This document shows, one piece after another, positions 1 through 64,000 of a DNA stretch of 64,000 nt. Numbering within the stretch: position 1 is the stretch's first letter; the number at the start of each line of letters is the position of its first letter. The notes beneath the pieces are model-generated. The model saw only the letters and a list, made by a program, of their open reading frames with translations, searched no databases and was not told where the DNA came from. The translations under genes and the position numbers were made by a program. The stretch is taken from NCBI GenBank assembly GCA_040754095.1, contig JBFMFO010000003.1, positions 57,401 through 121,400 of the forward strand. Direction: 5' to 3'. This DNA is from Thermodesulfobacteriota bacterium. Lineage in GTDB: Bacteria; Desulfobacterota; QYQD01.

Positions 1-149
1 AAGACACCCCGATGGAGAAGGTCTCGTTCAGCCACGGTGAGTTGATATTGGTTGCCTATCAGGGTGAGGGCGGCCCGGCGAGGATAATTGCGATTCAAGA
101 GATAGCGAAAATCATGGGCTGCCGTCTTTAGTGTGGCGGTATTCACCCG

Positions 150-731
150 TCAAAAACTGACCTTTGGGGCCTGCGTTGCCGTCCCAGGGGCCTGAAAGAA
201 TCCTGCCCTGGAAAATCCGAACATACCCGCCAGGATGTTGTCTGGAAAACTCCTGATCCTCGTATTGTATGACTGCACTGCCTCGTTATAGCGTCTCCTT
301 TCCGTGGCGATTCTGTTTTCCGTTCCCGCCAATTCATCCTGAAGACGCATAAAATTCTGATTGGCCTTGAGGTCAGGATATCTCTCCACAACTACGAGGA
401 GACGGCTCAGCGCCGAAGAAAGGGAATTATTGGCCTCAATCTTTTCTTCTATGGTACGGGCCTGTCCCACCCTGGCCCGCGCCTCGGTTACCGTGACCAG
501 TACCTCCTTTTCATGGGCCGCATAGCCCTTTACCACATTGACATAATTGGGTATCAGGTCATAGCGGCGCTGCAACTGGTTTTCCACCTGGGCCCATGCG
601 GCCTTTACGCCCTCATCCAGAGCCACCAACTGATTATAGGTTCCTTTTACAAAGGAATAGCTCATCAGCAGGACAACAGCAATTATCGCTATAATTATAA
701 TAAGCGACTTTCTACCCTTAGCATCAGCCAT
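150..731 (-). CDS. LemA family protein
   Basis: 193 aa with an N-terminal TM helix (IIIIAIIAVVLLMSY). Conserved LemA core motifs are present (QLVALDEGVKAAWAQVENQLQRRYDLIPN ... RRRYNEAVQSYN). ATG start at 731. Confidence 0.85.
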   Translation of the reverse strand: MADAKGRKSLIIIIAIIAVVLLMSYSFVKGTYNQLVALDEGVKAAWAQVENQLQRRYDLIPNYVNVVKGYAAHEKEVLVTVTEARARVGQARTIEEKIEANNSLSSALSRLLVVVERYPDLKANQNFMRLQDELAGTENRIATERRRYNEAVQSYNTRIRSFPDNILAGMFGFSRAGFFQAPGTATQAPKVSF

Positions 732-742
732 ATAGCCCCTCC

Positions 743-1414
743 TTAAGACAAACTGTCAACCACCTGCGCCAGCCGGTTAACCGCATCCAGGTATCCTTCC
801 AACAGATGCACTAACTCATCCTCAGAAGGTTTTTTCTTCCCCTCTTTCACCCGGAGCAAGGTCATAAAAATTTCCCTATCCAATTTCAGGGCATCCGTCA
901 ATTGTGAAATTATCTCATCCTCGGCGAATGGCGCTTCCCGGCCGAGGACATGAAGCAACCCGTAAAACACCATAATAAAGCCGGGCAGGGAGACGGCTAT
1001 CAGTTGCCGGATGTCCTTCCCTTTACCCCGCGTCTCCAGGTATTTCTTGCGGAGGAGAAGGAGCTTCCCCTTTATTTCCCTTTCGCATTGCAGGCGCACA
1101 TTAGCCTTATCAAAGGCAAGGGATTGAAGGACGTCCTCGCCGTGTTCGACGTGATAGTTCTTTTGAAAGGCCATGAACTCCAGGGGAAAGGTGTCCAGAG
1201 AAGCGCCTATATATGATTTGCTGAGAAATAGCGGCGTAGGTAATCCCTTTTTATGCCACTTGCGGACCACGTCAAATGCTCCGGCCGGCCGGCTTACTCC
1301 CCGGTCGGTAAGGACAATCAGGATGGCGGTCTCCGGCCAGGTCACTCTGGTGATTGAAAGCAACTCTGCGCCGTAAATAGCCTTATAATCTTCAACCAAT
1401 TCGCTTAGTTTCAT
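743..1414 (-). CDS. hypothetical protein co-operonic with LemA and TPM genes
   Basis: 223-aa ORF with an ATG start, tightly packed between the TPM gene and lemA on the same strand. No recognisable motif. Confidence 0.5.
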   Translation of the reverse strand: MKLSELVEDYKAIYGAELLSITRVTWPETAILIVLTDRGVSRPAGAFDVVRKWHKKGLPTPLFLSKSYIGASLDTFPLEFMAFQKNYHVEHGEDVLQSLAFDKANVRLQCEREIKGKLLLLRKKYLETRGKGKDIRQLIAVSLPGFIMVFYGLLHVLGREAPFAEDEIISQLTDALKLDREIFMTLLRVKEGKKKPSEDELVHLLEGYLDAVNRLAQVVDSLS

Positions 1415-1523
1415 GGTCTATTTCCATTCTTAAAAAATAACCACGTTGGTCCCAACTACTTCTAGAACCGGCCTTATTAATAACAGTTTAAGCTGCTTAA
1501 ACTGTTTAAACGGTTCAAATCGT

Positions 1524-2339
1524 CTAAAATCCCCGGCTGGCGCCGCCACCGCCGCTCATGCCCCCGCCAAACCCACCGAATCCCCCGCCAAAACCACCGA
1601 AATCGTCGTTTCCGAATCCGCCGCCACGGCCTATAGGCGGGAAAAAGATAATAGGCAGCCCGCCCATGCGGGAGCGCCTCCTTCCCAGAACTAGAAAGAA
1701 AAATAAAAACAGGGGCAGGACAGCCAATGGCCAGGAAGACGAACTGCGGTGTGCCTTCTTTAGCTCCATCTTCCCGGTAAGCTGGACTCCTGCGTCCCGG
1801 GCCACAATCTGCGTTATGGCCAGACTGCCGTTGAGAAGTCCCTGGCTGAAATCGCCTCTCTTAAACCAGAGAATTACATAATCATCGAGTATCTGGCCGA
1901 CCAGACCGTCAGGCAGTATTCCCTCGACGCCATAGCCGGTTTCTATCCGCACGCGCCGCTCTTTTTGGGCCAGGAGGATGAGAACGCCCCTGTCTTCCCC
2001 CTTTTTCCCTATGCCCCAGTCCTCATAAAGGCCGGTGGCATAGGTTTCTATGTCGGAGCCGCCGAGATCGGGCAGGGTAACTACTACCAATCCGGTCCCG
2101 GTTTTCTGCCATAGCTCCTGGGCCAGGTGGTTGATCTGATCGGCATGGACTGGTGATAAGACCCGTGCGAAGTCGTTGACCGGGCCTTTGTGCCGGGGAT
2201 AAGTGGCGGCAAATACAGGCTGAATACAAAGGACAAAAGACAGGAAGAATAGAAATAAAAAAAATCGGGCTGCTTTCAGATGACCCCCTGACCTCAATCC
2301 GCCGCAGGCGGAGAAGCAAAAGTTGATGTCATTAGTCAA
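1524..2339 (-). CDS. TPM-domain protein (YgcG-like) with Gly-rich C-terminal tail
   Basis: Signal/TM segment (ARFFLFLFFLSFVLCIQPVFA). TPM phosphatase-domain motifs follow (PVNDFARVLSP ... GTGLVVVTLPDLGG ... GVLILLAQKERRVRIETGYG). A second TM is present, and the C-terminus is GGGFGNDDFGGFGGGFGGFGGG. The true start is probably internal (near 2270) rather than the ATG at 2339. Confidence 0.8.
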   Translation of the reverse strand: MTNDINFCFSACGGLRSGGHLKAARFFLFLFFLSFVLCIQPVFAATYPRHKGPVNDFARVLSPVHADQINHLAQELWQKTGTGLVVVTLPDLGGSDIETYATGLYEDWGIGKKGEDRGVLILLAQKERRVRIETGYGVEGILPDGLVGQILDDYVILWFKRGDFSQGLLNGSLAITQIVARDAGVQLTGKMELKKAHRSSSSWPLAVLPLFLFFFLVLGRRRSRMGGLPIIFFPPIGRGGGFGNDDFGGFGGGFGGFGGGMSGGGGASRGF

Positions 2340-2412
2340 TAGTCATTTGTCACCAGTAAAGGCAATCTATCTTCCCAACTTAACCAATGACTAATGACCA
2401 GTGATGAGTGAC
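2327..2412. repeat. Intergenic inverted-repeat element, TGACTAATGACCAGTGAC family
   Basis: Arms gtcattagtcaatagtcatttgtcacc / ccaatgactaatgaccagtgatgagtgac. The same motif recurs at many intergenic sites in the window. Confidence 0.7.
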
Positions 2413-2479
2413 GTTTTGAACTTTAAACTTTGGACTTACCAGTCAGAGTCTTTGCGTTATGAAATTTAGAACTAAGGGG

Positions 2480-3418
2480 CTATAGTCCTGCGGCGGCAAG
2501 CTCTTCGACCAGATGTTTTTGGTTATTGTTCAGCTTGCCCGGGACCTTCACCATAATACGTACGTACAAATCCCCCCGTCCCGAACCATCCGGTAGCGGA
2601 AGCCCGAACCCCTTAATCCGCAGCCTGGTGTTGCTCTGGGTGCCGGCCGGCACACGTACGCTTAAATTTTTGCCATCCAGGGTCGGGACATCCACCTGTG
2701 AACCGAGGACAACGCTGCTGAAAGGTATTTCCCTGTCCAGTACCAGATTGAACCCTTCACGCTTGAATTGCGGATGTTCCAGCACCTTGATCTTTAAATA
2801 AAGATTGCCCGGCGGCCCTCCATGTAATCCGGGTCCGCCTTTACCCGGTATGCGCAACTTTTTCCCGTCTTCTATCCCTGCCGGTATCCTGACAGAGACC
2901 CTTTCCATGTGCCCGCCACGCTGGAAAGAGACGACCTTTTCCGCTCCATTAAACGCCTCTACCAGGCTGACCGGTAGTTCTAAAACGATATCTTCACCCT
3001 TCTGCCTTACGTCCTGATGAAACCGGAAGTCGCGGCCGGATTGCGGTCCCCCAAAGTTATAGTAGAATTGACGGGAGCTTCCCTTTTTGCCCTGCGAAAA
3101 GGCCTGGCCCAGGATGTCGCCAAAACTGAACCCAAACTCCTTAAAGATGCCGGAATAATCAAACCCACGAAAGATGTCTTCCTGAGAGAACCGCTGATGG
3201 AACTCTGTCGATCCGACGGTGTCGTATTGCTTCCTTTTTTCCGGATCACTCAGGACGGCGTAAGCCTCGCTGATCTGCTTAAACCTTTCCTCGGCGGCCT
3301 TATCCCCTTTATTACGGTCAGGGTGATACTTTAATGCCAATTTCCGGTAGGCCTTCTTGATCTCCTCAGCGGAGGCGCTTTTAGGAACTCCCAGGATTTT
3401 ATAATAGTCTTTGCTCAT
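2480..3418 (-). CDS. DnaJ-class co-chaperone, CbpA-like (J domain plus DnaJ C-terminal domains, no Zn finger)
   Basis: N-terminal J domain [33 protein letters not shown]. Length is 312 aa, Gly/Phe-rich in the middle, and no CxxCxGxG repeats. Confidence 0.85.
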
Positions 3419-3424
3419 CGGTTA

Positions 3425-3530
3425 AACAAGGGAAGCTGTCAGCGGTCAGCAATCAGCCTTCAGTTTAATTTAATATGTTGTTTATCTTATTTTTTGGCTG
3501 ACAGATGAAAGCTGATAGCTGAGAGCTTTT
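3425..3530. repeat. Mosaic intergenic repeat, cagcggtcagc / gctgatagctga family, with a ttcggaaactatagtttccgaa hairpin
   Basis: Sequence motifs are shared with 10690-10850, 14640-14790, 19840-19990, 38530-38690 and 51720-51830. Confidence 0.6.
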
Positions 3531-3586
3531 ATTCGGAAACTATAGTTTCCGAATAAATAGTAATATAGTTTCTTAATTGTGCGATG

Positions 3587-4765
3587 TCAAGCCGACGGCT
3601 GATGGCCGGCAGCTTCTGTAAAAGGCAGGTAAACGGTAAAGGTTGAACCTGCTCCCGGCGCGCTTTCAAACTCTATGAAACCCCCCATCAGCTCAACAAA
3701 TTTTTTAGATATGGCAAGCCCGAGGCCTGAGCCTTGTTCTCCGCCTTCTTTCCTGGTTATTTTAGGAAACGGGGTAAATATCTTATCGCTGTCTCCCGGC
3801 TTTATGCCCTGACCGGTATCGGTTATGGCTATGGCCACCAAATCCCCCCTTATCCCCCCTTTAGTAAAGGGGGGTGAGGGGGGATTTGGGTCTTGTTGCA
3901 GCCGGCAATTTACGCTGATTTGTCCGCCCGCCTGGCTAAACTTTATGGCATTATCAAGGAGGTTTCGCAGAATAGTCTGCAGGCCTCTTTTATCTGCGGT
4001 GATACGGTCTGATTCCGGCGGCGTTTCCCGCCGGAAGGAGATACGCTTATTGTAGGCCATATTTTGCAGATCCATCCAGACCGTATCGATCAGGCCGGTT
4101 AGAGAGAGGGGTTCCGGACGGGGCGTAACACCCCCGGTCTCCAGCCTGGCTAGGAGCGAGATGTCATTAACCAGGGTCAGCAGTTGTCGCCCGTTCCGGT
4201 CGATCACGGAGAGAAATTCGCGCTGGTTGCTGTTTAACGGCCCGTAGTATTCATTGGCCAGCAGCTCAGCAAAACCGAGGATGCCGTTAAGGGGGCTGCG
4301 CAGTTCGTGGGAAGTTTTTGAAAGAAAGGCAAACTTTTGCTGCTCTGCCCGTTGCAACTCATGGCCGGCCCGACGCAACTCGTCATACAGCGACTTTATG
4401 CGCAACATAACCTTGACCCGGGTTGCCAAAATCAGGTTGTCAACCGGTTGCACTATATAATCGTCGGCCCCCATGTCCATGCCCTTTATCTTGGACTTTA
4501 AGTCGTCATAAGTGGCAGTCAGGAATACGATGGGGATATGCCTCATCTCAGGATCGCCCTTGAGTATCCGGCAGACCTCGAATCCATCCATAATCGGCAT
4601 CTGGATATCAAGGAGCACCACATCCGGGTGTTTTTCGCGGGCCAGCCGCACGGCCTCCAGGCCGTCCCCGGCGGGAATTATTGCACAGTCAATATTAGCG
4701 CGTAATATCTCACTCACCATAAAGCGGACATTGGGATTATCATCGGCGAGCAGTATGGCGTACAT
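3587..4765 (-). CDS. Hybrid response regulator-histidine kinase (N-terminal REC, HisKA, HATPase_c)
   Basis: REC domain (ILLADDNP ... VVLLDIQMPIMDGFEV). H-box SHELRSPLNGILGFAELL, N-box LLDNAIKFS, G1 DTGQGI, G2 GSGLGLAI. A 54-nt palindromic insertion lies between the N and G1 boxes. Confidence 0.85.
   Translation of the reverse strand: MYAILLADDNPNVRFMVSEILRANIDCAIIPAGDGLEAVRLAREKHPDVVLLDIQMPIMDGFEVCRILKGDPEMRHIPIVFLTATYDDLKSKIKGMDMGADDYIVQPVDNLILATRVKVMLRIKSLYDELRRAGHELQRAEQQKFAFLSKTSHELRSPLNGILGFAELLANEYYGPLNSNQREFLSVIDRNGRQLLTLVNDISLLARLETGGVTPRPEPLSLTGLIDTVWMDLQNMAYNKRISFRRETPPESDRITADKRGLQTILRNLLDNAIKFSQAGGQISVNCRLQQDPNPPSPPFTKGGIRGDLVAIAITDTGQGIKPGDSDKIFTPFPKITRKEGGEQGSGLGLAISKKFVELMGGFIEFESAPGAGSTFTVYLPFTEAAGHQPSA
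3838..3892. repeat. G5/C5-run palindromic element inserted in-frame in the HK gene
   Basis: The sequence aaatcccccttatcccccctttagtaaaggggggtgaggggggatttgg is a near-perfect hairpin. It encodes DPNPPSPPFTKGGIRGDL within the kinase ATP-lid region. Intergenic copies lie at 5868-5935, 6121-6210 and 6287-6336. Confidence 0.75.
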
Positions 4766-4993
4766 GTAATCTCCTTTCAGATCAGCTTTCAGCCTTCAGC
4801 TTTGGGCTTTGAGCTTATTTGCTTTTCCCCAGCCATTCTTCCACCTTTTTAAGAACTTCGGCCGGTGGAACAGGTTTGGCTACGCGCCGGAAGCCGCGAG
4901 AATCATATTCGGTCTTCTGCCGGACGTTGACAAGGAATTCCTGCAAGTAGCCTTTTCCTTTATCCACTTTCTTCGACTATCAGCTTTTAACGA

Positions 4994-5560
4994 TCATGAG
5001 AACTCAATGATTTTTTTGATTAGAGCGGTCCAATCCAGGGGCTTGGCAAAGAAGGCGTCTGCGCCGCATTTCAGTGCTTTTTTTCTGTATCCTTCCTCTG
5101 CATGGGCTGTAGTAACTATTACTTTGATATGTTTGGTACAATCATTGGATTTAATCCTGGTACAGACTTCAAACCCATCCATCTTAGGCATCATCAGGTC
5201 CAGGATCACGATTTTTGGTTTGACCTCGCCAATTTTATAAATGGCCTCAAATCCGTCGCCGGCGGTATGAACCTGGTATCTATCTTTGGCTGCCAGGAAG
5301 GCAGCCTCAAAGAGTTTAAGGTCATAAGGATTATCATCAACCACCAGGATGTGATTTTTACCGGGATTAACGGCCTCCGGCGGAACTGCATCTTTGCCGG
5401 CCAGGAAATTAAGCAACTCCCCTCTTCTTATCTTACGATGGCCGCCCGGGGTTACGAAGGCATTGAGGATGCCTTCATCTATCCATCGGGTGATGGTTGT
5501 CCGGGTTACCCCGCAAATCTTGCCAGCTTCTGAGGTTGTAAGGTATTCTGATACATTCAT
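4994..5560 (-). CDS. DNA-binding response regulator (N-terminal MerR/excisionase-type HTH plus REC)
   Basis: HTH LTTSEAGKICGVTRTTITRWIDEGIL. REC domain ILVVDDNPYDL ... IVILDLMMPKMDGFEV ... KPLD. Confidence 0.8.
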   Translation of the reverse strand: MNVSEYLTTSEAGKICGVTRTTITRWIDEGILNAFVTPGGHRKIRRGELLNFLAGKDAVPPEAVNPGKNHILVVDDNPYDLKLFEAAFLAAKDRYQVHTAGDGFEAIYKIGEVKPKIVILDLMMPKMDGFEVCTRIKSNDCTKHIKVIVTTAHAEEGYRKKALKCGADAFFAKPLDWTALIKKIIEFS

Positions 5561-5665
5561 CTGAAGACACCTTTCTCCAGCAGACCGGAAGTCCGTAGTT
5601 TTTCGCTTATATACTACTTTTCGGACATTGTTACAATTAAGTTAACATAATGTTTTGTGCAGCTT

Positions 5666-5735
5666 CGTAGGGTGGGCTAAGCCCACCAAAACTACTACGC
5701 CGCCAATGATGGTGGGCTAAGCCCACCCTACGGCT
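5666..5735. repeat. Paired palindromic repeats GTAGGGTGGGCTAAGCCCACC ... GGTGGGCTAAGCCCACCCTAC
   Basis: Each half is a perfect hairpin. Related copies lie at 6254-6282, 6412-6436 and 24819-24888. Confidence 0.75.
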
Positions 5736-5749
5736 ACGGCACTATAAAT

Positions 5750-5830
5750 CCGAATATCGAAATCCGAAACAAATCCGAAATCAAAATGCTCAAATGACCA
5801 AAACATAATTGTTTGTAACACGTTAGCTGT
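5750..5830. repeat. Solo terminal inverted repeat of the ~300 bp MITE family (aatccgaaa...caaatgaccaaaa)
   Basis: Matches the reverse complement of the 3' terminus of the MITE copies at 16790-17125 and 18750-19085. Confidence 0.6.
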
Positions 5831-5867
5831 TTGAAAAGAGCTGGTCGTCCAGAAAACGGCGCCTCGA

Positions 5868-5935
5868 AAATCCCCCTTAATCCCCCTTTTTCAAAGGGGG
5901 AATGTAGGGGGCCCCCCCTGTCAGCGGTAATCTGA
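5868..5935. repeat. G5/C5-run palindromic element (cccccttaatccccctttttcaaagggggaatgtagggggcccccc)
   Basis: Hairpin-forming. An inverted partner copy lies at 6121-6210, with flanking ctgtcagcggt / accgctgacag. Confidence 0.7.
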
Positions 5936-6120
5936 ATATGCATCAGATCTGGCAACATGAAAATGCCGGTCTTCTTCCCAAAATGCTCAATCAATACTGT
6001 TCTTCTCTTCTTCGTATTCTTGTAAGTATTTGAGTTCACAGGGTTCACATGCACCATGCAAGCATACTCTATGCCACAAAAGTGCTGCATTTTCAAATTG
6101 CCCGTTTTCTTACGTTTTCA

Positions 6121-6210
6121 CGGGACCGCTGACAGGGCCCCCTTTTTCAAAGGGGGGAAATGTTTCTCCTCCCTTTGGAAAAGGGAGGTTGGGAGGGATT
6201 TTAAAATACT
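6121..6210. repeat. G5/C5-run palindromic elements (two adjacent copies)
   Basis: gggccccctttttcaaaggggggaaatg and ctcctccctttggaaaagggaggttgggaggg. Confidence 0.7.
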
Positions 6211-6253
6211 TCTTCAAATAGCTAAGCTGATACAATTGGTTAAAATTTAGCCA

Positions 6254-6336
6254 TGTAGGGTGGGCAAAGCCCACCCTACGGGACTTAAATCCCCCTCACC
6301 CCCCCTTTGGAAAAGGGGGGGTGAGGGGGATTTGGC
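6254..6336. repeat. GTAGGGTGGGCAAAGCCCACCCTAC palindrome followed by a G5/C5 palindrome (aaatccccctcaccccccctttggaaaagggggggtgagggggattt)
   Basis: Both are perfect inverted repeats read directly from the sequence. Confidence 0.8.
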
Positions 6337-6411
6337 AAGTTTATATGTTTAATTGCCGGAGTAATAGTAGGATAGTCCCGCACGATGGGTTTTACCCGCT
6401 ATCCTTCTCTC

Positions 6412-6436
6412 GGTGGGCAAAGCCCACCCTACGTGA
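6412..6436. repeat. GGTGGGCAAAGCCCACCCTAC palindrome copy
   Basis: Same core as 5666-5735 and 6254-6282. Confidence 0.7.
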
Positions 6437-6626
6437 CTACCCATCATTCCATTATTCCACCATCCATTTATCTATAGGTATTCAAAGAGCCAAGATGTTA
6501 CTTTCGACCAACATGCACAACAAGAAGTCGTATTATTCGTTTTTTTCTTAATGTTTTTTTGGGTGTGCCGATAAGGAAGGAACGAAGGCGTATCGCAAAT
6601 CATACTCTTCAAGAGGAGGTAAGAAG

Positions 6627-8624
6627 ATGAACCTGTTTAAACGAGAAGAAAACAAGGCAAAGGATTATGAGAGTGAGTTACAGGAGGCCCGGGCGCAGGC
6701 CAGGCGCTGTGAAAGTATCTTATCTGCTATAGCCGCACCCATGTTTGTGACCGATAAAGACCTGGTGATTACCTCTATAAATGACGCCGCGCTGAAGGCC
6801 ATGGGCTACAGTCGGGATGAGGTAGTGGGGAAGATGACCTGTGCCCAGTTTTCCAAGACCCCGCTCTGCGGCACGGCCCAGTGCACGATTAAGAACTGCA
6901 TGCGCACCGGCGACGTAATCAACGGTGAGACGGTGGCCGAGACCAGGGACGGAAGGAAGGTGCCCATCCAGGCGGCCTGTTCGGCCCTCTTTGACGAGCA
7001 GGGAAAGCCCTACGGCGGCATGGAGGTCATCCTAGACCGGACCGAGGCAGTCAAGGCCAAGTGGGAGGTAGATAATATCCTCAAATCCGCCGCCGCGCCC
7101 ATGTTTGTGACCGATAAAGACCTGGTGATCACCTCCATCAATGATGTGGCGTTAAAGGCCATGGGCTACAGTCGGGATGAGGTGGTGGGGAAGATGACCT
7201 GCGCCCAGTTTGCCAGGACTCCCCTCTGCGGCACGGCCCAGTGCACGATAAAGAACTGCATGCGCACCGGCGACGTAATCAACGGTGAGACGGTGGCCGA
7301 GACCAGGGACGGCAGAAAGGTGCCCATCCAGGCGGCCTGTTCGGCCCTCTTTGACGAGCAGGGAAAGCCCTACGGCGGCATGGAGGTCATCATAGACATA
7401 ACAGAGGTCAAACGCCTCCAGAAAGAGGCCGATGAACAACGTGAATACCTGGAAAGACAGGTGGCCATGCTGGTAAAAGAATTACATACCCTGAGCCTCG
7501 GAGACCTGTCGGTAAACATTGTCGCGGAAAGACAGGATGAGATCGCCAGGGTCATAGAAAGTTTAAATAAGGTTATTGAAAGTCTCCGGGAGACCGCCCG
7601 GGTAGCGGAAGCTGTTGCCCGGGGAGACCTGACCGTAGAAATCACACTCAAGTCAGAAAAGGATGTCCTTGGAAATGCCTTTAAGAAAATGATTAACGAC
7701 TTGCGGAATATCGTCGGCAATATAAAAGAGGCGTCCGACAATGTGGCCTCCGGCAGTCAGCAAACCAGCAGTACGGCCGCGCAACTCTCACAGGGTTCTA
7801 CCGAACAGGCGTCCAGTATTGAAGAGGTGTCCAGCTCCATGGAGGAGATGAACAGTACGGTAAATCAGAATGCCGACAATGCCAGGCAGACCACCTCCAT
7901 TGCCGAGAAGGCCGCCGGCAATGCCCAGGAAAGCGGCAAGGCCGTGGCGGAGGCGGTAGGGGCCATGAAACAGATCGCGGAAAAAATATCCATCATTGAA
8001 GAAATCGCCCGCCAGACCAATCTGTTAGCCTTAAATGCGGCCATCGAGGCGGCCCGGGCCGGGGAACATGGGCGGGGGTTTGCGGTGGTGGCGGCCGAGG
8101 TGCGCAAGCTGGCCGAGCGCAGCCAGACCGCAGCCCAGGAGATCGCCAATCTATCGGGGAGCAGTGTTCAGGTGGCCGAACATGCCGGCGCTCTGGTGGC
8201 CGAACTGGTTCCCAATATCCAGAAGACCGCCGAGCTGGTTCAGGAGATAAATGCCTCCAGCACCGAGCAGGCCAGCGGTATCCGGCAGGTGACTCAGTCT
8301 ATTCAACAGCTCGACCAGGTGGTGCAGCAGAATGCCAGCGCTGCCGAAGAGATGTCCGCAACCGCCGAGGAACTTACGTCCCAGGCCGAGCGGCTGCGCG
8401 AGTCCGTTAATTTCTTCAAGCTGGATGACCAGGGTGGTCAGGGGATGAAACAATCGGGAGCCGGGCGTAGTCCCCGTGCCGACATCCCTAAACTGTCTGC
8501 CCACAAACCGGCGCGCCCCGGCGCATCTGCGAGCGGCAGTGTGACTAAGCCGCAGATAACAACCGGGGTTGATATAGTCCTGGGTAAGAATGATATGGAC
8601 GACCGGGAGTTTGAAAGAATTTAA
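6627..8624 (+). CDS. Cytoplasmic methyl-accepting chemotaxis protein with two tandem Cys-rich PAS-like modules, HAMP and MCP signalling domain
   Basis: Strong RBS AGAGGAGG. No TM segments. Two 120-aa repeats each carry [23 protein letters not shown]. The MCP tip motif is [37 protein letters not shown]. The C-terminal tail ends REFERI. Confidence 0.9.
6727..7410 (+). repeat. Tandem direct duplication (two 360-bp copies, about 95% nucleotide identity) inside the MCP gene
   Basis: 6727-7050 versus 7087-7410. The 3' halves are almost base-for-base identical. Confidence 0.85.
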
Positions 8625-8761
8625 TCCACAGATTACGCAGATTACACAGATATTCGTGAGTTATTGGGTTAAATCCCCCGTAGCTTGCTGCGGGGTAGTT
8701 CATTTTTTCCTTAATAAATTTTTTCGCTTACCGATAAATGAGTATAGCTCATGGCTCATAG

Positions 8762-10687
8762 TTGAAGGCTAAAAGCTCAAGAGGTTTTTCTCCATTGGAT
8801 GAGCAGCGGGATATAACAAAGGAACTGGATGAATGTCAGAGGCATCTGACGCAGTTATGTGCCGACATTGAGCCGGAATTTTTGCAGCTTGGCCGGGAGC
8901 TTGAGTCTGTTTTTCACCGGGCCCAGGATCTTTCAGAACAGGCCAGGGGGGCAGTCTATCTGCACGCTACGGCGCATCTTCGAGAAGAGGAACCGGCCCC
9001 CGCCTCAGGCGGACATCTCCGAAAGGTTATAGACCTGTTTCTGGATGTGAGGGATATTTTTAATACGTCACTTGATGCCCTGCGTACCACGATTGAGGAG
9101 TCTGCAAAGGCTGTCAGGCATATTTTCAATATAGGGAAAGAACTGGAAAGCCTGAAGAGCGGGCAAAATGCCCTGGAGAGGCTGGCCGTTATAACCAGAA
9201 TACTGGGTATTTCTACCCGCATCGAGTGCGGCCGTCTTGGAGATATGGGCAGCGGGTTTATTTTTTTATCGGATCAAATAAGTAATTTTTCCGGTGCGCT
9301 TTCCAAGTATGCATCTGACTTTGAGACCGAGGTAAAACAGGTATTGGCAAATATTGAGGAGGCAGAGACATCCGTGGCTGCCCGTCTGAAAATCCAACGT
9401 AAAGAATCTGATCGGATTTCACAACAAATTATGGGTGTTTTAGATATGGTAGATATGGCATCCGCACAGATGACCCGGCTTTCCGAACAGATTGATCACT
9501 TTTCCGAAAGGATACTCCGGGAGGTCGGAGAGATTGTATCCGCCTTGCAGTTTCAGGATATAACCAGGCAGCAGGTTGAACACGTACAGGAGACCCTGAC
9601 AGAGATAGGATGCTCTCTGGACGGGAAAAATCTGAAAAAATGTACATCAGAAGAACTGAGCATTGTTTATAGGAACTTAGCTGTACAGCTTTCACAACTT
9701 CGTAACGTGAGAAGCGAAATTACTACCGCCGGCCAAAACATAATGACTGCCCTTGAAGAGATCGGCCGGGAAATCGAAGGACATGTAAGGCATGTCGCCG
9801 CGGCCATAGGTGAGACGAGCGGGGGCAAGGGTGATAATGCACTGGCTATGCTTGAGCCCCAGATGGAGGCGCTGGGACAGCAACTGAAAAATAGTTTTTT
9901 GCTCAGCGAGGTATTGTTTAAGACCATCGGTAATGTGTCAGGCCTGGTAGAGCGGATCGGAAGCAATCAAGCCAAAATCAATAAGACACGCCTGGATATG
10001 AAGATCCTGGCCCTTAATGCCCAAGTACAGGCGGCAAGACTGGGAGGGGATGGACGCGCACTTTCTGTACTGGCTGAAGATATGCAGCATCTTTCGGATT
10101 CCTGGAGTGCGGTGGCCGAAGAGACGGCCTCCCTACTCCAGAATGCCGTTAATGTGGCGGCCGACCTGAAAGACAAACTGGAAGATGTATTGGAACATTG
10201 CCGGAGCCAGACCGCAAAAAGCCAGGAACGGGCCTCTAATGCCGTGCTTCTCCTGCAGACTGCCAGCGACAAGACAGGGAGCGCCGTTGAGTCCATTAAT
10301 CAAGCCAGTCGTTCATTGGGAGAGGATGTTACGGCGTTAGGGAAGACCATAAAATTCCCTCAACTTGCTGAAAGCGGCCTGGAAAGGACTATATCGCACT
10401 TAGAACATCTGCAGGATGAAATCGGCAAGAGATTATCACCGGAGGAGAGACGGCTTATTAACGGGGCATCGACGCTGGATAGAACAGCCGAACGCTATAC
10501 CATGGAGAGTGAACGCAGGATGCACACTCATGCCCTGCAGCAACTTAAACCGGTCGCAGATGCGCCGGGGTGTACTGATGTCCATGCTGTCGAACGTCAC
10601 GCCTCGGCGCGTGTTCCACTTGAAAAGGATGCGCAGATAAAAGCGACAGGCACAGATGACATGGGAGACAATGTGGAGTTGTTTTAA
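8762..10687 (+). CDS. MCP-like cytoplasmic protein with two signalling-tip-like motifs (divergent chemoreceptor)
   Basis: 641-aa ORF, probably with a TTG start. Canonical tip motif ILALNAQVQAARLGGDGRALSVLAEDMQHLSDS at about residue 415. Degenerate tip-like motif ITRILGISTRIECGRLGDMGSGFIFLSDQISNFS at about residue 130. No HAMP, no TM. Confidence 0.6.
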   Translation: MKAKSSRGFSPLDEQRDITKELDECQRHLTQLCADIEPEFLQLGRELESVFHRAQDLSEQARGAVYLHATAHLREEEPAPASGGHLRKVIDLFLDVRDIFNTSLDALRTTIEESAKAVRHIFNIGKELESLKSGQNALERLAVITRILGISTRIECGRLGDMGSGFIFLSDQISNFSGALSKYASDFETEVKQVLANIEEAETSVAARLKIQRKESDRISQQIMGVLDMVDMASAQMTRLSEQIDHFSERILREVGEIVSALQFQDITRQQVEHVQETLTEIGCSLDGKNLKKCTSEELSIVYRNLAVQLSQLRNVRSEITTAGQNIMTALEEIGREIEGHVRHVAAAIGETSGGKGDNALAMLEPQMEALGQQLKNSFLLSEVLFKTIGNVSGLVERIGSNQAKINKTRLDMKILALNAQVQAARLGGDGRALSVLAEDMQHLSDSWSAVAEETASLLQNAVNVAADLKDKLEDVLEHCRSQTAKSQERASNAVLLLQTASDKTGSAVESINQASRSLGEDVTALGKTIKFPQLAESGLERTISHLEHLQDEIGKRLSPEERRLINGASTLDRTAERYTMESERRMHTHALQQLKPVADAPGCTDVHAVERHASARVPLEKDAQIKATGTDDMGDNVELF

Positions 10688-10689
10688 AA

Positions 10690-10850
10690 ATAGCTGTCAG
10701 CTATCAGCAGTCAGCGGTCAGCATGAAGTCGGTCCACCGTTCACTGTTGACCGTTTACCGAAAGAAAATGTCGGACAACGGTTAACGGATAACAGATAAC
10801 AAACATGCTGATAGCTGAACGCTGATAGCTAAAATGGGGAGGGATCAACA
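10690..10850. repeat. Mosaic intergenic repeat, reverse-complement copy of 19840-19990
   Basis: ctgtcagctatcagcagtcagcggtcagcatg ... ccgtttaccgaaagaaaatgtcggacaacggttaacggataac ... gctgatagctgaacgctgatagc. Near-identical inverted copy at 19840-19990. Related copy at 38560-38680. Confidence 0.75.
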
Positions 10851-11188
10851 TGGCTTGCATGCTTAGCGACGTTGACGGAAAGCCGGTGTTAAAGCTGACG
10901 GGTGCAGTCGGTATCGCCGAAGGCGCGGAATTAAAAGGGGCCCTGCTGAGGCTTATTGAATCTACAGAAAATCCTACGGTAGCCATGGATGGAGTTACAG
11001 AGGTCGATGTCTGCACTTTGCAACTTCTATTTGCAACTCAAAAGAGCGCCGCCAAAGCCGGTAAGTCGCTTAATTTGGCGGACATCCCCGAGCCGTTTAA
11101 TCAGGCAGCAGAATTGGCAGGAATGGCTGACCTCTTTGGGCTTAAAATTCGAAATCCGAAGCACGAAATTCGAGACAATACCAAATGA
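10850..11188 (+). CDS. STAS-domain protein (anti-sigma-factor-antagonist-like) in the che cluster
   Basis: RBS GGGGAGGG. Reads KLTGAVGIAEGAELKGALLRL ... VDVCTLQLLFATQKSAAKAGKSL, a STAS/SpoIIAA-like fold signature. The 3' end and stop codon lie inside a MITE terminal repeat, so the C-terminus is uncertain. Confidence 0.65.
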   Translation: MACMLSDVDGKPVLKLTGAVGIAEGAELKGALLRLIESTENPTVAMDGVTEVDVCTLQLLFATQKSAAKAGKSLNLADIPEPFNQAAELAGMADLFGLKIRNPKHEIRDNTK

Positions 11189-11420
11189 CCAAAATTCTAA
11201 GCAATTATGAGGCTCTTGCAAAAGTCGTCACTCCGGTGAAAACCGGAGTCCAGATGGTTTGCAACTGTTTGAAAAGACTGGATTCCGGCTTTCGCCGGAA
11301 TGACAACAATTCGATCGTAAGAGTTTTGCAATAGCCACTTATGTTTTGGTCATTTGAGCATTTTGATTTCGGATTTGTTTCGGATTTGGGATTTCGAATT
11401 TCGGATTTAAACGTGGCGCT
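11130..11420. repeat. Diverged copy of the ~300 bp MITE (TIRs cgaaattcgagacaataccaaatgaccaaaat / ttttggtcatttgagcattttgatttcggatttgtttcggattt)
   Basis: Same termini and same internal hairpin (ccggctttcgccggaatgac) as the copies at 16790-17125 and 18750-19085. Confidence 0.65.
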
Positions 11421-11496
11421 CGGTAATCTCAGTTCGGCGCATAAGTGCTAACGGTGTTTTGGCAGTGGATTTAGGTAAAAACTGGGGGGGTAATTT

Positions 11497-11862
11497 ATGG
11501 CTAAGACAATTATGACCGCCGACGATTCAGCCAGCGTCCGGCAGATGGTAAGTTTCACCCTTAAACAGGCCGGTTACGAGGTCATCGAAGCGGCGGACGG
11601 TAAAGATGCCCTGACCAAGTTGAACGGCACGCAGATAGACATGCTGATTACCGACCTCAATATGCCCAACCTGGATGGGATCAGCCTGATCAAGGGTGTG
11701 CGCGGGATGCCTAACCATAAGTTCATCCCGATCATTATGCTGACTACAGAGTCTCAGGAGAGCAAGAAGGCTGAAGGCAGAACAGCCGGGGCCTCCGGAT
11801 GGATCGTTAAGCCGTTTAAGCCGGATCAGCTCCTGGCGGTGGTTAAAAAAGTATTAAGATAA
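11497..11862 (+). CDS. cheY: Chemotaxis response regulator CheY
   Basis: 121-aa single REC domain (ADDSASVR ... DMLITDLNMPNLDGISLI ... KPF). Confidence 0.9.
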   Translation: MAKTIMTADDSASVRQMVSFTLKQAGYEVIEAADGKDALTKLNGTQIDMLITDLNMPNLDGISLIKGVRGMPNHKFIPIIMLTTESQESKKAEGRTAGASGWIVKPFKPDQLLAVVKKVLR

Positions 11863-11922
11863 GCGGGTAAAATCAAAGCTCAAAGTTCAAAGGCCAAATG
11901 AATGACAAATGTCAAAGCTCAA

Positions 11923-12066
11923 ATGACAAATGAAATTCAAAGTTCAAATGAGCAAAAGCTCTATGATCTTGAGGAGCGAACAGCCCAGTTTGGAGAAAAT
12001 GTCATTGATTTCGTCAAAACACTGCCACAGGACTCGATTAACAGGGAATTGTGCGGGTATAAGTAG
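11923..12066 (+). pseudogene. Truncated N-terminal fragment of a four-helix-bundle (23S rRNA IVS-type) protein gene
   Basis: Reads MTNEIQSSNEQKLYDLEERTAQFGENVIDFVKTLPQDSINRELCGYK*. The YDLEERT.QFGE.VI.F.K.LP motif is recognised from memory of that family. The fragment stops at the hairpin preceding the GIY-YIG gene. Confidence 0.35.
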
Positions 12067-12095
12067 TCCGTCATTCCCGCGAAAGCGGGAATCCA
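12066..12095. repeat. REP-like hairpin GTCATTCCCGCGAAAGCGGGAATCCAG (5' flank of GIY-YIG gene)
   Basis: Perfect 9-bp stem. Almost the same hairpin (gtcattccggcgaaagccggaatccag) sits inside the MITE copies at 16907-16933, 18875-18901 and 19705-19731. Confidence 0.75.
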
Positions 12096-12107
12096 GAAAA
12101 AAGAAGC

Positions 12108-12425
12108 ATGAAAAACTTCTTCGTTTATATCCTTTGCAGTAAACGGAATGGCACTTTGTATACCGGCGTGACGTCGAACTTAATCAAACGGGTATATGAA
12201 CATAAGAGTGATTTAGTTGATGGGTTTACAAAGAAATATAATGTCCACTGTCTGGTTTGGTATGAAATGCATGAGACAGCTGAGGCAGCTATTACCAGAG
12301 AGAAACAAATAAAGAAATGGAATCGCAAGTGGAAACTAAAACTTATCGAGGAGTATAACCCTGAATGGGATGATTTATATAAAGCTCTTTGTGAAGAGAC
12401 TGGATTCCCGTTTTCACGGGAATGA
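12108..12425 (+). CDS. GIY-YIG nuclease superfamily protein (small UPF0213/YhbQ-like)
   Basis: 105 aa. Reads FFVYILCSKRNGTLYTGVTSNLIKRVYEH ... with a conserved downstream E (YEMHETAEAAITREKQIKKWNRKWK). The final codons and the stop lie inside a second hairpin. Confidence 0.75.
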   Translation: MKNFFVYILCSKRNGTLYTGVTSNLIKRVYEHKSDLVDGFTKKYNVHCLVWYEMHETAEAAITREKQIKKWNRKWKLKLIEEYNPEWDDLYKALCEETGFPFSRE

Positions 12426-12428
12426 CGA
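12400..12428. repeat. REP-like hairpin CTGGATTCCCGTTTTCACGGGAATGAC (3' flank of GIY-YIG gene)
   Basis: Reverse complement of the 5' flank hairpin motif. Confidence 0.7.
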
Positions 12429-12511
12429 CTTGTTACGAACCCATCAACTTTGGATTTTGACATTTGAACTTATGAAGGCGGGATGGCATGAGGTTACCCG
12501 AAATATGAGCT

Positions 12512-14638
12512 ATGGAGGTATTAGCCGTGAACCCCGAAGATAAACACGCCCAGACCTATTTGGAAGAAGCCAGGGAGCTGCTGGCCGAACTGGAAGAGGC
12601 CGTGCTTGAGTTGGAAAACAACATGTCCGACATGGAGCTTGTGAACCGTATTTTTCGAGCCATGCATACAATTAAAGGTTCCGGGGCCATGTTCGGTTTT
12701 GACGCCGTGGCCGGGTTTACCCACCACGTGGAGACCGTCCTGGATCAGGCGCGAAACGGCGTCATCCCGGTTACGAATGACCTCACCGGCCTGATTCTGG
12801 CGGCGCGGGATGAGATCTCATCCATGCTGTTCGGCGCATCTGAGGCGGATTCGGGCGGCCGTGAGGAAATTATCGCCGCATTGCGTTCGCTTTTACCCGG
12901 AGAGGCAAATGAGGGAGAGGCGACAGGCCCAGAGACGAACGAGGCAGTCCCTGATTCGGGGGCCGAAGTTCAACCGGAAAGCAGCAGGGGCATGAGAGCT
13001 ACATACCGTATCCGTTTTATTCCTGGAAGCGATACGCTTCGCTATGGGAACGACCCTATCGCCTTGCTTAACGAACTGGACAACCTCGGAGAGCTGCGGG
13101 TCACCGCTCTTTCCGATCGCATCCCCTGCCTGGAAGAAATCAATTATGATGATTGTTATCTCGGATGGGACGTGACTCTTATATCTGAGGCCGATATCAA
13201 CGCGATCCGCGATGTCTTTATATTTGTGGAAGACAGCAGTGAGGTGACCATTGAAAAGATAGCAAATGCGAATACGATTGGCGATGCGGCAACTGAAAAG
13301 ATTGGTCAGATACTGGTTGCTCGTGGAGATGTCCCTGCCGAAGCGGTGGAAAGGGCCGCAAAGGATCAAAAAAAGATCGGGGAGATACTGGTCGAGACCG
13401 GTACGGTGTCTAAGGAAAAGGTTAATTCAGCCCTGGTCGAACAGCATATTATCCGGCAGCAGGCGGAAAAGCATAGCGCCAGCAGCATCCGCGTGGCCGC
13501 CGAAAAGCTTGACCAGCTCATTAATATAGTGGGTGAGTTGGTCACTACGCAGGCCCAACTCACTCAAGCGGCCGGTTCTAACGGGAACTCGGAACTGCTG
13601 ACGGCTGTAGAGAGTGTCGAGCGTCTTACCGGCGAACTGCGCGATTGTGTCCTGGGAGTGCGTATGCTGCCCATTGGCTCCACTTTTGCCAAGTTTAAAA
13701 GATTGGTGCGCGACCTTTCCGTGGCGCTGGGCAAGGAAGTTGATTTTATCACAGAGGGAGACGAGACAGAACTCGATAAAACGGTTATCGAGAAGATCGG
13801 CGATCCCCTGGTTCATCTTATCCGGAATAGCTTAGACCACGGTATTGAGACCCCGGAGAAAAGAGAGGCCACCGGCAAGCCGCGTCGCGGCATAATTCGT
13901 TTGACGGCGGCGCACGCCGGAGGAGAGGTGGTTATATCGGTTGAGGACGACGGCAAGGGGCTTGATACGGAGGCCATCGTCCGTAAGGCCATGGAAAAAG
14001 GGCTGATCGATGACGCGAAGAGCCTCTCCGATTCCCAGATATTTAATCTCATTTTCCAGCCGGGGTTTTCCACCGCTGAAACGGTCACAGATGTCTCAGG
14101 CCGCGGGGTAGGCATGGACGTGGTAAGACGGGAGATAGAGGCCCTGCGGGGTTCGTTTGATATTCAGAGTAAAAAGGGGCGAGGCACCACGGTTACGGTC
14201 AGACTGCCCCTGACCCTGGCCATAATCGACGGCCTCCTGGTGGAGTCAGGCCGGGAGCGGTTTGTGATTCCGCTGCATCATGTGCAGGAGTGTGTGGAAT
14301 TGACCGGGCGTGATATTGATAATACCCACGGACGCCATGTGATGAATGTCCGGGACAGGCTTGTTCCTTATGTCCGCTTAAGTGAATTCTTTGTTACGGC
14401 GGATAGAGAAGCGCTATCTATAGAACAGGTCATCGTGGTGCAGGCCGAGGATTTCGTTACAGGCCTGGTTGTGGACAGGATTGTGGGTGAGAAGCAGGCG
14501 GTGATTAAACCTCTGGGCAAGATGTTCAGGCAAGCCGACGGCGTATCCGGGGCTACTATACTGGGTGACGGCACGGTGGCCTTGATTTTGGACGTACCCC
14601 AGATCACACGGTGCGCACAGCGTGAGGAGGCGGCATGA
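12512..14638 (+). CDS. cheA: Chemotaxis histidine kinase CheA
   Basis: HPt motif RAMHTIKGSGAMFGF. HATPase motifs (HLIRNSLDHGIE, VEDDGKGLD, GRGVGMDVV). C-terminal CheW-like domain. The start may instead be the GTG at 12527 (RBS GGAGG). Confidence 0.9.
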   Translation: MEVLAVNPEDKHAQTYLEEARELLAELEEAVLELENNMSDMELVNRIFRAMHTIKGSGAMFGFDAVAGFTHHVETVLDQARNGVIPVTNDLTGLILAARDEISSMLFGASEADSGGREEIIAALRSLLPGEANEGEATGPETNEAVPDSGAEVQPESSRGMRATYRIRFIPGSDTLRYGNDPIALLNELDNLGELRVTALSDRIPCLEEINYDDCYLGWDVTLISEADINAIRDVFIFVEDSSEVTIEKIANANTIGDAATEKIGQILVARGDVPAEAVERAAKDQKKIGEILVETGTVSKEKVNSALVEQHIIRQQAEKHSASSIRVAAEKLDQLINIVGELVTTQAQLTQAAGSNGNSELLTAVESVERLTGELRDCVLGVRMLPIGSTFAKFKRLVRDLSVALGKEVDFITEGDETELDKTVIEKIGDPLVHLIRNSLDHGIETPEKREATGKPRRGIIRLTAAHAGGEVVISVEDDGKGLDTEAIVRKAMEKGLIDDAKSLSDSQIFNLIFQPGFSTAETVTDVSGRGVGMDVVRREIEALRGSFDIQSKKGRGTTVTVRLPLTLAIIDGLLVESGRERFVIPLHHVQECVELTGRDIDNTHGRHVMNVRDRLVPYVRLSEFFVTADREALSIEQVIVVQAEDFVTGLVVDRIVGEKQAVIKPLGKMFRQADGVSGATILGDGTVALILDVPQITRCAQREEAA

Positions 14639-14664
14639 GTTCACCGCAGAGGACGGGAAGAAAG

Positions 14665-14775
14665 CTGAAGGCTCAAAGCTCAAAGCTCAAAGCTCAAAGC
14701 TGATGGCTGATAGCTCATAGTTCATGGCTCAAGGCTGAAGGTAATGACCAGTGACCAATGACTAATGACCGATTT
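14665..14775. repeat. Mosaic repeat with a 4x GCTCAAA microsatellite plus a gctgatggctgatagctcatag ... aatgaccagtgaccaatgactaatgacc motif
   Basis: Read directly from the sequence. Motifs are shared with many other intergenic sites. Confidence 0.6.
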
Positions 14776-14803
14776 GCGGTGAGAAATACAAGGAGGTAGA
14801 AAA

Positions 14804-16618
14804 ATGAAAGTCAGGATAGGTACAAAACTGGCCGTTGGTTTTGTCATCCCCTTGCTTTCTATGCTGATCATCGGGGGATGGGCCTATTTTGCCAATCGGG
14901 ATGTAGAATCAAGGTCGAGCTTGACAAAGGACGAGAGCATCGTCTTTCACGAGACCGCCCAGCAGATGAAGGTGGACGTTATACAGGTACAACAGTGGCT
15001 ATCGGATATCTCGGCCACGCGGGCGCAGGACGGCCTGAATGATGGTTTTGATAAGGCAGAGGAGCACAGACGATCTTTTTTGGCCGGGCTGAATAAGTTC
15101 AGGGAGATGTTCACCGAGGAAAACAACCAGGAGGGATTGGAACACCTGAAGAAATTGGAAGCAGAATTTAACGCATATCATGCCACCGGGAAAAAGATGG
15201 CCCAGGCTTACATAGAGCACGGGCCGGCCGGCGGAAACAAGCTGATGGCCGAGTTTGATGAGGCAGCAGAGGCCCTGTGGCGCAATCTCAATCCATTGGT
15301 GGAATCACAGACCAAAGAAGTGCATGAGAGTATGGAGGCCATTGTTACCTCGATCAAACGTGTCAATATGGGCGTTATCGTCATCTTGTCTTTAGCCGTT
15401 TTAATAACTGCTGTTGTAGGCATACTTATCGCTCGTCGTATTGTCAGACCAGTCAACCAGCTTCGTGACGTTGCTGATAAACTGGCGGCAGGAGATACCT
15501 CGGTAGAAATCGATATCAAGAGCCGGGATGAGACCGGCGACCTGGCCGCATCATTTAAGAAGATGGTGGCGCAACTGAACGGCCTGCTTGCCGAGATAGA
15601 CCTGCTCACCAGGTCTGCGGTGGAAGGAAAACTCGATACCCGCGGCGATACCGGGAAATTTGGCGGTGATTATGGAAAGATTATCCACGGCATAAACGAT
15701 ACCCTCGATGCTGTAACCGGCCCTCTGAAGACTTCAGCCGAATACGTCCGGCAGATCAGCAGAGGCGACCTCCCGGCAAAGCTTACAGACGACTACAAAG
15801 GCGATTTTAACGAGATCAAGAACAGCCTGAACAGCATGATCGATAATCTTACCGGTTTTGCCGTCAATGTACGGACAGTGGCCGGGCAGGTGGCTGCAGG
15901 CAGCGAGGAGCTTAATGCTGCTGCCACGCAGATGTCCCAGGGCACGTCCGAACAGGCGGCAAGCATCGAGGAGGTATCCAGTTCCATGGAGGAGATGAAT
16001 GCCGCAGTAGTGCAGAATGCGGATAACGCCAAGCAGACGGCGGTTATTGCAAAAGATGCGGCTCAAAATGCCAGGGAGAGTGGTGATGCAGTGGTGCAGG
16101 CGGTAGGGGCCATGAACCAGATCGCGGAAAAAATAACTATTATTGAAGAGATTGCCAGACAGACCAACCTCCTGGCCTTGAATGCGGCCATTGAGGCGGC
16201 CCGGGCCGGAGAGCATGGACGGGGCTTTGCGGTGGTGGCGGCAGAGGTGCGGAAGCTGGCCGAACGCAGCCAGACTGCGGCCCAGGAGATTGCCGATTTA
16301 TCGGGGAGCAGCGTCGAGGTGGCCGAAAGTGCCGGCCGTATGGTAGCTGAACTGGTTCCCAATATACAGAAGACCGCCGATCTCGTTCAGGAGATCAGCG
16401 CTTCCAGCGGAGAGCAGGCCCGGGGGATAGAACAGGTCACCCAGGCCATTGAACAGCTTAATCAGGTGGTGCAGCAGAATACCGGTAGCGCAGAGGAGGT
16501 GGCCATTCCTCCGAAGAGCTTTCCGCTCAGGCAGAACAATTGCTTAATGCGGCAGAGTTTTTCAAGACTGGCGAGGGCGCCCGGCAGACAGCGGCGCATG
16601 CCGGGATCAGGCGCGTAA
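14804..16618 (+). CDS. Transmembrane methyl-accepting chemotaxis protein (2 TM, periplasmic helical sensor, tandem HAMP, MCP domain) with an apparent frameshift at the 3' end
   Basis: RBS AAGGAGG. TM1 [18 protein letters not shown]2 [23 protein letters not shown] tip motif [37 protein letters not shown]. After about 16510 the reading frame yields nonsense ([15 protein letters not shown]), while the -1 frame continues as a normal MCP tail to the DFERF terminus at 16797. Confidence 0.8.
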
Positions 16619-16789
16619 AACGCCCAACGGCTCCTTCCTCCGCGATGCAGTTGAGTCCGGCCGCCGCACCTGTAACACAGAGACATGAGAAAAAAGTTGA
16701 TAGTTCAACCGGGGATAAGCTTGGGCAGGCAGGATCGAGAGCGGTGGATTTAATCCTGGAGCCGGATAATGATGGGCAGGATTTTGAAA

Positions 16790-17125
16790 GGTTTTGAGGC
16801 GGCTATTCACCGCAAGGGCGGACAAATTCTAAATTCGAAGCACGAAATACGAAACAAATTTAAATGACCAAAATTGATGGTCTCGTAAAAAGTCTGAAAA
16901 GACTATTTTCTGTCATTCCGGCGAAAGCCGGAATCCAGCAAATTCAATATGTTCTGGATGCCGGATCAAGTCCGGCATGACGATTTCAGGACTTTTTACG
17001 AATTCATCAAAATTCAAAATCCTAAACAATTATGTTTTGGTCATTTGGACATTTTGATTTCGGATTTGTTTCGGATTTCGATATTAGGATTTCGGATTTA
17101 TAGCTTTGCGTCTTTGCGGTGAGCC
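16790..17125. repeat. MITE-like element (~300 bp) with ~45-bp imperfect TIRs and two internal hairpins. Copy 1.
   Basis: About 97% identical to 18750-19085. TIRs cgaaatacgaaacaaatttaaatgaccaaaat / ttttggtcatttggacattttgatttcggatttgtttcggattt. Internal hairpins gtcattccggcgaaagccggaatccag and gccggatcaagtccggc. Confidence 0.8.
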
Positions 17126-17149
17126 TAAGAAATACAAGGAGGTAGAAAG

Positions 17150-18757
17150 ATGAAAGTATCAGTAGGACCAAAGCTTATCGGGGCGTTTGTTTTTCTTGTA
17201 ATCGCCCTGGGTGTGGTCAGCTACACCGGCATCAGGCAGATGGAGGCCATAGACGGGCATCTGATGAACATCTCGGATGTTATTATGAAGCGCGCCATCG
17301 TAGCTAAAGAACTACAACTGCATCTTGCCAATACCGGCTGGGGGGTTATGGAGTTCCTGACCGCGGAGACTACGGCCGAGCGGGATGAGTTGGCCGGCAC
17401 AATCAAGAAGGAGATGGCCGAGGTCAGCGAGCATATGGGCGAGTTGGACGGGATTGCCTCTGCCGAGGTCAAGACACATCTGGCAGAATTTCGTAATTCC
17501 TTTGGTGCGGTGGAAAAGATTATTAACCAGATATTAACCCAGGGCCGGGGCGGCATAAACAAAGAAGTCCAGATGCTCGATACCCAGTTGGATGCGGTTA
17601 TTGATAAAACCATAGCCGGGACAGAGAAGATCGTGGCCGTGGTGGACAGGGAGGTGGAGGCGGCCAAGCTGGCGTCGGATAAAGACGTGGAGTATGGCCG
17701 GAACCTGCTGATGGCAGTGGCCGGGGCAGCCCTGGTGGTGGCCGTGATTATAAACATCTTTATCATTCTCGGCATAAGAAGCTTCAGGCGGACGGCATTG
17801 AGCATAGGGGAAGCGGTAGAAAACGTGGCAGCGGGCGCGGAACAGCTTTCCGCTACGGCCCAGGGGCTTTCACAGGGGGCCACAGAACAGGCGGCGAGCA
17901 TCGAGGAGGTATCCAGCTCCATGGAGGAGATGAATGCGTCTATCTCACAGAATGCGGACAGCGCCGGCCAGACTGCGGCTATGGCTACCAAGGCGGCCGG
18001 CAACGCCAGCGAAGGCGGTCAGGCGGTGACCCAGGCGGTCGGCGCCATGAAGCAGATTGCCGAGAAGACGAGCGTAATCGAAGAGATCTCTCGCCAGACC
18101 AATTTACTGGCCCTGAATGCCGCTATCGAGGCGGCCCGGGCCGGTGAACATGGAAAGGGCTTTGCAGTGGTCGCTTCCGAGGTGAGGAAGCTGGCGGAAC
18201 GGAGCCAGATCGCGGCCCAGGAGATTGCCAACCTTTTAGGCGGCAGCCTCCAGGTGGCCGAACATGCCGGCAAGCTGGTGGAAGAGTTGGTCCCCGCTAT
18301 CCAGAAGACCTCTGAACTTGTTCAGGAGATCAATGCGGCCAGCCGGGAGCAGGCCAGCGGTATCGGCCAGGTCACCCAGGCCATCCAGCAGCTCGACCAG
18401 GTGGTGCAGGCAAACGCAGCCGCCTCTGAAGAACTGGCCTCCACCAGTGAAGAGACGTCCTCGCAGGTGGTTGAGATGCAGCGTAACGTGGATATGTTTA
18501 TCGAGCGGCTGGGAGGACGAAAGAGAGTCAATAAGAAGAACTCGGCGCGAAAAACGAACTCCGGGAACTTCATCGGCCTTACCGGCAAGCTCAAGGGAAA
18601 ACCCAGTACAGAATCGGTTAAGGACTTAACCGTCGCCTCGGTCGTAGATGCGCCGGGGCGTGCGGAAGGGGGCCAGACGGCCGCGAGGAGCCAGGATGCT
18701 GTAGGTGTTATTCTTGATCTGGATAAGCAGAACGACCAGAATTTCGAAAGATTTTGA
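17150..18757 (+). CDS. Transmembrane methyl-accepting chemotaxis protein (2 TM, ~150-aa periplasmic domain, MCP signalling domain, no clear HAMP)
   Basis: RBS AAGGAGG. TM1 [17 protein letters not shown]2 [27 protein letters not shown] tip motif [38 protein letters not shown]-terminal tail NDQNFERF. Confidence 0.9.
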
Positions 18758-19085
18758 GGCGGATATTCACCGCAAGGGCGGACAAATTCTAAATTCGAAG
18801 CACGAAATACGAAACAAATTTAAATGACCAAAATTGATGGTCTCGTAAAAAGTCTGAAAAGACTATTTTCTGTCATTCCGGCGAAAGCCGGAATCCAGCA
18901 AATTCAATATGTTCTGGATGCCGGATCAAGTCCGGCATGACGATTTCAGGACTTTTTACGAATTCATCAAAATTCAAAATTCTAAACAATTACGCCTTGG
19001 TCATTTGAGCATTATGATTTCGGATTTGTTTCGGATTTCGATATTAGGATTTCGGATTTATAGCTTTGCGTCTCTGTCGAAGATC
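18750..19085. repeat. MITE-like element, copy 2
   Basis: Near-identical to 16790-17125, including the last codons of the upstream MCP gene. Confidence 0.8.
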
Positions 19086-19135
19086 CGCCGGTATTTAGGA
19101 GGGCGGTGAGACAATAAATCAAAGGAGATAGAACT

Positions 19136-19672
19136 ATGGACGAGATCAGGCAGTACCTTACCTTTGTTTTGAACAGAGAAGATTTTGCCCTGGAGACCTC
19201 GAGGGTAAAAGAGGTGCTGGAGTACACAACCGTTACCCGGATACCGCGCATGCCGGATTTTCTCTGCGGCGTGATAAACTTAAGGGGCAACGTAGTCCCG
19301 GTTATGGATATGCGGTTAAAACTGGGGATGCCGGCGGCAGAGCGAACCGTCGATACCTGTATTGTGATTGTAGAAGTGGAGCTTGATGGGGAGACAGTCA
19401 CGATAGGATGTCTTGTGGATTCAGTCAAAGAAGTCCTGGAGATACCAGCCGGTGAGATCGAACCGGCGCCCAAGATGGGGATGCGCCTCAGGGCTGACTT
19501 TATCCAGGGCATGGCCAGGCAGAACGAAGGCTTTATTATCATTCTGGATATCAACCGCATCCTTTCCATCGATGAAATAACGCTCATGTCCGCCGCCGCC
19601 GGACCGGCGATTGAGACGGATGTAGCCGTTCAAAAGACATCTGGTGATGTCCAGGCAATGTCATTGACTTAA
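19136..19672 (+). CDS. cheW: Chemotaxis coupling protein CheW
   Basis: RBS AAGGAG. CheW-like domain (YLTFVLNREDFALETSRVKEVLE ... GVINLRGNVVPVMDMR ... IVIVEV). About 20-aa C-terminal extension. Confidence 0.9.
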   Translation: MDEIRQYLTFVLNREDFALETSRVKEVLEYTTVTRIPRMPDFLCGVINLRGNVVPVMDMRLKLGMPAAERTVDTCIVIVEVELDGETVTIGCLVDSVKEVLEIPAGEIEPAPKMGMRLRADFIQGMARQNEGFIIILDINRILSIDEITLMSAAAGPAIETDVAVQKTSGDVQAMSLT

Positions 19673-19839
19673 GGTTTCATCTGCTGATGCAGAATCAAAG
19701 GACGTCATTCCGGCGAAAGCCGGAATCCAGTCTTTTCAAGATGTTCTGGACACCGGCTTTCGCCGGTGTGACGGTGAGGATCAACCGGATTATTCTTAAG
19801 TCAACGACATTGGATGTTCAGGCGGAGATGGTGGGTTAG

Positions 19840-19990
19840 GAAGCTATCAGCACTCAGCGTTCAGCGGTCAGCATGTTTGTTATCCGTTATCCGTTAACCG
19901 TTGTCCGACATTTTTTTCGGTAAACGGTCAACAGTGAACGGTGGACCGGCTTCATACTGATAGTTGAACGCTGATAGCCGAAAATAGACA
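19840..19990. repeat. Mosaic intergenic repeat (inverted copy of 10690-10850)
   Basis: gctatcagcactcagcgttcagcggtcagcatgtttgttatccgtta ... ccgttgtccgacattttt ... ggtaaacggtcaacagtgaacggtggaccggc ... ctgatagttgaacgctgatagc. Confidence 0.75.
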
Positions 19991-19996
19991 AAAATT

Positions 19997-20878
19997 ATGG
20001 CGGACATAAGCCCCGGCTTAAATACGAATATCCCCATTTTTAATCCCCCTGACATGTCTGACCAGGAGTTTGCCCTGTTCAGCGATCTTGTCTATCGCCA
20101 TGCCGGGATAACCCTTCCCCCTGCTAAAAGGAACATGCTTGTTTCACGGCTGCTAAAACGCCTCAGGGCCCTTGGGATGCGTTCTTTTTTAGATTATTAC
20201 AATTACATAACCAGCCCGGCGGGCCGTCAGGCCGAATTCCCACATACTATCGATATGGTCAGCACTAACAAGACCGAGTTTTTCCGGGAGGCAGGCCATT
20301 TTAAGTTCTTAAAAGAGGCGGTCTTGCCGGAGTTGGCGGCCCGGGTACGCCGTCAGGGTAAGGGGAAAATCACGGCCTGGAGCGCAGGTTGTTCCTCGGG
20401 AGAAGAACCTTATACCTTAACTATGGTCATGATAGAGTATCTTAAGGTTTGTGGGGGCGGTGAGTTTTCTATCCTGGCTACGGATATATCACATCGCATG
20501 TTGGATAAAGGCCGGCGCGCAGTTTATTCAGAGGTCGATATCCAGAGTGTCCCCCCTGATTACCTTCGGAAATATTTCATGCGAGGAATAAAGGGACAGG
20601 AAGGTTATTATCGTGTGGCGCCGGAGTTGCGTAACCGCGTGAAATTTCAGCATTATAATTTTATGGACGACTCCGTCCCTTTCCACGGGTCTATGGATTT
20701 TATCTTTTGCCGCAATGTCATGATATATTTCGACCAGGGGACCAGAACCATGTTGGTCAAGAAGTTTTATAAGCATCTCGTTGACGGAGGGTATCTGTTC
20801 ATCGGCCACTCGGAGACCCTGCACGGGATGGAAACGGATTTTAAACTGGCCAGCCCCACGGTTTACAGGAAGATGTAA
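19997..20878 (+). CDS. cheR: Chemotaxis protein methyltransferase CheR
   Basis: N-terminal helical domain (FALFSDLVYRHAGITL). SAM-binding motif (AWSAGCSSGEEPYTLTM). About 293 aa. Confidence 0.9.
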   Translation: MADISPGLNTNIPIFNPPDMSDQEFALFSDLVYRHAGITLPPAKRNMLVSRLLKRLRALGMRSFLDYYNYITSPAGRQAEFPHTIDMVSTNKTEFFREAGHFKFLKEAVLPELAARVRRQGKGKITAWSAGCSSGEEPYTLTMVMIEYLKVCGGGEFSILATDISHRMLDKGRRAVYSEVDIQSVPPDYLRKYFMRGIKGQEGYYRVAPELRNRVKFQHYNFMDDSVPFHGSMDFIFCRNVMIYFDQGTRTMLVKKFYKHLVDGGYLFIGHSETLHGMETDFKLASPTVYRKM

Positions 20879-20882
20879 AGAA

Positions 20883-21060
20883 GTTCGGAATATCACGCAA
20901 GGCCGCCAAGACCGCGAAGGAAAAAAGAAAATCTGGAAATCAAGTCGTGCCATAGGCAGATTCGCCGAGGCGAAAAATCAAGAATAGAACAATATTTTTC
21001 TTCATGAGTTCATGAGTTCCAAATTATATTCTTTTTGCGTCCTTTGTGCCTTGGCGTGAG
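20883..21060. repeat. ~170-bp MITE-like element with TIRs tcacgcaaggccgccaagaccgcgaagg / cctttgtgccttggcgtgaga
   Basis: Inverted, partly deleted copy at 31425-31580. Partial copy at 24736-24800. Confidence 0.7.
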
Positions 21061-21133
21061 AAATTGAGTTTTTATGGGGCCGTCAGCTTTAACATTCGAA
21101 ATTTCCATCTTTCGATAGTTTTCGGATGAAAAC

Positions 21134-24094
21134 TTGATAGCCCGGGGACAAGGGATGGCAGATTTTTTAAAAGACCAGATGGACTATGTCCTATTCTTCT
21201 ACGGGCTGTCGTTCGCCCTGCTGGCCATAGTGTGCTGGTTCCTGAGCCGGAGGAGATACGGTCACTTGCCGTGGCGATGGCTGGGGCTGTTTGCCGCTGC
21301 CTACGGCGTCAGCAACTGGCTGTGTATGGCGGCCATGAGCACCGGGCATGACGTGTTTTTCGTAGCGCGGCTCGGCCTTATGATCCTGGCCTTTGCATTC
21401 CTTGTGGAGTTTGGCCGGGCCGGCATGGCGGCTCTCAGGGGGCGGGCGCCGGGCCGGTGGGTTTTTATCCCGTTATTGTGTCTGGCTGCCCTGGGCGGCT
21501 TGGCCGGGCTAAGAGGACTTCTCTCTTCTACCCGCTACACCTTGGGACTGGCGGGCGGGTTATGGGCGGCATGGGTCCTGTTTCAGGCCTCAAAGGCCCG
21601 GGGTATGAAAGGCCGCCCTTTGGCGGTTGCCGCTCTGGCCATGGCCGGTTGCGGCCTGACCATAGGCACGGTGGTGGAAGGCGCTTCCTTTTTCCCTGCC
21701 TCGGCGCTTAACCGGGAGACATTTCTAGCGGTTGCGGGTGTCCCGATCCAATTGATCCGGGGTATTCTGGCCATTATCGTTGCTATTGCCGTAGCAGCCC
21801 ATTTTCGGATCTTCTGTCGCTATGATGCGGACGGGGATGACTGTAAGTGGAGATCCTGTTACATGCCGCGGATGGGGCTCGCCCTGTTTTTTGTCTTGGC
21901 CGGCGGGTGGGCACTTACGGAAGCGGTGGGCAGATATGCAGAGGGAGACCTACGTTTTCATCTGCTTAGCCGCGTCAAGACCATAGCCGACACCGTGGAC
22001 CTTGGTCATGTAACGAGACTGACGGGCACACCGGCCGACATCGGCACGCCGGACTACAATTGCCTGAAGGGGCGGCTTATTAATGTCAGGGCCGCCAATC
22101 CGGACTGCCGGTTTGTTTATTTAATGGCCAGGAGGGACGGCAAGGTTATTTTCCTCGCAGACTCCGAACCGGAGGGATCCCGGGACTGTTCGCCGCCGGG
22201 CCAGCTCTACGGGGAGGCCAGTCCTGAACTACTGGGTTTTTTTACATCCGGCAAGCCGTTTGTAGAGGGACCGCTTACCGACCGATGGGGAGACTGGGTC
22301 TCTGGTTTTTCCCCGGTCCGTGACCCCCGGACCGGGCGGGTATTGGCGGCCGTGGGTATAGACATTGACGCCGGGGATTGGCAGCAAAAAATCATGACCC
22401 ATCGCCTGGCGCCTATAATTATCACCATGCTGGCGGCCGTACTTCTCCTCGGTTTCTTCGTGAGCCGGGAAAGGATGCTGGCAGCCAAACAACAGGCCGA
22501 GGTGGCCAACCGGGCTAAAAGTGAATTTCTAGCTATGATGAGCCATGAAATCCGTACCCCCATGAACGGGGTGCTGGGCATGCTTGATCTGGCGCTCGAT
22601 GGCGAGATGCCTTTGCGGCAACGGGAATACCTTACTATGGCAAGATCGGCGGCCGATTCCCTGCATAGTCTGCTTAACGACATCCTGGATTTTTCCAGGA
22701 TCGAGGCGGGGAAACTGGTTATGGAAGAGACGGACTTCAGCCTCCGTTCGGTTATCAACTCGGTGGTTGACCTCCTGAGATTGCCGGCGCAGGGAAGAGG
22801 CCTGGCGATCCGGCGGGATATTCCTGACGCCGTTCCCGATGCCCTGTCCGGAGACGCGGGCCGCTTGAGACAGATATTGCTTAATCTCATAGGAAACGCC
22901 GTCAAGTTTACCAAAAGCGGATATGTACTGATTAGCGCCGGGGTGGAGGAAAGGACTGGGTCGGGTATGTTGCTCCATTTCTCGGTAAAAGATACCGGGA
23001 TCGGAATTCCCAGAGATAAACTCGAAACTATTTTTGATGCCTTTATCCAGGGCGAGGCCTCGAACAACCGCCGGTATGGAGGGGTGGGGCTTGGGTTAAG
23101 CATATCGAGACGGCTTGTGGAGATGATGGGCGGCAGTATCTGGGTGGAAAGCGAGGAAGGCAGGGGAAGCATATTCCATTTTACGGTCAGGTTTGGTCTG
23201 CCGCGGGGGCTTCCGGAAAGAGAGTCTCAGTCCTCTGACCACTTGAGTGAAGCAAGAGAAGGGACAGCGGCGACGCCACATACCCTGTCCAAGACTAATT
23301 TCAGGGTCCTGTTGGCTGAGGATGACCTTATCAACCAGGAGGTAGCAAGGGGCATCCTCCTGAAACATGGCCATATGCCAACGGTCGTCTCGGACGGTAA
23401 AGCGGCCGTAGAGACATGGGGGAAAGGGAATTTTGACCTCATCTTTATGGACATCCAGATGCCGGTTATGGACGGGTTTGAGGCCACGCGCCTGATACGG
23501 GAGAAAGAAAAGGCGACGGGAGCGCATATTCCCATTATTGCCATGACTGCCTCCGCCCTGAAGGGTGACCGGGAAAGGTGTCTGGAGGCGGGTATGGACG
23601 GTTATATCTCCAAGCCGGTCAAGGCGGCGGAGCTTTTACAACTGATAGAGGCCACCGTGGTGAATAAGACGGCGAAAGATAGGGAAAACAGTTATTTTAC
23701 GCCATCTGTTGATTTTGCAGCCGGGAATCCGCCGGCAGAGAGCAAGGCGCTCGATGTATCAGGCGCGCTGGATAACCTCGGGGGTGACGTGAACCTTCTA
23801 AAGGAGGTTACGAACCTGTTTTTGGAGAAGGTTCCGTTTGAGATTCAGGGATTGGGAGGGGCGATCTCCTCCGGAGATGAGCGGCTCATAGAGCGCCATG
23901 CGCATAAGATAAAAGGAATGGCCGCCAACATCGGGGCAAAAAGGATTGCCGACAGCGCCTTTCGCATCGAACTGGCGATCAGAAAGGATGATATCTCCGG
24001 GTGTGGCGCATTGTTTGAAAGGATGGGAGAAGAATTAGAGGCATTTAAGAAGTCGGCGGGTGAGGCCGATTGGAATAATATGGGAGGGGAATGA
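21134..24094 (+). CDS. Hybrid sensor histidine kinase: multi-pass TM N-terminus, extracytoplasmic sensor domain, HisKA, HATPase_c, REC, C-terminal HPt
   Basis: About 6 N-terminal TM helices, a ~190-aa hydrophilic segment and another TM. H-box MSHEIRTPMNGVLGML. N/G boxes (LLNLIGNAVKFT, DTGIGI, GGVGLGLSI). REC (VLLAEDDLINQ ... DLIFMDIQMPVMDGFEA ... SKP). HPt (HKIKGMAANIGAKRI). The start may be the ATG at 21155. Confidence 0.85.
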   Translation: MIARGQGMADFLKDQMDYVLFFYGLSFALLAIVCWFLSRRRYGHLPWRWLGLFAAAYGVSNWLCMAAMSTGHDVFFVARLGLMILAFAFLVEFGRAGMAALRGRAPGRWVFIPLLCLAALGGLAGLRGLLSSTRYTLGLAGGLWAAWVLFQASKARGMKGRPLAVAALAMAGCGLTIGTVVEGASFFPASALNRETFLAVAGVPIQLIRGILAIIVAIAVAAHFRIFCRYDADGDDCKWRSCYMPRMGLALFFVLAGGWALTEAVGRYAEGDLRFHLLSRVKTIADTVDLGHVTRLTGTPADIGTPDYNCLKGRLINVRAANPDCRFVYLMARRDGKVIFLADSEPEGSRDCSPPGQLYGEASPELLGFFTSGKPFVEGPLTDRWGDWVSGFSPVRDPRTGRVLAAVGIDIDAGDWQQKIMTHRLAPIIITMLAAVLLLGFFVSRERMLAAKQQAEVANRAKSEFLAMMSHEIRTPMNGVLGMLDLALDGEMPLRQREYLTMARSAADSLHSLLNDILDFSRIEAGKLVMEETDFSLRSVINSVVDLLRLPAQGRGLAIRRDIPDAVPDALSGDAGRLRQILLNLIGNAVKFTKSGYVLISAGVEERTGSGMLLHFSVKDTGIGIPRDKLETIFDAFIQGEASNNRRYGGVGLGLSISRRLVEMMGGSIWVESEEGRGSIFHFTVRFGLPRGLPERESQSSDHLSEAREGTAATPHTLSKTNFRVLLAEDDLINQEVARGILLKHGHMPTVVSDGKAAVETWGKGNFDLIFMDIQMPVMDGFEATRLIREKEKATGAHIPIIAMTASALKGDRERCLEAGMDGYISKPVKAAELLQLIEATVVNKTAKDRENSYFTPSVDFAAGNPPAESKALDVSGALDNLGGDVNLLKEVTNLFLEKVPFEIQGLGGAISSGDERLIERHAHKIKGMAANIGAKRIADSAFRIELAIRKDDISGCGALFERMGEELEAFKKSAGEADWNNMGGE

Positions 24095-24149
24095 CAAATG
24101 TCAAATGGCAAAGCTCAAATGAAGCCCAAATGACTAAAACAGATGTCAT

Positions 24150-24285
24150 TAGTCAATAGTCATTTGTCATTACTTAAAGAAGTTGCAAGTTGCAAAAGTT
24201 ACAAGTTACAAATCGGTAACTTCTGTAACCTGTAACTATTTTATAAACAATGACTAATGACCAGTGACGAGTGAGGTTTTGCGCT
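24150..24285. repeat. TGACTAATGACCAGTGAC-family inverted-repeat element with internal gttgcaagttgcaaaagttacaagttacaa direct repeats
   Basis: gtcattagtcaatagtcatttgtcat ... caatgactaatgaccagtgacgagtgagg. Confidence 0.7.
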
Positions 24286-24320
24286 TTGTCATTTGAACTT
24301 TACAACAAGGGGGTTTATCA

Positions 24321-24722
24321 ATGAGGACATTGATTGTAGAGGACGATTTTATCGCCCGGCGGATTTTAAGGGATATCCTTTCACCTTATGGAGACTGTGA
24401 TATCGCTATTGACGGCGACGAGGCCATCCAGGCCTTCCGGCTGGCCTATGAGGACAGCAAACCCTACGATCTAATCTGTATGGACATAATGATGCCGGAT
24501 ATTGATGGGCAGGAGGCGCTCCGGCGGATCCGTGAAATAGAAAAGGACGCAGGTATAAGACCTTCGGAGGAAGTAAAGGTAATTATGACTACTGCACTCA
24601 GCGATCCAAAGAACGTCGTCGAGGCATTCTACAAAGGAGGTGCTACCTCATATATCGTAAAGCCCGTTAACAAACAAAAATTTCTGGAAGAGGTGCGGAA
24701 TCTGGGACTAATTGGCGGTTAG
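24321..24722 (+). CDS. Single-domain response regulator (CheY-like)
   Basis: REC motifs LIVEDDFIARR ... DLICMDIMMPDIDGQEAL ... VKP. 133 aa. Confidence 0.85.
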   Translation: MRTLIVEDDFIARRILRDILSPYGDCDIAIDGDEAIQAFRLAYEDSKPYDLICMDIMMPDIDGQEALRRIREIEKDAGIRPSEEVKVIMTTALSDPKNVVEAFYKGGATSYIVKPVNKQKFLEEVRNLGLIGG

Positions 24723-24818
24723 CGGGCTGAAAACAGAAGTCAATTTCTCACGCCAAGGCGCCAAGACCGCAAAGATGCAAGAAATCTGAAGCACGACCTT
24801 TGGCATTACAATATTAGA

Positions 24819-24888
24819 CGTAGGGTGGGCTTTGCCCACCATCATTGGCAGCGCAGCGTATTTTCGGTGGGCTGCGCCCACCCTGCAT
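24819..24888. repeat. Paired GTAGGGTGGGC...GCCCACC palindromes (inverted-orientation relative of 5666-5735)
   Basis: cgtagggtgggctttgcccacc ... cggtgggctgcgcccaccctgc. Confidence 0.7.
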
Positions 24889-24929
24889 GACTTTAACGAC
24901 ATGCAATATACAATAGATGCGGGGATAAC

Positions 24930-25994
24930 ATGAGCGAGAAAATCAAGGTGCTGGTTGTTGATGACTCTGCCGTGGTGCGGCAGACGCTTAACGAGATATT
25001 AAACTCTGATCCGGATATTGAGGTAATCGCTACAGCGCAGGACCCTTATGTGGCGGCGGAGCGTCTGAAAAAGGCTGTGCCGGATGTTATTACCCTGGAC
25101 GTAGAGATGCCGCGCATGGACGGCATCACCTTCCTGCGCAAGCTTATGGCCCAGCATCCCATCCCCGTGGTGATCTGCTCGACCCTGACTACACAGGGCG
25201 CCCGGACCACCCTCCAGGCCCTGGAATATGGCGCAGTGGAGATCATCGAGAAACCCAAGATGGGGACAAAGCAGTTTCTGGAGGAGTCCAGGATACGCAT
25301 CTGCGACGCTGTTAAGGCGGCGGCTCAGGTCACATTACGTCCCAGAAAAATCAGAAAAGTTGAAGAAAAACTGACGGCGGATGTAATCATGGCCAAACCA
25401 AAGACCAGGGCCATGGCCGAAACCACGGAGAAGGTAGTCCTGATCGGGGCTTCCACCGGCGGTACGGAGGCGTTAAGAGATTTCCTTGAGGCCCTGCCGC
25501 ACGATACCCCGGGCATAGTGATTGTCCAGCACATGCCTGAGAAATTTACCACCGCCTTTGCCGCGCGGCTGAACGGCCTTTGCCGGGTGGAGGTCAAAGA
25601 GGCTGAAAATGGTGATGGCGTGGTGACCGGACGGGCCTTGATAGCCCCCGGGAATAGGCATACCTTGCTCAAGCGGAGCGGCGCCCGGTATTATGTGGAG
25701 ATTAAGGACGGGCCTTTAGTCTCCCGTCATCGTCCGTCTGTGGATGTGCTCTTTCGCTCCGGCGCGCGCTATGCCGGGTCCAATGCGGTCGGCGTCATCA
25801 TGACCGGCATGGGCGACGACGGCGCTCAGGGGTTGCTGGAAATGAAGGAGGCCGGGGCCTTTACCATTGCCCAGGACGAGGCCACCTGTGTGGTTTTTGG
25901 CATGCCCAAGGAGGCCATAAAGCGTGGCGCCGTAGATAAAATATTGCCGCTGCCCGCTATTCCGCGAGAGGTTATCAAGATATGTTCGGAATGA
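24930..25994 (+). CDS. cheB: Chemotaxis response regulator protein-glutamate methylesterase CheB
   Basis: N-terminal REC ([13 protein letters not shown] ... [14 protein letters not shown]). C-terminal methylesterase catalytic-domain motifs ([12 protein letters not shown] ... VQHMP ... [10 protein letters not shown]). Confidence 0.9.
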
Positions 25995-26248
25995 AGGGCT
26001 GAAGGCTGAAAGCTCAAGGCTATAAAGGCTATAAGTGATGGGTTACGGGTTGTGGGTTACGGGGTTAAGCGGAGCATGATGTTAAGTAGTTGAGGGTTTT
26101 TTCACTACTCAACTACTTAACTGCTTAACCAGTATACCAATAACTGAACGCCGGATGCTGCGTTTTTTTGTTGTAACTTTTAGCCAATTCTTGCTACTAT
26201 GCAGGAAGTCTGAGAAATTAGAACGCAATCATAGGAGGGGGCGTGTTC

Positions 26249-28711
26249 ATGGGTAAGAGTAAGAGTAACAATAGGTTTATATTATGGTTTGACGAGATAG
26301 GCATCAAGGATATCCCGTTGGTCGGCGGGAAAAACGCTTCACTGGGAGAGATGTATCAAAAACTGATCAGGAAAGGCGTCAACGTCCCGGGTGGTTTTGC
26401 CATAACGGCCGAGGCCTACAAACATCTGCTCCAGACGTCGGGTGTGGACAAAAAGATTCGAGATATCCTGACGGGTCTCGACACCCATAATGTTAAGGAT
26501 CTCATGCAGCGTGGGGAAAAGGTGCGTAATGTAGTGCGTACCGCTCCTTTCCCGGATGATCTCACCAGGACTATTGTTGATGCCTATGTACGGATGGAGA
26601 AGGAGTACGGGGTTAATGTGGACGTTGCGGTCCGTTCTTCTGCCACCGCCGAAGACCTTCCCGATGCCTCATTTGCCGGCCAGCAGGAGACCTATCTGAA
26701 TATCCAGGGGGAAGAACATCTTATAGATGCCTGTAAGAGATGTTTTGCCAGCCTGTTTACCAACCGGGCCATTTCCTACAGGCAGGATAAGGGGTTTGGT
26801 CATTTTGATGTCTATCTATCCATAGCCGTCCAGAAGATGATACGAAGCGATTCAGCCTGCTCCGGCGTTATGTTTTCTATTGATACGGAGTCCGGCTTCA
26901 AAGATGCGGTTTTTATTACCGGCGCCTGGGGTCTGGGTGAAAATGTGGTGCAGGGAGCAGTCAACCCTGATGAATTTTATGTCTTCAAACCGACCCTCAA
27001 GAACGGCAAGATGCCCATAGTCGTCAAGAAACTGGGGACCAAAGAGATAAAGATGGTTTATACGAACAACCCCAGGAAACCAACTGTTAATAAGCCGACA
27101 TCGCTTACTGAGAGAAATCAGTATGTGCTTTCGGATGAAGAACTGGCTACCCTGGCGCGTTGGGCCTGTGTGATTGAAGATCACTACAGTAAAGAGGCCG
27201 GTTATTTTAAGCCTATGGACATCGAGTGGGCCAAGGATGGAGACGGCAAAAAGGCAGGGACCGGTAAGCTCTATATCGTGCAGGCCAGGCCGGAGACGGT
27301 GCATTCCCAGAAGGATGTCAATTTTATAGAGACATACGTCCTGAAAGAGACGGGAAAGCTCCTTGTCACCGGGCAGGCGGTCGGCTCCAGGGTGGGTCAG
27401 GGCAAGGTAAATATTATTAAGAGTTCCAAGAACATCCTGGATTTCAAACCAGGGCAGGTTTTGGTAACGGACATGACCGATCCCGACTGGGAGCCGATCA
27501 TGAAAATCGCCGCAGCCATCGTTACCAACCGCGGCGGGCGGACGTGCCATGCGGCTATTGTGTCCCGGGAATTGGGTATCCCTTGTGTTATCGGGACAGA
27601 AAAGGCGGATAAGGTTTTAAAGGCTGGCCAGACTGTTACTGTGTCATGCTGTGAGGGAGAAACCGGCCATATATATGAAGGCATATTGAAGTATAAGGTG
27701 GAACGCACTGACCTGAAGAAATTGCCCCAGACCCGCACCAAGATAATGATGAATGTAGGCATCCCGGAAAAGGCTTTCATACAGGGCCAGATTCCGAATG
27801 ATGGAGTGGGGTTGGCGCGAGAAGAATTTATTATTAACTCTCATATCGGCATACATCCCCTGGCGCTCATCCATTACAAGGAGCTTAAGGGAAAGGCGCG
27901 GAAAGATAAGAAGATAGCAAAGGTAGTAGAACAGATCGATCAGCGTACGCCCCATTATAAAGACAAGGTACAATTCTTTGTAGATACTCTGGCCCAGGGT
28001 ATCGGGCGGATCGGCGCCGGTTTTTATCCTAACGATGTTATTGTGCGCCTTTCCGACTTCAAGACCAACGAATACGCTAACTTAATCGGCGGATTTCTTT
28101 ATGAGCCGGTTGAGAGCAACCCCATGATCGGCTGGCGCGGGGCTTCGCGCTATTATGATCCGGCCTATGAATCTGCTTTTGCGCTGGAGTGCAAAGCGCT
28201 CCTCAAGGTGAGAGAGGACATGGGCCTGACCAATGTCAAGGTCATGGTTCCCTTCTGCCGGACTGTGGAAGAAGGGAAGAAAGTAATCGAGGTTATGAAG
28301 AAATACGGCCTGGTTCAGGGCAAAAAGGGACTGGAAGTCTATGTGATGTGCGAGATACCCAGCAATGTTGTGCTGGCTGATGAGTTTTCCAAGGTATTCG
28401 ATGGGTTCTCCATCGGGTCTAATGATCTGACACAGCTCACGATGGGGCTGGATCGGGATTCAGAGCTTATCGCCCATATTTCTGATGAACGTAATGAATC
28501 TGTAAAACGTTTGATTGCCCAGGTTATTAAGGTGGCGCGGGCCAATAAGAGGAAGATAGGCATCTGTGGCCAGGGGCCGAGCGATTTTCCCGAATTCGCC
28601 GAGTTTCTTGTGGAATGCGGGATTGACTCTATGAGCCTAAACCCGGACACGGCAGTCAAGACCAGACTGCTCGTGGCAGAGAGGGAGAAGAAGCTGGGGA
28701 TAAAACCGTAA
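26249..28711 (+). CDS. ppsA: Phosphoenolpyruvate synthase (pyruvate, water dikinase)
   Basis: N-terminal ATP-grasp motifs (VGGKNASLGEM). Central phosphohistidine domain (GGRTCHAAIVSRELGIPCVIG). C-terminal PEP-utilising domain. RBS AGGAGGGGG upstream of the ATG at 26249. The ORF-track GTG at 26243 is less likely. Confidence 0.9.
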   Translation: MGKSKSNNRFILWFDEIGIKDIPLVGGKNASLGEMYQKLIRKGVNVPGGFAITAEAYKHLLQTSGVDKKIRDILTGLDTHNVKDLMQRGEKVRNVVRTAPFPDDLTRTIVDAYVRMEKEYGVNVDVAVRSSATAEDLPDASFAGQQETYLNIQGEEHLIDACKRCFASLFTNRAISYRQDKGFGHFDVYLSIAVQKMIRSDSACSGVMFSIDTESGFKDAVFITGAWGLGENVVQGAVNPDEFYVFKPTLKNGKMPIVVKKLGTKEIKMVYTNNPRKPTVNKPTSLTERNQYVLSDEELATLARWACVIEDHYSKEAGYFKPMDIEWAKDGDGKKAGTGKLYIVQARPETVHSQKDVNFIETYVLKETGKLLVTGQAVGSRVGQGKVNIIKSSKNILDFKPGQVLVTDMTDPDWEPIMKIAAAIVTNRGGRTCHAAIVSRELGIPCVIGTEKADKVLKAGQTVTVSCCEGETGHIYEGILKYKVERTDLKKLPQTRTKIMMNVGIPEKAFIQGQIPNDGVGLAREEFIINSHIGIHPLALIHYKELKGKARKDKKIAKVVEQIDQRTPHYKDKVQFFVDTLAQGIGRIGAGFYPNDVIVRLSDFKTNEYANLIGGFLYEPVESNPMIGWRGASRYYDPAYESAFALECKALLKVREDMGLTNVKVMVPFCRTVEEGKKVIEVMKKYGLVQGKKGLEVYVMCEIPSNVVLADEFSKVFDGFSIGSNDLTQLTMGLDRDSELIAHISDERNESVKRLIAQVIKVARANKRKIGICGQGPSDFPEFAEFLVECGIDSMSLNPDTAVKTRLLVAEREKKLGIKP

Positions 28712-28725
28712 TCTGCAATAGCTGA

Positions 28726-28776
28726 AAGCAAGAGAGCTGAAAGCCTTGAACCTTAAGCTCTCTTGCTTTATTTTTC
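28726..28776. terminator. Bidirectional rho-independent terminator between ppsA and ahcY
   Basis: Stem aagcaagagagct / agctctcttgctt with a 17-nt loop, followed by tattttt. Confidence 0.6.
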
Positions 28777-28782
28777 TGTCTC

Positions 28783-30048
<1,266 letters not shown>

Positions 30049-30155
30049 TTAAAATGTCAGTGGTCAGTTGTCAGTAGTCCGTTGCGAATTGGCAGAGGCG
30101 CTACCTCAATCCGAAACCTGCAACGGACCATGGACAACGGTCAACGGACAACTGT

Positions 30156-31322
30156 TTAAAGTCCGGCCTTCTCCTTCAACAATTCCACCTTATCCAGCTT
30201 TTCCCAGGTGAACTCCGGCTCCGGCCGGCCAAAGTGCCCGTAAGCCGCTGTTTTTTTGAATATGGGACGTCTTAAATCCAGATAGCTGATAACGTCGGCC
30301 GGCTTGAAGCTGAAATCCTCCGTAATGATCTTGACAATCCGGTCATTAGGGATGGCCTCTGTGCCATAGGTATTTACGTTGATGGAAAGCGGCCTGGCCA
30401 GGCCGATACTATAAGCCACCTGAACCTCGCATTCCCGCGCCAGACCGGCGGCCACCACATTCTTGGCCACATATCTGGCCATATAGGAGGGACTGCGATC
30501 CACCTTAGAGGGGTCTTTTCCGGAAAAGGCCCCGCCGCCATGGTGTCCGCGGCCTCCATAGGTATCGACGATGATTTTTCGCCCAGTGACGCCGCAATCG
30601 GCCAGCGGCCCGCCCACGACAAAACGGCCGGTCGTATTGATCAGGTATTCTGTATCGCCGGTCATGAGGTGCGCCGGGATAACCTCCCTGATGACTTCCT
30701 CAATAATGGCCTCTTTAATCTCTTTATAGGACACTTCCGGGGTATGCTGGGCGGCAATAACCACGGTTGGTATGGATACCGGCTCCCCATTGACATAACG
30801 GACCGTAACCTGGGTCTTGCCGTCCGGTCTCAAAAAGGTAAGTATTCCCTTCTTTCGCACTTCAGCCAGGCGCATGGCCAGCTTGTGGGCATACCAGATA
30901 GGCATGGGCATGAAATCCGGGGTTTCGTCAGAGGCATAGCCAAACATGAGGCCCTGATCGCCGGCTCCCATTTCATGGTAGAGGCCGGTGCCGTTTACGC
31001 CCTGTGCAATATCCGGCGACTGTTTATCGATGCTGGAAAGAACAGCACAGGTTTGCCAGTCAAAACCCATGGATGAGTCTGTATAGCCGATTTCTTTTAT
31101 GGCGCCGCGCACAATTTGCGGCATATCTACATAGCAATCCGTGGTGATCTCGCCGGCTATCAGGGCCATGCCGGTAGTCACCAATGTTTCACAGGCCACC
31201 CGGCCCATTTTATCCTTTTCCAGTATAGCGTCAAGGATAGCATCAGAGATTTGGTCGGCTACCTTGTCCGGATGTCCCTCGGTAACCGATTCTGAGGTAA
31301 AAAGGCAATTTTTCATAAACAT
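30156..31322 (-). CDS. metK: S-adenosylmethionine synthetase
   Basis: [40 protein letters not shown] and other MAT signatures. RBS GGAGG. Confidence 0.95.
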
Positions 31323-31424
31323 AGTGCGTCCTCCTCTTGCAAACTTGCGGTATATAAACAGATGACTCTATCCTTGTCAAGCTATTAAGGCTCATAATAT
31401 TGATGATCTCGCAAACGGTCCAAA

Positions 31425-31580
31425 ATATCACGCAAAGCCGCCAAGGATGTAAAAAGAATAAGATTTGGAACTCAGGAACTCATGAAAAAATACCGTTCTA
31501 TTCCTGATTTCTTGATTTCCAGATTTTTATTTCCCCTTTGCGGTCTTTGCGCCTTTGCGTGAGAAGTTGACTTGTTACAA
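31425..31580. repeat. Inverted, partly deleted copy of the 20883-21060 MITE-like element
   Basis: tcacgcaaagccgccaagg ... ttgcggtctttgcgcctttgcgtgagaa. The internal segment matches the reverse complement of copy 1. Confidence 0.65.
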
Positions 31581-31838
31581 GACCATCAATATTGATGAAC
31601 TCGTAAAAAGTAAAATTTTACTGCAGAGATCGCCGAGAACGCTGAGATAACATATTGAATAGTCATTCGACCCGGCTCATGCCCGTGAGCCAGCCGAACG
31701 GTTTACAGTTTTTCTCTGCGCACTCTGCGTGCTCAGCGGTGAAAAGGTTTTTTTACGAATTGATCAATATTAGTATTGAGAAATTATTCGGTTCTACTTA
31801 ACGCAGGGTTCGTCTTAGGAAGTGATGTCGCCGGGGGT

Positions 31839-32447
31839 TTAGCTTGGACTAACCATGCCACCCGAAAGTATAAGCTTAAAGGCGTCTTCGACAGAGATAT
31901 CCACATTAATAATATCTTCTTCCGGCACGATAAGGTAGAATCCAGAGGTGGGGTTAGGGGTTGTGGGTACAAAAACACCGACCATGTGAGGACGGGTGTT
32001 TGCAGACAGTTTATCGCCGGCCTTTCCGGTGATAAAACCAAGACTATAAATACCCCGGCGGGGGTATTCAATCAATACTACCTTCTTAAACTGGGTATCG
32101 CCCTTGACAAATATGGCCTCCGAGACCTGTCTGAGGGCGCCGTAGAGCACCCTGACCAGGGGGATTTTATCTACGATCATTTCCCAGTAGCCCAGGGCCT
32201 TTTTGCCGATATAGTTGCGGACCAGAAGCCCGGTAGTCAAGGCTAATATTACGGTGTATATGATACCCAGGCCCGGGATATGGAAGGGTAGATAGGTCTC
32301 AGGGTTGAACTTTTTCGGGAGGATGTCCCCGATTGAATCAATAAAATTTATCATCCCTGTTGCGACATATATCGTCACGAAGATGGGGATGAGAACTAGA
32401 AGCCCGGTCAAAAATAGGTTTTTTATCTTGCTTATGAATCGCTTCAC
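31839..32447 (-). CDS. DUF502-family membrane protein
   Basis: Two N-terminal TM helices and a conserved hydrophilic C-terminus, typical of COG2928/DUF502. The family is assigned from memory. Confidence 0.65.
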   Translation of the reverse strand: MKRFISKIKNLFLTGLLVLIPIFVTIYVATGMINFIDSIGDILPKKFNPETYLPFHIPGLGIIYTVILALTTGLLVRNYIGKKALGYWEMIVDKIPLVRVLYGALRQVSEAIFVKGDTQFKKVVLIEYPRRGIYSLGFITGKAGDKLSANTRPHMVGVFVPTTPNPTSGFYLIVPEEDIINVDISVEDAFKLILSGGMVSPS

Positions 32448-32452
32448 AGGGA

Positions 32453-32800
32453 TTAAACGATGTGGTTGTCTTTATCTACATGACAAAGGTGCGGTCTGTG
32501 GCCTGCCAATTCATCTTCGCTGTAAAGGGCGTAAGTGGCTACTATGAGCAGGTCGCCGACCACTCCCTTGCGGGCCGCTGCGCCATTAAGACAGATAACG
32601 CCGGAATCAGGCAGACCCTCGATAGCGTAAGTCTCAAAACGTTCGCCGTTGTTTATATTATAGACCCGGACCATTTCGAAAGGCAAGATGCCCGCGGCCC
32701 TCATAAGAGAGGCATCTATGGTCAGGCTGCCTTCGTAATTCAGATCGGCCTCCGTTACTCTTACGCGGTGCAGTTTCGATTTCAGCATAAGCCTCTGCAT
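32453..32800 (-). CDS. panD: Aspartate 1-decarboxylase
   Basis: MLKSKLHRVRVTEADLNYEGSLTID (pyruvoyl-forming G-S site). Start chosen at MQRLMLKSK, which has an RBS GGGAGAA. The longer ORF-track start would overlap panC. Confidence 0.9.
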   Translation of the reverse strand: MQRLMLKSKLHRVRVTEADLNYEGSLTIDASLMRAAGILPFEMVRVYNINNGERFETYAIEGLPDSGVICLNGAAARKGVVGDLLIVATYALYSEDELAGHRPHLCHVDKDNHIV

Positions 32801-32805
32801 TTTGT

Positions 32806-33657
32806 TTATTCTCCCGGCGATAAAAGGCAATTGTCGATAAGACGTGTTTTCCCTACCCGGGCAGCTATGGCCAGTAGGGTTTTATCGTTAACTATGTGCC
32901 GCTCCTCCAGTGTTTCAGGATGGCAAAAACTGATATAGTCTGTCCTGACATTATCATGAACAGCCATCAGTTCCTTTATGGCCTTTTTTATCCCTTCAGG
33001 CCTTTTTTCTCCTTTATGGACCAGATCCTTAGCCACGGAAATGGCCTGTTGAAGGCTGAGCGCCGCCTTTCTCTCAGCCGGGGATAGATAGGTATTGCGC
33101 GAACTCATGGCCAGGCCATCTCTTTCACGGACGATGGGCCGGCCTGTTACCTTGATGGCCATATTTAAATCGCCGGCCATGCGGCGGATGGCCAGCCATT
33201 GCTGGTAATCTTTCAGCCCGAATACGGCCTCATGAGGCTGTACGATATTAAAAAGTTTAGTTACCACCGTGGTTACCCCGCGAAAATGTGCGGGCCGGTT
33301 CCGGCCGCATAGCGATTGGGTTACCTGTTCCACTTCCACATGTGTCTGAAATCTCGGCGGGTACATGTCCTGTGCAGACGGACAGAAGAGGATATCCACA
33401 CCGGCCTTTTCAGCCATTATACGATCGCGTTTAAGGTCACGCGGATAGCGTTCAAGGTCCTCTGAAGGGCCGAACTGCAACGGATTTACAAAGACGCTCA
33501 CTACCAGGAGGTCGCATCTCTTACGGGCATAGGCCATGAGGCTTATATGTCCCGCATGAAAGAACCCCATAGTAGGCACAAGAGCGATCCGTTTGCCTTC
33601 GGCCCTCTTTTGCATGGACAGGGATTGCATCCTGGCCACGGATTTCATTATCTTCAT
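32806..33657 (-). CDS. panC: Pantoate--beta-alanine ligase
   Basis: MKIMKSVARMQ ... GKRIALVPTMGFFHAGHISL (HxGH motif) ... MSSRN. Start trimmed to the conserved MKI N-terminus. Confidence 0.9.
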   Translation of the reverse strand: MKIMKSVARMQSLSMQKRAEGKRIALVPTMGFFHAGHISLMAYARKRCDLLVVSVFVNPLQFGPSEDLERYPRDLKRDRIMAEKAGVDILFCPSAQDMYPPRFQTHVEVEQVTQSLCGRNRPAHFRGVTTVVTKLFNIVQPHEAVFGLKDYQQWLAIRRMAGDLNMAIKVTGRPIVRERDGLAMSSRNTYLSPAERKAALSLQQAISVAKDLVHKGEKRPEGIKKAIKELMAVHDNVRTDYISFCHPETLEERHIVNDKTLLAIAARVGKTRLIDNCLLSPGE

Positions 33658-33930
33658 ATAGGAGACGTCACTGGTCATTAGTCATCGGTCATTGGTTAGG
33701 TGTGGGATTGACGGCTTTTACTAGTGACAGATAACCATTGACTAATGACATTCATTGTAATTCACAATATTAAACCGCTCTCTTGGTACGGACGCAATTT
33801 AACAACTGCCCTTTCTTTTTGTCAAGTTTTGTTAGTTAGCAACTATTTGCCGCAGAGCACACAGAGTCAAGCCATTTAACACCTGAGGACAGGCGGGACG
33901 CTTGTCCTCCTGATAGATGATGGTTGAAAG

Positions 33931-34770
33931 CTAACATCTGATAGCCGCTTTTCTCAGCAGATTGCTTATCCGTACAAAATCGTTAACTTCCAGGGTTTCG
34001 GCCCTTCTCTGTCCATCGATGTGCAGGGTTTCCAGGACGTTTCTAATCAGTTCAGGAGGAAAGCTGGCTCCAGAGAGGGCATTTTGCAGGGTCTTGCGCC
34101 GTTTCTGGAAGGCGCTCTTGACTGTTTTTTTAAAGAGGGATTCATCTTCAGCGATTACCTCCGGGGGGCGGAGGTGAAGACCGAGGATCATAGAATCCAC
34201 TTCCGGTCTGGGATAGAATTGAGCGGCAGGCACTCGTAAGACCTTTTCGACGGCGGCGCAATAATTGAAGAACACGGCAAGAATGCCATATGTTTTACCG
34301 CCGGGCGGGGCGACGATCCTTTCGGCCACCTCCTTTTGGAGCATGACAAAGGCATTTTTAAACGAAGACCGACATTCCCATATCTTAAAAAGTATAGGGC
34401 TGGAAATATAGTACGGCAGGTTCCCTATTATCTTTAGTTTTTGTCCATATTCTCTTTCCAATGCCGGAAAATCAACTTTCAGTATGTCCTGGTGTACTAT
34501 TTCCAGGGTGGAAGGGAGGGCATATTCTTCTTTCACAATAGCAATCAGGCGCGGGTCAACTTCAAAGCTTATGAGTTTTTTGACCCTGGCGGCCAGGGGC
34601 AGGGTGAGAATGCCCAGACCCGTGCCCACTTCAATGACTATGTCCTCTGCCCCAAATCCCGCTTTTTCAATTATGGTCTTAGCAATATCCGGGTTTATAA
34701 GGAAATTTTGCCCCCGGCTCTTTGAGGGCCGTATGTCGTACTTTTTTAGTAATCCTTGCGGGCTGGTCAT
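33931..34770 (-). CDS. rsmA: 16S rRNA (adenine1518-N6/adenine1519-N6)-dimethyltransferase RsmA/KsgA
   Basis: KSRGQNFLINPDIAKTII ... IEVGTGLGILT ... IIGNLPYYISSPILFK. Confidence 0.9.
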   Translation of the reverse strand: MTSPQGLLKKYDIRPSKSRGQNFLINPDIAKTIIEKAGFGAEDIVIEVGTGLGILTLPLAARVKKLISFEVDPRLIAIVKEEYALPSTLEIVHQDILKVDFPALEREYGQKLKIIGNLPYYISSPILFKIWECRSSFKNAFVMLQKEVAERIVAPPGGKTYGILAVFFNYCAAVEKVLRVPAAQFYPRPEVDSMILGLHLRPPEVIAEDESLFKKTVKSAFQKRRKTLQNALSGASFPPELIRNVLETLHIDGQRRAETLEVNDFVRISNLLRKAAIRC

Positions 34771-34837
34771 TGGACGCTCAGTTTAAATTTCAAAGTGTAA
34801 AGTTTAAATGAATGTCAAAGCGTCTAAGTTCAAAACG

Positions 34838-34955
34838 TCACTTGTCACAAAAAAGTCATCGGTCAATAGTCACTTGTCAATGGTAGAAGATATTGATCTC
34901 CCTACTTAACTAATTACCAATGACTATTGACAAATGACTAATGACATTCACTATA
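34838..34955. repeat. TGACTAATGAC / GTCACTTGTCA-family inverted-repeat element
   Basis: gtcacttgtcacaaaaaagtcatcggtcaatagtcacttgtcaatgg ... ccaatgactattgacaaatgactaatgacattcac. Confidence 0.65.
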
Positions 34956-35415
34956 GCCGTCTGGCCCGGCGCTTTGTCCTGAGGTACTTAAAACTGTAAA
35001 GTGTAAGGAAATAGGTAATAACCGCCGGTATAATGCCGAGGATCACTCCACCAATGAGCATAGTGAGCACTAACTCCCGGCCGGCGTGGGCTATATCGAT
35101 AATAGAATAGGTATATGGCAGTTTCATTTCAAAAGAGGTGACCCATTTCCCGAGGTAATAGGCCAGGTAATAGTAGATGGGTATGGTGACGGGATTACTG
35201 ATTACAATGGCCCCGATAAGCCCGGCTATGCGGCTGCTGCTCAACAGAGAGGTTGTCAGGAGGATCATTATGGTGTGGAACGGTATGGTCGGGGTAAGAC
35301 CGATAAAGACACCAATGGCCATGCCGGAGGCAATCGACCGGGGATTGCCCTTGAGGTTCTTTATGCGGAGATAATAGTATTTTAATATCCTTTTTAAAGT
35401 CATATCTATAAGCAT
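34951..35415 (-). CDS. DUF2062-family membrane protein
   Basis: 154 aa with 3-4 TM helices. The family is assigned from memory. Confidence 0.55.
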   Translation of the reverse strand: MLIDMTLKRILKYYYLRIKNLKGNPRSIASGMAIGVFIGLTPTIPFHTIMILLTTSLLSSSRIAGLIGAIVISNPVTIPIYYYLAYYLGKWVTSFEMKLPYTYSIIDIAHAGRELVLTMLIGGVILGIIPAVITYFLTLYSFKYLRTKRRARRL

Positions 35416-36447
35416 TCAGCCATCAGCTTTGCCGGGCGTAGACTGCTGAGGGCTGAGACGGGAATAGGCATCGAGGTCCATGTCGGAAACCTCTCCTTTG
35501 CGGAAACGATGGTATCCGGCCACCGCAATCATAGCGGCATTATCCGTGCAAAGGGACGGATCCGGGATAAAGACCTTAATCCCGGCCTGTTTTGCGGCCG
35601 CGCCGAGGGCTTCCCTTAACCGGCGATTAGAAGCTACTCCGCCTGCCGCAACAATATTTTTGACTTTATATTGCAGGGCGGCCTTCATGGTTTTATCTGT
35701 CAGAACATCAACTACGGCCTCCTGAAAGGCGGCCGCCGTATCCTCGTAGGGTGCCGTTATCCGATTCTCCCGGCAACAGCGTATATAATTGGCTACTGCG
35801 GTCTTAAGGCCGCTGAAGCTGAAATCGAAGGAATCCTTACTGATAATGGCCCGGGGGAGATTGATTTTTTTAGGGTTCCCTTGTTCGGCCAGCCGGCTGA
35901 TTACCTCACCTCCGGGATAGCCAAGGCCCATCAGTTTCGCCACCTTATCGAAGGCCTCGCCGGCGGCGTCATCCCGCGTCTGGCCCAGGAGATGATAACC
36001 TGTATAGTCAGAGACGTAGTACAGGGCGGTATGCCCGCCTGAGGCCATAAGGGCGACATAGGGGAAAGAAGGGGAATCTTCTTCCAGATAAATAGATAAC
36101 AGGTGTCCTTCGATGTGGCTCACGCCAATGAGGGGGAGTTCCCGCGCATAAGAAAGGGCCTTGGCAAAGGAGAGGCCGATCAGTAGTGACCCTACCAGCC
36201 CCGGCCCCCGGGTGGCGGCTATGGCATCAATGCCATTTAAAGATACCCCGGACCGTTCCAGGGCCTCTTTCACGACAGGATAGATGGCTTCGATGTGTTT
36301 GCGGGAGGCCAGTTCCGGTACGACGCCGCCGTAACGGCGATGCACGTCCACCTGGGAGGCTACCACACTGGATAATATAATTTTTCCGTCCCGGACGACA
36401 GCCGCGGCTGTCTCATCACAGGAGCTTTCGATACCCAGGATGAGCAC
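35416..36447 (-). CDS. tsaD: tRNA N6-adenosine threonylcarbamoyltransferase TsaD
   Basis: MLILGIESSCDETAAAVV ... HIEGHLL ... metal-binding His pair. Kae1/YgjD family. Confidence 0.9.
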   Translation of the reverse strand: MLILGIESSCDETAAAVVRDGKIILSSVVASQVDVHRRYGGVVPELASRKHIEAIYPVVKEALERSGVSLNGIDAIAATRGPGLVGSLLIGLSFAKALSYARELPLIGVSHIEGHLLSIYLEEDSPSFPYVALMASGGHTALYYVSDYTGYHLLGQTRDDAAGEAFDKVAKLMGLGYPGGEVISRLAEQGNPKKINLPRAIISKDSFDFSFSGLKTAVANYIRCCRENRITAPYEDTAAAFQEAVVDVLTDKTMKAALQYKVKNIVAAGGVASNRRLREALGAAAKQAGIKVFIPDPSLCTDNAAMIAVAGYHRFRKGEVSDMDLDAYSRLSPQQSTPGKADG

Positions 36448-36449
36448 GT

Positions 36450-37373
36450 TCAGACCCTGTTGGCACAGCCCAGGGCCTCTATCTTGCCTGCGATGATCTG
36501 CGCCACTTTTTCCCGGGCCGGCCCCAGGATTTTTCTCAGGTCGAAAGTCTCCGGTTTTTCCGCCAGGATGCGGCGCATGGCGCTGACGAAACCAAGTCGG
36601 AGGTCCGTATCTATATTGACCTTGGCTACACCCACCTTGATAGCCTTTTGCACTTCTTCCAGGGGCACGCCTTTGGCCTCCCCAATCGGAATGCCGGAAC
36701 CAATGGCCTCTTGAAGAAGGTCAGCCGGGATAGAAGACGCGCCGTGCAGGACGAGGGGTATGCCCGTCTTTTCTTTAACCTTTTTTAGTCGTTCCAGGTC
36801 AAGGCGGGCAGCGCCTTTATACTTGAAGGCCCCGTGCGATGTCCCTACTGCCGGAGCCAGAGAGTCAACATTTGTCTCCTGAACAAAACGGCCGGCCTCT
36901 TCAGGATCGACAAGTACGGCGTCTCTTTCCGCTACAGATACGGTATCCTCTATGCCCATGAGGCGGCCCAGTTCGGCCTCTACCGAGACCCCGACCTCGT
37001 GGGCTGTTTTTACCACCTGCCTGGTCAGGGCTGCATTTTCGGTATAAGGCAGGTGAGAGGCGTCGATCATGACCGAGGTAAATCCGGCCTGAATACAGGC
37101 CCTGATCGTTTCCAGCTTGTGCCCGTGATCCAGATGCAGGGCTACGGGGATTTCTACCTTTCCGGCCAGTGTCCTGGCCATGGATACGATGGTCGATAGT
37201 CCGGCATAACTGATGGCGCCTTCTGAAGCCTGGATAATGACCGGGGCGCGCAGGTTATTGGCCGTCTGTAAAATGGCCTGTAACATTTCCATATTAACAA
37301 AATTAAAGGCCCCTATGGCGTAGCCTTCCCGGTAAGCCTTAAGCAATATGTCTTTGGCAGGTACAAGCGGCAT
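36450..37373 (-). CDS. fba: Class II fructose-bisphosphate aldolase
   Basis: GYAIGAFNFVNMEMLQAIL ... LHLDHG ... class II FBA/tagatose-bisphosphate aldolase signatures. Confidence 0.9.
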   Translation of the reverse strand: MPLVPAKDILLKAYREGYAIGAFNFVNMEMLQAILQTANNLRAPVIIQASEGAISYAGLSTIVSMARTLAGKVEIPVALHLDHGHKLETIRACIQAGFTSVMIDASHLPYTENAALTRQVVKTAHEVGVSVEAELGRLMGIEDTVSVAERDAVLVDPEEAGRFVQETNVDSLAPAVGTSHGAFKYKGAARLDLERLKKVKEKTGIPLVLHGASSIPADLLQEAIGSGIPIGEAKGVPLEEVQKAIKVGVAKVNIDTDLRLGFVSAMRRILAEKPETFDLRKILGPAREKVAQIIAGKIEALGCANRV

Positions 37374-38419
37374 CAGGATCTCCTTTCTCCTTTTATGAAC
37401 TGTTCGGCAATAAGTACATCTTCTTTGCTTCCTATGTAAAGCGGCACACGCTGATGCAATTCTTTGGGCTCGAGATCAAGTATGCTCTGGAAGCCGGTGC
37501 TGGCATAGCCACCGGCCTGCTCTACGACAAAGGACAGCGGGTTGCACTCACACATGAGGCGCAGTTTGCCGAGAGGCTTTTTGGGGTCTTTTTTATCCGG
37601 AGGGTACATAAATATACCGCCATGCAGGAGGTTGCGATGGAAATCCGCCACCAGAGAACCAATATAGCGCCCCGTGTACGGTCTTTTTGTTTCCCTATCC
37701 GGCGTTTTAAAATAGGTCACAAGTTTTTTAACTTCATCCGACCAATAGCTATAGTTGCCTTCGTTAACGCTAAAGGCCCTTCCCCGCTCCGGTATCTTGA
37801 TATTCTCATGGGATAACAAGAACTCGCCTATACTTGGAAGGAGTGTAAATCCGTGTACGCCGCTGCCTGACGTATAGACCATCATGCTGCTGGAGCCATA
37901 GACAAAGTAGCCGGCTGCGACCTGTTTGCTTCCTTTTTGGAGGATATCTTCCAGGGTTGGGTCGGCAGGCATCGGGGTTAAGCGGCGGTAAATGGAGAAG
38001 ATAGTGCCGATGCTGACGTTTACGTCGATATTGGATGAACCGTCCAAGGGGTCGAAGATCAGGACATAATTGCCTTTGGTAAATCTCTCAGGGACGGGTA
38101 TTATATCCGGGTCTTCTTCTGAAGCCATAGCGCACAATTCTCCGGTGTGGGCCATACGCTCAACGATGGTCCTATGAGCGAATTCATCCAGCTTCTGTAC
38201 CTGCTCTCCCTGGACGTTTTCTCGTCCGGCATAGCCCAGTATGTCCACCAGGCCGGCTTTATTTACCTCGCGAGAGATGATTTTGGCGGCCACAATGAGT
38301 TCGGATAACAACCGCGTGAATGCACCGGTAGCCTCGGGGTGGGCCTTTTGGGTGGTCAGCAGGTGTTCTATGACCGTTGTTCCTAATAGAGAGGGCATGA
38401 ATTTCTCCTTAATAACCAT
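37373..38419 (-). CDS. fbp: Fructose-1,6-bisphosphatase class 1
   Basis: [22 protein letters not shown] metal-binding motif. [21 protein letters not shown]. Confidence 0.9.
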
Positions 38420-38730
38420 ACGATGGGCAACAACCGATCATTAGTCATCGGCCATCGGTTAGTGCTCAACCGGAAATTACCGTTTCCGGCTTACGGTCGG
38501 CCTAAGGCCGGTCGTGCCACGCGCCGATTCGCCGGGGCGAGCTTCACGCTTTCAGCGGTCAGCTGTCAGCATGTTTGTTATCCGTTAACCGTTGTCCGAC
38601 ATTTTCTTTCGGTTAACGGTCAACAGTGAACGGTGGGCCGGCTTTATGCTGAAGGCTGATAGCTGAATGCTGATCGCTTTTACCAGTGACAAATGACTAT
38701 TGACTAATGACATTCACTATACTTTGTTTG
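38420..38730. repeat. Composite mosaic repeat block. The 38420-38560 portion is the reverse complement of 51780-51900, and 38560-38680 relates to 19840-19990.
   Basis: Shared strings: atcattagtcatcggccatcggttag, ccggaaattaccgtttccgg, cagcggtcagctgtcagcatgtttgttatccgttaaccgttgtccgac, accagtgacaaatgactattgactaatgac. Confidence 0.75.
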
Positions 38731-38815
38731 TTTTTTACCACAAAGTCACTGAAAAAGCCAAGGCCTAAAACAGCCAAAAGCTGAAAGCTGAAGGCTGATA
38801 GCTGATGGCTATTTT

Positions 38816-39400
38816 TCAGGATACAGCAATTCCGCGGATAAAGAAATCGCTGATTTGTTTGGCTGCGGTATGCGTACTGTATTTTTTTTGAGGGGAGAGT
38901 ATCCAGAAACGGGACATTTCATCTAAAGCTCCGAAAAAAGCCCGCTTGGCTATGCCCGGCATGACGTCTTTGCGGATGAGGCCTTGTTCCTGGCCTTTTT
39001 TTATAATGGAAGAGATTATATTTACATACTCGGCAAATTTTTTATTGCGATATTCCTTCATGAATTTACTACTCTGCCGGATTTCGACCTGGAGCACTTC
39101 GGCCATCTCTCTGTTTTCTTCTACAATTTTCAGATGAACCCGGGAAAAAATCTCCAATTGTTTGAGCGGGTTTTCTTCTTTGGCCAGTTCTTCACGCATG
39201 TTGGTTATAATTCCCCCCATCTCTTCCTCAAAGAGGGAGATGAGTATGTCATATTTATTGTTAAAATAAAGATATATCGTGCCGTCCGCCACATTTGCTT
39301 CTTTGGCGATTTCTGAGATGCGTGAGTTAAAGAAACCGTTCCGGGCAAAAATTTTAACGGCGGCCTGGATAATCTTCTGATGTTTGTCGGTGGCTTTCAC
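38816..39400 (-). CDS. TetR/AcrR-family transcriptional regulator
   Basis: N-terminal HTH IIQAAVKIFARNGFFNSRISEIAKEANVADGTIYLYF. Confidence 0.85.
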   Translation of the reverse strand: MKATDKHQKIIQAAVKIFARNGFFNSRISEIAKEANVADGTIYLYFNNKYDILISLFEEEMGGIITNMREELAKEENPLKQLEIFSRVHLKIVEENREMAEVLQVEIRQSSKFMKEYRNKKFAEYVNIISSIIKKGQEQGLIRKDVMPGIAKRAFFGALDEMSRFWILSPQKKYSTHTAAKQISDFFIRGIAVS

Positions 39401-39702
39401 AGAGTTATAGACTTATTTGGCTCAAGAAGATCCCCTATGAATGGTTGCTCATTCATAATATATGTATGAAATAAGATTCCATAAATTTTGTCAAGATAAT
39501 TTTCATCGGACTTTCATTAACATCTCAAAATGAGTGAATTATTTTATTGAATTGGACGATATATATTAGTTAAAAAGGTAAGTATGTATATTATGCATAA
39601 AAAAGATATTGACCCTTGTTATTACACGGGTTATTGTGAAAAGTCGGAAAATAAAAAAAGCGGGAGAACCGGTTAAAATTTAAGTTTTTTCATTAAAATT
39701 AA

Positions 39703-40749
<1,047 letters not shown>

Positions 40750-40762
40750 TGCGGATGTCTTG

Positions 40763-41602
40763 ATGCGAAAAAAGGAAAGACCCCTTAATCGTCTGAAAAT
40801 TTTTATCTTGACTGGTCTGTTAGCTGTTATCCTTTTTGTACTCCTTGTTTCCAGTATAGGGAAAAACAGAGATTTTGGCCCCTGGCAGAAGGTTGGTGTG
40901 GAGTTGTTTGCTCCCATCCAGAAAGGGATCGTCTTCATTCAGAGGGGAATTGCTTCTTTTGGGCATGATTATATCTACTTGGTTGGCGTGCAAAAGGAAA
41001 ATAGATTGTTGAGAAAAGAAATCGAACGACTTCGCAGTAAAAACAATGAGTATCGTGAAGCCCTTCTTGCCAATATCCGGCTCAAGAAACTATTAAATTT
41101 TAAAGAGACGGTGCCCCTGCCCCTTTTGTCGGCAGAGGTCGTTGGGTACGATCCAACGGTCTGGTTTAAGACCATGATTATTAACCGTGGCTCTGACGAT
41201 GGGCTTCAACGAGGGATGGCAGTTATATCTGCTGATGGTGTTGTTGGCCAGATTATAAGTGTCTCCCTGCACTATGCAAAGGCTTTACTGATTACAGACC
41301 GGAACAGCGCTGTCGATGCCATTGTGCAGAGAAGCAGGGTAAGGGGAGTGCTCAAGGGAGAATCCGGGGGAGTCTGTTATTTAGATTACGTTGGGATTCG
41401 TGATGATGTTAAACCCGGGGATATAGTAATCTCTTCCGGGGTGGGGGGGATATTCCCGAAGGGGTTGCCTGTCGGGAGGGTTATTAAGGCCAGGAGTTCT
41501 CGCCCGGGTTTATTTCAACATATCGAAGTGGTTCCCTGTGTTAATATTTCTAATATAGAAGAAGCATTGGTTGTTTTAGAAAAAAGCTCTATAATGGAAT
41601 AG
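40763..41602 (+). CDS. mreC: Rod shape-determining protein MreC
   Basis: N-terminal TM, coiled coil and beta-rich C-terminal domain. Position immediately after mreB. The ATG at 40763 is preferred over the TTG at 40760. Confidence 0.85.
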   Translation: MRKKERPLNRLKIFILTGLLAVILFVLLVSSIGKNRDFGPWQKVGVELFAPIQKGIVFIQRGIASFGHDYIYLVGVQKENRLLRKEIERLRSKNNEYREALLANIRLKKLLNFKETVPLPLLSAEVVGYDPTVWFKTMIINRGSDDGLQRGMAVISADGVVGQIISVSLHYAKALLITDRNSAVDAIVQRSRVRGVLKGESGGVCYLDYVGIRDDVKPGDIVISSGVGGIFPKGLPVGRVIKARSSRPGLFQHIEVVPCVNISNIEEALVVLEKSSIME

Positions 41603-41732
41603 GAATTAGCGCCACAAAGTCACCAAGACACAAAGTTAAAAAAAATCGAATTTCGAAATTCGAAATTAATCTGATCTCTTAGGGCCTTGGTGGCGTTGTG
41701 GCTAAAAATTGCATGGGATAAAGTGACCTAAT

Positions 41733-42233
41733 ATGTTTTTTTTATTTTTACTGGGTTGCGTATTATTAATCCTGGAAACGACTCTATTCTATCATCTGCC
41801 TTTATGGAAACTTAAAATTGACGGGTTGCTCCTCTTAATTATATATGTCTCACTTTACCTAAATGGAATCCAGAGTGGTTTGTTGGTTTTTTCTTTAGGT
41901 ATATTGGTGGATACATTTGCAGGCAGTGCCCTGGGCATGCATGTACTCGTTTATGCCATGCTTTTTTTATTAGTAAAGGTTATCTCACGTAATCTGATCG
42001 TAAAAAATATCTATTATCAAATGGCTATCATTTTTTCCGTAAGTTTTTTGGCTAACTTGGGCCTGCTGGTTTTGGATTTGGTATTCATGGATGGAGTAAT
42101 TTGGTGGCATCACGTTTGGATGGTATTTCTTCAAAGTCTCCTGACGGCTCTGCTAAGCCCTGTCTTTTTCATTTGTTACGATTATTTTGACCGGTTGTTT
42201 GGGTTACGGGAAGCACGCGAGGTTTCGCGCTAG
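41733..42233 (+). CDS. mreD: Rod shape-determining protein MreD
   Basis: 166-aa polytopic membrane protein following mreC. Confidence 0.8.
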   Translation: MFFLFLLGCVLLILETTLFYHLPLWKLKIDGLLLLIIYVSLYLNGIQSGLLVFSLGILVDTFAGSALGMHVLVYAMLFLLVKVISRNLIVKNIYYQMAIIFSVSFLANLGLLVLDLVFMDGVIWWHHVWMVFLQSLLTALLSPVFFICYDYFDRLFGLREAREVSR

Positions 42234-42286
42234 GATTTCTTTAGTAATTCGGTGGTTAGAATATTCTTGGTTCTTATTATAAAAAG

Positions 42287-42385
42287 AATGTCATTAGTCA
42301 ATAGTCAGTTGTCACTGGTAGGAATTAATAAGTTTACCGCACATTACATGACCAATGACTAATGACCAGTGACGTTGTCTATAGA
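42287..42385. repeat. TGACTAATGACCAGTGAC-family inverted-repeat element
   Basis: gtcattagtcaatagtcagttgtcactgg ... catgaccaatgactaatgaccagtgacg. Confidence 0.7.
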
Positions 42386-42388
42386 TAA

Positions 42389-44320
42389 GTGGTCTATATT
42401 GTGAGGCAGACAGGTTCAAAAAGAGATCTACGCATAAGGACATTTGATCCGGCAGAAATCGAGGAATACCACAGGAGATTTGACCGGATTACTGTATTCG
42501 TCATAGTCGTTTTTGCCGTTTTTTTTGCCCGCCTCTGGTATCTACAGATCATAAAAGGTGACGAATACCTCAAACGCTCGGAGAGAAATTGCCTCCGTAT
42601 CCAATACATGCCGGGGCCACGGGGAGATATCCTGGATCGGCATGGGCAGGTGCTGGTGCAAAGCCGGCCGTCTTTCAGCATATCCCTGGTTCGTGAAGAC
42701 GTAAAAGACATAAATAAGTTACTTAACCGGTTGAGTTCCCTCTTGAAGAAAAGTCCGGCCTTACTATGGGAAAAGGTGGTGGCGGCGAAGAATATGCCCC
42801 GTTATATGCCTATACGCTTATGTGAAGATGTGGATGCAGATACCGTGGCCTTGATAGAGATGCACAGGTTTGAGATGCCCGGCGTAACCATAGAGATTGA
42901 ACCTAAGAGAAACTATGTTTATGGGAATATGGCCGCACACTTGTTTGGTTACCTGGGAGAGATAAATGAAAAGGAATTGAAGGGCGAATCATTTAAGAAC
43001 GTCAGGATGGGTGAATTCGTTGGGCGATGCGGCCTGGAGAAGGTTTATCAGGCGGATTTGGCGGGTATAGGCGGCGGCAGGCAGGTAGAGGTTGATGCCG
43101 CCGGCCGGGTGATAAGTGTTTACGGGGATATCCCGCCCGTTTCCGGGAATAATATCCATCTCACCCTGGACGCCGACCTGCAAAGGGTAGCCGAAGATGC
43201 TATGGCTGGCCGTTCGGGGGCAGTCGTAGCCATGGATCCCAGAAATGGAAAGATACTGACCTGGGCGAGCTGTCCTAATATTGATTTGGAAGCCTTTCTC
43301 CACGGATTAAGTCGGGAAGAGTGGTCAGGTCTGGTAAATGATCCTTTACGGCCTTTGCCGGATAAGGTTATTCAAGGGCAATATCCCCCGGGTTCTACTT
43401 ATAAGATTGTAACCATGGCGGCCGCGCTGGAAGAGAAGGTTATTGATCCTGCCGCTCCACTATATTGCAGCGGATATTATCCTTTTGGTAACCGGGTCTA
43501 TAGATGTTGGGAGGAAAAAGGACATGGCAGCGTGGCTATGCATAAAGCTATCGTGCGGTCATGCGACGTTTATTTCTATGAAATGGGGAGAAGGCTGGGG
43601 GTAAAACGTCTGGCACGCTACGCGCAGGGTTTTGGTCTGGGATCACCTGCCAAGGTAGAATTGGAGCATGAAAAGTCAGGACTGGTGCCTACTCCCGAAT
43701 GGAAATTAAAACGGTTTAAGGTGCCCTGGCAGGAGGGGGAGACGCTTTCTATCGCTATCGGCCAGGGTTTTGATCTGGTCACCCCTCTCCAGATGCTGCG
43801 CGTGATTTCTGCTGTGGCCAATGGGGGGGCGCTTTATCGTCCCCAGTTTGTGGAAAAAATCGTTAGTCTTGACGGCAAGATAATAAAACAGTTTAAGCCC
43901 ATAATAGACGGGCGGGTTCCGGTTTGTAAACGTAACCTGGAAATAATACGGGACGGCTTGGCGGGGGTGGTAAATGAGCCGCACGGTACGGGGGGGGCGT
44001 GCCGGCTCAGCACAGTTATGGTCGGAGGCAAGACCGGGACGGCCCAGGTGGTTCGTTTGCCCGCCTACCGTGAGAAGAACATAAGCGCTATACCTTATAA
44101 GTATCGGGACCATGCCTGGTTTGTGGCCTTTGCCCCGGTGGAGGCCCCTGAGATAGCAATTGCGGTTTTAGTTGAACATAGCGGGCATGGTGGTTCAATA
44201 GCTGCTCCCGTAGCCAGGGCGGTTTTGGAAGAATATTTCGGCAAAAAGTCCGGCCCGGACGCCCCGGCGCATCTTCGAGAGGCGGCCCTGGTTCGCACAG
44301 GGGGTGCAAATGATAGATAG
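42389..44320 (+). CDS. mrdA: Penicillin-binding protein 2 (peptidoglycan D,D-transpeptidase MrdA)
   Basis: N-terminal TM. Dimerisation domain. Transpeptidase motifs STYK (GSTYKIV), SCD (RSCDVYF) and KTGT (GKTGTAQ). Confidence 0.9.
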   Translation: MVYIVRQTGSKRDLRIRTFDPAEIEEYHRRFDRITVFVIVVFAVFFARLWYLQIIKGDEYLKRSERNCLRIQYMPGPRGDILDRHGQVLVQSRPSFSISLVREDVKDINKLLNRLSSLLKKSPALLWEKVVAAKNMPRYMPIRLCEDVDADTVALIEMHRFEMPGVTIEIEPKRNYVYGNMAAHLFGYLGEINEKELKGESFKNVRMGEFVGRCGLEKVYQADLAGIGGGRQVEVDAAGRVISVYGDIPPVSGNNIHLTLDADLQRVAEDAMAGRSGAVVAMDPRNGKILTWASCPNIDLEAFLHGLSREEWSGLVNDPLRPLPDKVIQGQYPPGSTYKIVTMAAALEEKVIDPAAPLYCSGYYPFGNRVYRCWEEKGHGSVAMHKAIVRSCDVYFYEMGRRLGVKRLARYAQGFGLGSPAKVELEHEKSGLVPTPEWKLKRFKVPWQEGETLSIAIGQGFDLVTPLQMLRVISAVANGGALYRPQFVEKIVSLDGKIIKQFKPIIDGRVPVCKRNLEIIRDGLAGVVNEPHGTGGACRLSTVMVGGKTGTAQVVRLPAYREKNISAIPYKYRDHAWFVAFAPVEAPEIAIAVLVEHSGHGGSIAAPVARAVLEEYFGKKSGPDAPAHLREAALVRTGGANDR

Positions 44321-45419
44321 GAGGTATATAACCAACTTTGATTGGCCATTACTTGGGGTAGTGCTACTCTTATCAATGTTAGGAGTTCTAAATCTTTATA
44401 GCGCCGGTTATTCTGCTACTGGTCCTGCAACTACAGTTTATCTAAGGCAGCTTTATTGGCTGGGCCTATCCGGGGTCATTATGGTTGTCGTTCTATCTTT
44501 TGATTACCGGCGGATAGCTGAGTGGGCTCCTTACATATATGTGGTATCTATAATAACCCTGGTGGCCGTATTGTTTGTTGGGAAGACAGTTTCGGGCTCT
44601 CAAAGGTGGCTAGGTTTCGGCTCCCTGGTTTTTCAACCGTCAGAGCTGGCCAAGTTGGCGACGGTTATTGCACTGGCCAGTTATTTTTATCACAAGGACG
44701 TTAAAAAGGGCTACGGACTAAGTGACCTCCTGGCGCCGGCGGGTATTGTTTTGCTTCCCTTTATTCTTATCGTTAAGGAGCCGGATTTAGGGACGAGTCT
44801 TTTGCTCCTGTTTATACTGGCGTCAATGGTCCTTTTCGTAGGTCTAAAATGGGGCGCATTTTTGACCTTGCTGGGTTTTGGACTGACCTCTGTGCCGTTT
44901 ATCTGGTCTTTATTAAAGGATTATCAAAAAAAGAGGGTGGAATCTTTTCTCTGGCCGGAAAGAGACCCCCTGGGGGCTGGTTATCATGCCCTTCAGTCCA
45001 AGATCGCGGTGGGGTCCGGCAAGATACTGGGGAAGGGCTATCTGGAGGGATCACAAAGCAAACTTAATTTCCTTCCCGAACAGCATACTGATTTTGCCTT
45101 TTCCGTCCTTGGGGAGGAGTGGGGTTTTATAGGATCGATTCTGCTGATTATTCTTTATTTTTTGCTTATCCTGTTGGGCTTGCAGGTTGCTATCCGTTCA
45201 AAGGAAAAGTTCGGCACCTTTTTGGCGTTTGGCATATTGGCCATGATATTCTGGCATTTAGTGGTAAATGTGGGCATGGTTCTTGGCCTAATGCCTGTGG
45301 TCGGAGTCCCTCTTCCCTTGATCAGTTATGGTGGTTCTTCAGCCATCACTACCCTGACCGGTATCGGCCTGCTTCTTAACATCCGTATGCGGCGGTTTAT
45401 GCTGCAAAAAGGCCCGTAA
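44304..45419 (+). CDS. rodA: Peptidoglycan glycosyltransferase RodA (SEDS family)
   Basis: About 10 TM helices, FtsW/RodA/SpoVE signatures, follows mrdA. Confidence 0.9.
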   Translation: MQMIDRRYITNFDWPLLGVVLLLSMLGVLNLYSAGYSATGPATTVYLRQLYWLGLSGVIMVVVLSFDYRRIAEWAPYIYVVSIITLVAVLFVGKTVSGSQRWLGFGSLVFQPSELAKLATVIALASYFYHKDVKKGYGLSDLLAPAGIVLLPFILIVKEPDLGTSLLLLFILASMVLFVGLKWGAFLTLLGFGLTSVPFIWSLLKDYQKKRVESFLWPERDPLGAGYHALQSKIAVGSGKILGKGYLEGSQSKLNFLPEQHTDFAFSVLGEEWGFIGSILLIILYFLLILLGLQVAIRSKEKFGTFLAFGILAMIFWHLVVNVGMVLGLMPVVGVPLPLISYGGSSAITTLTGIGLLLNIRMRRFMLQKGP

Positions 45420-45648
45420 TCCGAGCCTTGATATCCGGAGATTATTTTAAAAAACCCGCTTCAGATTTTGACTTACTTCATTTATCCCATAATTATGCCC
45501 AATATAGTTTTTAAAACATATTAAAAAAACATTGACACGGGGTTTTAAATCATGTAAAAGCCTTTTTAGTCTACTGAACTGCTATTCACTAATCATGATG
45601 ATTCCTTATTTTATAAGCTGAAACTTCCTTTAAGTGAGGGGTAAACGG

Positions 45649-46074
45649 ATGCTGGATATAGATATTACCTTGTTGATACAGTTGGCCAATTTCCTGGCTC
45701 TGATGGTTATCCTGAATCTCATCCTTTATCGGCCCTTGCGTAAAATTATAGCAGAGAGAAAAGAGAAGGTGTCAGGCTTGGAGCGTGAGATAGAGGGGCT
45801 TATTAAGAACGCCAGCCAGAGGCTTGAAGACTTTAAGGTTAAAATGAGCGGGGCTCACGAGCGAGGGAACAAGGAAAAGGAAAACTTAAAAAATGAGGGC
45901 CTTGGCGAGGAGAAACAGATTATTTCCAAGACCCGTAGTGAGGCCGAGGCATCTAAGTCCCAGATGTTGTCGCAGATTGACCAGGACGCTAATAAGGCGA
46001 AAGAGGAACTGAAAGGGCAGGTATCGGGGTTTGCTTCTGACATAGCGGCCAAGATTTTGGGGAGGGGTATTTGA
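45649..46074 (+). CDS. ATP synthase F0 subunit b'
   Basis: Single N-terminal TM (LLIQLANFLALMVILNLILY), then a long charged helix. First of two b-type genes. The ATG at 45649 has RBS GAGGGG. Confidence 0.75.
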   Translation: MLDIDITLLIQLANFLALMVILNLILYRPLRKIIAERKEKVSGLEREIEGLIKNASQRLEDFKVKMSGAHERGNKEKENLKNEGLGEEKQIISKTRSEAEASKSQMLSQIDQDANKAKEELKGQVSGFASDIAAKILGRGI

Positions 46075-46685
46075 TGGCTGATCAGAGTAATGGTAAGCGG
46101 TTTTTTATAGTGAGTGCCGCACAGGCTCTAACGATTATATCGGTTTTACTGTACTATACGACGGTATTTGCCTCAGGGCATGGTGAGGGGCATGGATACA
46201 GTAGTGAGCTATGGTGGGATCTTGTCTGGCGGACTATGAATTTTACAATTCTAGCCGCCGTGCTCTTTAAGGTACTTAAAAAGCCTGTAAGCAATCTCCT
46301 TTCCGGTCGGCAAGCCTCGATTAAGGATAACTTTGATGCGCTGGATGTAAAAAAGTCTGAGGCAGAAAAGAGGTATGCTGAGTACGAGAGAAAACTTTCG
46401 ACCATCGAGGAGGAGGCCAAAAAAGTAATTCAAGAATATATTGAGCAGGGTGAGGCCGAGAAGAAGCGGATCATCGAAGATGCCGAGAAGACTGCTGAAT
46501 CAATAAAGAAACAGGCTCAATTTGCGGTGGAGCAAGAGATGAAGCGGGCTAAGCTGGTCTTAAGTGCTGAAGCAGCCGAGCTTTCAGTTAAGCTGGCTGA
46601 AGATCTAATTAAGAAGAATCTTAATGAATCAGATCACAAGAAATTGATTGACGAATATATTGCGAAGGTGGTGCATACAAATTGA
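46074..46685 (+). CDS. atpF: ATP synthase F0 subunit b
   Basis: N-terminal TM then charged coiled coil. The ATG overlaps the upstream stop (TGATG). RBS GGAGGGG. Confidence 0.8.
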   Translation: MADQSNGKRFFIVSAAQALTIISVLLYYTTVFASGHGEGHGYSSELWWDLVWRTMNFTILAAVLFKVLKKPVSNLLSGRQASIKDNFDALDVKKSEAEKRYAEYERKLSTIEEEAKKVIQEYIEQGEAEKKRIIEDAEKTAESIKKQAQFAVEQEMKRAKLVLSAEAAELSVKLAEDLIKKNLNESDHKKLIDEYIAKVVHTN

Positions 46686-47233
46686 TCAGTAAGATAGTTG
46701 CCAAAAGATACGCCAAGGCACTTTTTGTGGTTGGCAAAGAGGAGGATAAGCTGGAGGCTTATCAGCAGGAGTTAAATGGCTTTGCGCAAATCCTACAGGG
46801 ATCTCCTGAATTAAGAGATGCCTTAACCAATCCGGTCTATCCTACTGATATTAAGGCCAGATTGATGGGTGACCTGGCCGTAACTCTCAAACTCAGCCCT
46901 ATCATGAGCAACTTCATGAAGCTTCTGGTGGAAAAAAGGCGTATACTTTCTGTTCCTGACATTGCCGTGCTGCATCAGAAGTTAACCGATGAATTTATGG
47001 GGGTTAAAAGGGCGGTGGTTACGGCTGCTATCTCCCTGGCTGAGGATGTAAAACAGAGCGTCCAAAAGGCATTGGAAAAGGTCACCGGCAAAAAGGTTAT
47101 CCTTAATACAGAAGAGGATCCTTCTATTATAGGGGGACTGGTGGTGAGAGCGGGAGACATGGTTTGGGATGGGAGTGTAAGAACTCAATTACGGGATATA
47201 AAAGAAATTTTAAAGAGGGGTGAGGTATCATAA
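46682..47233 (+). CDS. atpH: ATP synthase F1 subunit delta (OSCP)
   Basis: [25 protein letters not shown]. The reading frame opens on a TTG. Confidence 0.85.
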
Positions 47234-48753
47234 TGCAGATACGAGCCGAAGAAGTTAGTCAGATTATTAAGGGTCAGATTAAAGAGTATGAGAAAAAGAT
47301 TGACCTCAAGGAGACAGGCATTGTCCTATCTGTAGGTGATGGTATTGCCCGTGTCCATGGGGTCGAGAATTGCCAGGCCATGGAGCTTCTGGAATTTCCG
47401 GGTGGCATCATGGGTGTTGCTCTTAATCTGGAAGAGGATAACGTGGGCTGTGCTGTCATGGGAGACGTGGAGCACATCAAAGAGGGCGACGTCGTCAAAC
47501 GTACGGGCCGCATCGCCGAGGTGCCGGTGGGTGAGGCCGTTGTAGGACGTGTAGTCGATGGCCTTGGAAGTCCCTTGGATGGTAAAGGGCCAATTGAGGT
47601 CAAGGAGACGCGCCGGATAGAGATGATCGCCCCTGGTGTTATTGCCCGGCAGCCGGTTAAGGAGCCCATGTACACGGGGCTTAAGGCTATCGACGCTATG
47701 ACGCCGGTGGGTCGAGGACAACGAGAACTCATCATAGGCGACCGTCAGATCGGCAAAACCGCTATTGGTGTGGATGCCATTATCAACCAAAAAGGTCAGG
47801 ATGTATTCTGTATCTATGTCGCGGTCGGCCAGAAGAAATCAACCGTGGCATTGGTTGCCGAGGCGTTGCGGCGTCACGGGGCCATGGAGTATACGACGAT
47901 CGTGGCCGCTTGTGCCAGTGACCCCGCGCCGTTGCAGTACGTGGCTGCATTTGCCGGTTGTACCATGGGTGAGTATTTCCGTGATACCGGGCGGCATGCC
48001 TTGATTATCTATGACGACCTTTCCAAGCAGGCTGTAGCCTATCGGCAGCTCTCACTGCTGCTCAGGCGGCCTCCAGGGCGCGAGGCGTATCCGGGTGATA
48101 TCTTCTATAACCATTCCCGATTATTAGAGAGGGCCGCTAAGGTGAATGATGCACTGGGGGGTGGTTCATTGACGGCATTACCTATTATTGAGACCCAGGC
48201 TGGCGACGTCTCTGCCTATATTCCGACCAATGTTATCTCTATTACCGATGGTCAGATCTATCTTGAACCCGCACTGTTTTTCGCAGGTGTCAGGCCGGCG
48301 ATTAACGTTGGTCTGTCCGTCTCCCGCGTGGGTGGGGCGGCGCAGGTCAAGGCCATGAAACAGGTTGCTGGTACGCTTCGATTAGATCTGGCCCAGTATC
48401 GAGAGTTGGCGGCCTTCGCCGGGTTCGGTAGCGACCTTGACAAGTCCACGCAGGCGCAGCTCAATCGGGGTGCCCGCCTGGTAGAAATCCTCAAACAGCC
48501 GCAGTACCAGCCCCTGCCTATGGAGAAAGAGATCACTATTCTCTTTGCCGGTGCAAGGGGATATCTGGATGAGCATCCTATAGATGCATTGAGAGCTTAT
48601 GAGGACGGGCTCTACCCATTTATCGAAAGCAAACACCCTGATGTTTTTAAAGAATTAAGGGAAAAGAAGACCATAGACGATAGCTTGGAGGCAAAGATGA
48701 GGAAGGCCCTTGACGAGTATCGGGGCGCCTTCAAGGCCTCCAAGGGCTTGTAG
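47233..48753 (+). CDS. atpA: ATP synthase F1 subunit alpha
   Basis: P-loop GDRQIGKT and full-length conservation. Confidence 0.97.
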
Positions 48754-48802
48754 GGGTAATAAAGACTTTCACATCAATTTCATGAGATAAGAGTGGTTAC
48801 CG

Positions 48803-49681
48803 ATGGCTACGCTAAAAGACGTTTTACGGAAAATTGGGGCAGTAAAAAAGACCCAGCAGATTACCAAGGCCATGAACATGGTGGCGGCGGCCAAACTGCG
48901 CGGGGCACAGTCGAAAATGGAGAATTTCAGGCCCTATGCCAGCAAATTTGCTGAGGTCATAGGGAGTCTATCCGCGCACCTGAATGTTGATGCCTCGCCT
49001 CTTTTGGAACAGCGCGAGGTAAAGAATATTGAACTTCTGCTGGTTACCGCAGACCGGGGGTTGTGTGGCAGTTTTAACGTAAATTTGAATAATGTAGCCG
49101 AAAAGTTCCTGCGGGCAAAGGGGGCGGAAGGGGTAGGGACCTCACTCGTTTGTCTCGGTCGAAAAGGTCGAGACTACTTCCGGCATCGTGAGACGAACAT
49201 GAGGGCCTCACATATCGACGTTATGGGCCGGTTTGACATGTCGAATGCCATAACAATTGCCCAGGATCTGGCAAGTAGATTTATTAGGGGTGAGTCTGAT
49301 GAAGTGTATGTGGTTTCTGCGCATTTTATCAGTGTGGCTATCCAAAAGCCCGTTACCAGGAAACTCCTCCCCATAAGTCCAGAAGAACTTGGGGGGGCAG
49401 GAGAAGCGGCCGGCACTGCGCGGGAATATTTATATGAGCCCTCACCGGAACAGCTTATCAGCAGTCTTTTACCTACACACGTGAACGTGCAGGTGTACAA
49501 TGCCATGCTGGAGACGTCAGCCAGCGAGCACGCCGCCCGGATGACAGCCATGGACAACGCTTCGCGTAACTGTAAAGATTTGATCCGGAGCTTGAGCCTG
49601 ATGTATAACAAGGCGCGGCAGGCCGCCATTACGAGAGAATTGATGGACATTGTCGGCGGGGCCGAGGCGCTGAAGAAATAG
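48803..49681 (+). CDS. atpG: ATP synthase F1 subunit gamma
   Basis: MATLKDVLRKIGAVKKTQQITKAMNMVAAAKLR ... C-terminal ITRELMDIVGGAEAL. Confidence 0.95.
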   Translation: MATLKDVLRKIGAVKKTQQITKAMNMVAAAKLRGAQSKMENFRPYASKFAEVIGSLSAHLNVDASPLLEQREVKNIELLLVTADRGLCGSFNVNLNNVAEKFLRAKGAEGVGTSLVCLGRKGRDYFRHRETNMRASHIDVMGRFDMSNAITIAQDLASRFIRGESDEVYVVSAHFISVAIQKPVTRKLLPISPEELGGAGEAAGTAREYLYEPSPEQLISSLLPTHVNVQVYNAMLETSASEHAARMTAMDNASRNCKDLIRSLSLMYNKARQAAITRELMDIVGGAEALKK

Positions 49682-49709
49682 AATAATATTGAATAATGAG
49701 GAGGAATAG

Positions 49710-51146
<1,437 letters not shown>

Positions 51147-51198
51147 GTAGTTGACAAATCATTTGGTTTAGCGACAGAAAGGTACGGAGCAAAAAAAG

Positions 51199-51615
51199 AT
51201 GGCTGATAAGTTATTGCTTGAGGTAACTACACCGAGCCGGATGGTGGTCAGCGAAGAGGTGGATATGGTGGTAGCCCCAGGAGAATGGGGTGAGTTTGGG
51301 GCACTGCCAAACCATGCGGCGTATCTGACGGCTATTAAGTTAGGCGAGTTACGTTATAAGGTAGGCAATAAGACGGAATATGCGATTGTAAGCGGCGGAT
51401 TCGCGGAGATAGTTGCTGATCGTGCCACTTTTCTCGTGACCTCTGCCGAGAAGGCGCATGAGGTTGATGTAGCACGGGCACTGAAGGCCAAAGAGAGAGC
51501 CGAGCAGAGATTACAGGCGGCAGCCGCGAAGAGGGAAACTATTGATGTGGTGCGTGCCGAGGCTGCTTTGCAGAGGGCGATATGGCGGCTAAAGATAGCT
51601 GAGAAGGCAAAATAA
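51199..51615 (+). CDS. atpC: ATP synthase F1 subunit epsilon
   Basis: 138 aa. N-terminal beta-sandwich plus C-terminal helical hairpin. Confidence 0.9.
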   Translation: MADKLLLEVTTPSRMVVSEEVDMVVAPGEWGEFGALPNHAAYLTAIKLGELRYKVGNKTEYAIVSGGFAEIVADRATFLVTSAEKAHEVDVARALKAKERAEQRLQAAAAKRETIDVVRAEAALQRAIWRLKIAEKAK

Positions 51616-51656
51616 TTATGGCCTAAGGAAAAAGGCTGAGAATAGGTTTGAATGGA

Positions 51657-51688
51657 AAAGGGCAAGCGAGGGCTTGCCCTTTTCTTTT
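51657..51688 (+). terminator. Rho-independent terminator after atpC
   Basis: aaagggcaagc-gagg-gcttgcccttt followed by tcttttgg. Confidence 0.6.
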
Positions 51689-51699
51689 GGAATTTCTAT

Positions 51700-51915
51700 A
51701 ATGAATGTCAGTTGTCACTGGTAAAAGCGATCAACACTCAGCATCAGCATTCAGCTTAAGGTACTATTTGCCTTGGATTTTTTGCTGATGGCTGACAGCT
51801 GACCGCTGAAAGCGTGAAGTTCGCCCCGGCGAATCGGCCTGTGGCACGACCGAAAACGGTAGTTTCCGGTCGTGCGCTAATCAATGACCGATGACTAATG
51901 ACCAGTGATGTTGCC
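51700..51915. repeat. Composite mosaic repeat block (reverse complement of 38420-38690)
   Basis: gtcagttgtcactggtaaaagcgatcaacactcagcatcagcattcagc ... gctgatggctgacagctgaccgctgaaagcgtgaag ... ccggaaaacggtagtttccgg ... aatgaccgatgactaatgaccagtgatg. Confidence 0.75.
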
Positions 51916-51923
51916 TATAATAT

Positions 51924-52700
51924 ATGGTTGCGAAAGGTATAGCTTCTGTGCTTGTTAAGGAAAAGGTGTCATTTAAGTTCATAATCCTTGCCGCGGGAAA
52001 AGGGACGCGCATGAAATCTTCCCGGGCCAAGGTATTACACGAGATTATGGGCCGGCCGATGCTGGCCTATGTATTGGACACGGCTGAAAGGCTTGAATCG
52101 TCAGGTACATATGTGATTGTTGGGTATCAGAGCAAGGCGGTACAAGAGACTTTTGGTGACCGGCCGGTTAAGTTTATCTTACAGCACGAGCAATTGGGAA
52201 CCGGACATGCTGTCTTGTGTGCAGCGAGTGAGCTTTCCGGTTATAGCGGAGACGTGGTCATTCTCTGTGGCGACGTACCGTTTTTGAGGCCGGAGACAGT
52301 GAGGGGGCTTATAAAACAACATATAGCCCGGAAGGCGGCATTATCTGTCCTGACGACGATTGTAGATAACCCCGGGCATTATGGCCGGGTGATCAAAGAC
52401 GGCAAGGGTAATATCTTAAGGATCGTTGAAGATAAGGATGCTATACCAGATGAAAAAGTGATATGTGAAGTGAATACCGGAATATATTGCGCTAAATTTC
52501 CAGTGGTTATCGATGCCCTGAGAAGGGCAGGAAGAGATAATGTGCAGGGAGAATATTATTTAACCGACGCTGTGCACCTGATCAAAGAGATGGGCCACAG
52601 GGTTATCAGCGTTATTACAGATCGGCAGGATGAGGTTATGGGTATAAACAGTAAGGCAGAGCTGGCCAGAGCGGAAGAGATGATGCGGAATTATAAGTAA
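51924..52700 (+). CDS. GlmU-like N-terminal nucleotidyltransferase (UDP-GlcNAc pyrophosphorylase domain only; no acetyltransferase left-handed beta-helix domain)
   Basis: ILAAGKGTRMKS ... VLCGDVPFL ... EYYLTD nucleotidyltransferase motifs. The ORF stops after about 258 aa and is followed by hairpins and 260 bp of non-coding DNA. The true start may be the internal GTG near 51966. Confidence 0.7.
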   Translation: MVAKGIASVLVKEKVSFKFIILAAGKGTRMKSSRAKVLHEIMGRPMLAYVLDTAERLESSGTYVIVGYQSKAVQETFGDRPVKFILQHEQLGTGHAVLCAASELSGYSGDVVILCGDVPFLRPETVRGLIKQHIARKAALSVLTTIVDNPGHYGRVIKDGKGNILRIVEDKDAIPDEKVICEVNTGIYCAKFPVVIDALRRAGRDNVQGEYYLTDAVHLIKEMGHRVISVITDRQDEVMGINSKAELARAEEMMRNYK

Positions 52701-52960
52701 TGAGTACTGGGTGATGAGTAGTGATAGTCGGATTATATAAACCCGGTATCAGTTTAGCCATTTGAAAACCTGGCTAAACTTCAATTCAAAATGCAAGATT
52801 TAAAGTGCAAAATTCAAAATGTTGATGGTATTTGTCCGAAATTTTACATTTTCCACATTGCATTTTCCATTTTGCAATGAGATTTAGCGCATTTTAAAAA
52901 GCGCTAAATTCTTACTAAGCCGGTTAGGTTTTGGCTTCGGGAAGATAAAAAGGTGAATGG

Positions 52961-55141
52961 ATGTCCAGAAGAATAACCAGGGAGACAAAAGAAAGGGCAA
53001 TCCAGCCCGCAGATGTACTGGCCGCCATGCGCAAGGCAGGGCGGCCTCTTTTTATGCGTGAGATTTTGCAGATTTTAAGCCCTGCGCCACGGAATAAAAA
53101 GTTCGTAAAAGACATGATAATCCGGATGGGGGAAACCGGTGATCTTATACTACTTAAAGAGGGCCGCTATGGTCTCCCGGAACGTATGAATCTGGTTACG
53201 GGACGTCTGCAGATCAACCCGGGTGGTTTTGGCTTTGTGATCCCGGAAGCAAAAGATATAGAAGACGTATTTATACCGGGACGGGAGATAAAGGATGCCA
53301 TCCACGGCGATCGGGTAATGGTGCGCCTGGAACATGGACTAAGAGGCCGTCGGCCGGAGGGGAGAGTCATCCGTATCCTGGAAAGGAAAGCCAAATATGT
53401 CGTTGGGGCTTTCACCAGGGGTCGGGGAGCCTCCTACGTAATGCCTGAGGATGAACGATTTCCGTTTGAAGTTGTCATCTCCTCCCGGGAGACCGCCGGC
53501 GCCCGTTCGGATGAAGTGGTGGTGGCGGAGATAACGAATTTCCCCCCGGGGAGGCGAAACCCTGAAGGCCGGATAATAAAAGTGCTTGGCGACCCGGATG
53601 ATATAGCCGTACAGACGCAGATGGTCATTTTCAAGCACGGCCTTATCCAGGACTTCAGCCCTGAGGCAGAGGCGCAGGCGCAGTCTCTGCCTTCCGAGGT
53701 TAAAGCCGGGATGGTGAAGGGCCGGGAGGACCTGCGGGGCGTTCTTACCGTGACCATTGATGGAGAGCAGGCCAAAGATTTTGACGATGCTGTATCTATA
53801 GAGAAGGATCGCCAGGGTTATAATCTCTATGTCTCCATTGCCGATATCAGCCATTATGTGCCGGCAGGAAGTCCTTTGGACGAAGATGCCTATAAGCGTG
53901 GTAACAGTGTCTATTTCCCTAATTTTGTCGTTCCCATGTTTCCGCCCATCCTTTCAGACTATTTAGGCAGCTTGAGGCCCCGGGTGGAGCGACTGGCCTT
54001 TACCGTCTTTATGCATTTTGACCGCCAGGGGAAGATGAGGGAACGTCGTTTTTATAAGAGTGTCATCCAGAGTGACGCCCGTTTAACCTATACAGAGGTC
54101 AAAGGCATCCTGGTGGATAAGGATAGGAGCCTGCGCCGGACATATAGGCCGCTGGTTAAATCATTGGAATGGATGGCTGAGTTAAGTCAGAAAATTGCCG
54201 GGAATAGACGCCGACGCGGCAGTATTGATTTTGATCTCCCGGAACCGGCCATAATACTTGGCGTGCAAGGAACCTTAGAGGATGTTGTGCGCCGGGAAAG
54301 AAACCTTGCCCATCAGATCATAGAGGAATTTATGATAGCGGCCAACGAGGCTGTGGCCGAGTATATCTCTGAGAGAGATATCCCCTGTCTTTATCGCATA
54401 CACGAGGAGCCTGAGGCGGCAAAAGTCCACAATTTTCTCAATTTTGCCTATTCTCTGGGGTTGCCTATTACGTTTCCGGAAAAGATGACCCCGCACTGGT
54501 TTCAGCAGGTGCTCGGTTTGGTAGAAGGCGCGCCGGGCGAATATGTGGTTAACACGCTGCTATTGCGTTCCATGAAGCAGGCGGTTTATGCGGCTGAAAA
54601 CCGTGGGCATTTTGGTTTAGCCTCAGCCCACTACACCCATTTTACCTCTCCCATCCGCCGCTATGCCGACTTGATAGTACATCGCATCTTGCACCATACG
54701 CTGGAAGGGAATCCCAAGCCCCTTTATAGCTTAGAGCAGATATCCGAGATAGGCCGGTATATCTCAACGCAGGAACGTCTGGCCATGGAGGCGGAACGCG
54801 AAATGGTGGATCGTCTGCGTGCACGGTTTATGGAGGATAAAATCGGAGAGGAGTACGATGGTATCATATCGGCAGTTACCGCCTTCGGATTTTTTGTGGA
54901 ACTACGTGAGATTTTTGTGGAAGGCGTAGTGCGTCTGGTGGACATGGCCGATGATTACTATTATTACGAAGAAAAACACCATCGTCTGGTGGGTAGAAGA
55001 AAAAAGCGGGTTTTCCAGATAGGGGATTTTGTGCGGGTCCAGGTGGCCAGAGTCGATATTCCGCGCCGGCATATTAATCTTGTTCTGGTTATGAAGTACA
55101 CATCCAGGGGAGTTTCTGACCTGAGGGAATCAAAAAGGTAG
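52961..55141 (+). CDS. rnr: Ribonuclease R
   Basis: N-terminal HTH/cold-shock-like region. RNB catalytic domain (DGEQAKDFDDAVSIE). C-terminal S1 domain and basic tail. Confidence 0.9.
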   Translation: MSRRITRETKERAIQPADVLAAMRKAGRPLFMREILQILSPAPRNKKFVKDMIIRMGETGDLILLKEGRYGLPERMNLVTGRLQINPGGFGFVIPEAKDIEDVFIPGREIKDAIHGDRVMVRLEHGLRGRRPEGRVIRILERKAKYVVGAFTRGRGASYVMPEDERFPFEVVISSRETAGARSDEVVVAEITNFPPGRRNPEGRIIKVLGDPDDIAVQTQMVIFKHGLIQDFSPEAEAQAQSLPSEVKAGMVKGREDLRGVLTVTIDGEQAKDFDDAVSIEKDRQGYNLYVSIADISHYVPAGSPLDEDAYKRGNSVYFPNFVVPMFPPILSDYLGSLRPRVERLAFTVFMHFDRQGKMRERRFYKSVIQSDARLTYTEVKGILVDKDRSLRRTYRPLVKSLEWMAELSQKIAGNRRRRGSIDFDLPEPAIILGVQGTLEDVVRRERNLAHQIIEEFMIAANEAVAEYISERDIPCLYRIHEEPEAAKVHNFLNFAYSLGLPITFPEKMTPHWFQQVLGLVEGAPGEYVVNTLLLRSMKQAVYAAENRGHFGLASAHYTHFTSPIRRYADLIVHRILHHTLEGNPKPLYSLEQISEIGRYISTQERLAMEAEREMVDRLRARFMEDKIGEEYDGIISAVTAFGFFVELREIFVEGVVRLVDMADDYYYYEEKHHRLVGRRKKRVFQIGDFVRVQVARVDIPRRHINLVLVMKYTSRGVSDLRESKR

Positions 55142-55172
55142 CCGCCTGGACTTTGCATCGTAGGCTATTTGC

Positions 55173-55943
55173 GTGAAAACCATTACAGCTAATCTCGCCA
55201 ACCTGGCCATTGTTCTGCACAAGCCACGTTATCCGGAGAATATCGGGGCGGCAGCGCGCTGTGCTCTGAACATGGGCATCTCCAAGATAACGGTGGTGAG
55301 TCCGGCCAATCCGGATAGAGAAAAAATGCTTAAGATGGCTACGCATGAGGCGGCGGGCCTGATTGAAGATATGGAGATCCATGACAGCCTGGACGCGGCC
55401 CTTGCCCCTTTTCAGTATATAGTCGGAACTACGGCCAGGCTGGGCAGACATCGGCAGGCCCTAGAGACGCCGCGGGAACTGGCCGGTCGTATCGTGGACC
55501 TTTCTCAAAATAACTGCGTAGCCCTCCTTTTTGGCCCGGAGAATACAGGCCTGAGCAACGAGGATCTGAGATATTGTCATATTGTGACCACCATACCTAC
55601 AGCCAATTTTGCTTCGCTTAACCTGGCCCAGGCCGTCATGATTGTATGTTACGAGATACTCATGGCCCGTATGGAAGCCACCTCTCGGGATCGTATTACA
55701 CCGCATCTGGCGACTTCTGCAGAGCTGGAGGGGATGTATGCGGATCTGCAGGGGGCGCTGCTCACAATCGGTTTTCTTAAATCTGGGGAGCAGGAATATG
55801 GCCTTAACCAGGTGCGGGCCTTTCTTTCCCGCGTCAAACTTCTCTCACGGGAGACTCAACTCATCCGCGGCCTCTGCCGGCAGCTTAAATGGTTTAAAGG
55901 TAGCATTCAGCAGTCAGCTGTCAGCGATCAGCAAGGCAAGTAA
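55173..55943 (+). CDS. SpoU/TrmH-family RNA 2'-O-methyltransferase (TrmJ/RlmB-like)
   Basis: IVLHKPRYPENIGAAARCALNMGI ... ALLFGPENTGLSNEDL ... SLNLAQAVMIVCYE. SPOUT motifs. Lies downstream of rnr as rlmB usually does, but lacks the RlmB N-terminal domain. GTG start. Confidence 0.75.
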   Translation: MKTITANLANLAIVLHKPRYPENIGAAARCALNMGISKITVVSPANPDREKMLKMATHEAAGLIEDMEIHDSLDAALAPFQYIVGTTARLGRHRQALETPRELAGRIVDLSQNNCVALLFGPENTGLSNEDLRYCHIVTTIPTANFASLNLAQAVMIVCYEILMARMEATSRDRITPHLATSAELEGMYADLQGALLTIGFLKSGEQEYGLNQVRAFLSRVKLLSRETQLIRGLCRQLKWFKGSIQQSAVSDQQGK

Positions 55944-55950
55944 AAATTTA

Positions 55951-56020
55951 TGGGTCATAACTAGATGGCAGCACACTTTTTAAAGTGCTGTTCTAGTCAT
56001 GACCCCAATTTATTATTTTC
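55951..56020. terminator. Bidirectional terminator hairpin between the methyltransferase gene and the TPR gene
   Basis: tgggtcataactagatggcagcacacttt-ttaaagtgctgttctagtcatgacccca followed by atttattatttt. Confidence 0.6.
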
Positions 56021-56065
56021 CTCAAAGCTGATAGCTGAAGACTGAAAGCTGAGCGCCCATAAATT

Positions 56066-57013
56066 CTATCTACAGGGCAGATCGAATTCAGGAGATGACA
56101 TCTCTTTAAGTTTTTCTTCAAGATCGGCTATAGGAGATTTGAGATTTCCGGCTTCATCGGCCCTTTTTAGTATTTCAAGCACAAGCGAGGCTTTTTCCTT
56201 GTGTCCGATATTATAACAGACGTTGAAGGCCCTCCAGGCGTATTCAGCGGCCTCAGACCACCTTTCCTGTTTTAGGGTTAACTTGGCCAGCATCTCCAGG
56301 TCAGCAGCGATACCGGGATAATCGAGGTTTTCCTGGTCAAGTTCCAGGGCTTCTACCCATAGGGTTTGGGCCTCCATATAATTTCCCTCAGACATGCGTA
56401 TAAGGCCCAGATTATGGCAGGCTGAAGCCATCCCGGATTTATTATCCCCGGCTTCATATATGGCTATGGCTTTCGATACAGAGTCATTTGCCATGGGAAG
56501 AAGGCCTTTTTGCCAATATAGGTGTCCCATAAGATTGAGGACAAATGCTTGCTGGACATCATCCTTGCCGCGGGTTGCCGCCTGAAAAGCCTCTTCCAGG
56601 TGTCTTTCGGCCTGGCTTGGATTTTCCGCCTTCAGATCAACCGTAGCCAGATTACTGAGACTGAGAGATAGCCCTGCTTCGTTATCCAGATTACGCTGAA
56701 TGCGGGCGGCCAGGGTGAAAAAATCTCCGGCCTCATTGAGCTTGCCGGTATTCAGGGCCAGCATGCCGAGATTGTTATAGTCATAAGCCATGCCGGGAAG
56801 GTTGTCTGTGGACTGGTTAATTCGCAGGGAATCTTCAAATAAGGACAAGGCCCGGCTATAACAACCCTTTTTAAACCAGCGTAATCCCTGATTGGCATAA
56901 TCCAGCGCCTTTTCTTTTTCTAATTCTATAGGCTTCGGCGGCGCGCCTGCACAGCCTGGGAGGCCGGATAACATTAACAGTATGCAGGCTATTATCAGAA
57001 GACAGCGGCGCAT
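56066..57013 (-). CDS. TPR-repeat lipoprotein
   Basis: Signal peptide with a lipobox-like LSGLPGC. Several 34-aa TPR-like repeats (ALDYANQGLRWFKKGCYSRALSLFE ... ). Confidence 0.75.
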   Translation of the reverse strand: MRRCLLIIACILLMLSGLPGCAGAPPKPIELEKEKALDYANQGLRWFKKGCYSRALSLFEDSLRINQSTDNLPGMAYDYNNLGMLALNTGKLNEAGDFFTLAARIQRNLDNEAGLSLSLSNLATVDLKAENPSQAERHLEEAFQAATRGKDDVQQAFVLNLMGHLYWQKGLLPMANDSVSKAIAIYEAGDNKSGMASACHNLGLIRMSEGNYMEAQTLWVEALELDQENLDYPGIAADLEMLAKLTLKQERWSEAAEYAWRAFNVCYNIGHKEKASLVLEILKRADEAGNLKSPIADLEEKLKEMSSPEFDLPCR

Positions 57014-57931
57014 TTATCTTACTCCTCTTGTATCCGGCTGAATAATTCCCTTTTCTTTCGGGGGGATGCCGCCTTTAATGAGCGGACTACGTTTGGCGGA
57101 TTCCAGTATCTGGTCCAATTTCTGTAAATTCTCACGCGCTCCCTGGGCAATGGCCGGCGCATCACGACTGGCGGTCTTTATATCATGCAGGATTTTTCTC
57201 ATTTCTTGCATGGCTTCCGGCAGGACCCGGGCGGCTTGCTCTACGCCCTGCGATGTCTTCTCAGCGTTAGCCAGTGTGGTCTCCAGGTGGGCCATTTGCC
57301 GGTCCAGTCTCTCATAAAGGTCATTTTTTACCAGTATGTTCCCCATCCCCTGGCCCCTTTTTATATCATTGGTTATGGCCCGCAGGTCCCAGAGCGTACC
57401 CAATAACGGGCCTTCCGGGTCCTTAAGCTGATCCATCGTCTCCTCGAGGCTGTATAGTATCCGGGTAAGGGCATTGAATTTTTCTTCCAGGTGAAACTCT
57501 TCAGCATAATCACTGAGAGATTTTTTCCTCTTGGAGGGGATGGTTCCCTCTTCAGATATAAGGGGTGACTCCGGCGAACCGGCGGATATAGATATATATT
57601 CGCTGCCAATGAAGGTGGGACTGGCCACGACCGCTACCGAGTCCCGCCTGATCAATTTTGAGTATCCCTTCAGGATTTTGATGGTGACCCCTACCTTGTT
57701 TTGCGGGGTGATCTCTAACGAAGTCACCCGCCCCACATCAGTATTAAATATCTTGACGGTGGCCCCTTCCCTGAGGTTGTAGCCCTCATCAAAGACAATA
57801 TTATAGATGCCATAATCCCTAAACCAGGCCTTACCGCGGCCGATGACGATTACGCTTCCGGTTACTACGATGATGGTAAGGATGAGCAAAGCGCCCACCA
57901 TCTTTTCCATTGTGCTAAACTTCATTTCCAT
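57014..57931 (-). CDS. mlaD: MlaD-like MCE-domain protein
   Basis: N-terminal TM (MVGALLILTIIVVTGSVIVIG), MCE domain, C-terminal coiled coil. The start is uncertain; candidate ATGs lie at 57964, 57931 and 57907. Confidence 0.8.
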   Translation of the reverse strand: MEMKFSTMEKMVGALLILTIIVVTGSVIVIGRGKAWFRDYGIYNIVFDEGYNLREGATVKIFNTDVGRVTSLEITPQNKVGVTIKILKGYSKLIRRDSVAVVASPTFIGSEYISISAGSPESPLISEEGTIPSKRKKSLSDYAEEFHLEEKFNALTRILYSLEETMDQLKDPEGPLLGTLWDLRAITNDIKRGQGMGNILVKNDLYERLDRQMAHLETTLANAEKTSQGVEQAARVLPEAMQEMRKILHDIKTASRDAPAIAQGARENLQKLDQILESAKRSPLIKGGIPPKEKGIIQPDTRGVR

Positions 57932-58059
57932 GATCGGATGCTGTTCCTCCCCGGATATTATCAAAACCTAACCACAGAACACAGAGAAACTATAACGTAC
58001 TAATGAGTTCAAAGTTTAAAGTTCAAAGTTAAAATCAATGCCAAATGCCAAAGCTCAAA

Positions 58060-58165
58060 ACGTCACTCGTCACTGGTCATTAGTCATTGGTTAAGTTGGG
58101 AGAAAGATAGACCCCTTTTACCAGTGACAAATGACTCTTGACTAATGACTAATGACTTCTACTTT
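58060..58165. repeat. TGACTAATGACCAGTGAC-family inverted-repeat element
   Basis: cgtcactcgtcactggtcattagtcattgg ... ccagtgacaaatgactcttgactaatgactaatgac. Confidence 0.7.
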
Positions 58166-58217
58166 TGTCATTTGGAACTTACGTAAAACCCTCTGTGGTT
58201 GTTTTTCACGAAAGTTT

Positions 58218-58922
58218 TTACATTACCCTCTCCGAGCCAGGATTTTCTCCGGCCAGCCTCCCCTCTTCCAGGGTATATGAGCGACTGATGAGTGCGGACA
58301 GGGAGGCGAATGAGGCAGCGCTTGTGGAGGCGACCAGCAGGGAGCTGCCCATCTCCTGCAGGCATTTTCCTGCATAGGATATAAGCAGGGTCTGTCCTTC
58401 TGTAGAAAGGGTATCGATTATTCTGTCCAATAGTATCAGGATAGGTTTTTTGGCCAGCTCCCGGGCGCATACTGCCCGTTTAAATATCTCCGCATTAACC
58501 TCTGTGGGATGCAGGTCTTTATAATCATTGACCTGGAAATAGGTTAAGAGCCTTTCTCCTTCTTCCCAAACATCGTGCAGTGATCTGTTTTCGTAGTAGG
58601 CCCATCCTAGGGATACGTTTTGTAATAAGGTGAGATTGCTTATCAGGGCCGTATCCTCGGCTACGTAAGCAATCTTTCGGCGCAGGGAAAGAAGGTCTAT
58701 TTCCCTGTCAAAAGGTACGGGTATCCCATCCAGGTAGATTTCTCCCTGCGTTGGTTCCAGCAAAGTGGCGCATATCTGGAGCAACTCAGCGCCGGACAGG
58801 CCGGTTGGGTCACAGAGACCTATCCCTTCGCCAGATTGTACGGCCAGGTTAACCCCCTGCAGTATATTTTTCCCGTTATCTTTATACCATACATTATTTA
58901 TGTGGAGGCGAATTGCGGCCAT
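58218..58922 (-). CDS. ABC-ATPase-like protein with degenerate catalytic motifs (pseudo-MlaF)
   Basis: ABC fold register is recognisable (ILQGVNL.V..GE...L.....G .. LL ... GEIYLDG). But Walker A reads LCDPTGLSGAELL (no GK[ST]). The signature reads EVNAE instead of LSGGQ. Walker B reads ILILLDRII (no DE). Confidence 0.7.
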   Translation of the reverse strand: MAAIRLHINNVWYKDNGKNILQGVNLAVQSGEGIGLCDPTGLSGAELLQICATLLEPTQGEIYLDGIPVPFDREIDLLSLRRKIAYVAEDTALISNLTLLQNVSLGWAYYENRSLHDVWEEGERLLTYFQVNDYKDLHPTEVNAEIFKRAVCARELAKKPILILLDRIIDTLSTEGQTLLISYAGKCLQEMGSSLLVASTSAASFASLSALISRSYTLEEGRLAGENPGSERVM

Positions 58923-58929
58923 CTTCCAA

Positions 58930-59754
58930 TCACAGGTAAAAAAAGGTGGATATGAGGACGTTCAGGACAAAACAATACACCAGACATTGTACAGCGGCCC
59001 GGGCGGTGACCTGTGGCACTTCAGTGATAGCCTTTTTAGCCAGACCGCCCTGGTAAGTACAGACCAGAGATATAATGAGGCCGAAGAAAAGGGCCTTGAC
59101 AAATCCTATAATGACATCAAACCCTGTAATAGCCCGGTAGAATGAAGGAAGTAAGACAGAAAACGGCGTTCCTGTGAATATCCAGGCGAATAAGTATCCC
59201 CCGGTAATAGCTACAGCGTCGAAGCAAACAAAAAGGCAGATGATAGCCAGTATTACTCCCAAGACACGGGGCAGAACTATAAGGTGCAGGGGGTCTATTC
59301 CCAGCATACGGAGCGCGCGCATTTCTTTAAGGACATGCATATAACCTATCTCTACCGACATGGACATCCCGGAGCGAAGTATGACGACCAGCGTGGTCAT
59401 CAGCGGCCCAATTTCCCGTATGACTACGGCTACAAGTAATGTGCCCAGGAACTCTTCACTCCCGACCCTGGTCAGTTGTCCCAGGGATTGAACGATAACC
59501 AAAAAACCGAAAATAAGGGCCACGAGGCTTATGATACCCAGAGACTGAACCCCTGTAAAATATATCTGTTGTATGATAGCTTGTCTAATCAGTCGCCGCC
59601 CTGTCTTATGTTCTTTGAATAAGATATAGATGAGGCGGGTGAGAAGGCCCACAACATTGCTTAAATGCCGTATTCTTTCTACTATACTGCGGCCGAGGCA
59701 GCCAAGGAGCCACCCGGGAGATAGTCCGGATATGTTGCCTTGATACCCGCCCAT
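58930..59754 (-). CDS. mlaE: MlaE-family ABC transporter permease
   Basis: 274 aa, 5-6 TM helices, conserved MlaE/YrbE blocks (GPLMTTLVVILRSGMSMSVEIGYMHVLKE). Confidence 0.85.
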   Translation of the reverse strand: MGGYQGNISGLSPGWLLGCLGRSIVERIRHLSNVVGLLTRLIYILFKEHKTGRRLIRQAIIQQIYFTGVQSLGIISLVALIFGFLVIVQSLGQLTRVGSEEFLGTLLVAVVIREIGPLMTTLVVILRSGMSMSVEIGYMHVLKEMRALRMLGIDPLHLIVLPRVLGVILAIICLFVCFDAVAITGGYLFAWIFTGTPFSVLLPSFYRAITGFDVIIGFVKALFFGLIISLVCTYQGGLAKKAITEVPQVTARAAVQCLVYCFVLNVLISTFFYL

Positions 59755-59759
59755 TTTCT

Positions 59760-60179
59760 TTATGCCCGGATGCCTTTTTCTGACAGCATTTTTTCCGCAA
59801 ATCCCAGGATAAAATCTCTTTGTGCCTTACCGGCATATTGGATACAGTCGCAGTGAAGAGTCTGCTTGCTGCGTATGAGAAATTCTAACTTGACGCAATC
59901 CTCTCCGACCTCGATAGAGAAACAAAAGGGCTTGCAATTTTCGTGGGTGTATTGCACCTCAGCCAGCAGGTCATCCGGGAGGTCAACCCAGAACAGACCC
60001 TCTACAGAGGACAGTTGGGCATGCTCCCGGAGATATTCCACAATCTGTTCGACTTGTTTTTTATCCAGTTCATCAATCAGATATTGCCGCACTAAAAGCT
60101 CCCTTACCGCAAAAAATCCTAAACCCTGTTCCCCATTTTCAAATGACAAAATCCAGGTTTGATATTTGGATTTAGTCAC
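59760..60179 (-). CDS. Hypothetical Cys-containing protein upstream of mlaE
   Basis: 139-aa ORF with an ATG start, no recognisable motif. Cysteines lie at CKPFCFSIEVGEDC ... HCDC. Confidence 0.4.
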   Translation of the reverse strand: MTKSKYQTWILSFENGEQGLGFFAVRELLVRQYLIDELDKKQVEQIVEYLREHAQLSSVEGLFWVDLPDDLLAEVQYTHENCKPFCFSIEVGEDCVKLEFLIRSKQTLHCDCIQYAGKAQRDFILGFAEKMLSEKGIRA

Positions 60180-60234
60180 TGGTCATTAGTCATTGGTCAA
60201 TGGTCATCAGCTATCAGCCATGAGCTATGAGCTA

Positions 60235-62634
60235 TTATTTCTCTTCCTTCATGAAGGCCTTTACATGTTCGGCCATCTTTTTCAGATTTTGATCCACCCG
60301 GCAGAATACGGTTCCCTCGTCATAGGTCCCGTCTTCTTTCCGCTTGCCGGCCTCCATGCCGGTAAGGATCTCGATGCCTTCTTCCACTGTGGAAATGGGA
60401 TAGATATAGAATTTGCCCTCCCGGACCGCCTCCACCACGTCTTTTCGTAGCATCAAATCCTTTACATTTCGTTCCGGAATAATTACCCCCTGTTCGCCGG
60501 TCAGGCCCAGGGCCTTGCACACCTCGTAAAAACCTTCGACTTTTCGTGTAACTCCGCCGACGGGCAAGATTTCCCCTTTTTGGCTTACTGCCCCGGTGAC
60601 GGCTATGCCTTGATAGATCGGCACATCCGCCAGGCTGGAGAGCAAGGCAAAGAGTTCTGCCCCGGATGCAGAGTCGCCTTCGACCAGGCCGTAGCTTTGC
60701 TCGAAACAAAGCGTGGCGGATAAAGTCAATGGTTTGTCATGGGCAAATTTTTCTTTCAGGTATCCACCGAGGATCATAACCCCTTTGGTATGGATACGCC
60801 CGCTCAGCTCGGCTTCGCGGTCAATGGTTACGACCCCTTCCTTGCCGATGGAGACATTAGCGGTAATACGGGTCGGCCTTCCGAACGTATAATCGCCAAG
60901 GTCATATACTGAAAGTCCGTTTACTTGCCCGCTTATGCGGCCGTCAGTCTGGATCTTTATGGTTCCTTTGGCTATGGCTTCTTGTACTTTTTCTTCATAG
61001 AGATTGGAGCGATATCTCTTCTCGGTGATGGCTTTTTCGACGTGGTCAGCCGTGATATATTCCTTTTTATCTTCAGTGGCCCAGAAGTGGGCTTCCTTGA
61101 CTATGTCATATATTTCCGCAAGCTCCAGGGTCAGCTTGTTCTTATCGCCGGACAATTCCGAGCTGTATTCGATGAGGCGGGCCACGCCGGTCTTATGCAG
61201 GGGCCTGAGATTTTGTTTATAAACCATGGTCTTTAAGCAGCTTATAAACTGCTCCAGCTTGGCCGGTTGATTGTCCATTTCCACGTCAAGATGCGCCTTG
61301 ACCTTGAACAACTCTCTGAATGCCTCGTCATAATTGTAAAGTAAGTAATAGATATATGGATCACCGATGAGGATGGTTTTTACCCGCAGCGGGACAGGTT
61401 CCGGCTTGAGGGTTTTGGTTGTGATGTAACCAAATTGTTCGGCGAGGCCCTCGATGCGTATTTCCTTATTTTTTATAGTCCTTTTCAGCGCCTCATAGGA
61501 AAAAAACCACTTCAAGAGATCCAGCACCTTGATAATTAAATACCCTCCATTGGCTTGGTGCAGGGCGCCGGGCTTGATCATGGTGAAGTCGGTGAAAAGG
61601 GCGCCGAATTGGGCCTTGTACTCTATGGTTCCAAAGAGGTTCGGATAGTTGGGATTGGTGCAATAGACCACCGGGGCCCCTTTAAGTTTCGAATTATCTA
61701 TGAGCACATTGACCTCATAGCGCGTAAATGACGGGGCGGGAGCAGCTATTGGGAACGGCCCGGCAGGCGCGGCCTTTTGTTTAAAGTCATCTATATGCTT
61801 GACCACGTCATCCTGTACATCCTGCAGGTAGGTGACTACGGCCGGATACGATCTGTATTTTTCTTTGAGGTCATCGATAAAATGGCCTACGGCCTGGAGA
61901 GTTACGTCTCTATCCAACCCCTTTAACTCGGTGCGAAATTCCTTTTCCATCTGTTGTATCTTGTGAGCGGCAATGTTCATTTCTTTTTGCAGGGCCTCGC
62001 TTTTAGCCCGGAGCCCGGCCCTCTGCCCGTCAGAAAGGGCTTTGATATCCTCCTGCGCGAGGGGTGTCCCATCTTCTTTGGCCGGGATGACCATCATGCC
62101 GCCTTGATCTACATTCAGGGCAAAACCTTCCTGCCTGGCCCGTTCTTCCAGTTCTTCAAAGATTTTTGCCCGGCGAGCGTTAAAGCCCTTAACAATTTCT
62201 TCCTTGCGCGTCAGATAGTATTCACTTCCAAAGACCTCAGGTATCTGCATCTTGAGATTTTCGATGAGTTCTTCCATATCCTTCTGAAATTCTCTGCCCT
62301 CGCCTACCGGAAGTTCTATAGCTATCGGCTTGTCCGGTTCCTTGAAATTATGCACATAACAACAATCGGGAGGCACATCCTGTTTGTCGGCTATATCTTC
62401 CAGAAAGGATTTGACGATGTAGCTCATGCCCGTATTCGGAGCGCCGGCCATATAAACATTATATTCCAGGTCTGACATCTTAATGCCGAACTTCAGGGCA
62501 TTAACCGCGCGTTCCTGGCCTATAACGCCATTTTTCAGGGTAAGCACTTCGTCTGTGGTGGTAAACCCAAGGGTTTCCGGATCACAGGTCCTTCTCAATT
62601 CGTGAATAGACGCTTCTTTAAATTTTTTCGCCAT
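60235..62634 (-). CDS. Lon-like protease (COG1067/LonC-type) with a degenerate AAA+-like module
   Basis: C-terminal Lon proteolytic domain with Ser-Lys dyad context (GDSASGAELFALLSS ... PVGGVTRKVEGF). In the N-terminal ATPase-like region Walker A reads GAPNTGMS (Lys replaced by Met) and no hhhhDE Walker B is evident. Confidence 0.8.
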   Translation of the reverse strand: MAKKFKEASIHELRRTCDPETLGFTTTDEVLTLKNGVIGQERAVNALKFGIKMSDLEYNVYMAGAPNTGMSYIVKSFLEDIADKQDVPPDCCYVHNFKEPDKPIAIELPVGEGREFQKDMEELIENLKMQIPEVFGSEYYLTRKEEIVKGFNARRAKIFEELEERARQEGFALNVDQGGMMVIPAKEDGTPLAQEDIKALSDGQRAGLRAKSEALQKEMNIAAHKIQQMEKEFRTELKGLDRDVTLQAVGHFIDDLKEKYRSYPAVVTYLQDVQDDVVKHIDDFKQKAAPAGPFPIAAPAPSFTRYEVNVLIDNSKLKGAPVVYCTNPNYPNLFGTIEYKAQFGALFTDFTMIKPGALHQANGGYLIIKVLDLLKWFFSYEALKRTIKNKEIRIEGLAEQFGYITTKTLKPEPVPLRVKTILIGDPYIYYLLYNYDEAFRELFKVKAHLDVEMDNQPAKLEQFISCLKTMVYKQNLRPLHKTGVARLIEYSSELSGDKNKLTLELAEIYDIVKEAHFWATEDKKEYITADHVEKAITEKRYRSNLYEEKVQEAIAKGTIKIQTDGRISGQVNGLSVYDLGDYTFGRPTRITANVSIGKEGVVTIDREAELSGRIHTKGVMILGGYLKEKFAHDKPLTLSATLCFEQSYGLVEGDSASGAELFALLSSLADVPIYQGIAVTGAVSQKGEILPVGGVTRKVEGFYEVCKALGLTGEQGVIIPERNVKDLMLRKDVVEAVREGKFYIYPISTVEEGIEILTGMEAGKRKEDGTYDEGTVFCRVDQNLKKMAEHVKAFMKEEK

Positions 62635-62718
62635 AAGCCGTTCCGTGTAAGAGAATTAGTCTGTCAGGATGCTTTACTCTACATGAAAAACGATATGGTT
62701 GGCAAGTGAAAACGTTTT

Positions 62719-62853
62719 CCCTGATCACCAGCAAGACATCATCTGCAGCGTTGACTTCGATCGCTCCTCCTTGCGGCGTATTGCTCCATACGCCTCAGTC
62801 GTCGCTCCTCGGCGCCTTGCATCTAATATCTTGCTGGTGATCAGGGATATCCC
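62719..62853. other. 17-bp perfect inverted repeat (ccctgatcaccagcaag / cttgctggtgatcaggg) enclosing ~80 bp of GC-rich sequence
   Basis: Read directly from the sequence. Could form a long-range stem in an RNA or be an operator-like palindrome. Confidence 0.5.
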
Positions 62854-62957
62854 ATAACCTGCTGATGTTAATTTTGATAGCCAAATTAAACGGCGGATTC
62901 GGGTGTTATATTAGCGTATAGCGGGTAGGGGGAGGGGCCGGGAAGGTGGTCTTTTAA

Positions 62958-63512
62958 TCACGACTTTTTGTTCCATAGGTCCGTAAAATATTTGACCTGG
63001 CAACTGTGCTCTACGGACGAAAGAACCACAAATGCCTCATCGACCGTGTTTCCCCGGGCAAAGACGCCGTGTCCTCTGACCAGAACAGCTTTGTGATCGC
63101 ACAGGGCCGCGGCTGCACTTTGGGCCAGCCCTCTGGACCCTACGCCTCCCTGAACAATGGGTATTTCGTGGAGTAGATAAACGCTTTCTGAATCCTCGGG
63201 GCGCAGCTCGGTTCCGGCCGGGTACAAGAGAGACAGGACTACAGCGAATTCAGAGTGGCCATGTAAGATAGCGAGAGCCGAGGTTCCCTTGTAGATTTCC
63301 CTGTGGACGACCAGTTCGGTTGAGGCTATCATATCCAGTGAAGACGGCCCGGAAAGGGAAACCTCCACAATCTGGCCTTCCAGTTCGTCGAGCATGCTCC
63401 CGGTCGTGCTTATCAGGATCCGGTCCCCGATACGCTTACTGACGTTGCCGAAATGCGAATGTGCCAGCCTTTGGGCGACCATTTTCTTCCCGTATTTGAT
63501 TAACTCTTCCAT
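62958..63512 (-). CDS. Class II aldolase/adducin-family protein
   Basis: HSHFGNVS ... ILHGHSEFA ... LVRGHGVFARG. These are the metal-binding His motifs of the fuculose-phosphate aldolase / MTRu-1-P dehydratase fold. Confidence 0.75.
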   Translation of the reverse strand: MEELIKYGKKMVAQRLAHSHFGNVSKRIGDRILISTTGSMLDELEGQIVEVSLSGPSSLDMIASTELVVHREIYKGTSALAILHGHSEFAVVLSLLYPAGTELRPEDSESVYLLHEIPIVQGGVGSRGLAQSAAAALCDHKAVLVRGHGVFARGNTVDEAFVVLSSVEHSCQVKYFTDLWNKKS

Positions 63513-63558
63513 GGCTAGGACAATCCTTACGGCCTCAAAAAGTCCATCTGCTGCGCGG

Positions 63559-64000
63559 CTACAACTTCATCAATCCTAAGTCCTTGAGCTTATGGTCTCC
63601 GGGCACACCTTCGTTGGTCCATCCTCTATGCCGGTAGTATTCTGTTAAGGCTTTATCATACTGAATTCGGTCGATATTTTCCACCGAGGCGTTCTCTAGG
63701 CCCATCGTTTCGTAAAAGCGGTCGGGCAGAAAATCGTCATCTTTTGTAAATCCTTCCCGGATATTATAGAGTCTTTCCAGGTTCCAGATCCGTTCGCCGA
63801 TCTTATTAAGATCGTCTGCCGCGAAAGTCCCACCGGTTACGGCAGCCAATATATTGGCATATTCTTCTTGCCCGGCCCCCAAGTAAGCAAACTTACATAC
63901 TACCAGGGAATCTACAGCAGCAAAAGTGTCCTGGAATATGGCCAGGTAAGAAGGCTTGCCTGTGAAGGTGCGGGGATCAATAGCTTTGGGCTTACGCAGC
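63559..64000 (-). CDS. Aldehyde:ferredoxin oxidoreductase family protein, C-terminal part (truncated by the window edge)
   Basis: The ORF runs off the window edge. The C-terminal sequence ... SLVVCKFAYLGAGQEEYANILAAVTGGTFAADDLNKIGERIWNLERLYNIREGF ... is typical of the AOR domain 2/3 C-terminus. Confidence 0.65.
   Translation of the reverse strand, partial: LRKPKAIDPRTFTGKPSYLAIFQDTFAAVDSLVVCKFAYLGAGQEEYANILAAVTGGTFAADDLNKIGERIWNLERLYNIREGFTKDDDFLPDRFYETMGLENASVENIDRIQYDKALTEYYRHRGWTNEGVPGDHKLKDLGLMKL

Follow-up and report, generated by a model that had tools for sequence, protein, structure and literature searches.

In the window, the 64-kb stretch of DNA analysed here, two inverted hairpins enclose a small gene for a GIY-YIG nuclease in the interval that separates cheY from cheA. 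The question raised by this locus is whether the nuclease is tied to its flanking hairpins in a REP/RAYT-like manner, and whether the unit was inserted here. Both parts of this idea are supported by sequence comparison, which also indicates that the unit at 12069-12427 is a member of the Ssn/NTS system (Chenal et al., 2025, Nat Commun 16:2388; PMC11893778). Systems of this kind have been described before, and the window adds one more member. The view, expressed in the sequence-only reading of this DNA, that REP/RAYT has no established GIY-YIG counterpart is outdated, as Ssn is described in that paper. The features concerned are the following.

11227-11304, no strand: gene-less convergent hairpin pair with a 24-nt spacer (family D9, 81% over 43 nt)
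11866-12503, no strand: block absent from close relatives, between cheY (ends 11862) and cheA, from syntenic contig comparison
11902-12066, + strand: 54-codon 5' remnant of a gene for a 23S rRNA IVS / four-helix-bundle protein (E<=1e-3 to 175 relatives)
12069-12096, + strand: left NTS hairpin, CGTCATTCCCGCGAAAGCGGGAATCCAG, agreeing with the NTS consensus CGTCATTCCCGCGMAVGCGGGAATCYRG at 28/28 positions
12108-12425, + strand: ssn gene, encoding a 105-aa single-domain GIY-YIG nuclease (PF01541, E 4e-17)
12400-12427, - strand: right NTS-like (SRM) hairpin, CGTCATTCCCGTGAAAACGGGAATCCAG on the - strand, with two consensus mismatches
16912-16981, no strand: convergent pair of hairpins lacking a gene, 15-nt spacer, central in a 300-bp repeat (16777-17105)
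18872-18941, no strand: convergent pair of hairpins lacking a gene, within the other copy of this repeat (18737-19065, 97% identity with that at 16777-17105)
19704-19772, no strand: convergent pair of hairpins lacking a gene, central in a 155-bp element (19657-19811)

Ssn is a family of single-domain GIY-YIG nucleases (Chenal et al., 2025). The hairpin concerned is the 28-nt Neisseria Transformation Sequence (NTS); across many phyla, it and related hairpins termed SRM flank ssnA, a small gene of the GIY-YIG type. When purified from four species, SsnA bound the hairpin only as single-stranded DNA and cut a few nucleotides upstream of it, leaving the opposite strand uncut. The Y6A, Y17A and E64A mutants kept binding and lost cleavage, and in Neisseria structure-preserving changes to the stem abolished activity. 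In their Discussion, the same authors liken NTS-ssnA-NTS to an insertion sequence and draw the parallel with IS200/IS605 and REP/RAYT. [quoted passage not shown]

The predicted nuclease of the window matches this description closely. PF01541 spans residues 4-77 of the 105-aa ORF, and no other Pfam domain was found in a Pfam scan. The predicted protein shows 65% identity over 86 residues (E 6e-45) with a 94-aa SsnA orthologue from N. gonorrhoeae (ORF at L089 1489-1770), which was used as a stand-in for the N. meningitidis protein and has the length given for SsnA. Membership of the family is defined by a blastp E < 1e-10 to Neisseria SsnA (Chenal et al., 2025), a limit within which the window protein falls by its comparison with the gonococcal orthologue. 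Its Y7, Y18 and E65 align with the catalytic Y6, Y17 and E64 of the N. meningitidis (Nm) enzyme and are invariant across 24 relatives. The published family name for this nuclease would be Ssn, cd10448. It had been labelled "UPF0213-type" from the sequence alone, and this label is imprecise because the similarity to the UPF0213 structures PDB 1ZG2 and 1YWL is marginal (E about 1e-3); apparently these are distant kin, in one superfamily and different families. The profile search proposed with that label bears out the GIY-YIG half of it. Searches of NCBIfam, PADLOC and PHROGs assigned the nuclease to no family, and no NCBIfam model scored above its cut-off.

A further property was correctly noticed at the outset: the last codons and the stop of the gene are encoded by the 3' hairpin. 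The stop codon (12423-12425) is the TGA of GGAATGAC, and therefore the last 8 or 9 residues (TGFPFSRE) are read from the hairpin. Homologues commonly end in GFPxxRE, the result of the same read-through. This differs from the Neisseria system, in that entry of the ORF into the right hairpin yields the 105-aa form common to many Nitrospirota relatives. Shared with Neisseria are the single domain of ~95-105 aa, the catalytic residues, the presence of hairpins on both sides of the gene and, in the case of the left hairpin, identity to the NTS consensus. Other differences are that the window contains ten hairpins in 64 kb, compared with hundreds per genome, and that its host is uncultured, the nearest named CheA relatives being those of Desulfosarcina and Geobacter at about 55% identity. 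Unlike in the window, the hairpins downstream of ssnA in the gonococcus are not inverted relative to the gene. We counted 16 NTS hairpins in the 3.3 kb around gonococcal ssnA (L089, NZ_CP119140.1), and the two immediately downstream share the orientation of the gene. We also noted that PLSDB lists 2.17-Mb Neisseria gonorrhoeae chromosomes as plasmids (L089, H3).

The 27-mer GTCATTCCCGCGAAAGCGGGAATCCAG of the left hairpin (12070-12096, + strand) ends eleven bases upstream of the ssn ATG. Relative to it, the 27-mer of the right hairpin (12400-12426, - strand) has two changes, which are compensatory in the stem. The hairpins had been described as reverse complements at 12066-12095 and 12400-12428; they are present and inverted, while their positions were off by a few bases and they are not exactly identical. 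Both are predicted to fold as single-stranded DNA, and much more stably than shuffled controls: the left at -9.0 kcal/mol (z -4.7) and the right at -7.8 kcal/mol (z -3.8). Two features on which the published assays critically depended, a GTC ahead of the palindrome and a C following it, are present. With up to three mismatches, six copies of GTCATTCCCGCGAAAGCGGGAATCCAG are present in the window, compared with 0 in 100 shuffles. A general detector brings the total to ten hairpins, arranged as five convergent pairs with the layout 5'-GTCA...CCAG, spacer, CTGG...TGAC-3', all within 11.2-19.8 kb. One of the five pairs encloses ssn, of which this is the single copy within the 64-kb window; the other four are gene-less, with spacers of 15-24 nt. 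Just upstream of the left hairpin, 18 bases (GGGAATTGTGYGGGTATA, 12044-12061) are shared at 17/18 positions with a Nitrospirota locus (L001 578-595), the flank of which is otherwise unrelated to the window; this motif is absent from 160 other loci.

Hairpins flank relatives of this gene across a wide phylogenetic range. We compared the 80 best genome loci encoding Ssn relatives (58-79% identical; Nitrospirota, Thermodesulfobacteriota, Chloroflexi, Patescibacteria, Alpha-, Beta- and Gammaproteobacteria, and others) and an independent set of 80 metagenome loci. A locus was scored as having hairpins on both sides if an oriented hairpin was present at most 200 nt upstream and another at or after the 3' end of the gene. 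This was the case for 60 genome loci (17 with a hairpin on one side, 3 with none) and 64 metagenome loci (12 and 4, respectively), so that both sides are occupied in 124/160 loci and at least one in 77/80 genome and 76/80 metagenome loci. Some of the misses reflect limits of the detector; the right hairpin of L005, for example, is clear. To the question whether copies of the GIY-YIG gene always carry flanking hairpins, the answer from these counts is that they usually do. A plasmid homologue from Rhizobium tumorigenes (L090 1380-1960, 57% identical) lacks NTS-like hairpins on either side and may use a different motif or none. It occurs in all eight related plasmids, so there is no presence/absence polymorphism there.

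In 58 units from other genomes, the sequences outside the hairpins vary between loci and similarity ends at the outer hairpin edge, where the published cleavage site lies. A pyrimidine occupies position -1 at 54/58 of the left and 56/58 of the right ends, and no target duplication was seen around these 58 units. The left and right hairpins of a unit are more alike than hairpins of different units: loops are identical within 20/58 units, compared with 13% of between-unit comparisons. An exact 27-mer from the 5' end of the window ssn gene had 0 matches in metagenomes.

Syntenic contigs, found through relatives of CheA, show that the block at the cheY-cheA site was recently acquired. In L082 and L083 (CheA 95% identity, DNA about 93%), cheY and cheA are separated by 21 nt, compared with about 650 in the window, and the block is missing too from L084 (CheA 80%) and L088 (67%). 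The claim that the unit interrupts this interval by insertion is thus confirmed by empty sites in four related genomes. The sequence-only reading had conceded that a single-copy gene at a conserved syntenic position in relatives lacking the hairpins would count against its proposal; the gene is not syntenic in relatives. Over 14.7 kb of colinear sequence, neither a hairpin nor an ssn gene is present in L082, compared with ten of the former and one of the latter in the window. An exact look-up of the window CheY sequence yielded only a 1-kb contig identical to the window, which breaks at the right hairpin, and no empty site.

The inserted block consists, in order, of an AAATGAC-type low-complexity run, the 54-codon gene start, the Ssn unit and 77 nt that end in a second low-complexity run. 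Its GC content is 39.8% (39.5% for the hairpin-bounded unit), compared with 50.2% for the window. The gene start, rightly identified beforehand as a truncated four-helix-bundle gene, encodes the N-terminal ~50 residues, with its first codons supplied by the AAATGAC-type run. Alignable relatives of this fragment (e.g., P0260) run past the stop in the window, and 8/10 of the longer relatives scanned match PF05635, four of them above the gathering cut-off. We considered homing of the unit to a fixed site in IVS-protein genes and rejected it, because, among truncated relatives of the 54-aa fragment, the end falls at many positions and no hairpin-encoded tail occurs.

The four gene-less pairs are, on sequence grounds, most likely relatives of ssn units after internal deletion of the gene. 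Each includes one constant and one variable hairpin. Their spacers share the motif TCTTTCAA; its other orientation, TTGAAAGA-CTGG, is similar to the 3' end of ssn genes of the 105-aa type. In the pair at 11227-11304, 10/13 spacer bases next to the right hairpin match the 3' end of the window ssn. Whole pairs including the spacer recur at 76-82% identity in the unrelated loci L003, L005, L016, L017 and L040, and those of L005 and L040 are 79-81% alike to the 11227-11304 pair over 85-93 nt. Neighbouring hairpins in the 80 genome loci are convergent in 69 cases, compared with 36 divergent and 28 tandem (16 and 12), with a median spacer of 23 nt. At L026 882-1042, the first ~70 nt of an ssn ORF are found between two hairpins, a remnant that fits an origin of the pairs by internal deletion. 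The gene-less hairpins had been called near-identical to those beside the gene. They are of the same kind and differ in the stem, which is ATTCCGGCG in the gene-less pairs and ATTCCCGCG beside ssn. The stem ATTCCGGCG occurs in 0/137 gene-adjacent hairpins (80 loci); this count was restricted to loops of 12 nt or less because our first detector, with a loop limit of 35 nt, found 457 hits in real loci and as many as 74 in shuffled ones. This stem difference counts against dependence of the pairs on the nuclease of the window, as does the loss of activity that stem changes caused in Neisseria.

In the window, these pairs occupy the centres of larger repeats, which are of two kinds unrelated to each other. 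Those at 16912 and 18872 lie within the ~300-bp copies, as had been reported; the one at 19704, assigned to the same repeat, belongs to the separate 155-bp element. This element has 17-bp terminal inverted repeats (AATGTCATTGACTTAAG and CTTAAGTCAACGACATT) and lies between the copies of an 11-bp direct repeat (GATGTCCAGGC and GATGTTCAGGC), the target of which is single in L082. Because of these terminal repeats and the target duplication, it was probably moved by another mechanism. Its insertion (within 19646-19823) in the last cheW codons has changed the C-terminus of the protein.

Other differences and repeats were observed in the window. Relative to L082, there is an extra MCP gene encoding 604 aa (14804-16618, in the region 14651-17105), and the two 97%-identical 300-bp repeats (one in the region 14651-17105, the other at 18737-19065) bracket an orthologous MCP gene at 17150-18757. 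An arm of the 300-bp repeat is also present at 5746-5814. A 4-kb block absent from L082 (20886-24904) encodes a 986-aa hybrid histidine kinase and a 133-aa response regulator; its borders are AAATGAC-type low-complexity runs, like those around the Ssn block. Also present is a palindromic repeat of ~125 bp containing GTTAACCGTTGTCCGACATTTTTTTCGGTAAACGGTCAAC (10697-10822, 19857-19982 and 38543-38673), which occurs twice in L082 (1385-1513 and 8480-8587) and is unrelated to NTS hairpins. A C-run/G-run palindrome (AAATCCCCCC…GGGGGGTGAGGGGG) is found in three copies (3840-3882, 5868-5910 and 6286-6328). At 6732-7391, a tandem duplication of about 300 nt (360-nt period, 94% identical) lies within a gene that aligns to a PAS-containing MCP of L084.

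Taken as a whole, the locus is best explained, with high confidence on our part, as an Ssn/NTS module that arrived by foreign insertion and is accompanied by gene-less pairs that are most likely deletion relatives of such units. The module is of foreign origin and lies in a low-GC block of ~640 bp, lacking in close relatives, that also holds a broken 23S-rRNA-IVS-protein gene. By homology, the enzyme would bind the NTS hairpin only in single-stranded DNA, and it is predicted to cut the strand that reads CGTCA, to the 5' side of the hairpin and a few nucleotides away from it. Because the hairpins are convergent, there would be one cleavable site per strand, each at its own 5' edge of the unit. 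GIY-YIG enzymes hydrolyse DNA with no covalent intermediate and no rejoining; any copying would therefore need host replication or repair. Cleavage specific to single-stranded DNA is known from experiments on homologues; the window enzyme is presumably active, and it may contribute to the spread of the unit or of the pairs. The idea that the repeats are spread or maintained by the nuclease is offered only as a hypothesis. In its full form, this would make hairpin-ssn-hairpin an autonomous mobile element of an as yet undemonstrated class, with the nuclease marking its 5' edges, the host copying it, and the gene-less pairs behaving as MITE-like derivatives that preferentially insert where other palindromic repeats have a single-stranded centre. 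We regard this full form as possible and rather doubtful. Viewed by the criteria for insertion sequences and MITEs, the ends of gene-bearing and gene-less copies are of the same kind and carry a different stem variant.

The alternative that survives best, and that we place a little short of an even chance, is that the module was a passenger. It would have been carried in by a larger IVS-protein cassette with low-complexity arms, or by recombination between such arms, and the gene-less pairs would ride in transposase-mobilised elements. The block missing from L082 extends beyond the hairpins by 205 nt on the left and 77 nt on the right, and other window blocks missing from L082 are also bordered by AAATGAC-type runs; the 19704 pair is enclosed in an element that has terminal repeats and an 11-bp duplication. 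Sequence other than the hairpins bounds the single empty site that was found, and because the inserted block is larger than the hairpin-bounded unit, this site is no demonstration of the unit moving alone. However, the limit of similarity at the outer hairpin edge in the 58 units elsewhere goes against a passenger, as does the distribution of the arms of the 155-bp and 300-bp elements, which were not found in other loci although hairpin pairs are present there. It follows from these two observations that the hairpin-bounded unit travels independently elsewhere.

Another, more tentative alternative is a domesticated nuclease that restricts incoming or exposed single-stranded DNA bearing the hairpin and thereby shapes recombination around the chemotaxis genes. 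In N. meningitidis, SsnA lowers transformation by DNA in the NTS-gene-NTS configuration, and NTS repeats cluster around particular genes (Chenal et al., 2025). The ten hairpins of the window are confined to 8.6 kb of the chemotaxis locus, the gene content of which differs from that of L082. However, the absence of the module from close relatives and its low GC fit recent arrival better than a host function, although mobility is compatible with this alternative. On balance, we consider it rather improbable.

The Ssn/NTS module shares with REP/BIME-RAYT and IS200/IS605 the placement of a small nuclease gene within inverted copies of a recognised hairpin. By analogy, recognition of a single-stranded hairpin with a short oriented 5' tail would be shared as well, and the gene-less pairs dispersed between genes recall REPs and BIMEs. 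Unlike the RAYTs, Ssn is a hydrolytic GIY-YIG enzyme and not an HUH tyrosine enzyme with a covalent intermediate; unlike IS200/IS605, which cut both ends on one strand, the Ssn unit would have one cleavable site per strand. A true REP/RAYT system, with the hairpins being REPs of an HUH tyrosine transposase encoded elsewhere and the GIY-YIG gene incidental, could account for the REP-like hairpin size and the BIME-like pairs, but is highly improbable given that the gene is bracketed in most loci, that it encodes PF01541 and not Y1_Tnp, and that Ssn homologues bind and cut such hairpins in vitro (Chenal et al., 2025).

Equally improbable is a housekeeping UPF0213/YhbQ nuclease or a free-standing or intron GIY-YIG homing endonuclease with hairpins that are terminators or coincidence: the GIY-YIG domain, the weak UPF0213 similarity and a score of 17.8 bits against the group I intron endonuclease model TIGR01453 (cut-off 56) can be cited for it, and it is contradicted by the lack of synteny, by the absence of a DNA-binding domain from an ORF of only 105 aa, by Rfam introns that score below gathering in the window (none at E<=1 in 11000-12700), by a terminator scan that flagged neither gene-flanking hairpin and by recurrence of the same oriented hairpin sequence across phyla.

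The core of the hairpin resembles the Neisseria dRS3 repeat (ATTCCC-N8-GGGAAT), and the window core, ATTCCCGCGAAAGCGGGAAT, fits this pattern. The gene-less pairs of the window are comparable to NIMEs, in which repeat units are 50-150 bp, as both consist of inverted dRS3-like repeats around a spacer. They differ from NIMEs and dRS3 in that the window spacers are only 15-24 nt long and in the stem variant ATTCCGGCG. No family reached its gathering score in an Rfam scan of the window. The consensus of RF02625 (WsnRNA46, Wolbachia sRNA 46), GUCA...CCAG / CUGG...UGAC, is itself a convergent hairpin pair, and its alignment with the window pair at 11208-11323 extends over the full length. At 29.8 bits, below the gathering score of 65.3, this pair is no member of RF02625; the consensus suggests that the Wolbachia family may be an Ssn-related pair.

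In summary, because the Ssn/NTS system was published in 2025, the finding itself opens no new question. It adds to the work of Chenal et al. (2025) a comparison of filled and empty sites at 93% DNA identity, with ten hairpins compared with none; the observation that similarity between copies ends exactly at the published cleavage site; and gene-less pairs, together with at least one internally deleted ssn, that look non-autonomous. If the nuclease drives the spread of these units, they would represent a transposable element built on an enzyme that is unable to rejoin DNA.

Follow-up and report, generated by a model that had tools for sequence, protein, structure and literature searches.

Nested hairpin-forming repeats, probably a mosaic of independent elements, in the chemotaxis spacers of a Thermodesulfobacteriota bacterium

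Introduction

The BIMEs of enterobacteria and the NIMEs of Neisseria are mosaic clusters of intergenic repeats, and the ERIC and Correia elements are transcribed palindromes; to our knowledge, neither strict concentric nesting nor arms built of ~8-nt arrays is a feature of any of them. The C-terminal pentapeptide of chemoreceptors, of the NWETF type, is a tether for CheR and CheB. The CGTC-1 family of REP sequences, which corresponds to the dRS3 of Neisseria, has a CGTC/TGTC head, an 8-bp stem from A-T pairs, a 4-nt loop and a 3-nt tail; its dimers are nested in longer palindromes in H. neapolitanus, and no dedicated enzyme was found (Di Nocera et al., 2013; PMC3733652). NTS/SRM hairpins are recognised by the Ssn proteins, GIY-YIG single-strand DNA nucleases for which both the SRM motif and an NTS-ssnA-NTS gene architecture have been described (Chenal et al., 2025; PMC11893778). 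An Ssn gene encodes one GIY-YIG domain in about 94-105 aa and has the motif on both sides; SsnA, whose catalytic residues Y6, Y17 and E64 have been mutated, cleaves about 3 nt upstream of the hairpin, and mobility of the hairpins was raised in the original paper as a hypothesis only (PMC11893778). In REPIN-RAYT systems, an inverted REP doublet with GTAG heads forms a larger hairpin, and such hairpins flank the cognate gene for a Y1 (IS200-like) transposase (Bertels and Rainey, 2011; PMC3116915). Finally, the S23p-type intervening sequences (IVS) of 23S rRNA, as in Coxiella, have a long stem formed by terminal inverted repeats, and their loop holds a PF05635 ORF, which decays, immediately preceded by tandem 7-8-nt repeats; IVS stems are substrates of RNase III (PMC4990558).

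In this study, we analyse a 64-kb stretch of the genome of an uncultured Thermodesulfobacteriota bacterium, hereafter the window, in which a first-pass annotation had described a MITE with terminal inverted repeats (TIRs) located directly after chemoreceptor (MCP) genes. Our comparison covers these 64 kb of source-genome sequence plus a small set of relatives, namely MAG151 (~91% identical to the window), L015 (96-99% identical over aligned stretches), L016 and a number of dispersed loci. We favor a different reading, with a probability of roughly 0.7, in which independent intergenic repeats of the REP/BIME/NIME kind, each forming hairpins, are nested in one another as a mosaic, and the repeat is not a MITE made in one piece.

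Copies of the repeat and their layered anatomy

Over 340 nt, copies B (16777-17116) and C (18737-19076) share 96.5% identity (blastn, E 5e-130), in agreement with the ~97% reported at first pass, and flank identity between them is 96.5-97.5%. Near-identity begins at the stop codon and extends past the array arms into one more palindrome layer, with 8 differing positions across 16798-17113, of which 1 is found in the left 211 nt and 7 in the right arm. The diverged copy previously placed near 11130-11420 was recovered at 11145-11409 (copy A; 67% identity over 283 nt, blastn), and the solo TIR placed at 5750-5830 is a right arm only, in reverse orientation, at 5746-5814 (95.7% identity over 69 nt, blastn). 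The claimed position directly after MCP genes holds for copies B and C but is no sign of receptor specificity, as unrelated genes also precede copies, at 11145 of the window and at loci L019, L020, L013 and L006. Long palindromes of several families occupy most long spacers of the window.

Copies B and C are each built as a palindrome nested in four layers (Table 1): outer CACCGCAAAG-type arms enclose A-rich and T-rich array arms, which enclose a ~130-nt unit, which in turn encloses a pair of hairpins. The outermost arms of copy B are complementary (the reverse complement of the right one being GGCTCACCGCAAAGACGCAAAGCTA) and pair in the DNA fold; an arm of this type also borders the element in L013 and L019 and in the MCP-C/CheW spacer of L016. 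The array arms contain the imperfect TIRs described at first pass (16824-16859 and 17064-17099; 36 nt, 78% complementary), to which a perfect 12-nt pair, AAATGACCAAAA/TTTTGGTCATTT, is added. The A-rich left arm is common to copies A and B, the MAG151 copies and L019, and similar arms were found at 13 loci in several phyla. Further inward, a second inverted pair (16874-16894 and 16990-17010; 86% complementary) coincides with the ends of the inner unit, whose TIRs of about 18-21 nt are 84-86% complementary, which is bounded by direct AAAATT (16870-16875 and 17009-17014 in copy B) and in which copies B and C match at 100% of positions. Both of the internal hairpins noted at first pass are present; hairpin 2 has a longer loop that places it outside the strict SRM pattern, with the CGTCAT...CCAG head and tail of the SRM matches. 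The full B-type unit folds far more strongly than shuffled sequence, as RNA (-111 kcal/mol, z -7.8) and as DNA (z -10.8), as does the inner unit of copy B (-57 kcal/mol, z -8.4).

Table 1. Features of the repeat-bearing spacers and neighboring genes, in window coordinates
Feature	Position	Strand	Details
Lone right arm, then fragments of a second insert kind	5746..5814, then 5815-5916 and 6136-6248	- (arm)	C5/G5 hairpins
Copy A, STAS/CheY spacer	11143..11411	+	array arms 11143-11208 and 11339-11411
Copy A inner TIR unit	11209-11338		unlike that of B/C; direct TTAT 11205-11208 / 11339-11342
Copy A SRM hairpins	11226-11253; 11278-11305	+; -	
CAAATGAC/CAAAG ~8-nt arrays	11868-11945 (within 11868..12066)	+	complementary array 12448-12472
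Truncated PF05635 four-helix-bundle (23S rRNA IVS protein) ORF	11902-12066	+	overlapped by arrays
Putative NTS-ssnA-NTS cassette	12069..12427	+	exact NTS 12069-12096; GIY-YIG ORF 12108-12425
Inverted SRM	12400-12427	-	overlaps last codons of GIY-YIG ORF
MCP-B	14804..16797	+	tail frame ...DNDGQDFERF, stop; frameshifted in this assembly
Copy B outermost left arm	16798..16823	+	GGCGGCTATTCACCGCAAGGGCGGAC; directly after stop codon 16795-16797
Copy B A-rich left arm	16824..16875	+	~8-nt arrays AAATTCTA AATTCGAA GCACGAAA TACGAAAC ... AAATGACCAAAATT; inverted repeat
Copy B inner ~133-nt TIR unit	16876..17008	+	ends GATGGTCTCGTAAAAAGTC and GATGAATTCGTAAAAAGTC (reverse complement)
Copy B SRM/NTS-type hairpin 1	16911..16938	+	TGTCATTCCGGCGAAAGCCGGAATCCAG; matches published SRM degenerate motif
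Copy B hairpin 2, inverted	16954..16982	-	reverse complement CGTCATGCCGGACTTGATCCGGCATCCAG; hairpin in folds
Copy B T-rich right arm	17009..17100	+	...TTTTGGTCATTTGGACATTTTGATTTCGGATTTGTTTCGGATTTCGATATTAGGATTTCGGATTTA; carries 7/8 of B/C differences
Copy B outermost right arm	17101..17125	+	TAGCTTTGCGTCTTTGCGGTGAGCC; then RBS and MCP-C start 17150
MCP-C	17150..18757	+	ends ...QNDQNFERF, stop
Copy C	18758..19085	+	layered unit of copy B at +1960 (repeat, blastn and motif comparisons)
Copy C left side			outer arm 18758-18783; array arm 18784-18835
Copy C core			inner unit 18836-18968; SRM 18871-18898; second hairpin 18914-18942
Copy C right side			arm 18969-19060; degenerate outer arm to about 19085
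Free-standing inverted SRM dimer, CheW/CheR spacer	19703..19773	+	

In the nested mosaic that we propose, layer 0 is a short CACCGCAAAG-type palindrome and layer 1 a ~150-nt imperfect palindrome with arms of ~8-nt-unit arrays and without target-site duplication, its architecture recalling that of an S23p-type 23S rRNA IVS stem minus the ORF. Layer 2 is a ~130-nt TIR unit with 4-6-bp junction duplications, inserted at the layer-1 apex at a point that differs between copy A and copies B/C, and layer 3 a central inverted dimer of CGTC-tagged NTS/SRM hairpins. New palindromes would enter the single-stranded apex of resident ones, so that the layers would be older outward; arm complementarity increases inward, from 78% through 86% to 100%. 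If transcribed within the polycistronic che mRNA, the unit would form a long duplex that might serve as an RNase III site or as a block to exonucleases, roles demonstrated for IVS and REP elements in other settings.

L015 has copy A in identical form and L016 lacks it; uninterrupted paralogues of its inner-unit junction read CAATTATGTTTTGG (window 17027; L019). As had been noted, it overlaps the end of the STAS ORF (10850-11188), whose stop codon (11186-11188) lies within the left arm; the L016 orthologue is 11 aa shorter (101 aa vs 112 aa), and the two sequences part ways immediately after GGGCTTAA. STAS is the only ORF that truly terminates within the repeat. The second insert kind that accompanies the lone right arm in fragments sits between complete arms in MAG151, and the region around it (5664-6530), a divergent promoter region carrying repeats, stands in place of about 95 nt in L015 and L016.

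Orthologous spacers in related genomes

The layers are present or absent independently of each other at orthologous sites. The MCP-B/MCP-C spacer of MAG151 has layers 0 and 1 only, and both this site and L019 lack the inner unit, with clean junctions that read GACCAAAATTCAAAAT; the MCP-C/CheW spacer of MAG151 and a third site have layer 1 around a different insert of ~300 nt. In L015, sites B and C are each filled from stop codon to RBS by a TCAGCG/GTTATCCG-array palindrome, and in L016 these sites hold still other palindromes, those at B and C differing from each other. All of these spacer variants fold strongly (z between -4 and -10). No truly empty spacer for layers 0/1 was found among the orthologous spacers, each of which holds some palindrome, so that it is from their dispersal that we infer an insertion of the arms; a scan of public metagenomes with a 30-nt right-arm pattern added only 2 loci. 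As in BIMEs, NIMEs and the ERIC and Correia elements, several palindromic families fill spacers in and between operons, vary between close strains, and have long and short forms set apart by internal insertions; the sequence families are different.

How copies B and C came to be so alike is a separate question from how the unit is built, and here we give even odds to copying between the two spacers, or import of the whole MCP-B..CheW segment, in place of two transpositions. This would be compatible with the nested mosaic, in which we take copies B and C to have been homogenised by copying between their two spacers. In the window, in MAG151 and in L015 alike, a single family occupies both sites, the family differing between the window and L015; the B/C mismatches are unevenly spread, as described above; two right-arm alleles hold swapped positions in the window and MAG151; and identity to L015 is 95.9-96.5% in the segment from MCP-B onward (14785-27249) but 97.4-99.3% in the upstream region. 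Weighing against it, the homologous flanks able to prime conversion are short or diverged, and in L016 the two sites do not carry the same element.

It is possible, though we think it doubtful, that function rather than sequence is conserved, such that each che-operon spacer needs a long mRNA hairpin, of whatever family, to stabilise mRNA segments, to be processed by RNase III or to insulate translation. At these spacers, each of the four related genomes carries a strongly folding palindrome that spans stop codon to RBS, with no sequence relationship among them, and such repeats are present in most of the che-operon spacers examined in the window; RNase III also acts on IVS stems (PMC4990558). 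On the other hand, the repeats also occur in the divergent promoter region 5664-6530 and inside ORFs of relatives, which gives them a selfish look; a scan of 10800-20100 found no enrichment of promoter or terminator consensus sites; and no Rfam family reached its gathering threshold anywhere in the window. With relaxed thresholds, the one match was of 11208-11323 to Wolbachia sRNA 46 (sub-threshold, 29.8 bits against 65.3), probably because Wolbachia carries the same class of hairpin.

Junctions of the inner unit and the case for a MITE

The copies designated A, B and C, like those in L006, L013, L019 and L020, have no direct duplication at their outer ends. Direct repeats occur instead at the boundaries of the inner ~130-nt unit: TTAT in copy A, AAAATT in B and C, and TAAC in L006, where a 132-nt unit lies within a GIY-YIG ORF between TAAC/TAAC; in B and C, part of the AAAATT may belong to the terminal inverted repeat and not be a duplication. 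L013 similarly has a dimer-bearing insert within a toxin-like ORF.

These junctions bear on the initial identification as a MITE, here taken as a classical ~300-bp TIR element moved in one piece by a DDE transposase in trans and inserted independently after each receptor gene, which we now regard as improbable. Much that suggested it is borne out, in that the repeat is dispersed, non-coding and bounded by imperfect inverted repeats, shows signs of mobility, and occurs, both within the window and among relatives, in several copies that are much more alike than the neighboring genes. What does not stand is the single unit: modules come and go independently, the inner 130 nt being present, absent or replaced irrespective of the arms; the B/C identity runs past the arms into a further palindrome layer; the outer ends lack duplications; and a Pfam search of about 50 window ORFs found no transposase, only housekeeping and che genes.

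Receptor genes and their FERF tails

In this assembly, a 1-nt deletion near 16506 causes a frameshift in MCP-B; its intact orthologues (P0114 and P0118) have 664 aa. An independent assembly of MCP-C terminates within the repeats at both sides. The coding DNA of MCP-B and MCP-C is 72-81% identical over aligned stretches of the signaling domain. The repeat had been proposed to supply the C-terminal FERF codons and thereby to let MCP paralogues swap tails; neither part of this proposal withstands the comparison. Near-identity starts only at the stop codon, and the last 21 coding bases before it contain 3 B/C differences, a similarity that reflects only conservation of the F-E-R-F codons, and FERF is thus not supplied by the repeat. 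In L015 and L016 the receptor orthologues keep the FERF end, followed by unrelated DNA in place of this repeat; a third receptor (6627-8624) ends in EFERI with no element downstream; and among 120 receptor homologues, 96 have an aromatic-x-x-aromatic end and 30 have FERF. From these sequences, FERF is the receptors' own C-terminal motif. Like the NWETF-type pentapeptide, DFERF, NFERF and EFERI follow a low-complexity linker to form the very end of the protein, fit the aromatic-x-x-aromatic pattern and are conserved in the family, the tails here being F-E-R/K-F/Y in place of W-x-x-F; the FERF-type tail is probably a CheR/CheB tether.

MCP-B and MCP-C are tandem paralogues that have an RBS region (75%) and the downstream unit in common, but one segmental (tandem) duplication that took in a receptor gene and its flank is hardly credible and as a sole explanation is refuted, because coding identity of 72-81% contrasts with flank identity of 96.5-97.5%, because copies lie at unrelated loci, and because the paralogues already existed when L015, L016 and MAG151, which have other elements in their spacers, split off.

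The central hairpins and a GIY-YIG gene

The central hairpins are CGTC-tagged, with an 8-bp stem and a GAAA loop. The published SRM pattern, HGTCWYN(0-2)YYVSBRHN(0-5)WNVSBRGN(0-2)RNCYNB, is matched 8 times in the window against 0.18 expected (mean of 50 dinucleotide shuffles), and the motif at 12069-12096 is the Neisseria NTS consensus with 0 mismatches. Inverted hairpin dimers start at 11226/11278, 16911/16954, 18871/18914 and 19703/19746. The stem covaries: all nine variants are 100% paired, with both sides changing in 4 of 8 pairs, while 0/500 shuffles reach the observed score and slid controls are 18-49% paired.

Located 4.4 kb upstream, ORF 12108-12425 encodes a GIY-YIG domain (Pfam, E 4.4e-17). 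It is a single-domain gene of ~100 aa with SRMs on both sides, and its Y7, Y18 and E65 are collinear with Y6, Y17 and E64 of SsnA. Against PDB sequences, the ORF gave only weak UPF0213 matches, and NCBIfam returned nothing significant for it or for a 47-aa fragment. The motif-GIY-YIG-motif arrangement is also present in L022 and L025, in loci from Nitrospirae and from another community; two GIY-YIG homologues found on many contigs represent one locus recovered from different samples, not multiple genomic copies. At 12427-12447, after the inverted SRM, GACTTGTTACGAACCCATCAA resembles the right TIR of the B/C inner unit.

The central hairpins match the NTS/SRM motifs, as judged from sequence, and are candidate target sites of the nearby Ssn-type nuclease. 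The window resembles the published Ssn systems in the matched SRM pattern, the exact NTS, the covarying stem and the GIY-YIG gene between inverted hairpins (PMC11893778), but it differs in its host, an uncultured Thermodesulfobacteriota, in having gene-less inverted dimers within a ~130-nt TIR unit with junction duplications, and in the occurrence of this dimer unit inside ORFs of relatives. Because the SsnA cut site does not lie at the ends of the ~130-nt unit, Ssn alone cannot account for the TIRs and duplications of the inner unit. The hairpins also conform to the CGTC-1 definition of head, stem, loop and tail, and like CGTC-1 they are mostly inverted dimers, nested and with intragenic copies; the outer palindromes here are far longer and multi-layered. 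REPIN-RAYT provides a parallel in its inverted doublets and in hairpins flanking a cognate gene (PMC3116915), the differences being a GIY-YIG nuclease instead of a Y1 transposase and a CGTC instead of a GTAG head; no RAYT gene was found by Pfam among the about 50 ORFs of the window.

PF05635 remnants and intervening sequences

Immediately upstream of the GIY-YIG cassette, ~8-nt arrays overlap a truncated ORF whose homologues P0242 and P0245 contain PF05635, and the corresponding spacer in L015 and L016 has an intact PF05635 gene. Such genes lie between inverted arrays in L015, L016, L035, L038 and the window (about four independent cases), and arms with a common exact 24-mer occur in MAGs of Desulfobacterota, Planctomycetota, CPR and Proteobacteria. 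We tentatively suggest, at well under even odds, that the ~8-nt-array palindromes, layer 1 and the other array families of the window, are ORF-less miniatures of PF05635/S23p cassettes in mRNA spacers, distributed across phyla and exchanged like cassettes from stop codon to RBS, even among genomes with 96-99% identity over aligned stretches, with an apex that serves as a landing pad for hairpin dimers. The possible likeness to S23p-type IVS would lie in the long stem formed by terminal inverted repeats, the tandem repeats just upstream of the PF05635 ORF and the decay of that ORF (PMC4990558). In contrast to IVS, the palindromes are in mRNA spacers and not in 23S rRNA, and none of copies A, B and C contains an ORF; no rRNA was found in the window, and hence not the S23p-IVS site in helix 25 or 45 of 23S rRNA. 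A crude motif scan found no PF05635 genes beside the cross-phylum arm matches, so that the proposed S23p link draws on four other loci. Separately, the sequence that follows the stop codon of the L038 PF05635 gene looked by eye like the layer-1 right arm, a resemblance that blastn-short did not confirm and that we set aside.

Implications

The attractive idea of a MITE that donates or swaps chemoreceptor tails is now removed. At a practical level, the repeats break assemblies and create spurious ORF ends in MAG annotation. The Ssn partnership of nuclease and hairpin would, on sequence grounds, extend to the Thermodesulfobacteriota, and the gene-less hairpin dimers have sequence-level signs of mobility, in that their junctions carry duplications, empty sites exist and some insertions lie within ORFs. 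The four related genomes form a natural series that shows the speed at which spacers are refilled by different palindromes. Lastly, the analysis offers a testable link between these palindromes and the S23p/IVS elements; if true, the array palindromes would be the same kind of selfish element as the intervening sequence of 23S rRNA.

A mosaic of nested palindromes

The repeat behind the chemotaxis receptor genes MCP-B and MCP-C, read in the first-pass annotation as one ~300-bp MITE, is real, as are its two near-identical copies, diverged copy, solo arm, imperfect TIRs and two internal hairpins. It is not a one-piece MITE; the element is a REP/BIME/NIME-like mosaic of four nested palindromes (layers 0 to 3, from the outside in) that vary independently, with a core in the known SRM/CGTC-1 class, and the first reading of it therefore has to change. 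The whole unit is predicted to form a single long hairpin (RNA fold -111 kcal/mol, z -7.8; DNA fold z -10.8). Complementarity of the arms increases inward (78%, 86%, 100%), consistent with successive insertions in which new palindromes would enter, one after another, the apex of an older palindrome. At the insertion point of copy A's layer-2 unit, uninterrupted copies show CAATTATGTTTTGG. In an independent public assembly, MCP-C lies on a 1710-nt contig with both ends within the repeat; multi-copy repeats break assembly in this way. Elsewhere (31391-31775) the layer order is reversed: inverted repeats of the ATTGATGA.CTCGTAAAAAG type enclose a palindrome of the CACGCAAAG type, and another such pair surrounds unrelated hairpins, so the modules are able to nest in either order.

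Features of the repeat and neighboring genes (window positions; for layers of copy C add 1960 to those of copy B)
Feature	Position	Description
Layer 0, copy B	16798-16823 pairing with 17101-17125	CACCGCAAAG type
Layer 1, copy B	A-rich arm 16824-16875; T-rich arm 17009-17100	~8-nt arrays in both
Layer 2, copy B	16876-17008	133-nt unit, 19-nt TIRs, direct AAAATT on either side
Layer 3, copy B	16911-16938; 16954-16982	two hairpins, inverted orientation
Imperfect TIRs, copy B	16824-16859 / 17064-17099	78% complementary
Second, inner inverted pair, copy B	16874-16894 / 16990-17010	86%
Near-identical copies B / C	16777-17116 / 18737-19076	96.5% over 340 nt
Diverged copy A	11145-11409	67% identity; arms as in B and C
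Layer-2 unit, copy A	11209-11338	different unit, 19 nt further right, direct TTAT flanks
Solo arm	5746-5814	right arm only, reverse orientation, 95.7%
MCP-A	6627-8624	tail EFERI-stop; no element downstream
MCP-B	14804-16797	tail DFERF-stop
MCP-C	17150-18757	tail NFERF-stop
STAS ORF	10850-11188	
PF05635 allele	11902-12066	truncated at 54 aa, between CAAATGAC arrays
Exact Neisseria NTS	12069-12096	CGTCATTCCCGCGAAAGCGGGAATCCAG
GIY-YIG ORF	12108-12425	single domain, inverted hairpins on both sides
TCAGCG/GTTATCCG palindromes	10699-10830; 19847-19981; 38552-38673	
GTAG-tagged palindromes	5666-5732; 6256-6285; 6410-6440	CGTAGGGTGGGCWAAGCCCACC...
CCCCCTTTGAAAAAGGGGG-type hairpins	3837-3891; 5868-5911; 6140-6202; 6286-6333	

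Turnover of the spacers

We compared the window, which stems from a Thermodesulfobacteriota MAG, with three syntenic che operons: L015 (GCA_049323255.1; 96-99% identity over aligned stretches), L016 (GCA_031082315.1; about 89-94%) and L010 of MAG151 (about 91%). Copy A is identical in L015, both of whose receptor spacers are filled from stop codon to RBS by another palindrome family, with the TCAGCG/GTTATCCG arrays that also occur in the window. The MCP-B/MCP-C spacer of MAG151 has only layers 0 and 1, with the empty site GACCAAAATTCAAAAT; its MCP-C/CheW spacer and a third site carry layer 1 around another insert, of ~300 nt and bearing C5/G5 hairpins. In the window, pieces of this insert come after the solo arm at 5746. 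L016 has still other palindromes at the corresponding sites. The spacer palindromes of these relatives all fold (z between -4 and -10), and long inverted repeats occupy many other window spacers. Placement after MCP genes is not specific, layers 0 and 1 also lying downstream of unrelated genes in L013, L019 and L020. Since spacer contents differ among relatives and copies occur elsewhere, the element is dispersed, modular, quickly replaced and not tied to receptor genes. The paired receptor spacers of a genome share one family in the window, in MAG151 and in L015, from which we infer copying between spacers or whole-segment import.

In the divergent promoter region that precedes MCP-A (5664-6530), the window has a ~870-bp repeat mosaic containing the solo arm together with C5/G5 hairpins and GTAG palindromes; in L015 (1859-1949) and L016 about 95 nt stand in its place. 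REPs with a GTAG tag are the class usually associated with RAYT transposases; the window contains no RAYT. The CCCCCTTTGAAAAAGGGGG-type hairpins recur in L010, L013 and L006 and are tandemly amplified (4-5 units) inside MAG151 inserts. A hybrid histidine kinase and the next response regulator (CheR-CheB interval, 21134-24722) are in L015 and absent from L016 (15725-15964).

Receptor tails

The proposal that the repeat supplies the receptors' terminal FERF codons fails: copies B and C have 3 differences in the final 21 coding bases and only 8 in the following 316, therefore the highly similar tract starts at the stop codon. FERF is C-terminal in 30 of the best 120 homologues of MCP-C (aromatic-x-x-aromatic in 96) and is kept in the L015 and L016 orthologues despite unrelated DNA past the stop codon. 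The tail is the receptors' own motif, conserved regardless of downstream DNA, which refutes the suggested swapping of tails; it is probably a CheR/CheB tether, the role of the NWETF-type pentapeptides of chemoreceptors. Of the ORFs first annotated as reaching the repeat, only the STAS ORF truly enters it; the orthologue in L016 is shorter by 11 aa, and the two sequences part directly past GGGCTTAA.

MCP-B carries a 1-nt deletion near 16506 (GGCCA-TTCC versus GGCCAGTTCC in L015; window 16500-16620) that shifts its frame; orthologues P0114 and P0118 are intact (664 aa). The deletion is an assembly error or else makes the gene a pseudogene. MCP-A contains an internal 360-bp tandem duplication of a PAS-domain segment (6732-7031 versus 7092-7391, 94% identical); its L016 orthologue is 126 aa shorter.

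The hairpin core and a candidate ssnA cassette

The layer-3 hairpins match the Ssn-related motif (SRM) described by Chenal et al., 2025 (PMC11893778), with 8 window matches against 0.18 expected from shuffles; all nine stem variants pair fully, and 4 of the 8 pairs show compensatory changes. The hairpins fit the CGTC-1 REP family (= dRS3) as well, whose members usually occur as dimers and in some cases lie inside palindromes (PMC3733652). The hairpin-flanked GIY-YIG ORF, putatively akin to SsnA, matches the published NTS-ssnA-NTS arrangement (PMC11893778) and has thousands of homologues, the best 70-85% identical and from several phyla. Together, motif and cassette match argue that the centre of the supposed MITE is, on sequence grounds, a gene-less version of this cassette. 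Among the 120 GIY-YIG proteins most similar to the ORF product (P0121-P0240), about half terminate in ...GFP[LPF]xRE-stop, an ending by which the ORF enters the 3' hairpin (12400-12427); across phyla, the hairpin repeat thereby provides the ORF's final ~9 codons.

The published SsnA cleaves single-stranded DNA, about 3 nt to the 5' side of its hairpin, and is inactive on RNA and duplex DNA (PMC11893778). Because the 130-nt unit does not end at this cut site, its inverted repeats and duplications must be due to a different activity or to template switching. Rfam gives a match to Wolbachia sRNA 46 below the gathering threshold (11208-11323; 29.8 bits, gathering 65.3, E 0.0085), which spans the hairpin dimer of copy A.

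Array arms and PF05635

In the CheY/CheA spacer of L015 and L016, an intact PF05635 gene lies between inverted TCAGC arrays. PF05635 is S23p, the 23S rRNA intervening-sequence (IVS) protein. The same spacer in the window holds another, truncated allele, with the candidate ssnA cassette directly downstream, before the complementary array; the PF05635 genes of loci L035 and L038 likewise lie between complementary arrays. The layout is that of the Coxiella IVS, an element with TIRs in which heptamers in tandem precede S23p, the ORF is decaying and RNase III carries out excision (PMC4990558). The L035 (1501-1880) and L038 (1501-1856) genes are broken at a common point (between ADGAESK and KDF), one by a run-of-A frameshift and the other by an in-frame TAA, and each of the six database proteins homologous to the window fragment is short as well (54-72 aa), which suggests recurrent decay or, possibly, recoding.

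An exact right-arm 24-mer (TGATTTCGGATTTGTTTCGGATTT) occurs at 13 loci in MAGs of Desulfobacterota, Planctomycetota, CPR and Proteobacteria, and most loci examined have a complementary A-rich arm close by; this could reflect horizontal spread, convergence or binning contamination. The MAG assignments (L002-L014) include CPR, Planctomycetota, Gemmataceae, Gammaproteobacteria and Alcaligenaceae. For layer 1, an identity as an IVS-like element lacking the ORF is supported, not established.

Signs of mobility in the inner unit

The junction repeats of the inner unit are matched by corresponding empty sites. In MAG151 (L006) a 132-nt copy-A-type unit lies within a GIY-YIG ORF with TAAC on both sides, and its excision in silico restores ...DLINNKNREWLDLYEGI-stop; in L013 a toxin-like ORF is interrupted by a dimer-bearing insert. 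None of the window's genes encodes a transposase. Junction repeats, empty sites and intra-ORF inserts are useful evidence that the inner unit may be mobile. As a whole, the repeat belongs to known kinds but comes from a new lineage, and it is informative on their mobility and fast turnover.

What the first reader, a model, noticed from the sequence alone, without database searches (positions are those of the whole stretch)
58218..58922. Catalytically degenerate ABC-ATPase paralogue (pseudo-MlaF) in an MlaE/MlaD operon
The 234-aa protein keeps ABC-ATPase length and register. But Walker A is LCDPTGLSGAELL (no G-K-S/T), the Q-loop Gln appears replaced, the LSGGQ signature reads EVNAE, and Walker B reads ILILLDRII (no catalytic Glu).

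It lies between mlaE (58930-59754) and, across a repeat-filled gap, mlaD (57014-57931), on the same strand. No intact mlaF is in the operon. An Mla-type lipid transporter built around a non-hydrolysing nucleotide-binding-domain-like subunit would work differently from canonical MlaFEDB. The alternative is decay of the system.
Basis: seen in the sequence. Interest (0 to 1): 0.55.

Follow-up and report, generated by a model that had tools for sequence, protein, structure and literature searches.

The report
ATPase-dead subunit in lipid-transport operon
A bacterial envelope lipid-transport operon encodes, in place of its ATP-burning motor, a well-conserved look-alike that has lost every ATP-handling motif; related uncultured bacteria share this, so this transporter type may work without ATP hydrolysis.

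Summary
ORF 58218-58922 (-) has an ABC nucleotide-binding-domain (NBD) fold: Pfam ABC_tran 37 bits, AlphaFold pLDDT 90, Foldseek TM about 0.85 to LolD and E. coli MlaF. It lacks the Walker A Lys/Ser/Thr, Q-loop Gln, LSGGQ signature, Walker B Glu and H-loop His.

It is not a decaying gene.
- Orthologues at 54-96% identity keep the same degenerate motifs.
- dN/dS is 0.16-0.40.
- The order mlaE, pseudo-NBD, long mlaD, TPR lipoprotein is conserved.

Across about 95 loci carrying MlaE relatives (34-99% identity), the NBD gene just downstream never shows all five canonical motifs (0 of 70 distinct variants). Forty variants show none. The window's MlaE falls in a clade (73% neighbour-joining bootstrap) whose partners all lack the Walker A Lys, the signature and the catalytic Glu.

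The architecture most resembles the needle-type P. aeruginosa PA3211-PA3214 system, not the MlaFEDB/MlaC shuttle.

Best reading, by inference: a structural pseudo-ATPase holds MlaE in a nucleotide-free-like state, making a passive or otherwise-energised lipid conduit across the envelope. No biochemistry exists, and I could not test for a canonical MlaF elsewhere in the genome. I rate it a new variant of a known kind, interest about 0.66.

The parts
58218..58922 (-). Pseudo-NBD: a 234-aa protein with an ABC nucleotide-binding-domain fold that lacks all five catalytic motifs
   Evidence: ORF. Pfam ABC_tran 37.3 bits. AF2 pLDDT 90.1, pTM 0.88. Foldseek to LolD 2pcj and E. coli MlaF 6xgz/6xbd, TM about 0.82-0.85. 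Motif alignment. dN/dS 0.16-0.40.
58785..58811 (-). Former Walker A (P-loop): DPTGLSGAE instead of GxxGxGK[ST]T. The Lys, Ser and Thr positions vary among orthologues (G/S/Y, A/R/P, E/D/G).
58485..58499 (-). Former ABC signature: VNAEI instead of LSGGQ/LSGGM
58422..58439 (-). Former Walker B: LILLDR. The Asp is kept. The catalytic Glu position is Arg here and K/Q/S/A/T in orthologues.
58596..58646 (-). Most conserved block of the family, LISNLTLLQNVSLGWAY (residues 93-109). It is the segment just after the Q-loop, which in canonical ABC NBDs lines the groove for the permease coupling helix. Fifteen of 17 residues are invariant in the tight family. L93, S95, N96, N102 and Y109 are conserved across the wider degenerate family.
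   Evidence: The structural role is inferred from general knowledge of ABC transporters.
58930..59754 (-). MlaE-family permease, 274 aa, ending 7 nt upstream of the pseudo-NBD start codon
   Evidence: Pfam MlaE 192 bits. 24% identity to E. coli MlaE. dN/dS 0.09-0.17.
57014..57931 (-). Long MlaD/MCE protein, 305 aa: N-terminal membrane anchor, one MCE domain (about residues 54-129 in the numbering of the 316-aa ORF that was scanned, 57014-57964), about 180 aa of helical C-terminal region, and a conserved C-terminal tail
   Evidence: Pfam MlaD 47.9 bits. TIGR00996 MCE family 67.8 bits over residues 24-288. Relatives carry a faint 'Helical_needle' hit. C-terminal tail motif.
56066..57013 (-). TPR-repeat lipoprotein, 315 aa, with a signal peptide and lipobox Cys. 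Its stop-start boundary abuts mlaD. It is the fourth conserved gene of the module.
   Evidence: Pfam TPR_12 and others. A homologue lies downstream of MlaD in 39 of 52 loci with enough sequence, each with a signal peptide plus Cys.
57949..58232 (.). Strain-specific insertion of about 284 bp (37% GC) carrying a heptamer-repeat hairpin element. It replaces the non-conserved C-terminal tail of the pseudo-NBD (257 aa in sister genomes) and separates that gene from mlaD.
   Evidence: DNA alignment with four sister loci. Repeats. Composition.
59760..60092 (-). Conserved 110-aa protein of unknown fold directly upstream of mlaE, with invariant H50, C53, C57, H80, C81 and C83. It is specific to the window's tight family.
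   Evidence: dN/dS 0.05-0.23. No Pfam or NCBIfam hit. AF2 model unusable.

Best explanation
Shown: the ORF encodes a functional, conserved pseudo-ATPase. It has an ABC NBD fold but no longer carries the residues that bind and hydrolyse ATP.

Shown by context: it is the cognate cytoplasmic subunit of a four-gene MCE-type envelope module. The module comprises an MlaE permease, the pseudo-NBD, a single-MCE protein with a long helical C-terminal 'needle', and a TPR outer-membrane lipoprotein. It occurs in a clade of uncultured Thermodesulfobacteriota and related metagenomic lineages.

Inferred mechanism:
- Two pseudo-NBD copies dock on the coupling helices of the MlaE dimer through the conserved post-Q-loop groove. 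They serve as a structural base.
- They cannot form the ATP-sandwich dimer, so MlaE stays in a state like nucleotide-free MlaFEDB. In that state the lipid cavity is open towards the MCE ring.
- The MCE hexamer and needle, capped by the TPR lipoprotein, then form a conduit across the envelope. Lipids would move through it passively down their gradient, as reported for PqiABC, or driven by a non-ATP energy source.
For: Fold.

Loss of all five motifs, with the register checked against E. coli MlaF and canonical controls.

The catalytic positions are not merely substituted. They vary among orthologues, whereas the post-Q-loop block 93-109 is nearly invariant.

Purifying selection: dN/dS is 0.16-0.40 for the pseudo-NBD. 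It is 0.09-0.17 for mlaE, 0.09-0.19 for mlaD and 0.11-0.22 for the TPR gene.

Genomic coupling: 7 nt separate mlaE and the pseudo-NBD gene. In sister genomes the pseudo-NBD gene abuts mlaD.

Conserved module: the four-gene order is kept at MlaE identities down to about 38-40%.

Clade-wide pattern: 0 of 70 distinct MlaE-adjacent NBD variants are fully canonical and 40 of 70 have none of the five motifs. The window's MlaE sits in a 26-taxon clade with 73% NJ bootstrap support. All partner NBDs in that clade lack the Walker A Lys, the signature and the catalytic Glu.

No second NBD, MlaB or MlaC lies in the 64-kb window.

Literature support for the mechanism:
- Nucleotide-free MlaFEDB is outward-open with phospholipids bound independently of ATP. 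ATP-driven MlaF dimerisation collapses the cavity through the coupling helices (PMC7784689).
- PqiABC mediates passive bidirectional phospholipid exchange in vitro (bioRxiv 10.64898/2026.09.15.751761).
- PA3211-PA3214 shows that the permease/NBD/needle-MCE/OM-lipoprotein architecture can span the periplasm (PMC13631591).
Against: No biochemical or structural data exist for any member. All carriers are uncultured MAGs.

The complex itself (MlaE2-pseudoNBD2-MlaD6-TPRn) was not modelled, so docking on MlaE and the role of the TPR protein rest on gene context alone.

The substrate is unknown.

A canonical MlaF-like ATPase encoded elsewhere in these genomes, as MceG is in actinobacteria, could not be excluded. 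Only 64 kb of sequence, or 10 kb either side of the gene in related loci, was available.

D38, G41 and S43 of the former P-loop are invariant in the tight family. Sister subclades conserve new residues at the former active site, such as a 'VHRE' Q-loop and an 'E-H-P' Walker B. These could mean the site binds something else.

Deep nodes of the MlaE tree are weakly supported.
Confidence: 0.55

Rival explanations
1. Ligand- or partner-gated switch. The former nucleotide site or dimer face has been repurposed to bind another ligand or a protein partner, for example the family-specific 110-aa Cys/His protein. The pseudo-NBD would then regulate opening of MlaE rather than merely scaffold it.
For: D38, G41 and S43 of the former P-loop and E145 of the former signature are invariant in the tight family. 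Sister subclades conserve new residues at the old active site, such as VHRE, LTFEQ and LLEHP. A highly conserved small Cys/His protein is encoded 5 nt upstream of mlaE.
Against: The residues conserved at the old site differ between subclades. The upstream gene is not conserved across the clade. No ligand-binding motif was recognised.
Confidence: 0.2
2. Energised in trans. A canonical MlaF/MceG-like ATPase encoded elsewhere in the genome powers this MlaE. It would either replace the pseudo-NBD or form a heterodimer with it. The pseudo-NBD would act as an assembly factor, a competitor or a brake.
For: There is a precedent in actinobacteria, where one MceG serves several mce operons (PMC9947336, title and abstract listed). 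The rest of the genome could not be searched.
Against: An NBD-like gene sits in the cognate position, tightly coupled to mlaE, in every locus with enough sequence downstream of mlaE to tell. The pseudo-NBD has lost both its Walker A/B and its signature. A heterodimer with a canonical NBD would therefore have no intact composite site (an inference from the head-to-tail NBD dimer). No second NBD lies within 64 kb here, and none adjoins the module within 10 kb either side in L006, L023 or L024. The other NBD genes in L024 sit with their own permease genes.
Confidence: 0.12
3. Non-canonical nucleotide binding. The protein still binds ATP or another nucleotide through unusual residues and uses binding, not hydrolysis, for gating.
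For: The A-loop aromatic residue Y13 and the Walker B Asp D166 are retained. Some sister-clade NBDs keep an intact Walker A but have D-Q or D-D at Walker B and no H-loop His. That pattern suggests binding-only states.
Against: In the window's clade the P-loop Lys, Ser and Thr are all gone and those positions vary freely. The Q-loop, signature and H-loop are also lost.
Confidence: 0.08
4. Decay. The gene is a strain-specific pseudogene or a sequencing artefact in a dying operon.
For: Its dN/dS is the highest in the operon. In this strain a 284-bp insertion has clipped the C-terminal tail.
Against: The reading frame is intact in all orthologues. dN/dS is well below 1. The same degenerate motifs are kept at 54-96% identity, and the state is shared across a deep clade. 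The exact 234-aa protein occurs in independent MAG assemblies.
Confidence: 0.02

Closest known systems
P. aeruginosa PA3211-PA3214 MCE system (PMC13631591)
   Same: The four genes come in the same order: MlaE-like permease, NBD, single-MCE protein of about 310 aa with a C-terminal helical needle, and an outer-membrane lipoprotein. Both are proposed to span the envelope, and neither uses a periplasmic shuttle protein.
   Different: PA3212 is described as an ATPase, whereas here the NBD has lost all catalytic motifs. The lipoprotein here is a TPR protein, not PqiC-like. No sequence comparison with PA3211-PA3214 was possible with these tools.
E. coli MlaFEDB / MlaC / MlaA
   Same: MlaE-family permease (24% identity), an MCE-domain protein, and an NBD-fold subunit whose model superposes on MlaF (TM about 0.85).
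   Different: MlaF is a canonical ATPase with a C-terminal extension and an MlaB partner. MlaD is short (183 aa). Lipids are shuttled by periplasmic MlaC. Here the gene order is E-F-D. The window has no MlaB or MlaC. The MCE protein is long. The NBD is ATPase-dead and scores 46 bits against the MlaF model's cutoff of 441.
PqiABC and LetAB (MCE systems without an ABC motor)
   Same: MCE tunnels or needles that span the envelope and have no ATPase. PqiABC has an OM lipoprotein cap and shows passive bidirectional phospholipid exchange in vitro.
   Different: Their inner-membrane partners, PqiA and LetA, are unrelated to MlaE. They have no NBD-like subunit at all.
Degenerate NBDs of heterodimeric ABC transporters (e.g. 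PatAB, CFTR site 1)
   Same: Naturally occurring loss of catalytic residues in an NBD that is kept for structural or regulatory roles.
   Different: Those systems keep one consensus ATP site, and the degenerate site still binds ATP. Here both halves of the composite site (Walker A/B and signature) are lost in the only NBD encoded with the permease.
Veillonella parvula MlaEFD (PMC10665443)
   Same: A minimal mlaE-mlaF-mlaD operon with the same gene order and a long MlaD proposed to bridge the envelope.
   Different: That paper describes MlaF as closely resembling those of model diderms. Its MlaD carries a C-terminal beta-barrel rather than pairing with a TPR lipoprotein.

Membership tests
ABC transporter nucleotide-binding domain (fold level, Pfam PF00005) | Profile match above the gathering score, and a RecA-like core plus helical subdomain fold | tested here: met
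   37.3 bits against a cutoff of 25. AF2 pLDDT 90. Foldseek probability 1.00 and TM 0.82-0.88 to many NBDs.
Catalytic ABC ATPase | Walker A GxxGxGK[ST] | tested here: not met
   DPTGLSGAE. No Lys, Ser or Thr. These positions vary in orthologues.
Catalytic ABC ATPase | Signature LSGGQ and Q-loop Gln | tested here: not met
   VNAEI in place of the signature. E89 in place of the Q-loop Gln, and W/L/S/V in orthologues.
Catalytic ABC ATPase | Walker B hhhhDE with a catalytic Glu, and the H-loop His | tested here: not met
   LILLDR (Asp kept, Glu replaced by Arg) and ASTS (His replaced by Thr).
MlaF equivalog (NCBIfam NF008809) | Score above the curated cutoff | tested here: not met
   46.3 bits against a cutoff of 441. 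The proV, DevA, FtsE and LolD models score as high or higher. A PDB profile search ranks MetN, ArtP and LolD above MlaF.
MlaF (functional definition) | Encoded next to mlaE and mlaD as the NBD of the complex | tested here: met
   7 nt downstream of mlaE and upstream of mlaD. This position is conserved in about 95 loci.
MlaF (functional definition) | C-terminal extension and an MlaB (STAS) partner | tested here: not met
   The alignment ends about 35 residues before the MlaF C-terminus. No MlaB homologue is in the window. The tail is not conserved among orthologues.
MlaE permease family (Pfam PF02405) | Profile match above the gathering score | tested here: met
   192.1 bits against a cutoff of 22.5. 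It falls below the NCBIfam subfamily cutoff: TIGR00056 scores 147.8 against 212.2.
MCE/MlaD family (Pfam PF02470) | An MCE domain after an N-terminal membrane anchor | tested here: met
   47.9 bits against a cutoff of 25.1. The E. coli-type MlaD equivalog TIGR04430 is not met: 40.3 against 135.
PA3211-PA3214-type trans-envelope ABC-MCE system | Gene order permease-NBD-MCE-lipoprotein, with a needle-forming helical C-terminus on the MCE protein | tested here: inconclusive
   The gene order and an MCE protein of about 305 aa with a helical or coiled-coil C-terminal half are present. Relatives carry only a faint 'Helical_needle' hit. Neither the needle nor the complex was modelled.
PA3211-PA3214-type trans-envelope ABC-MCE system | PqiC-like outer-membrane lipoprotein | tested here: not met
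   The fourth gene encodes a TPR-repeat lipoprotein.
MlaFEDB/MlaC/MlaA shuttle pathway | Periplasmic MlaC carrier and short MlaD | tested here: not met
   No MlaC homologue is in the window. MlaD is 305 aa. The rest of the genome was not searchable.

The most novel reading that the evidence does not exclude
A deep, widespread clade of MlaE/MCE envelope systems has turned its ABC motor into an inert scaffold and kept it under selection. If so, an MlaE-type permease with a needle-MCE protein and a TPR lipoprotein can move lipids between membranes without ATP hydrolysis, either passively or with an unknown energy source. The sister clade holds intermediate motif states: an intact Walker A with a dead Walker B, natural E-to-Q, and K-to-R. 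That would give a natural series for working out what ATP binding and hydrolysis each contribute to MCE-mediated lipid transport and its direction.
Probability: 0.45. Interest if true: 0.78.

Novelty: new variant of a known kind. Interest (0 to 1): 0.66.

Why it matters
How phospholipids travel between the two membranes of diderm bacteria is still debated. So are the direction of travel and the energy source.

Mla is regarded as the ATP-driven MCE system. Pqi and Let have no ATPase, and PqiABC was recently reported to be passive.

An MlaE-based MCE system whose NBD is conserved but dead would be a natural loss-of-ATPase experiment. It shows that the NBD fold is retained for something other than catalysis, and it implies that this transporter type can be useful without hydrolysis. 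It also provides a graded series of natural motif states for comparative biochemistry.

For annotation, these proteins are currently labelled 'ATP-binding cassette domain-containing protein', 'lipoprotein export system ATPase subunit' or 'hypothetical protein'. They would be counted as active ABC ATPases in genome surveys of Mla systems.

Tried and rejected
1. AlphaFold of the 110-aa upstream protein. The single-sequence model had pLDDT 48 and was unusable.
2. A Foldseek search of AFDB50, meant to find named relatives in cultured organisms, was unavailable.
3. A broad MlaE alignment (A6) was too divergent for the metagenome scan. A narrower one (A7) worked.
4. A conserved upstream fifth gene acting as an MlaB analogue was rejected. 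Upstream genes are specific to each subclade.
5. LonC protease as part of the module was rejected. Its adjacency holds only in the window's tight family (against 21, 49, 50).
6. A terminator in the gap between the pseudo-NBD gene and mlaD was not found by the consensus scan.
7. A real frameshift in mlaD of the Desulfovibrionales MAG (L001/L015) was rejected. The split coincides with a run of N in the assembly.
8. Curated family models: no NCBIfam model reaches its cutoff for any of 27 degenerate members. No solved structure belongs to the family.
9. Six literature searches found no description of degenerate NBDs linked to MlaE.
10. A genome-wide search for a canonical mlaF in the carrier genomes is not possible with these tools.
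Full report
**1. The observation**

The ORF at 58218-58922 (-) is real: 234 aa with an ATG start. It matches Pfam ABC_tran at 37.3 bits against a cutoff of 25, over residues 21-166. It also matches hundreds of solved NBDs, best Aquifex LolD 2pcj at E 1.4e-18.

An AlphaFold2 model built on a 26-sequence alignment is confident: mean pLDDT 90.1, pTM 0.88. It superposes on LolD and on E. coli MlaF (6xgz, 6xbd) with TM about 0.82-0.85 and Foldseek probability 1.00. So the protein has an ABC NBD fold.

Alignment with E. coli MlaF and a canonical LolD-type NBD fixes the register:

| Motif | Canonical (E. coli MlaF) | This protein |
|---|---|---|
| Walker A | GPSGIGKTT | DPTGLSGAE (residues 38-46) |
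| Q-loop | Gln | E89 |
| Signature | LSGGM | VNAEI (residues 142-146) |
| Walker B | LIMFDE | LILLDR |
| D-loop | SLD (from the LolD-type NBD; MlaF itself reads GQD) | TLS |
| H-loop | His | T200 |

Its 'EVNAE' is one residue out of register.

mlaE (58930-59754; Pfam MlaE 192 bits) ends 7 nt upstream. mlaD (57014-57931; Pfam MlaD 47.9 bits) follows after a repeat-rich gap. The 64-kb window holds no other NBD, MlaB or MlaC.

**2. It is not decay**

Seven protein clusters at 54-94% identity keep the same degenerate motifs. Five species-level MAGs carry the gene, all uncultured Thermodesulfobacteriota, 'Deltaproteobacteria' or Desulfovibrionales.

The catalytic positions are not just replaced. 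They drift among orthologues:
- The Lys position is G, S or Y.
- The Ser position is A, R or P.
- The Q-loop Gln position is E, W, L, S or V.
- The catalytic Glu position is R, K, Q, S, A or T.

By contrast, the block right after the Q-loop, LISNLTLLQNVSLGWAY (residues 93-109), is almost invariant.

Pairwise Nei-Gojobori dN/dS against six orthologous loci:

| Gene | dN/dS |
|---|---|
| pseudo-NBD | 0.16-0.40 |
| mlaE | 0.09-0.17 |
| mlaD | 0.09-0.19 |
| TPR gene | 0.11-0.22 |
| neighbouring LonC | 0.06-0.08 |

The gene is therefore under purifying selection, but it is the least constrained gene of the operon. That fits a protein that has lost its catalytic constraints and kept its structural ones.

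The exact 234-aa sequence is deposited from independent MAG assemblies (MEW5948265.1, MFZ5995068.1). It is annotated only as 'ATP-binding cassette domain-containing protein'.

**3. The module**

In the tight family the order is Aldolase_II, LonC, a 110-aa protein, MlaE, the pseudo-NBD, MlaD and a TPR protein.

Much more distant loci share only four of these genes in order. Examples are L006 (a 4.8-Mb contig), L023 and L024, with MlaE at 38-40% identity. The shared genes are:
- MlaE;
- a degenerate NBD;
- an MlaD of about 324 aa with a faint 'Helical_needle' hit;
- a protein of about 320 aa homologous to the window's TPR protein.

Upstream genes differ between subclades.

The TPR proteins start with a signal peptide and a lipobox Cys throughout. 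The MlaD C-terminus carries a conserved tail. Most TPR-linked loci read ILESVKxNFLIRxNLPxxPxPExHGxEIRG[DE]. The window reads ILESAKRSPLIKGGIPPKEKGIIQPDTRGVR.

**4. The phenomenon is clade-wide**

A profile of the eight orthologues was searched against 1.84 billion representative proteins. After the tight family's single representative (P0003) came a mix in which 38 of the top 149 hits are single-domain NBDs without a Walker A. Four were looked up. P0171, P0175 and P0231 lie directly downstream of an MlaE gene. P0178 starts at the edge of its contig and is followed by an MlaD-like gene.

A metagenome scan with an MlaE alignment returned 80 loci at 34-99% identity. I aligned every NBD gene lying directly downstream of MlaE to one NBD profile. 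Canonical controls all read as canonical in this pipeline, and a separate alignment shows E. coli MlaF canonical in the same register.

Results for the 70 distinct full-length motif combinations:
- None has all five canonical motifs.
- Forty have none of the five.
- The rest are intermediate. Examples: an intact Walker A and Q-loop with a D-D Walker B and no His (GPSRSGKSL ... LLLDDP); an intact Walker A with a natural D-Q Walker B (GPAGAGKTT ... IFDQP); and K-to-R or K-to-Q P-loops.
- Three deviate only in the signature (LSEGL, LSHGI, LSEEC) and may still be active.

Of 52 loci with at least 2.9 kb downstream, 50 have an MlaD-like gene and 39 have a detectable homologue of the TPR protein.

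In an NJ tree of MlaE rooted on E. coli MlaE, the window family sits in a clade of 26 non-redundant sequences with 73% bootstrap support. Every partner NBD in that clade lacks the Walker A Lys, the signature and the catalytic Glu. The intermediate states lie mainly outside that clade. Deeper nodes are weak.

This points to an old loss followed by long retention. The tree is only NJ, so the number of independent losses is not settled.

**5. How it most likely works**

Shown:
- an NBD fold;
- loss of all ATP-handling residues;
- purifying selection;
- the cognate gene position next to mlaE;
- a conserved four-gene module.

From the literature:
- In E. coli MlaFEDB the nucleotide-free state is outward-open, with phospholipids bound in the MlaE cavity independently of ATP. 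ATP-driven MlaF dimerisation acts through the MlaE coupling helices to collapse that cavity (PMC7784689).
- PqiABC, an MCE system with no ATPase, mediates passive bidirectional phospholipid exchange in vitro.
- PA3211-PA3214 shows that a permease/NBD/needle-MCE/OM-lipoprotein system can span about 230 Å. There the C-terminal peptides of the MCE protein dock on the lipoprotein.

Inferred:
- The pseudo-NBD still docks on MlaE. Its best-conserved surface is the post-Q-loop segment, which in ABC transporters lines the coupling-helix groove.
- It cannot close around ATP. MlaE is therefore held in an apo-like, lipid-accessible state under the MCE ring.
- The needle, capped by the TPR lipoprotein, makes a conduit that equilibrates lipids or uses another energy source. 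The TPR protein may bind the conserved MlaD tail.

I put about 0.9 on the descriptive part and about 0.45 on the passive-scaffold mechanism.

**6. Rivals**

- **Repurposed site.** The former active site might bind another ligand or partner. In support, D38, G41, S43 and E145 are invariant in the tight family. Sister subclades conserve new motifs such as VHRE and LLEHP at the old site. A conserved Cys/His-rich 110-aa protein is encoded just upstream. Against this, the conserved residues and the upstream genes differ between subclades.
- **Trans-acting ATPase.** A canonical ATPase encoded elsewhere, like MceG, cannot be excluded without whole genomes. However, a heterodimer would have no intact composite site, because the pseudo-NBD has lost both its Walker motifs and its signature.
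- **Non-canonical nucleotide binding.** This is unlikely for the window's clade and plausible for some sister-clade proteins.
- **Decay.** Contradicted by the conservation and selection data above.

**7. Comparison with what is known**

At fold level the protein is a member of the ABC NBD superfamily. It fails every test for a catalytic ABC ATPase. It also fails the MlaF equivalog model (46 bits against 441). By sequence it is no nearer to MlaF than to MetN, ArtP, LolD or FtsE.

In gene order and architecture the system is closest to PA3211-PA3214 and to the minimal MlaEFD of Veillonella. It differs in two ways: the NBD is dead, and the lipoprotein is a TPR protein rather than PqiC-like or a fused barrel.

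No curated NCBIfam model covers the family and no solved structure belongs to it. Six full-text searches found no description of MlaE-linked degenerate NBDs. The Veillonella survey identified MlaF only by synteny and noted 'uncertainty of MlaF annotations'. I therefore rate it a new variant of a known kind.

**8. A strain-specific detail**

In four sister genomes the pseudo-NBD is 257 aa and its non-conserved tail runs up to the mlaD start. In the window, about 284 bp of 37% GC sequence (about 57949-58232) replaces that tail, giving the 234-aa form and the 'repeat-filled gap'.

The insert carries a hairpin of GTCATTA-type heptamers. The same element recurs at about ten intergenic sites in the window: 36 matches against 0.02 expected.

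**9. Limits**

- All carriers are uncultured.
- No complex was modelled.
- The substrate is unknown.
- The loci were sampled by similarity to this MlaE, so the figures describe this MlaE subfamily, not Mla systems in general.
- Motif calls depend on a profile alignment checked with canonical controls.
- The tree is distance-based.

Noticed in passing
window 2328-2405, 14745-14769, 24145-24268, 33667-33749, 34855-34945, 38687-38711, 42290-42373, 51885-51909, 58062-58156, 60175-60206: A dispersed intergenic repeat family. Tandem heptamers (GTCATTA / GTCAnTn) are arranged as inverted-repeat hairpins. There are 36 matches (up to 3 mismatches) to GTCATTAGTCATTAGTCA against 0.02 expected by chance. 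It looks like a REP- or MITE-like element.
   Followed up: partly
window 57949-58232: A segment of about 284 bp at 37% GC, carrying one of these hairpin elements. It is absent from four sister genomes. It replaced the last 25 or so codons of the pseudo-NBD gene (257 aa reduced to 234 aa) and uncoupled that gene from mlaD. The same 234-aa form occurs in independent MAG assemblies.
   Followed up: yes
window 59760-60092 (-): A 110-aa protein encoded 5 nt upstream of mlaE, 83-94% identical among orthologues. H50, C53, C57, H80, C81 and C83 are invariant, which could form a metal site. It has no Pfam or NCBIfam match. It is specific to the window's tight family. The AF2 single-sequence model was unusable.
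   Followed up: partly
window 60235-62634 (-): A LonC-type Lon-like protease (LonC_helical, AAA_32, LonB lid and Lon_C domains) lies immediately upstream of the operon. It is under very strong purifying selection (dN/dS 0.06-0.08). The adjacency is conserved only in the tight family.
   Followed up: partly
window 57014-57110 (-), and MlaD C-termini in L006, L023, L024, L026-L049 and others: The MlaD C-terminal tail carries a motif conserved across the TPR-linked clade: ILESVKxNFLIRxNLPxxPxPExHGxEIRG[DE]. It may be the peptide that docks on the TPR lipoprotein, by analogy with PA3213 and PA3214.
   Followed up: partly
loci L053-L055, L059, L073, L077, L080, L083, L085, L089, L098, L100, L102, L103: NBDs next to sister-clade MlaE genes show intermediate states. 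Examples are an intact Walker A with a D-D or natural D-Q Walker B and no H-loop His, and K-to-R or K-to-Q P-loops. Some may bind ATP without hydrolysing it.
   Followed up: partly
loci L026-L043 and L006, L007, L050, L062-L072 (NBD genes): Fully degenerate sister subclades conserve new residues at the old active site: Q-loop 'VHRE/IHRE', signature 'LTFEQ/LSFEK/VSYEK' and Walker B 'LLEHP/LLEAP/LLETP'. The window's family lacks these. They remain unexplained.
   Followed up: no
L001/L015 about 10711-11569: mlaD appears split into two ORFs in the Desulfovibrionales MAG. The break coincides with a run of N in the assembly, so it is an assembly gap and not a frameshift.
   Followed up: yes
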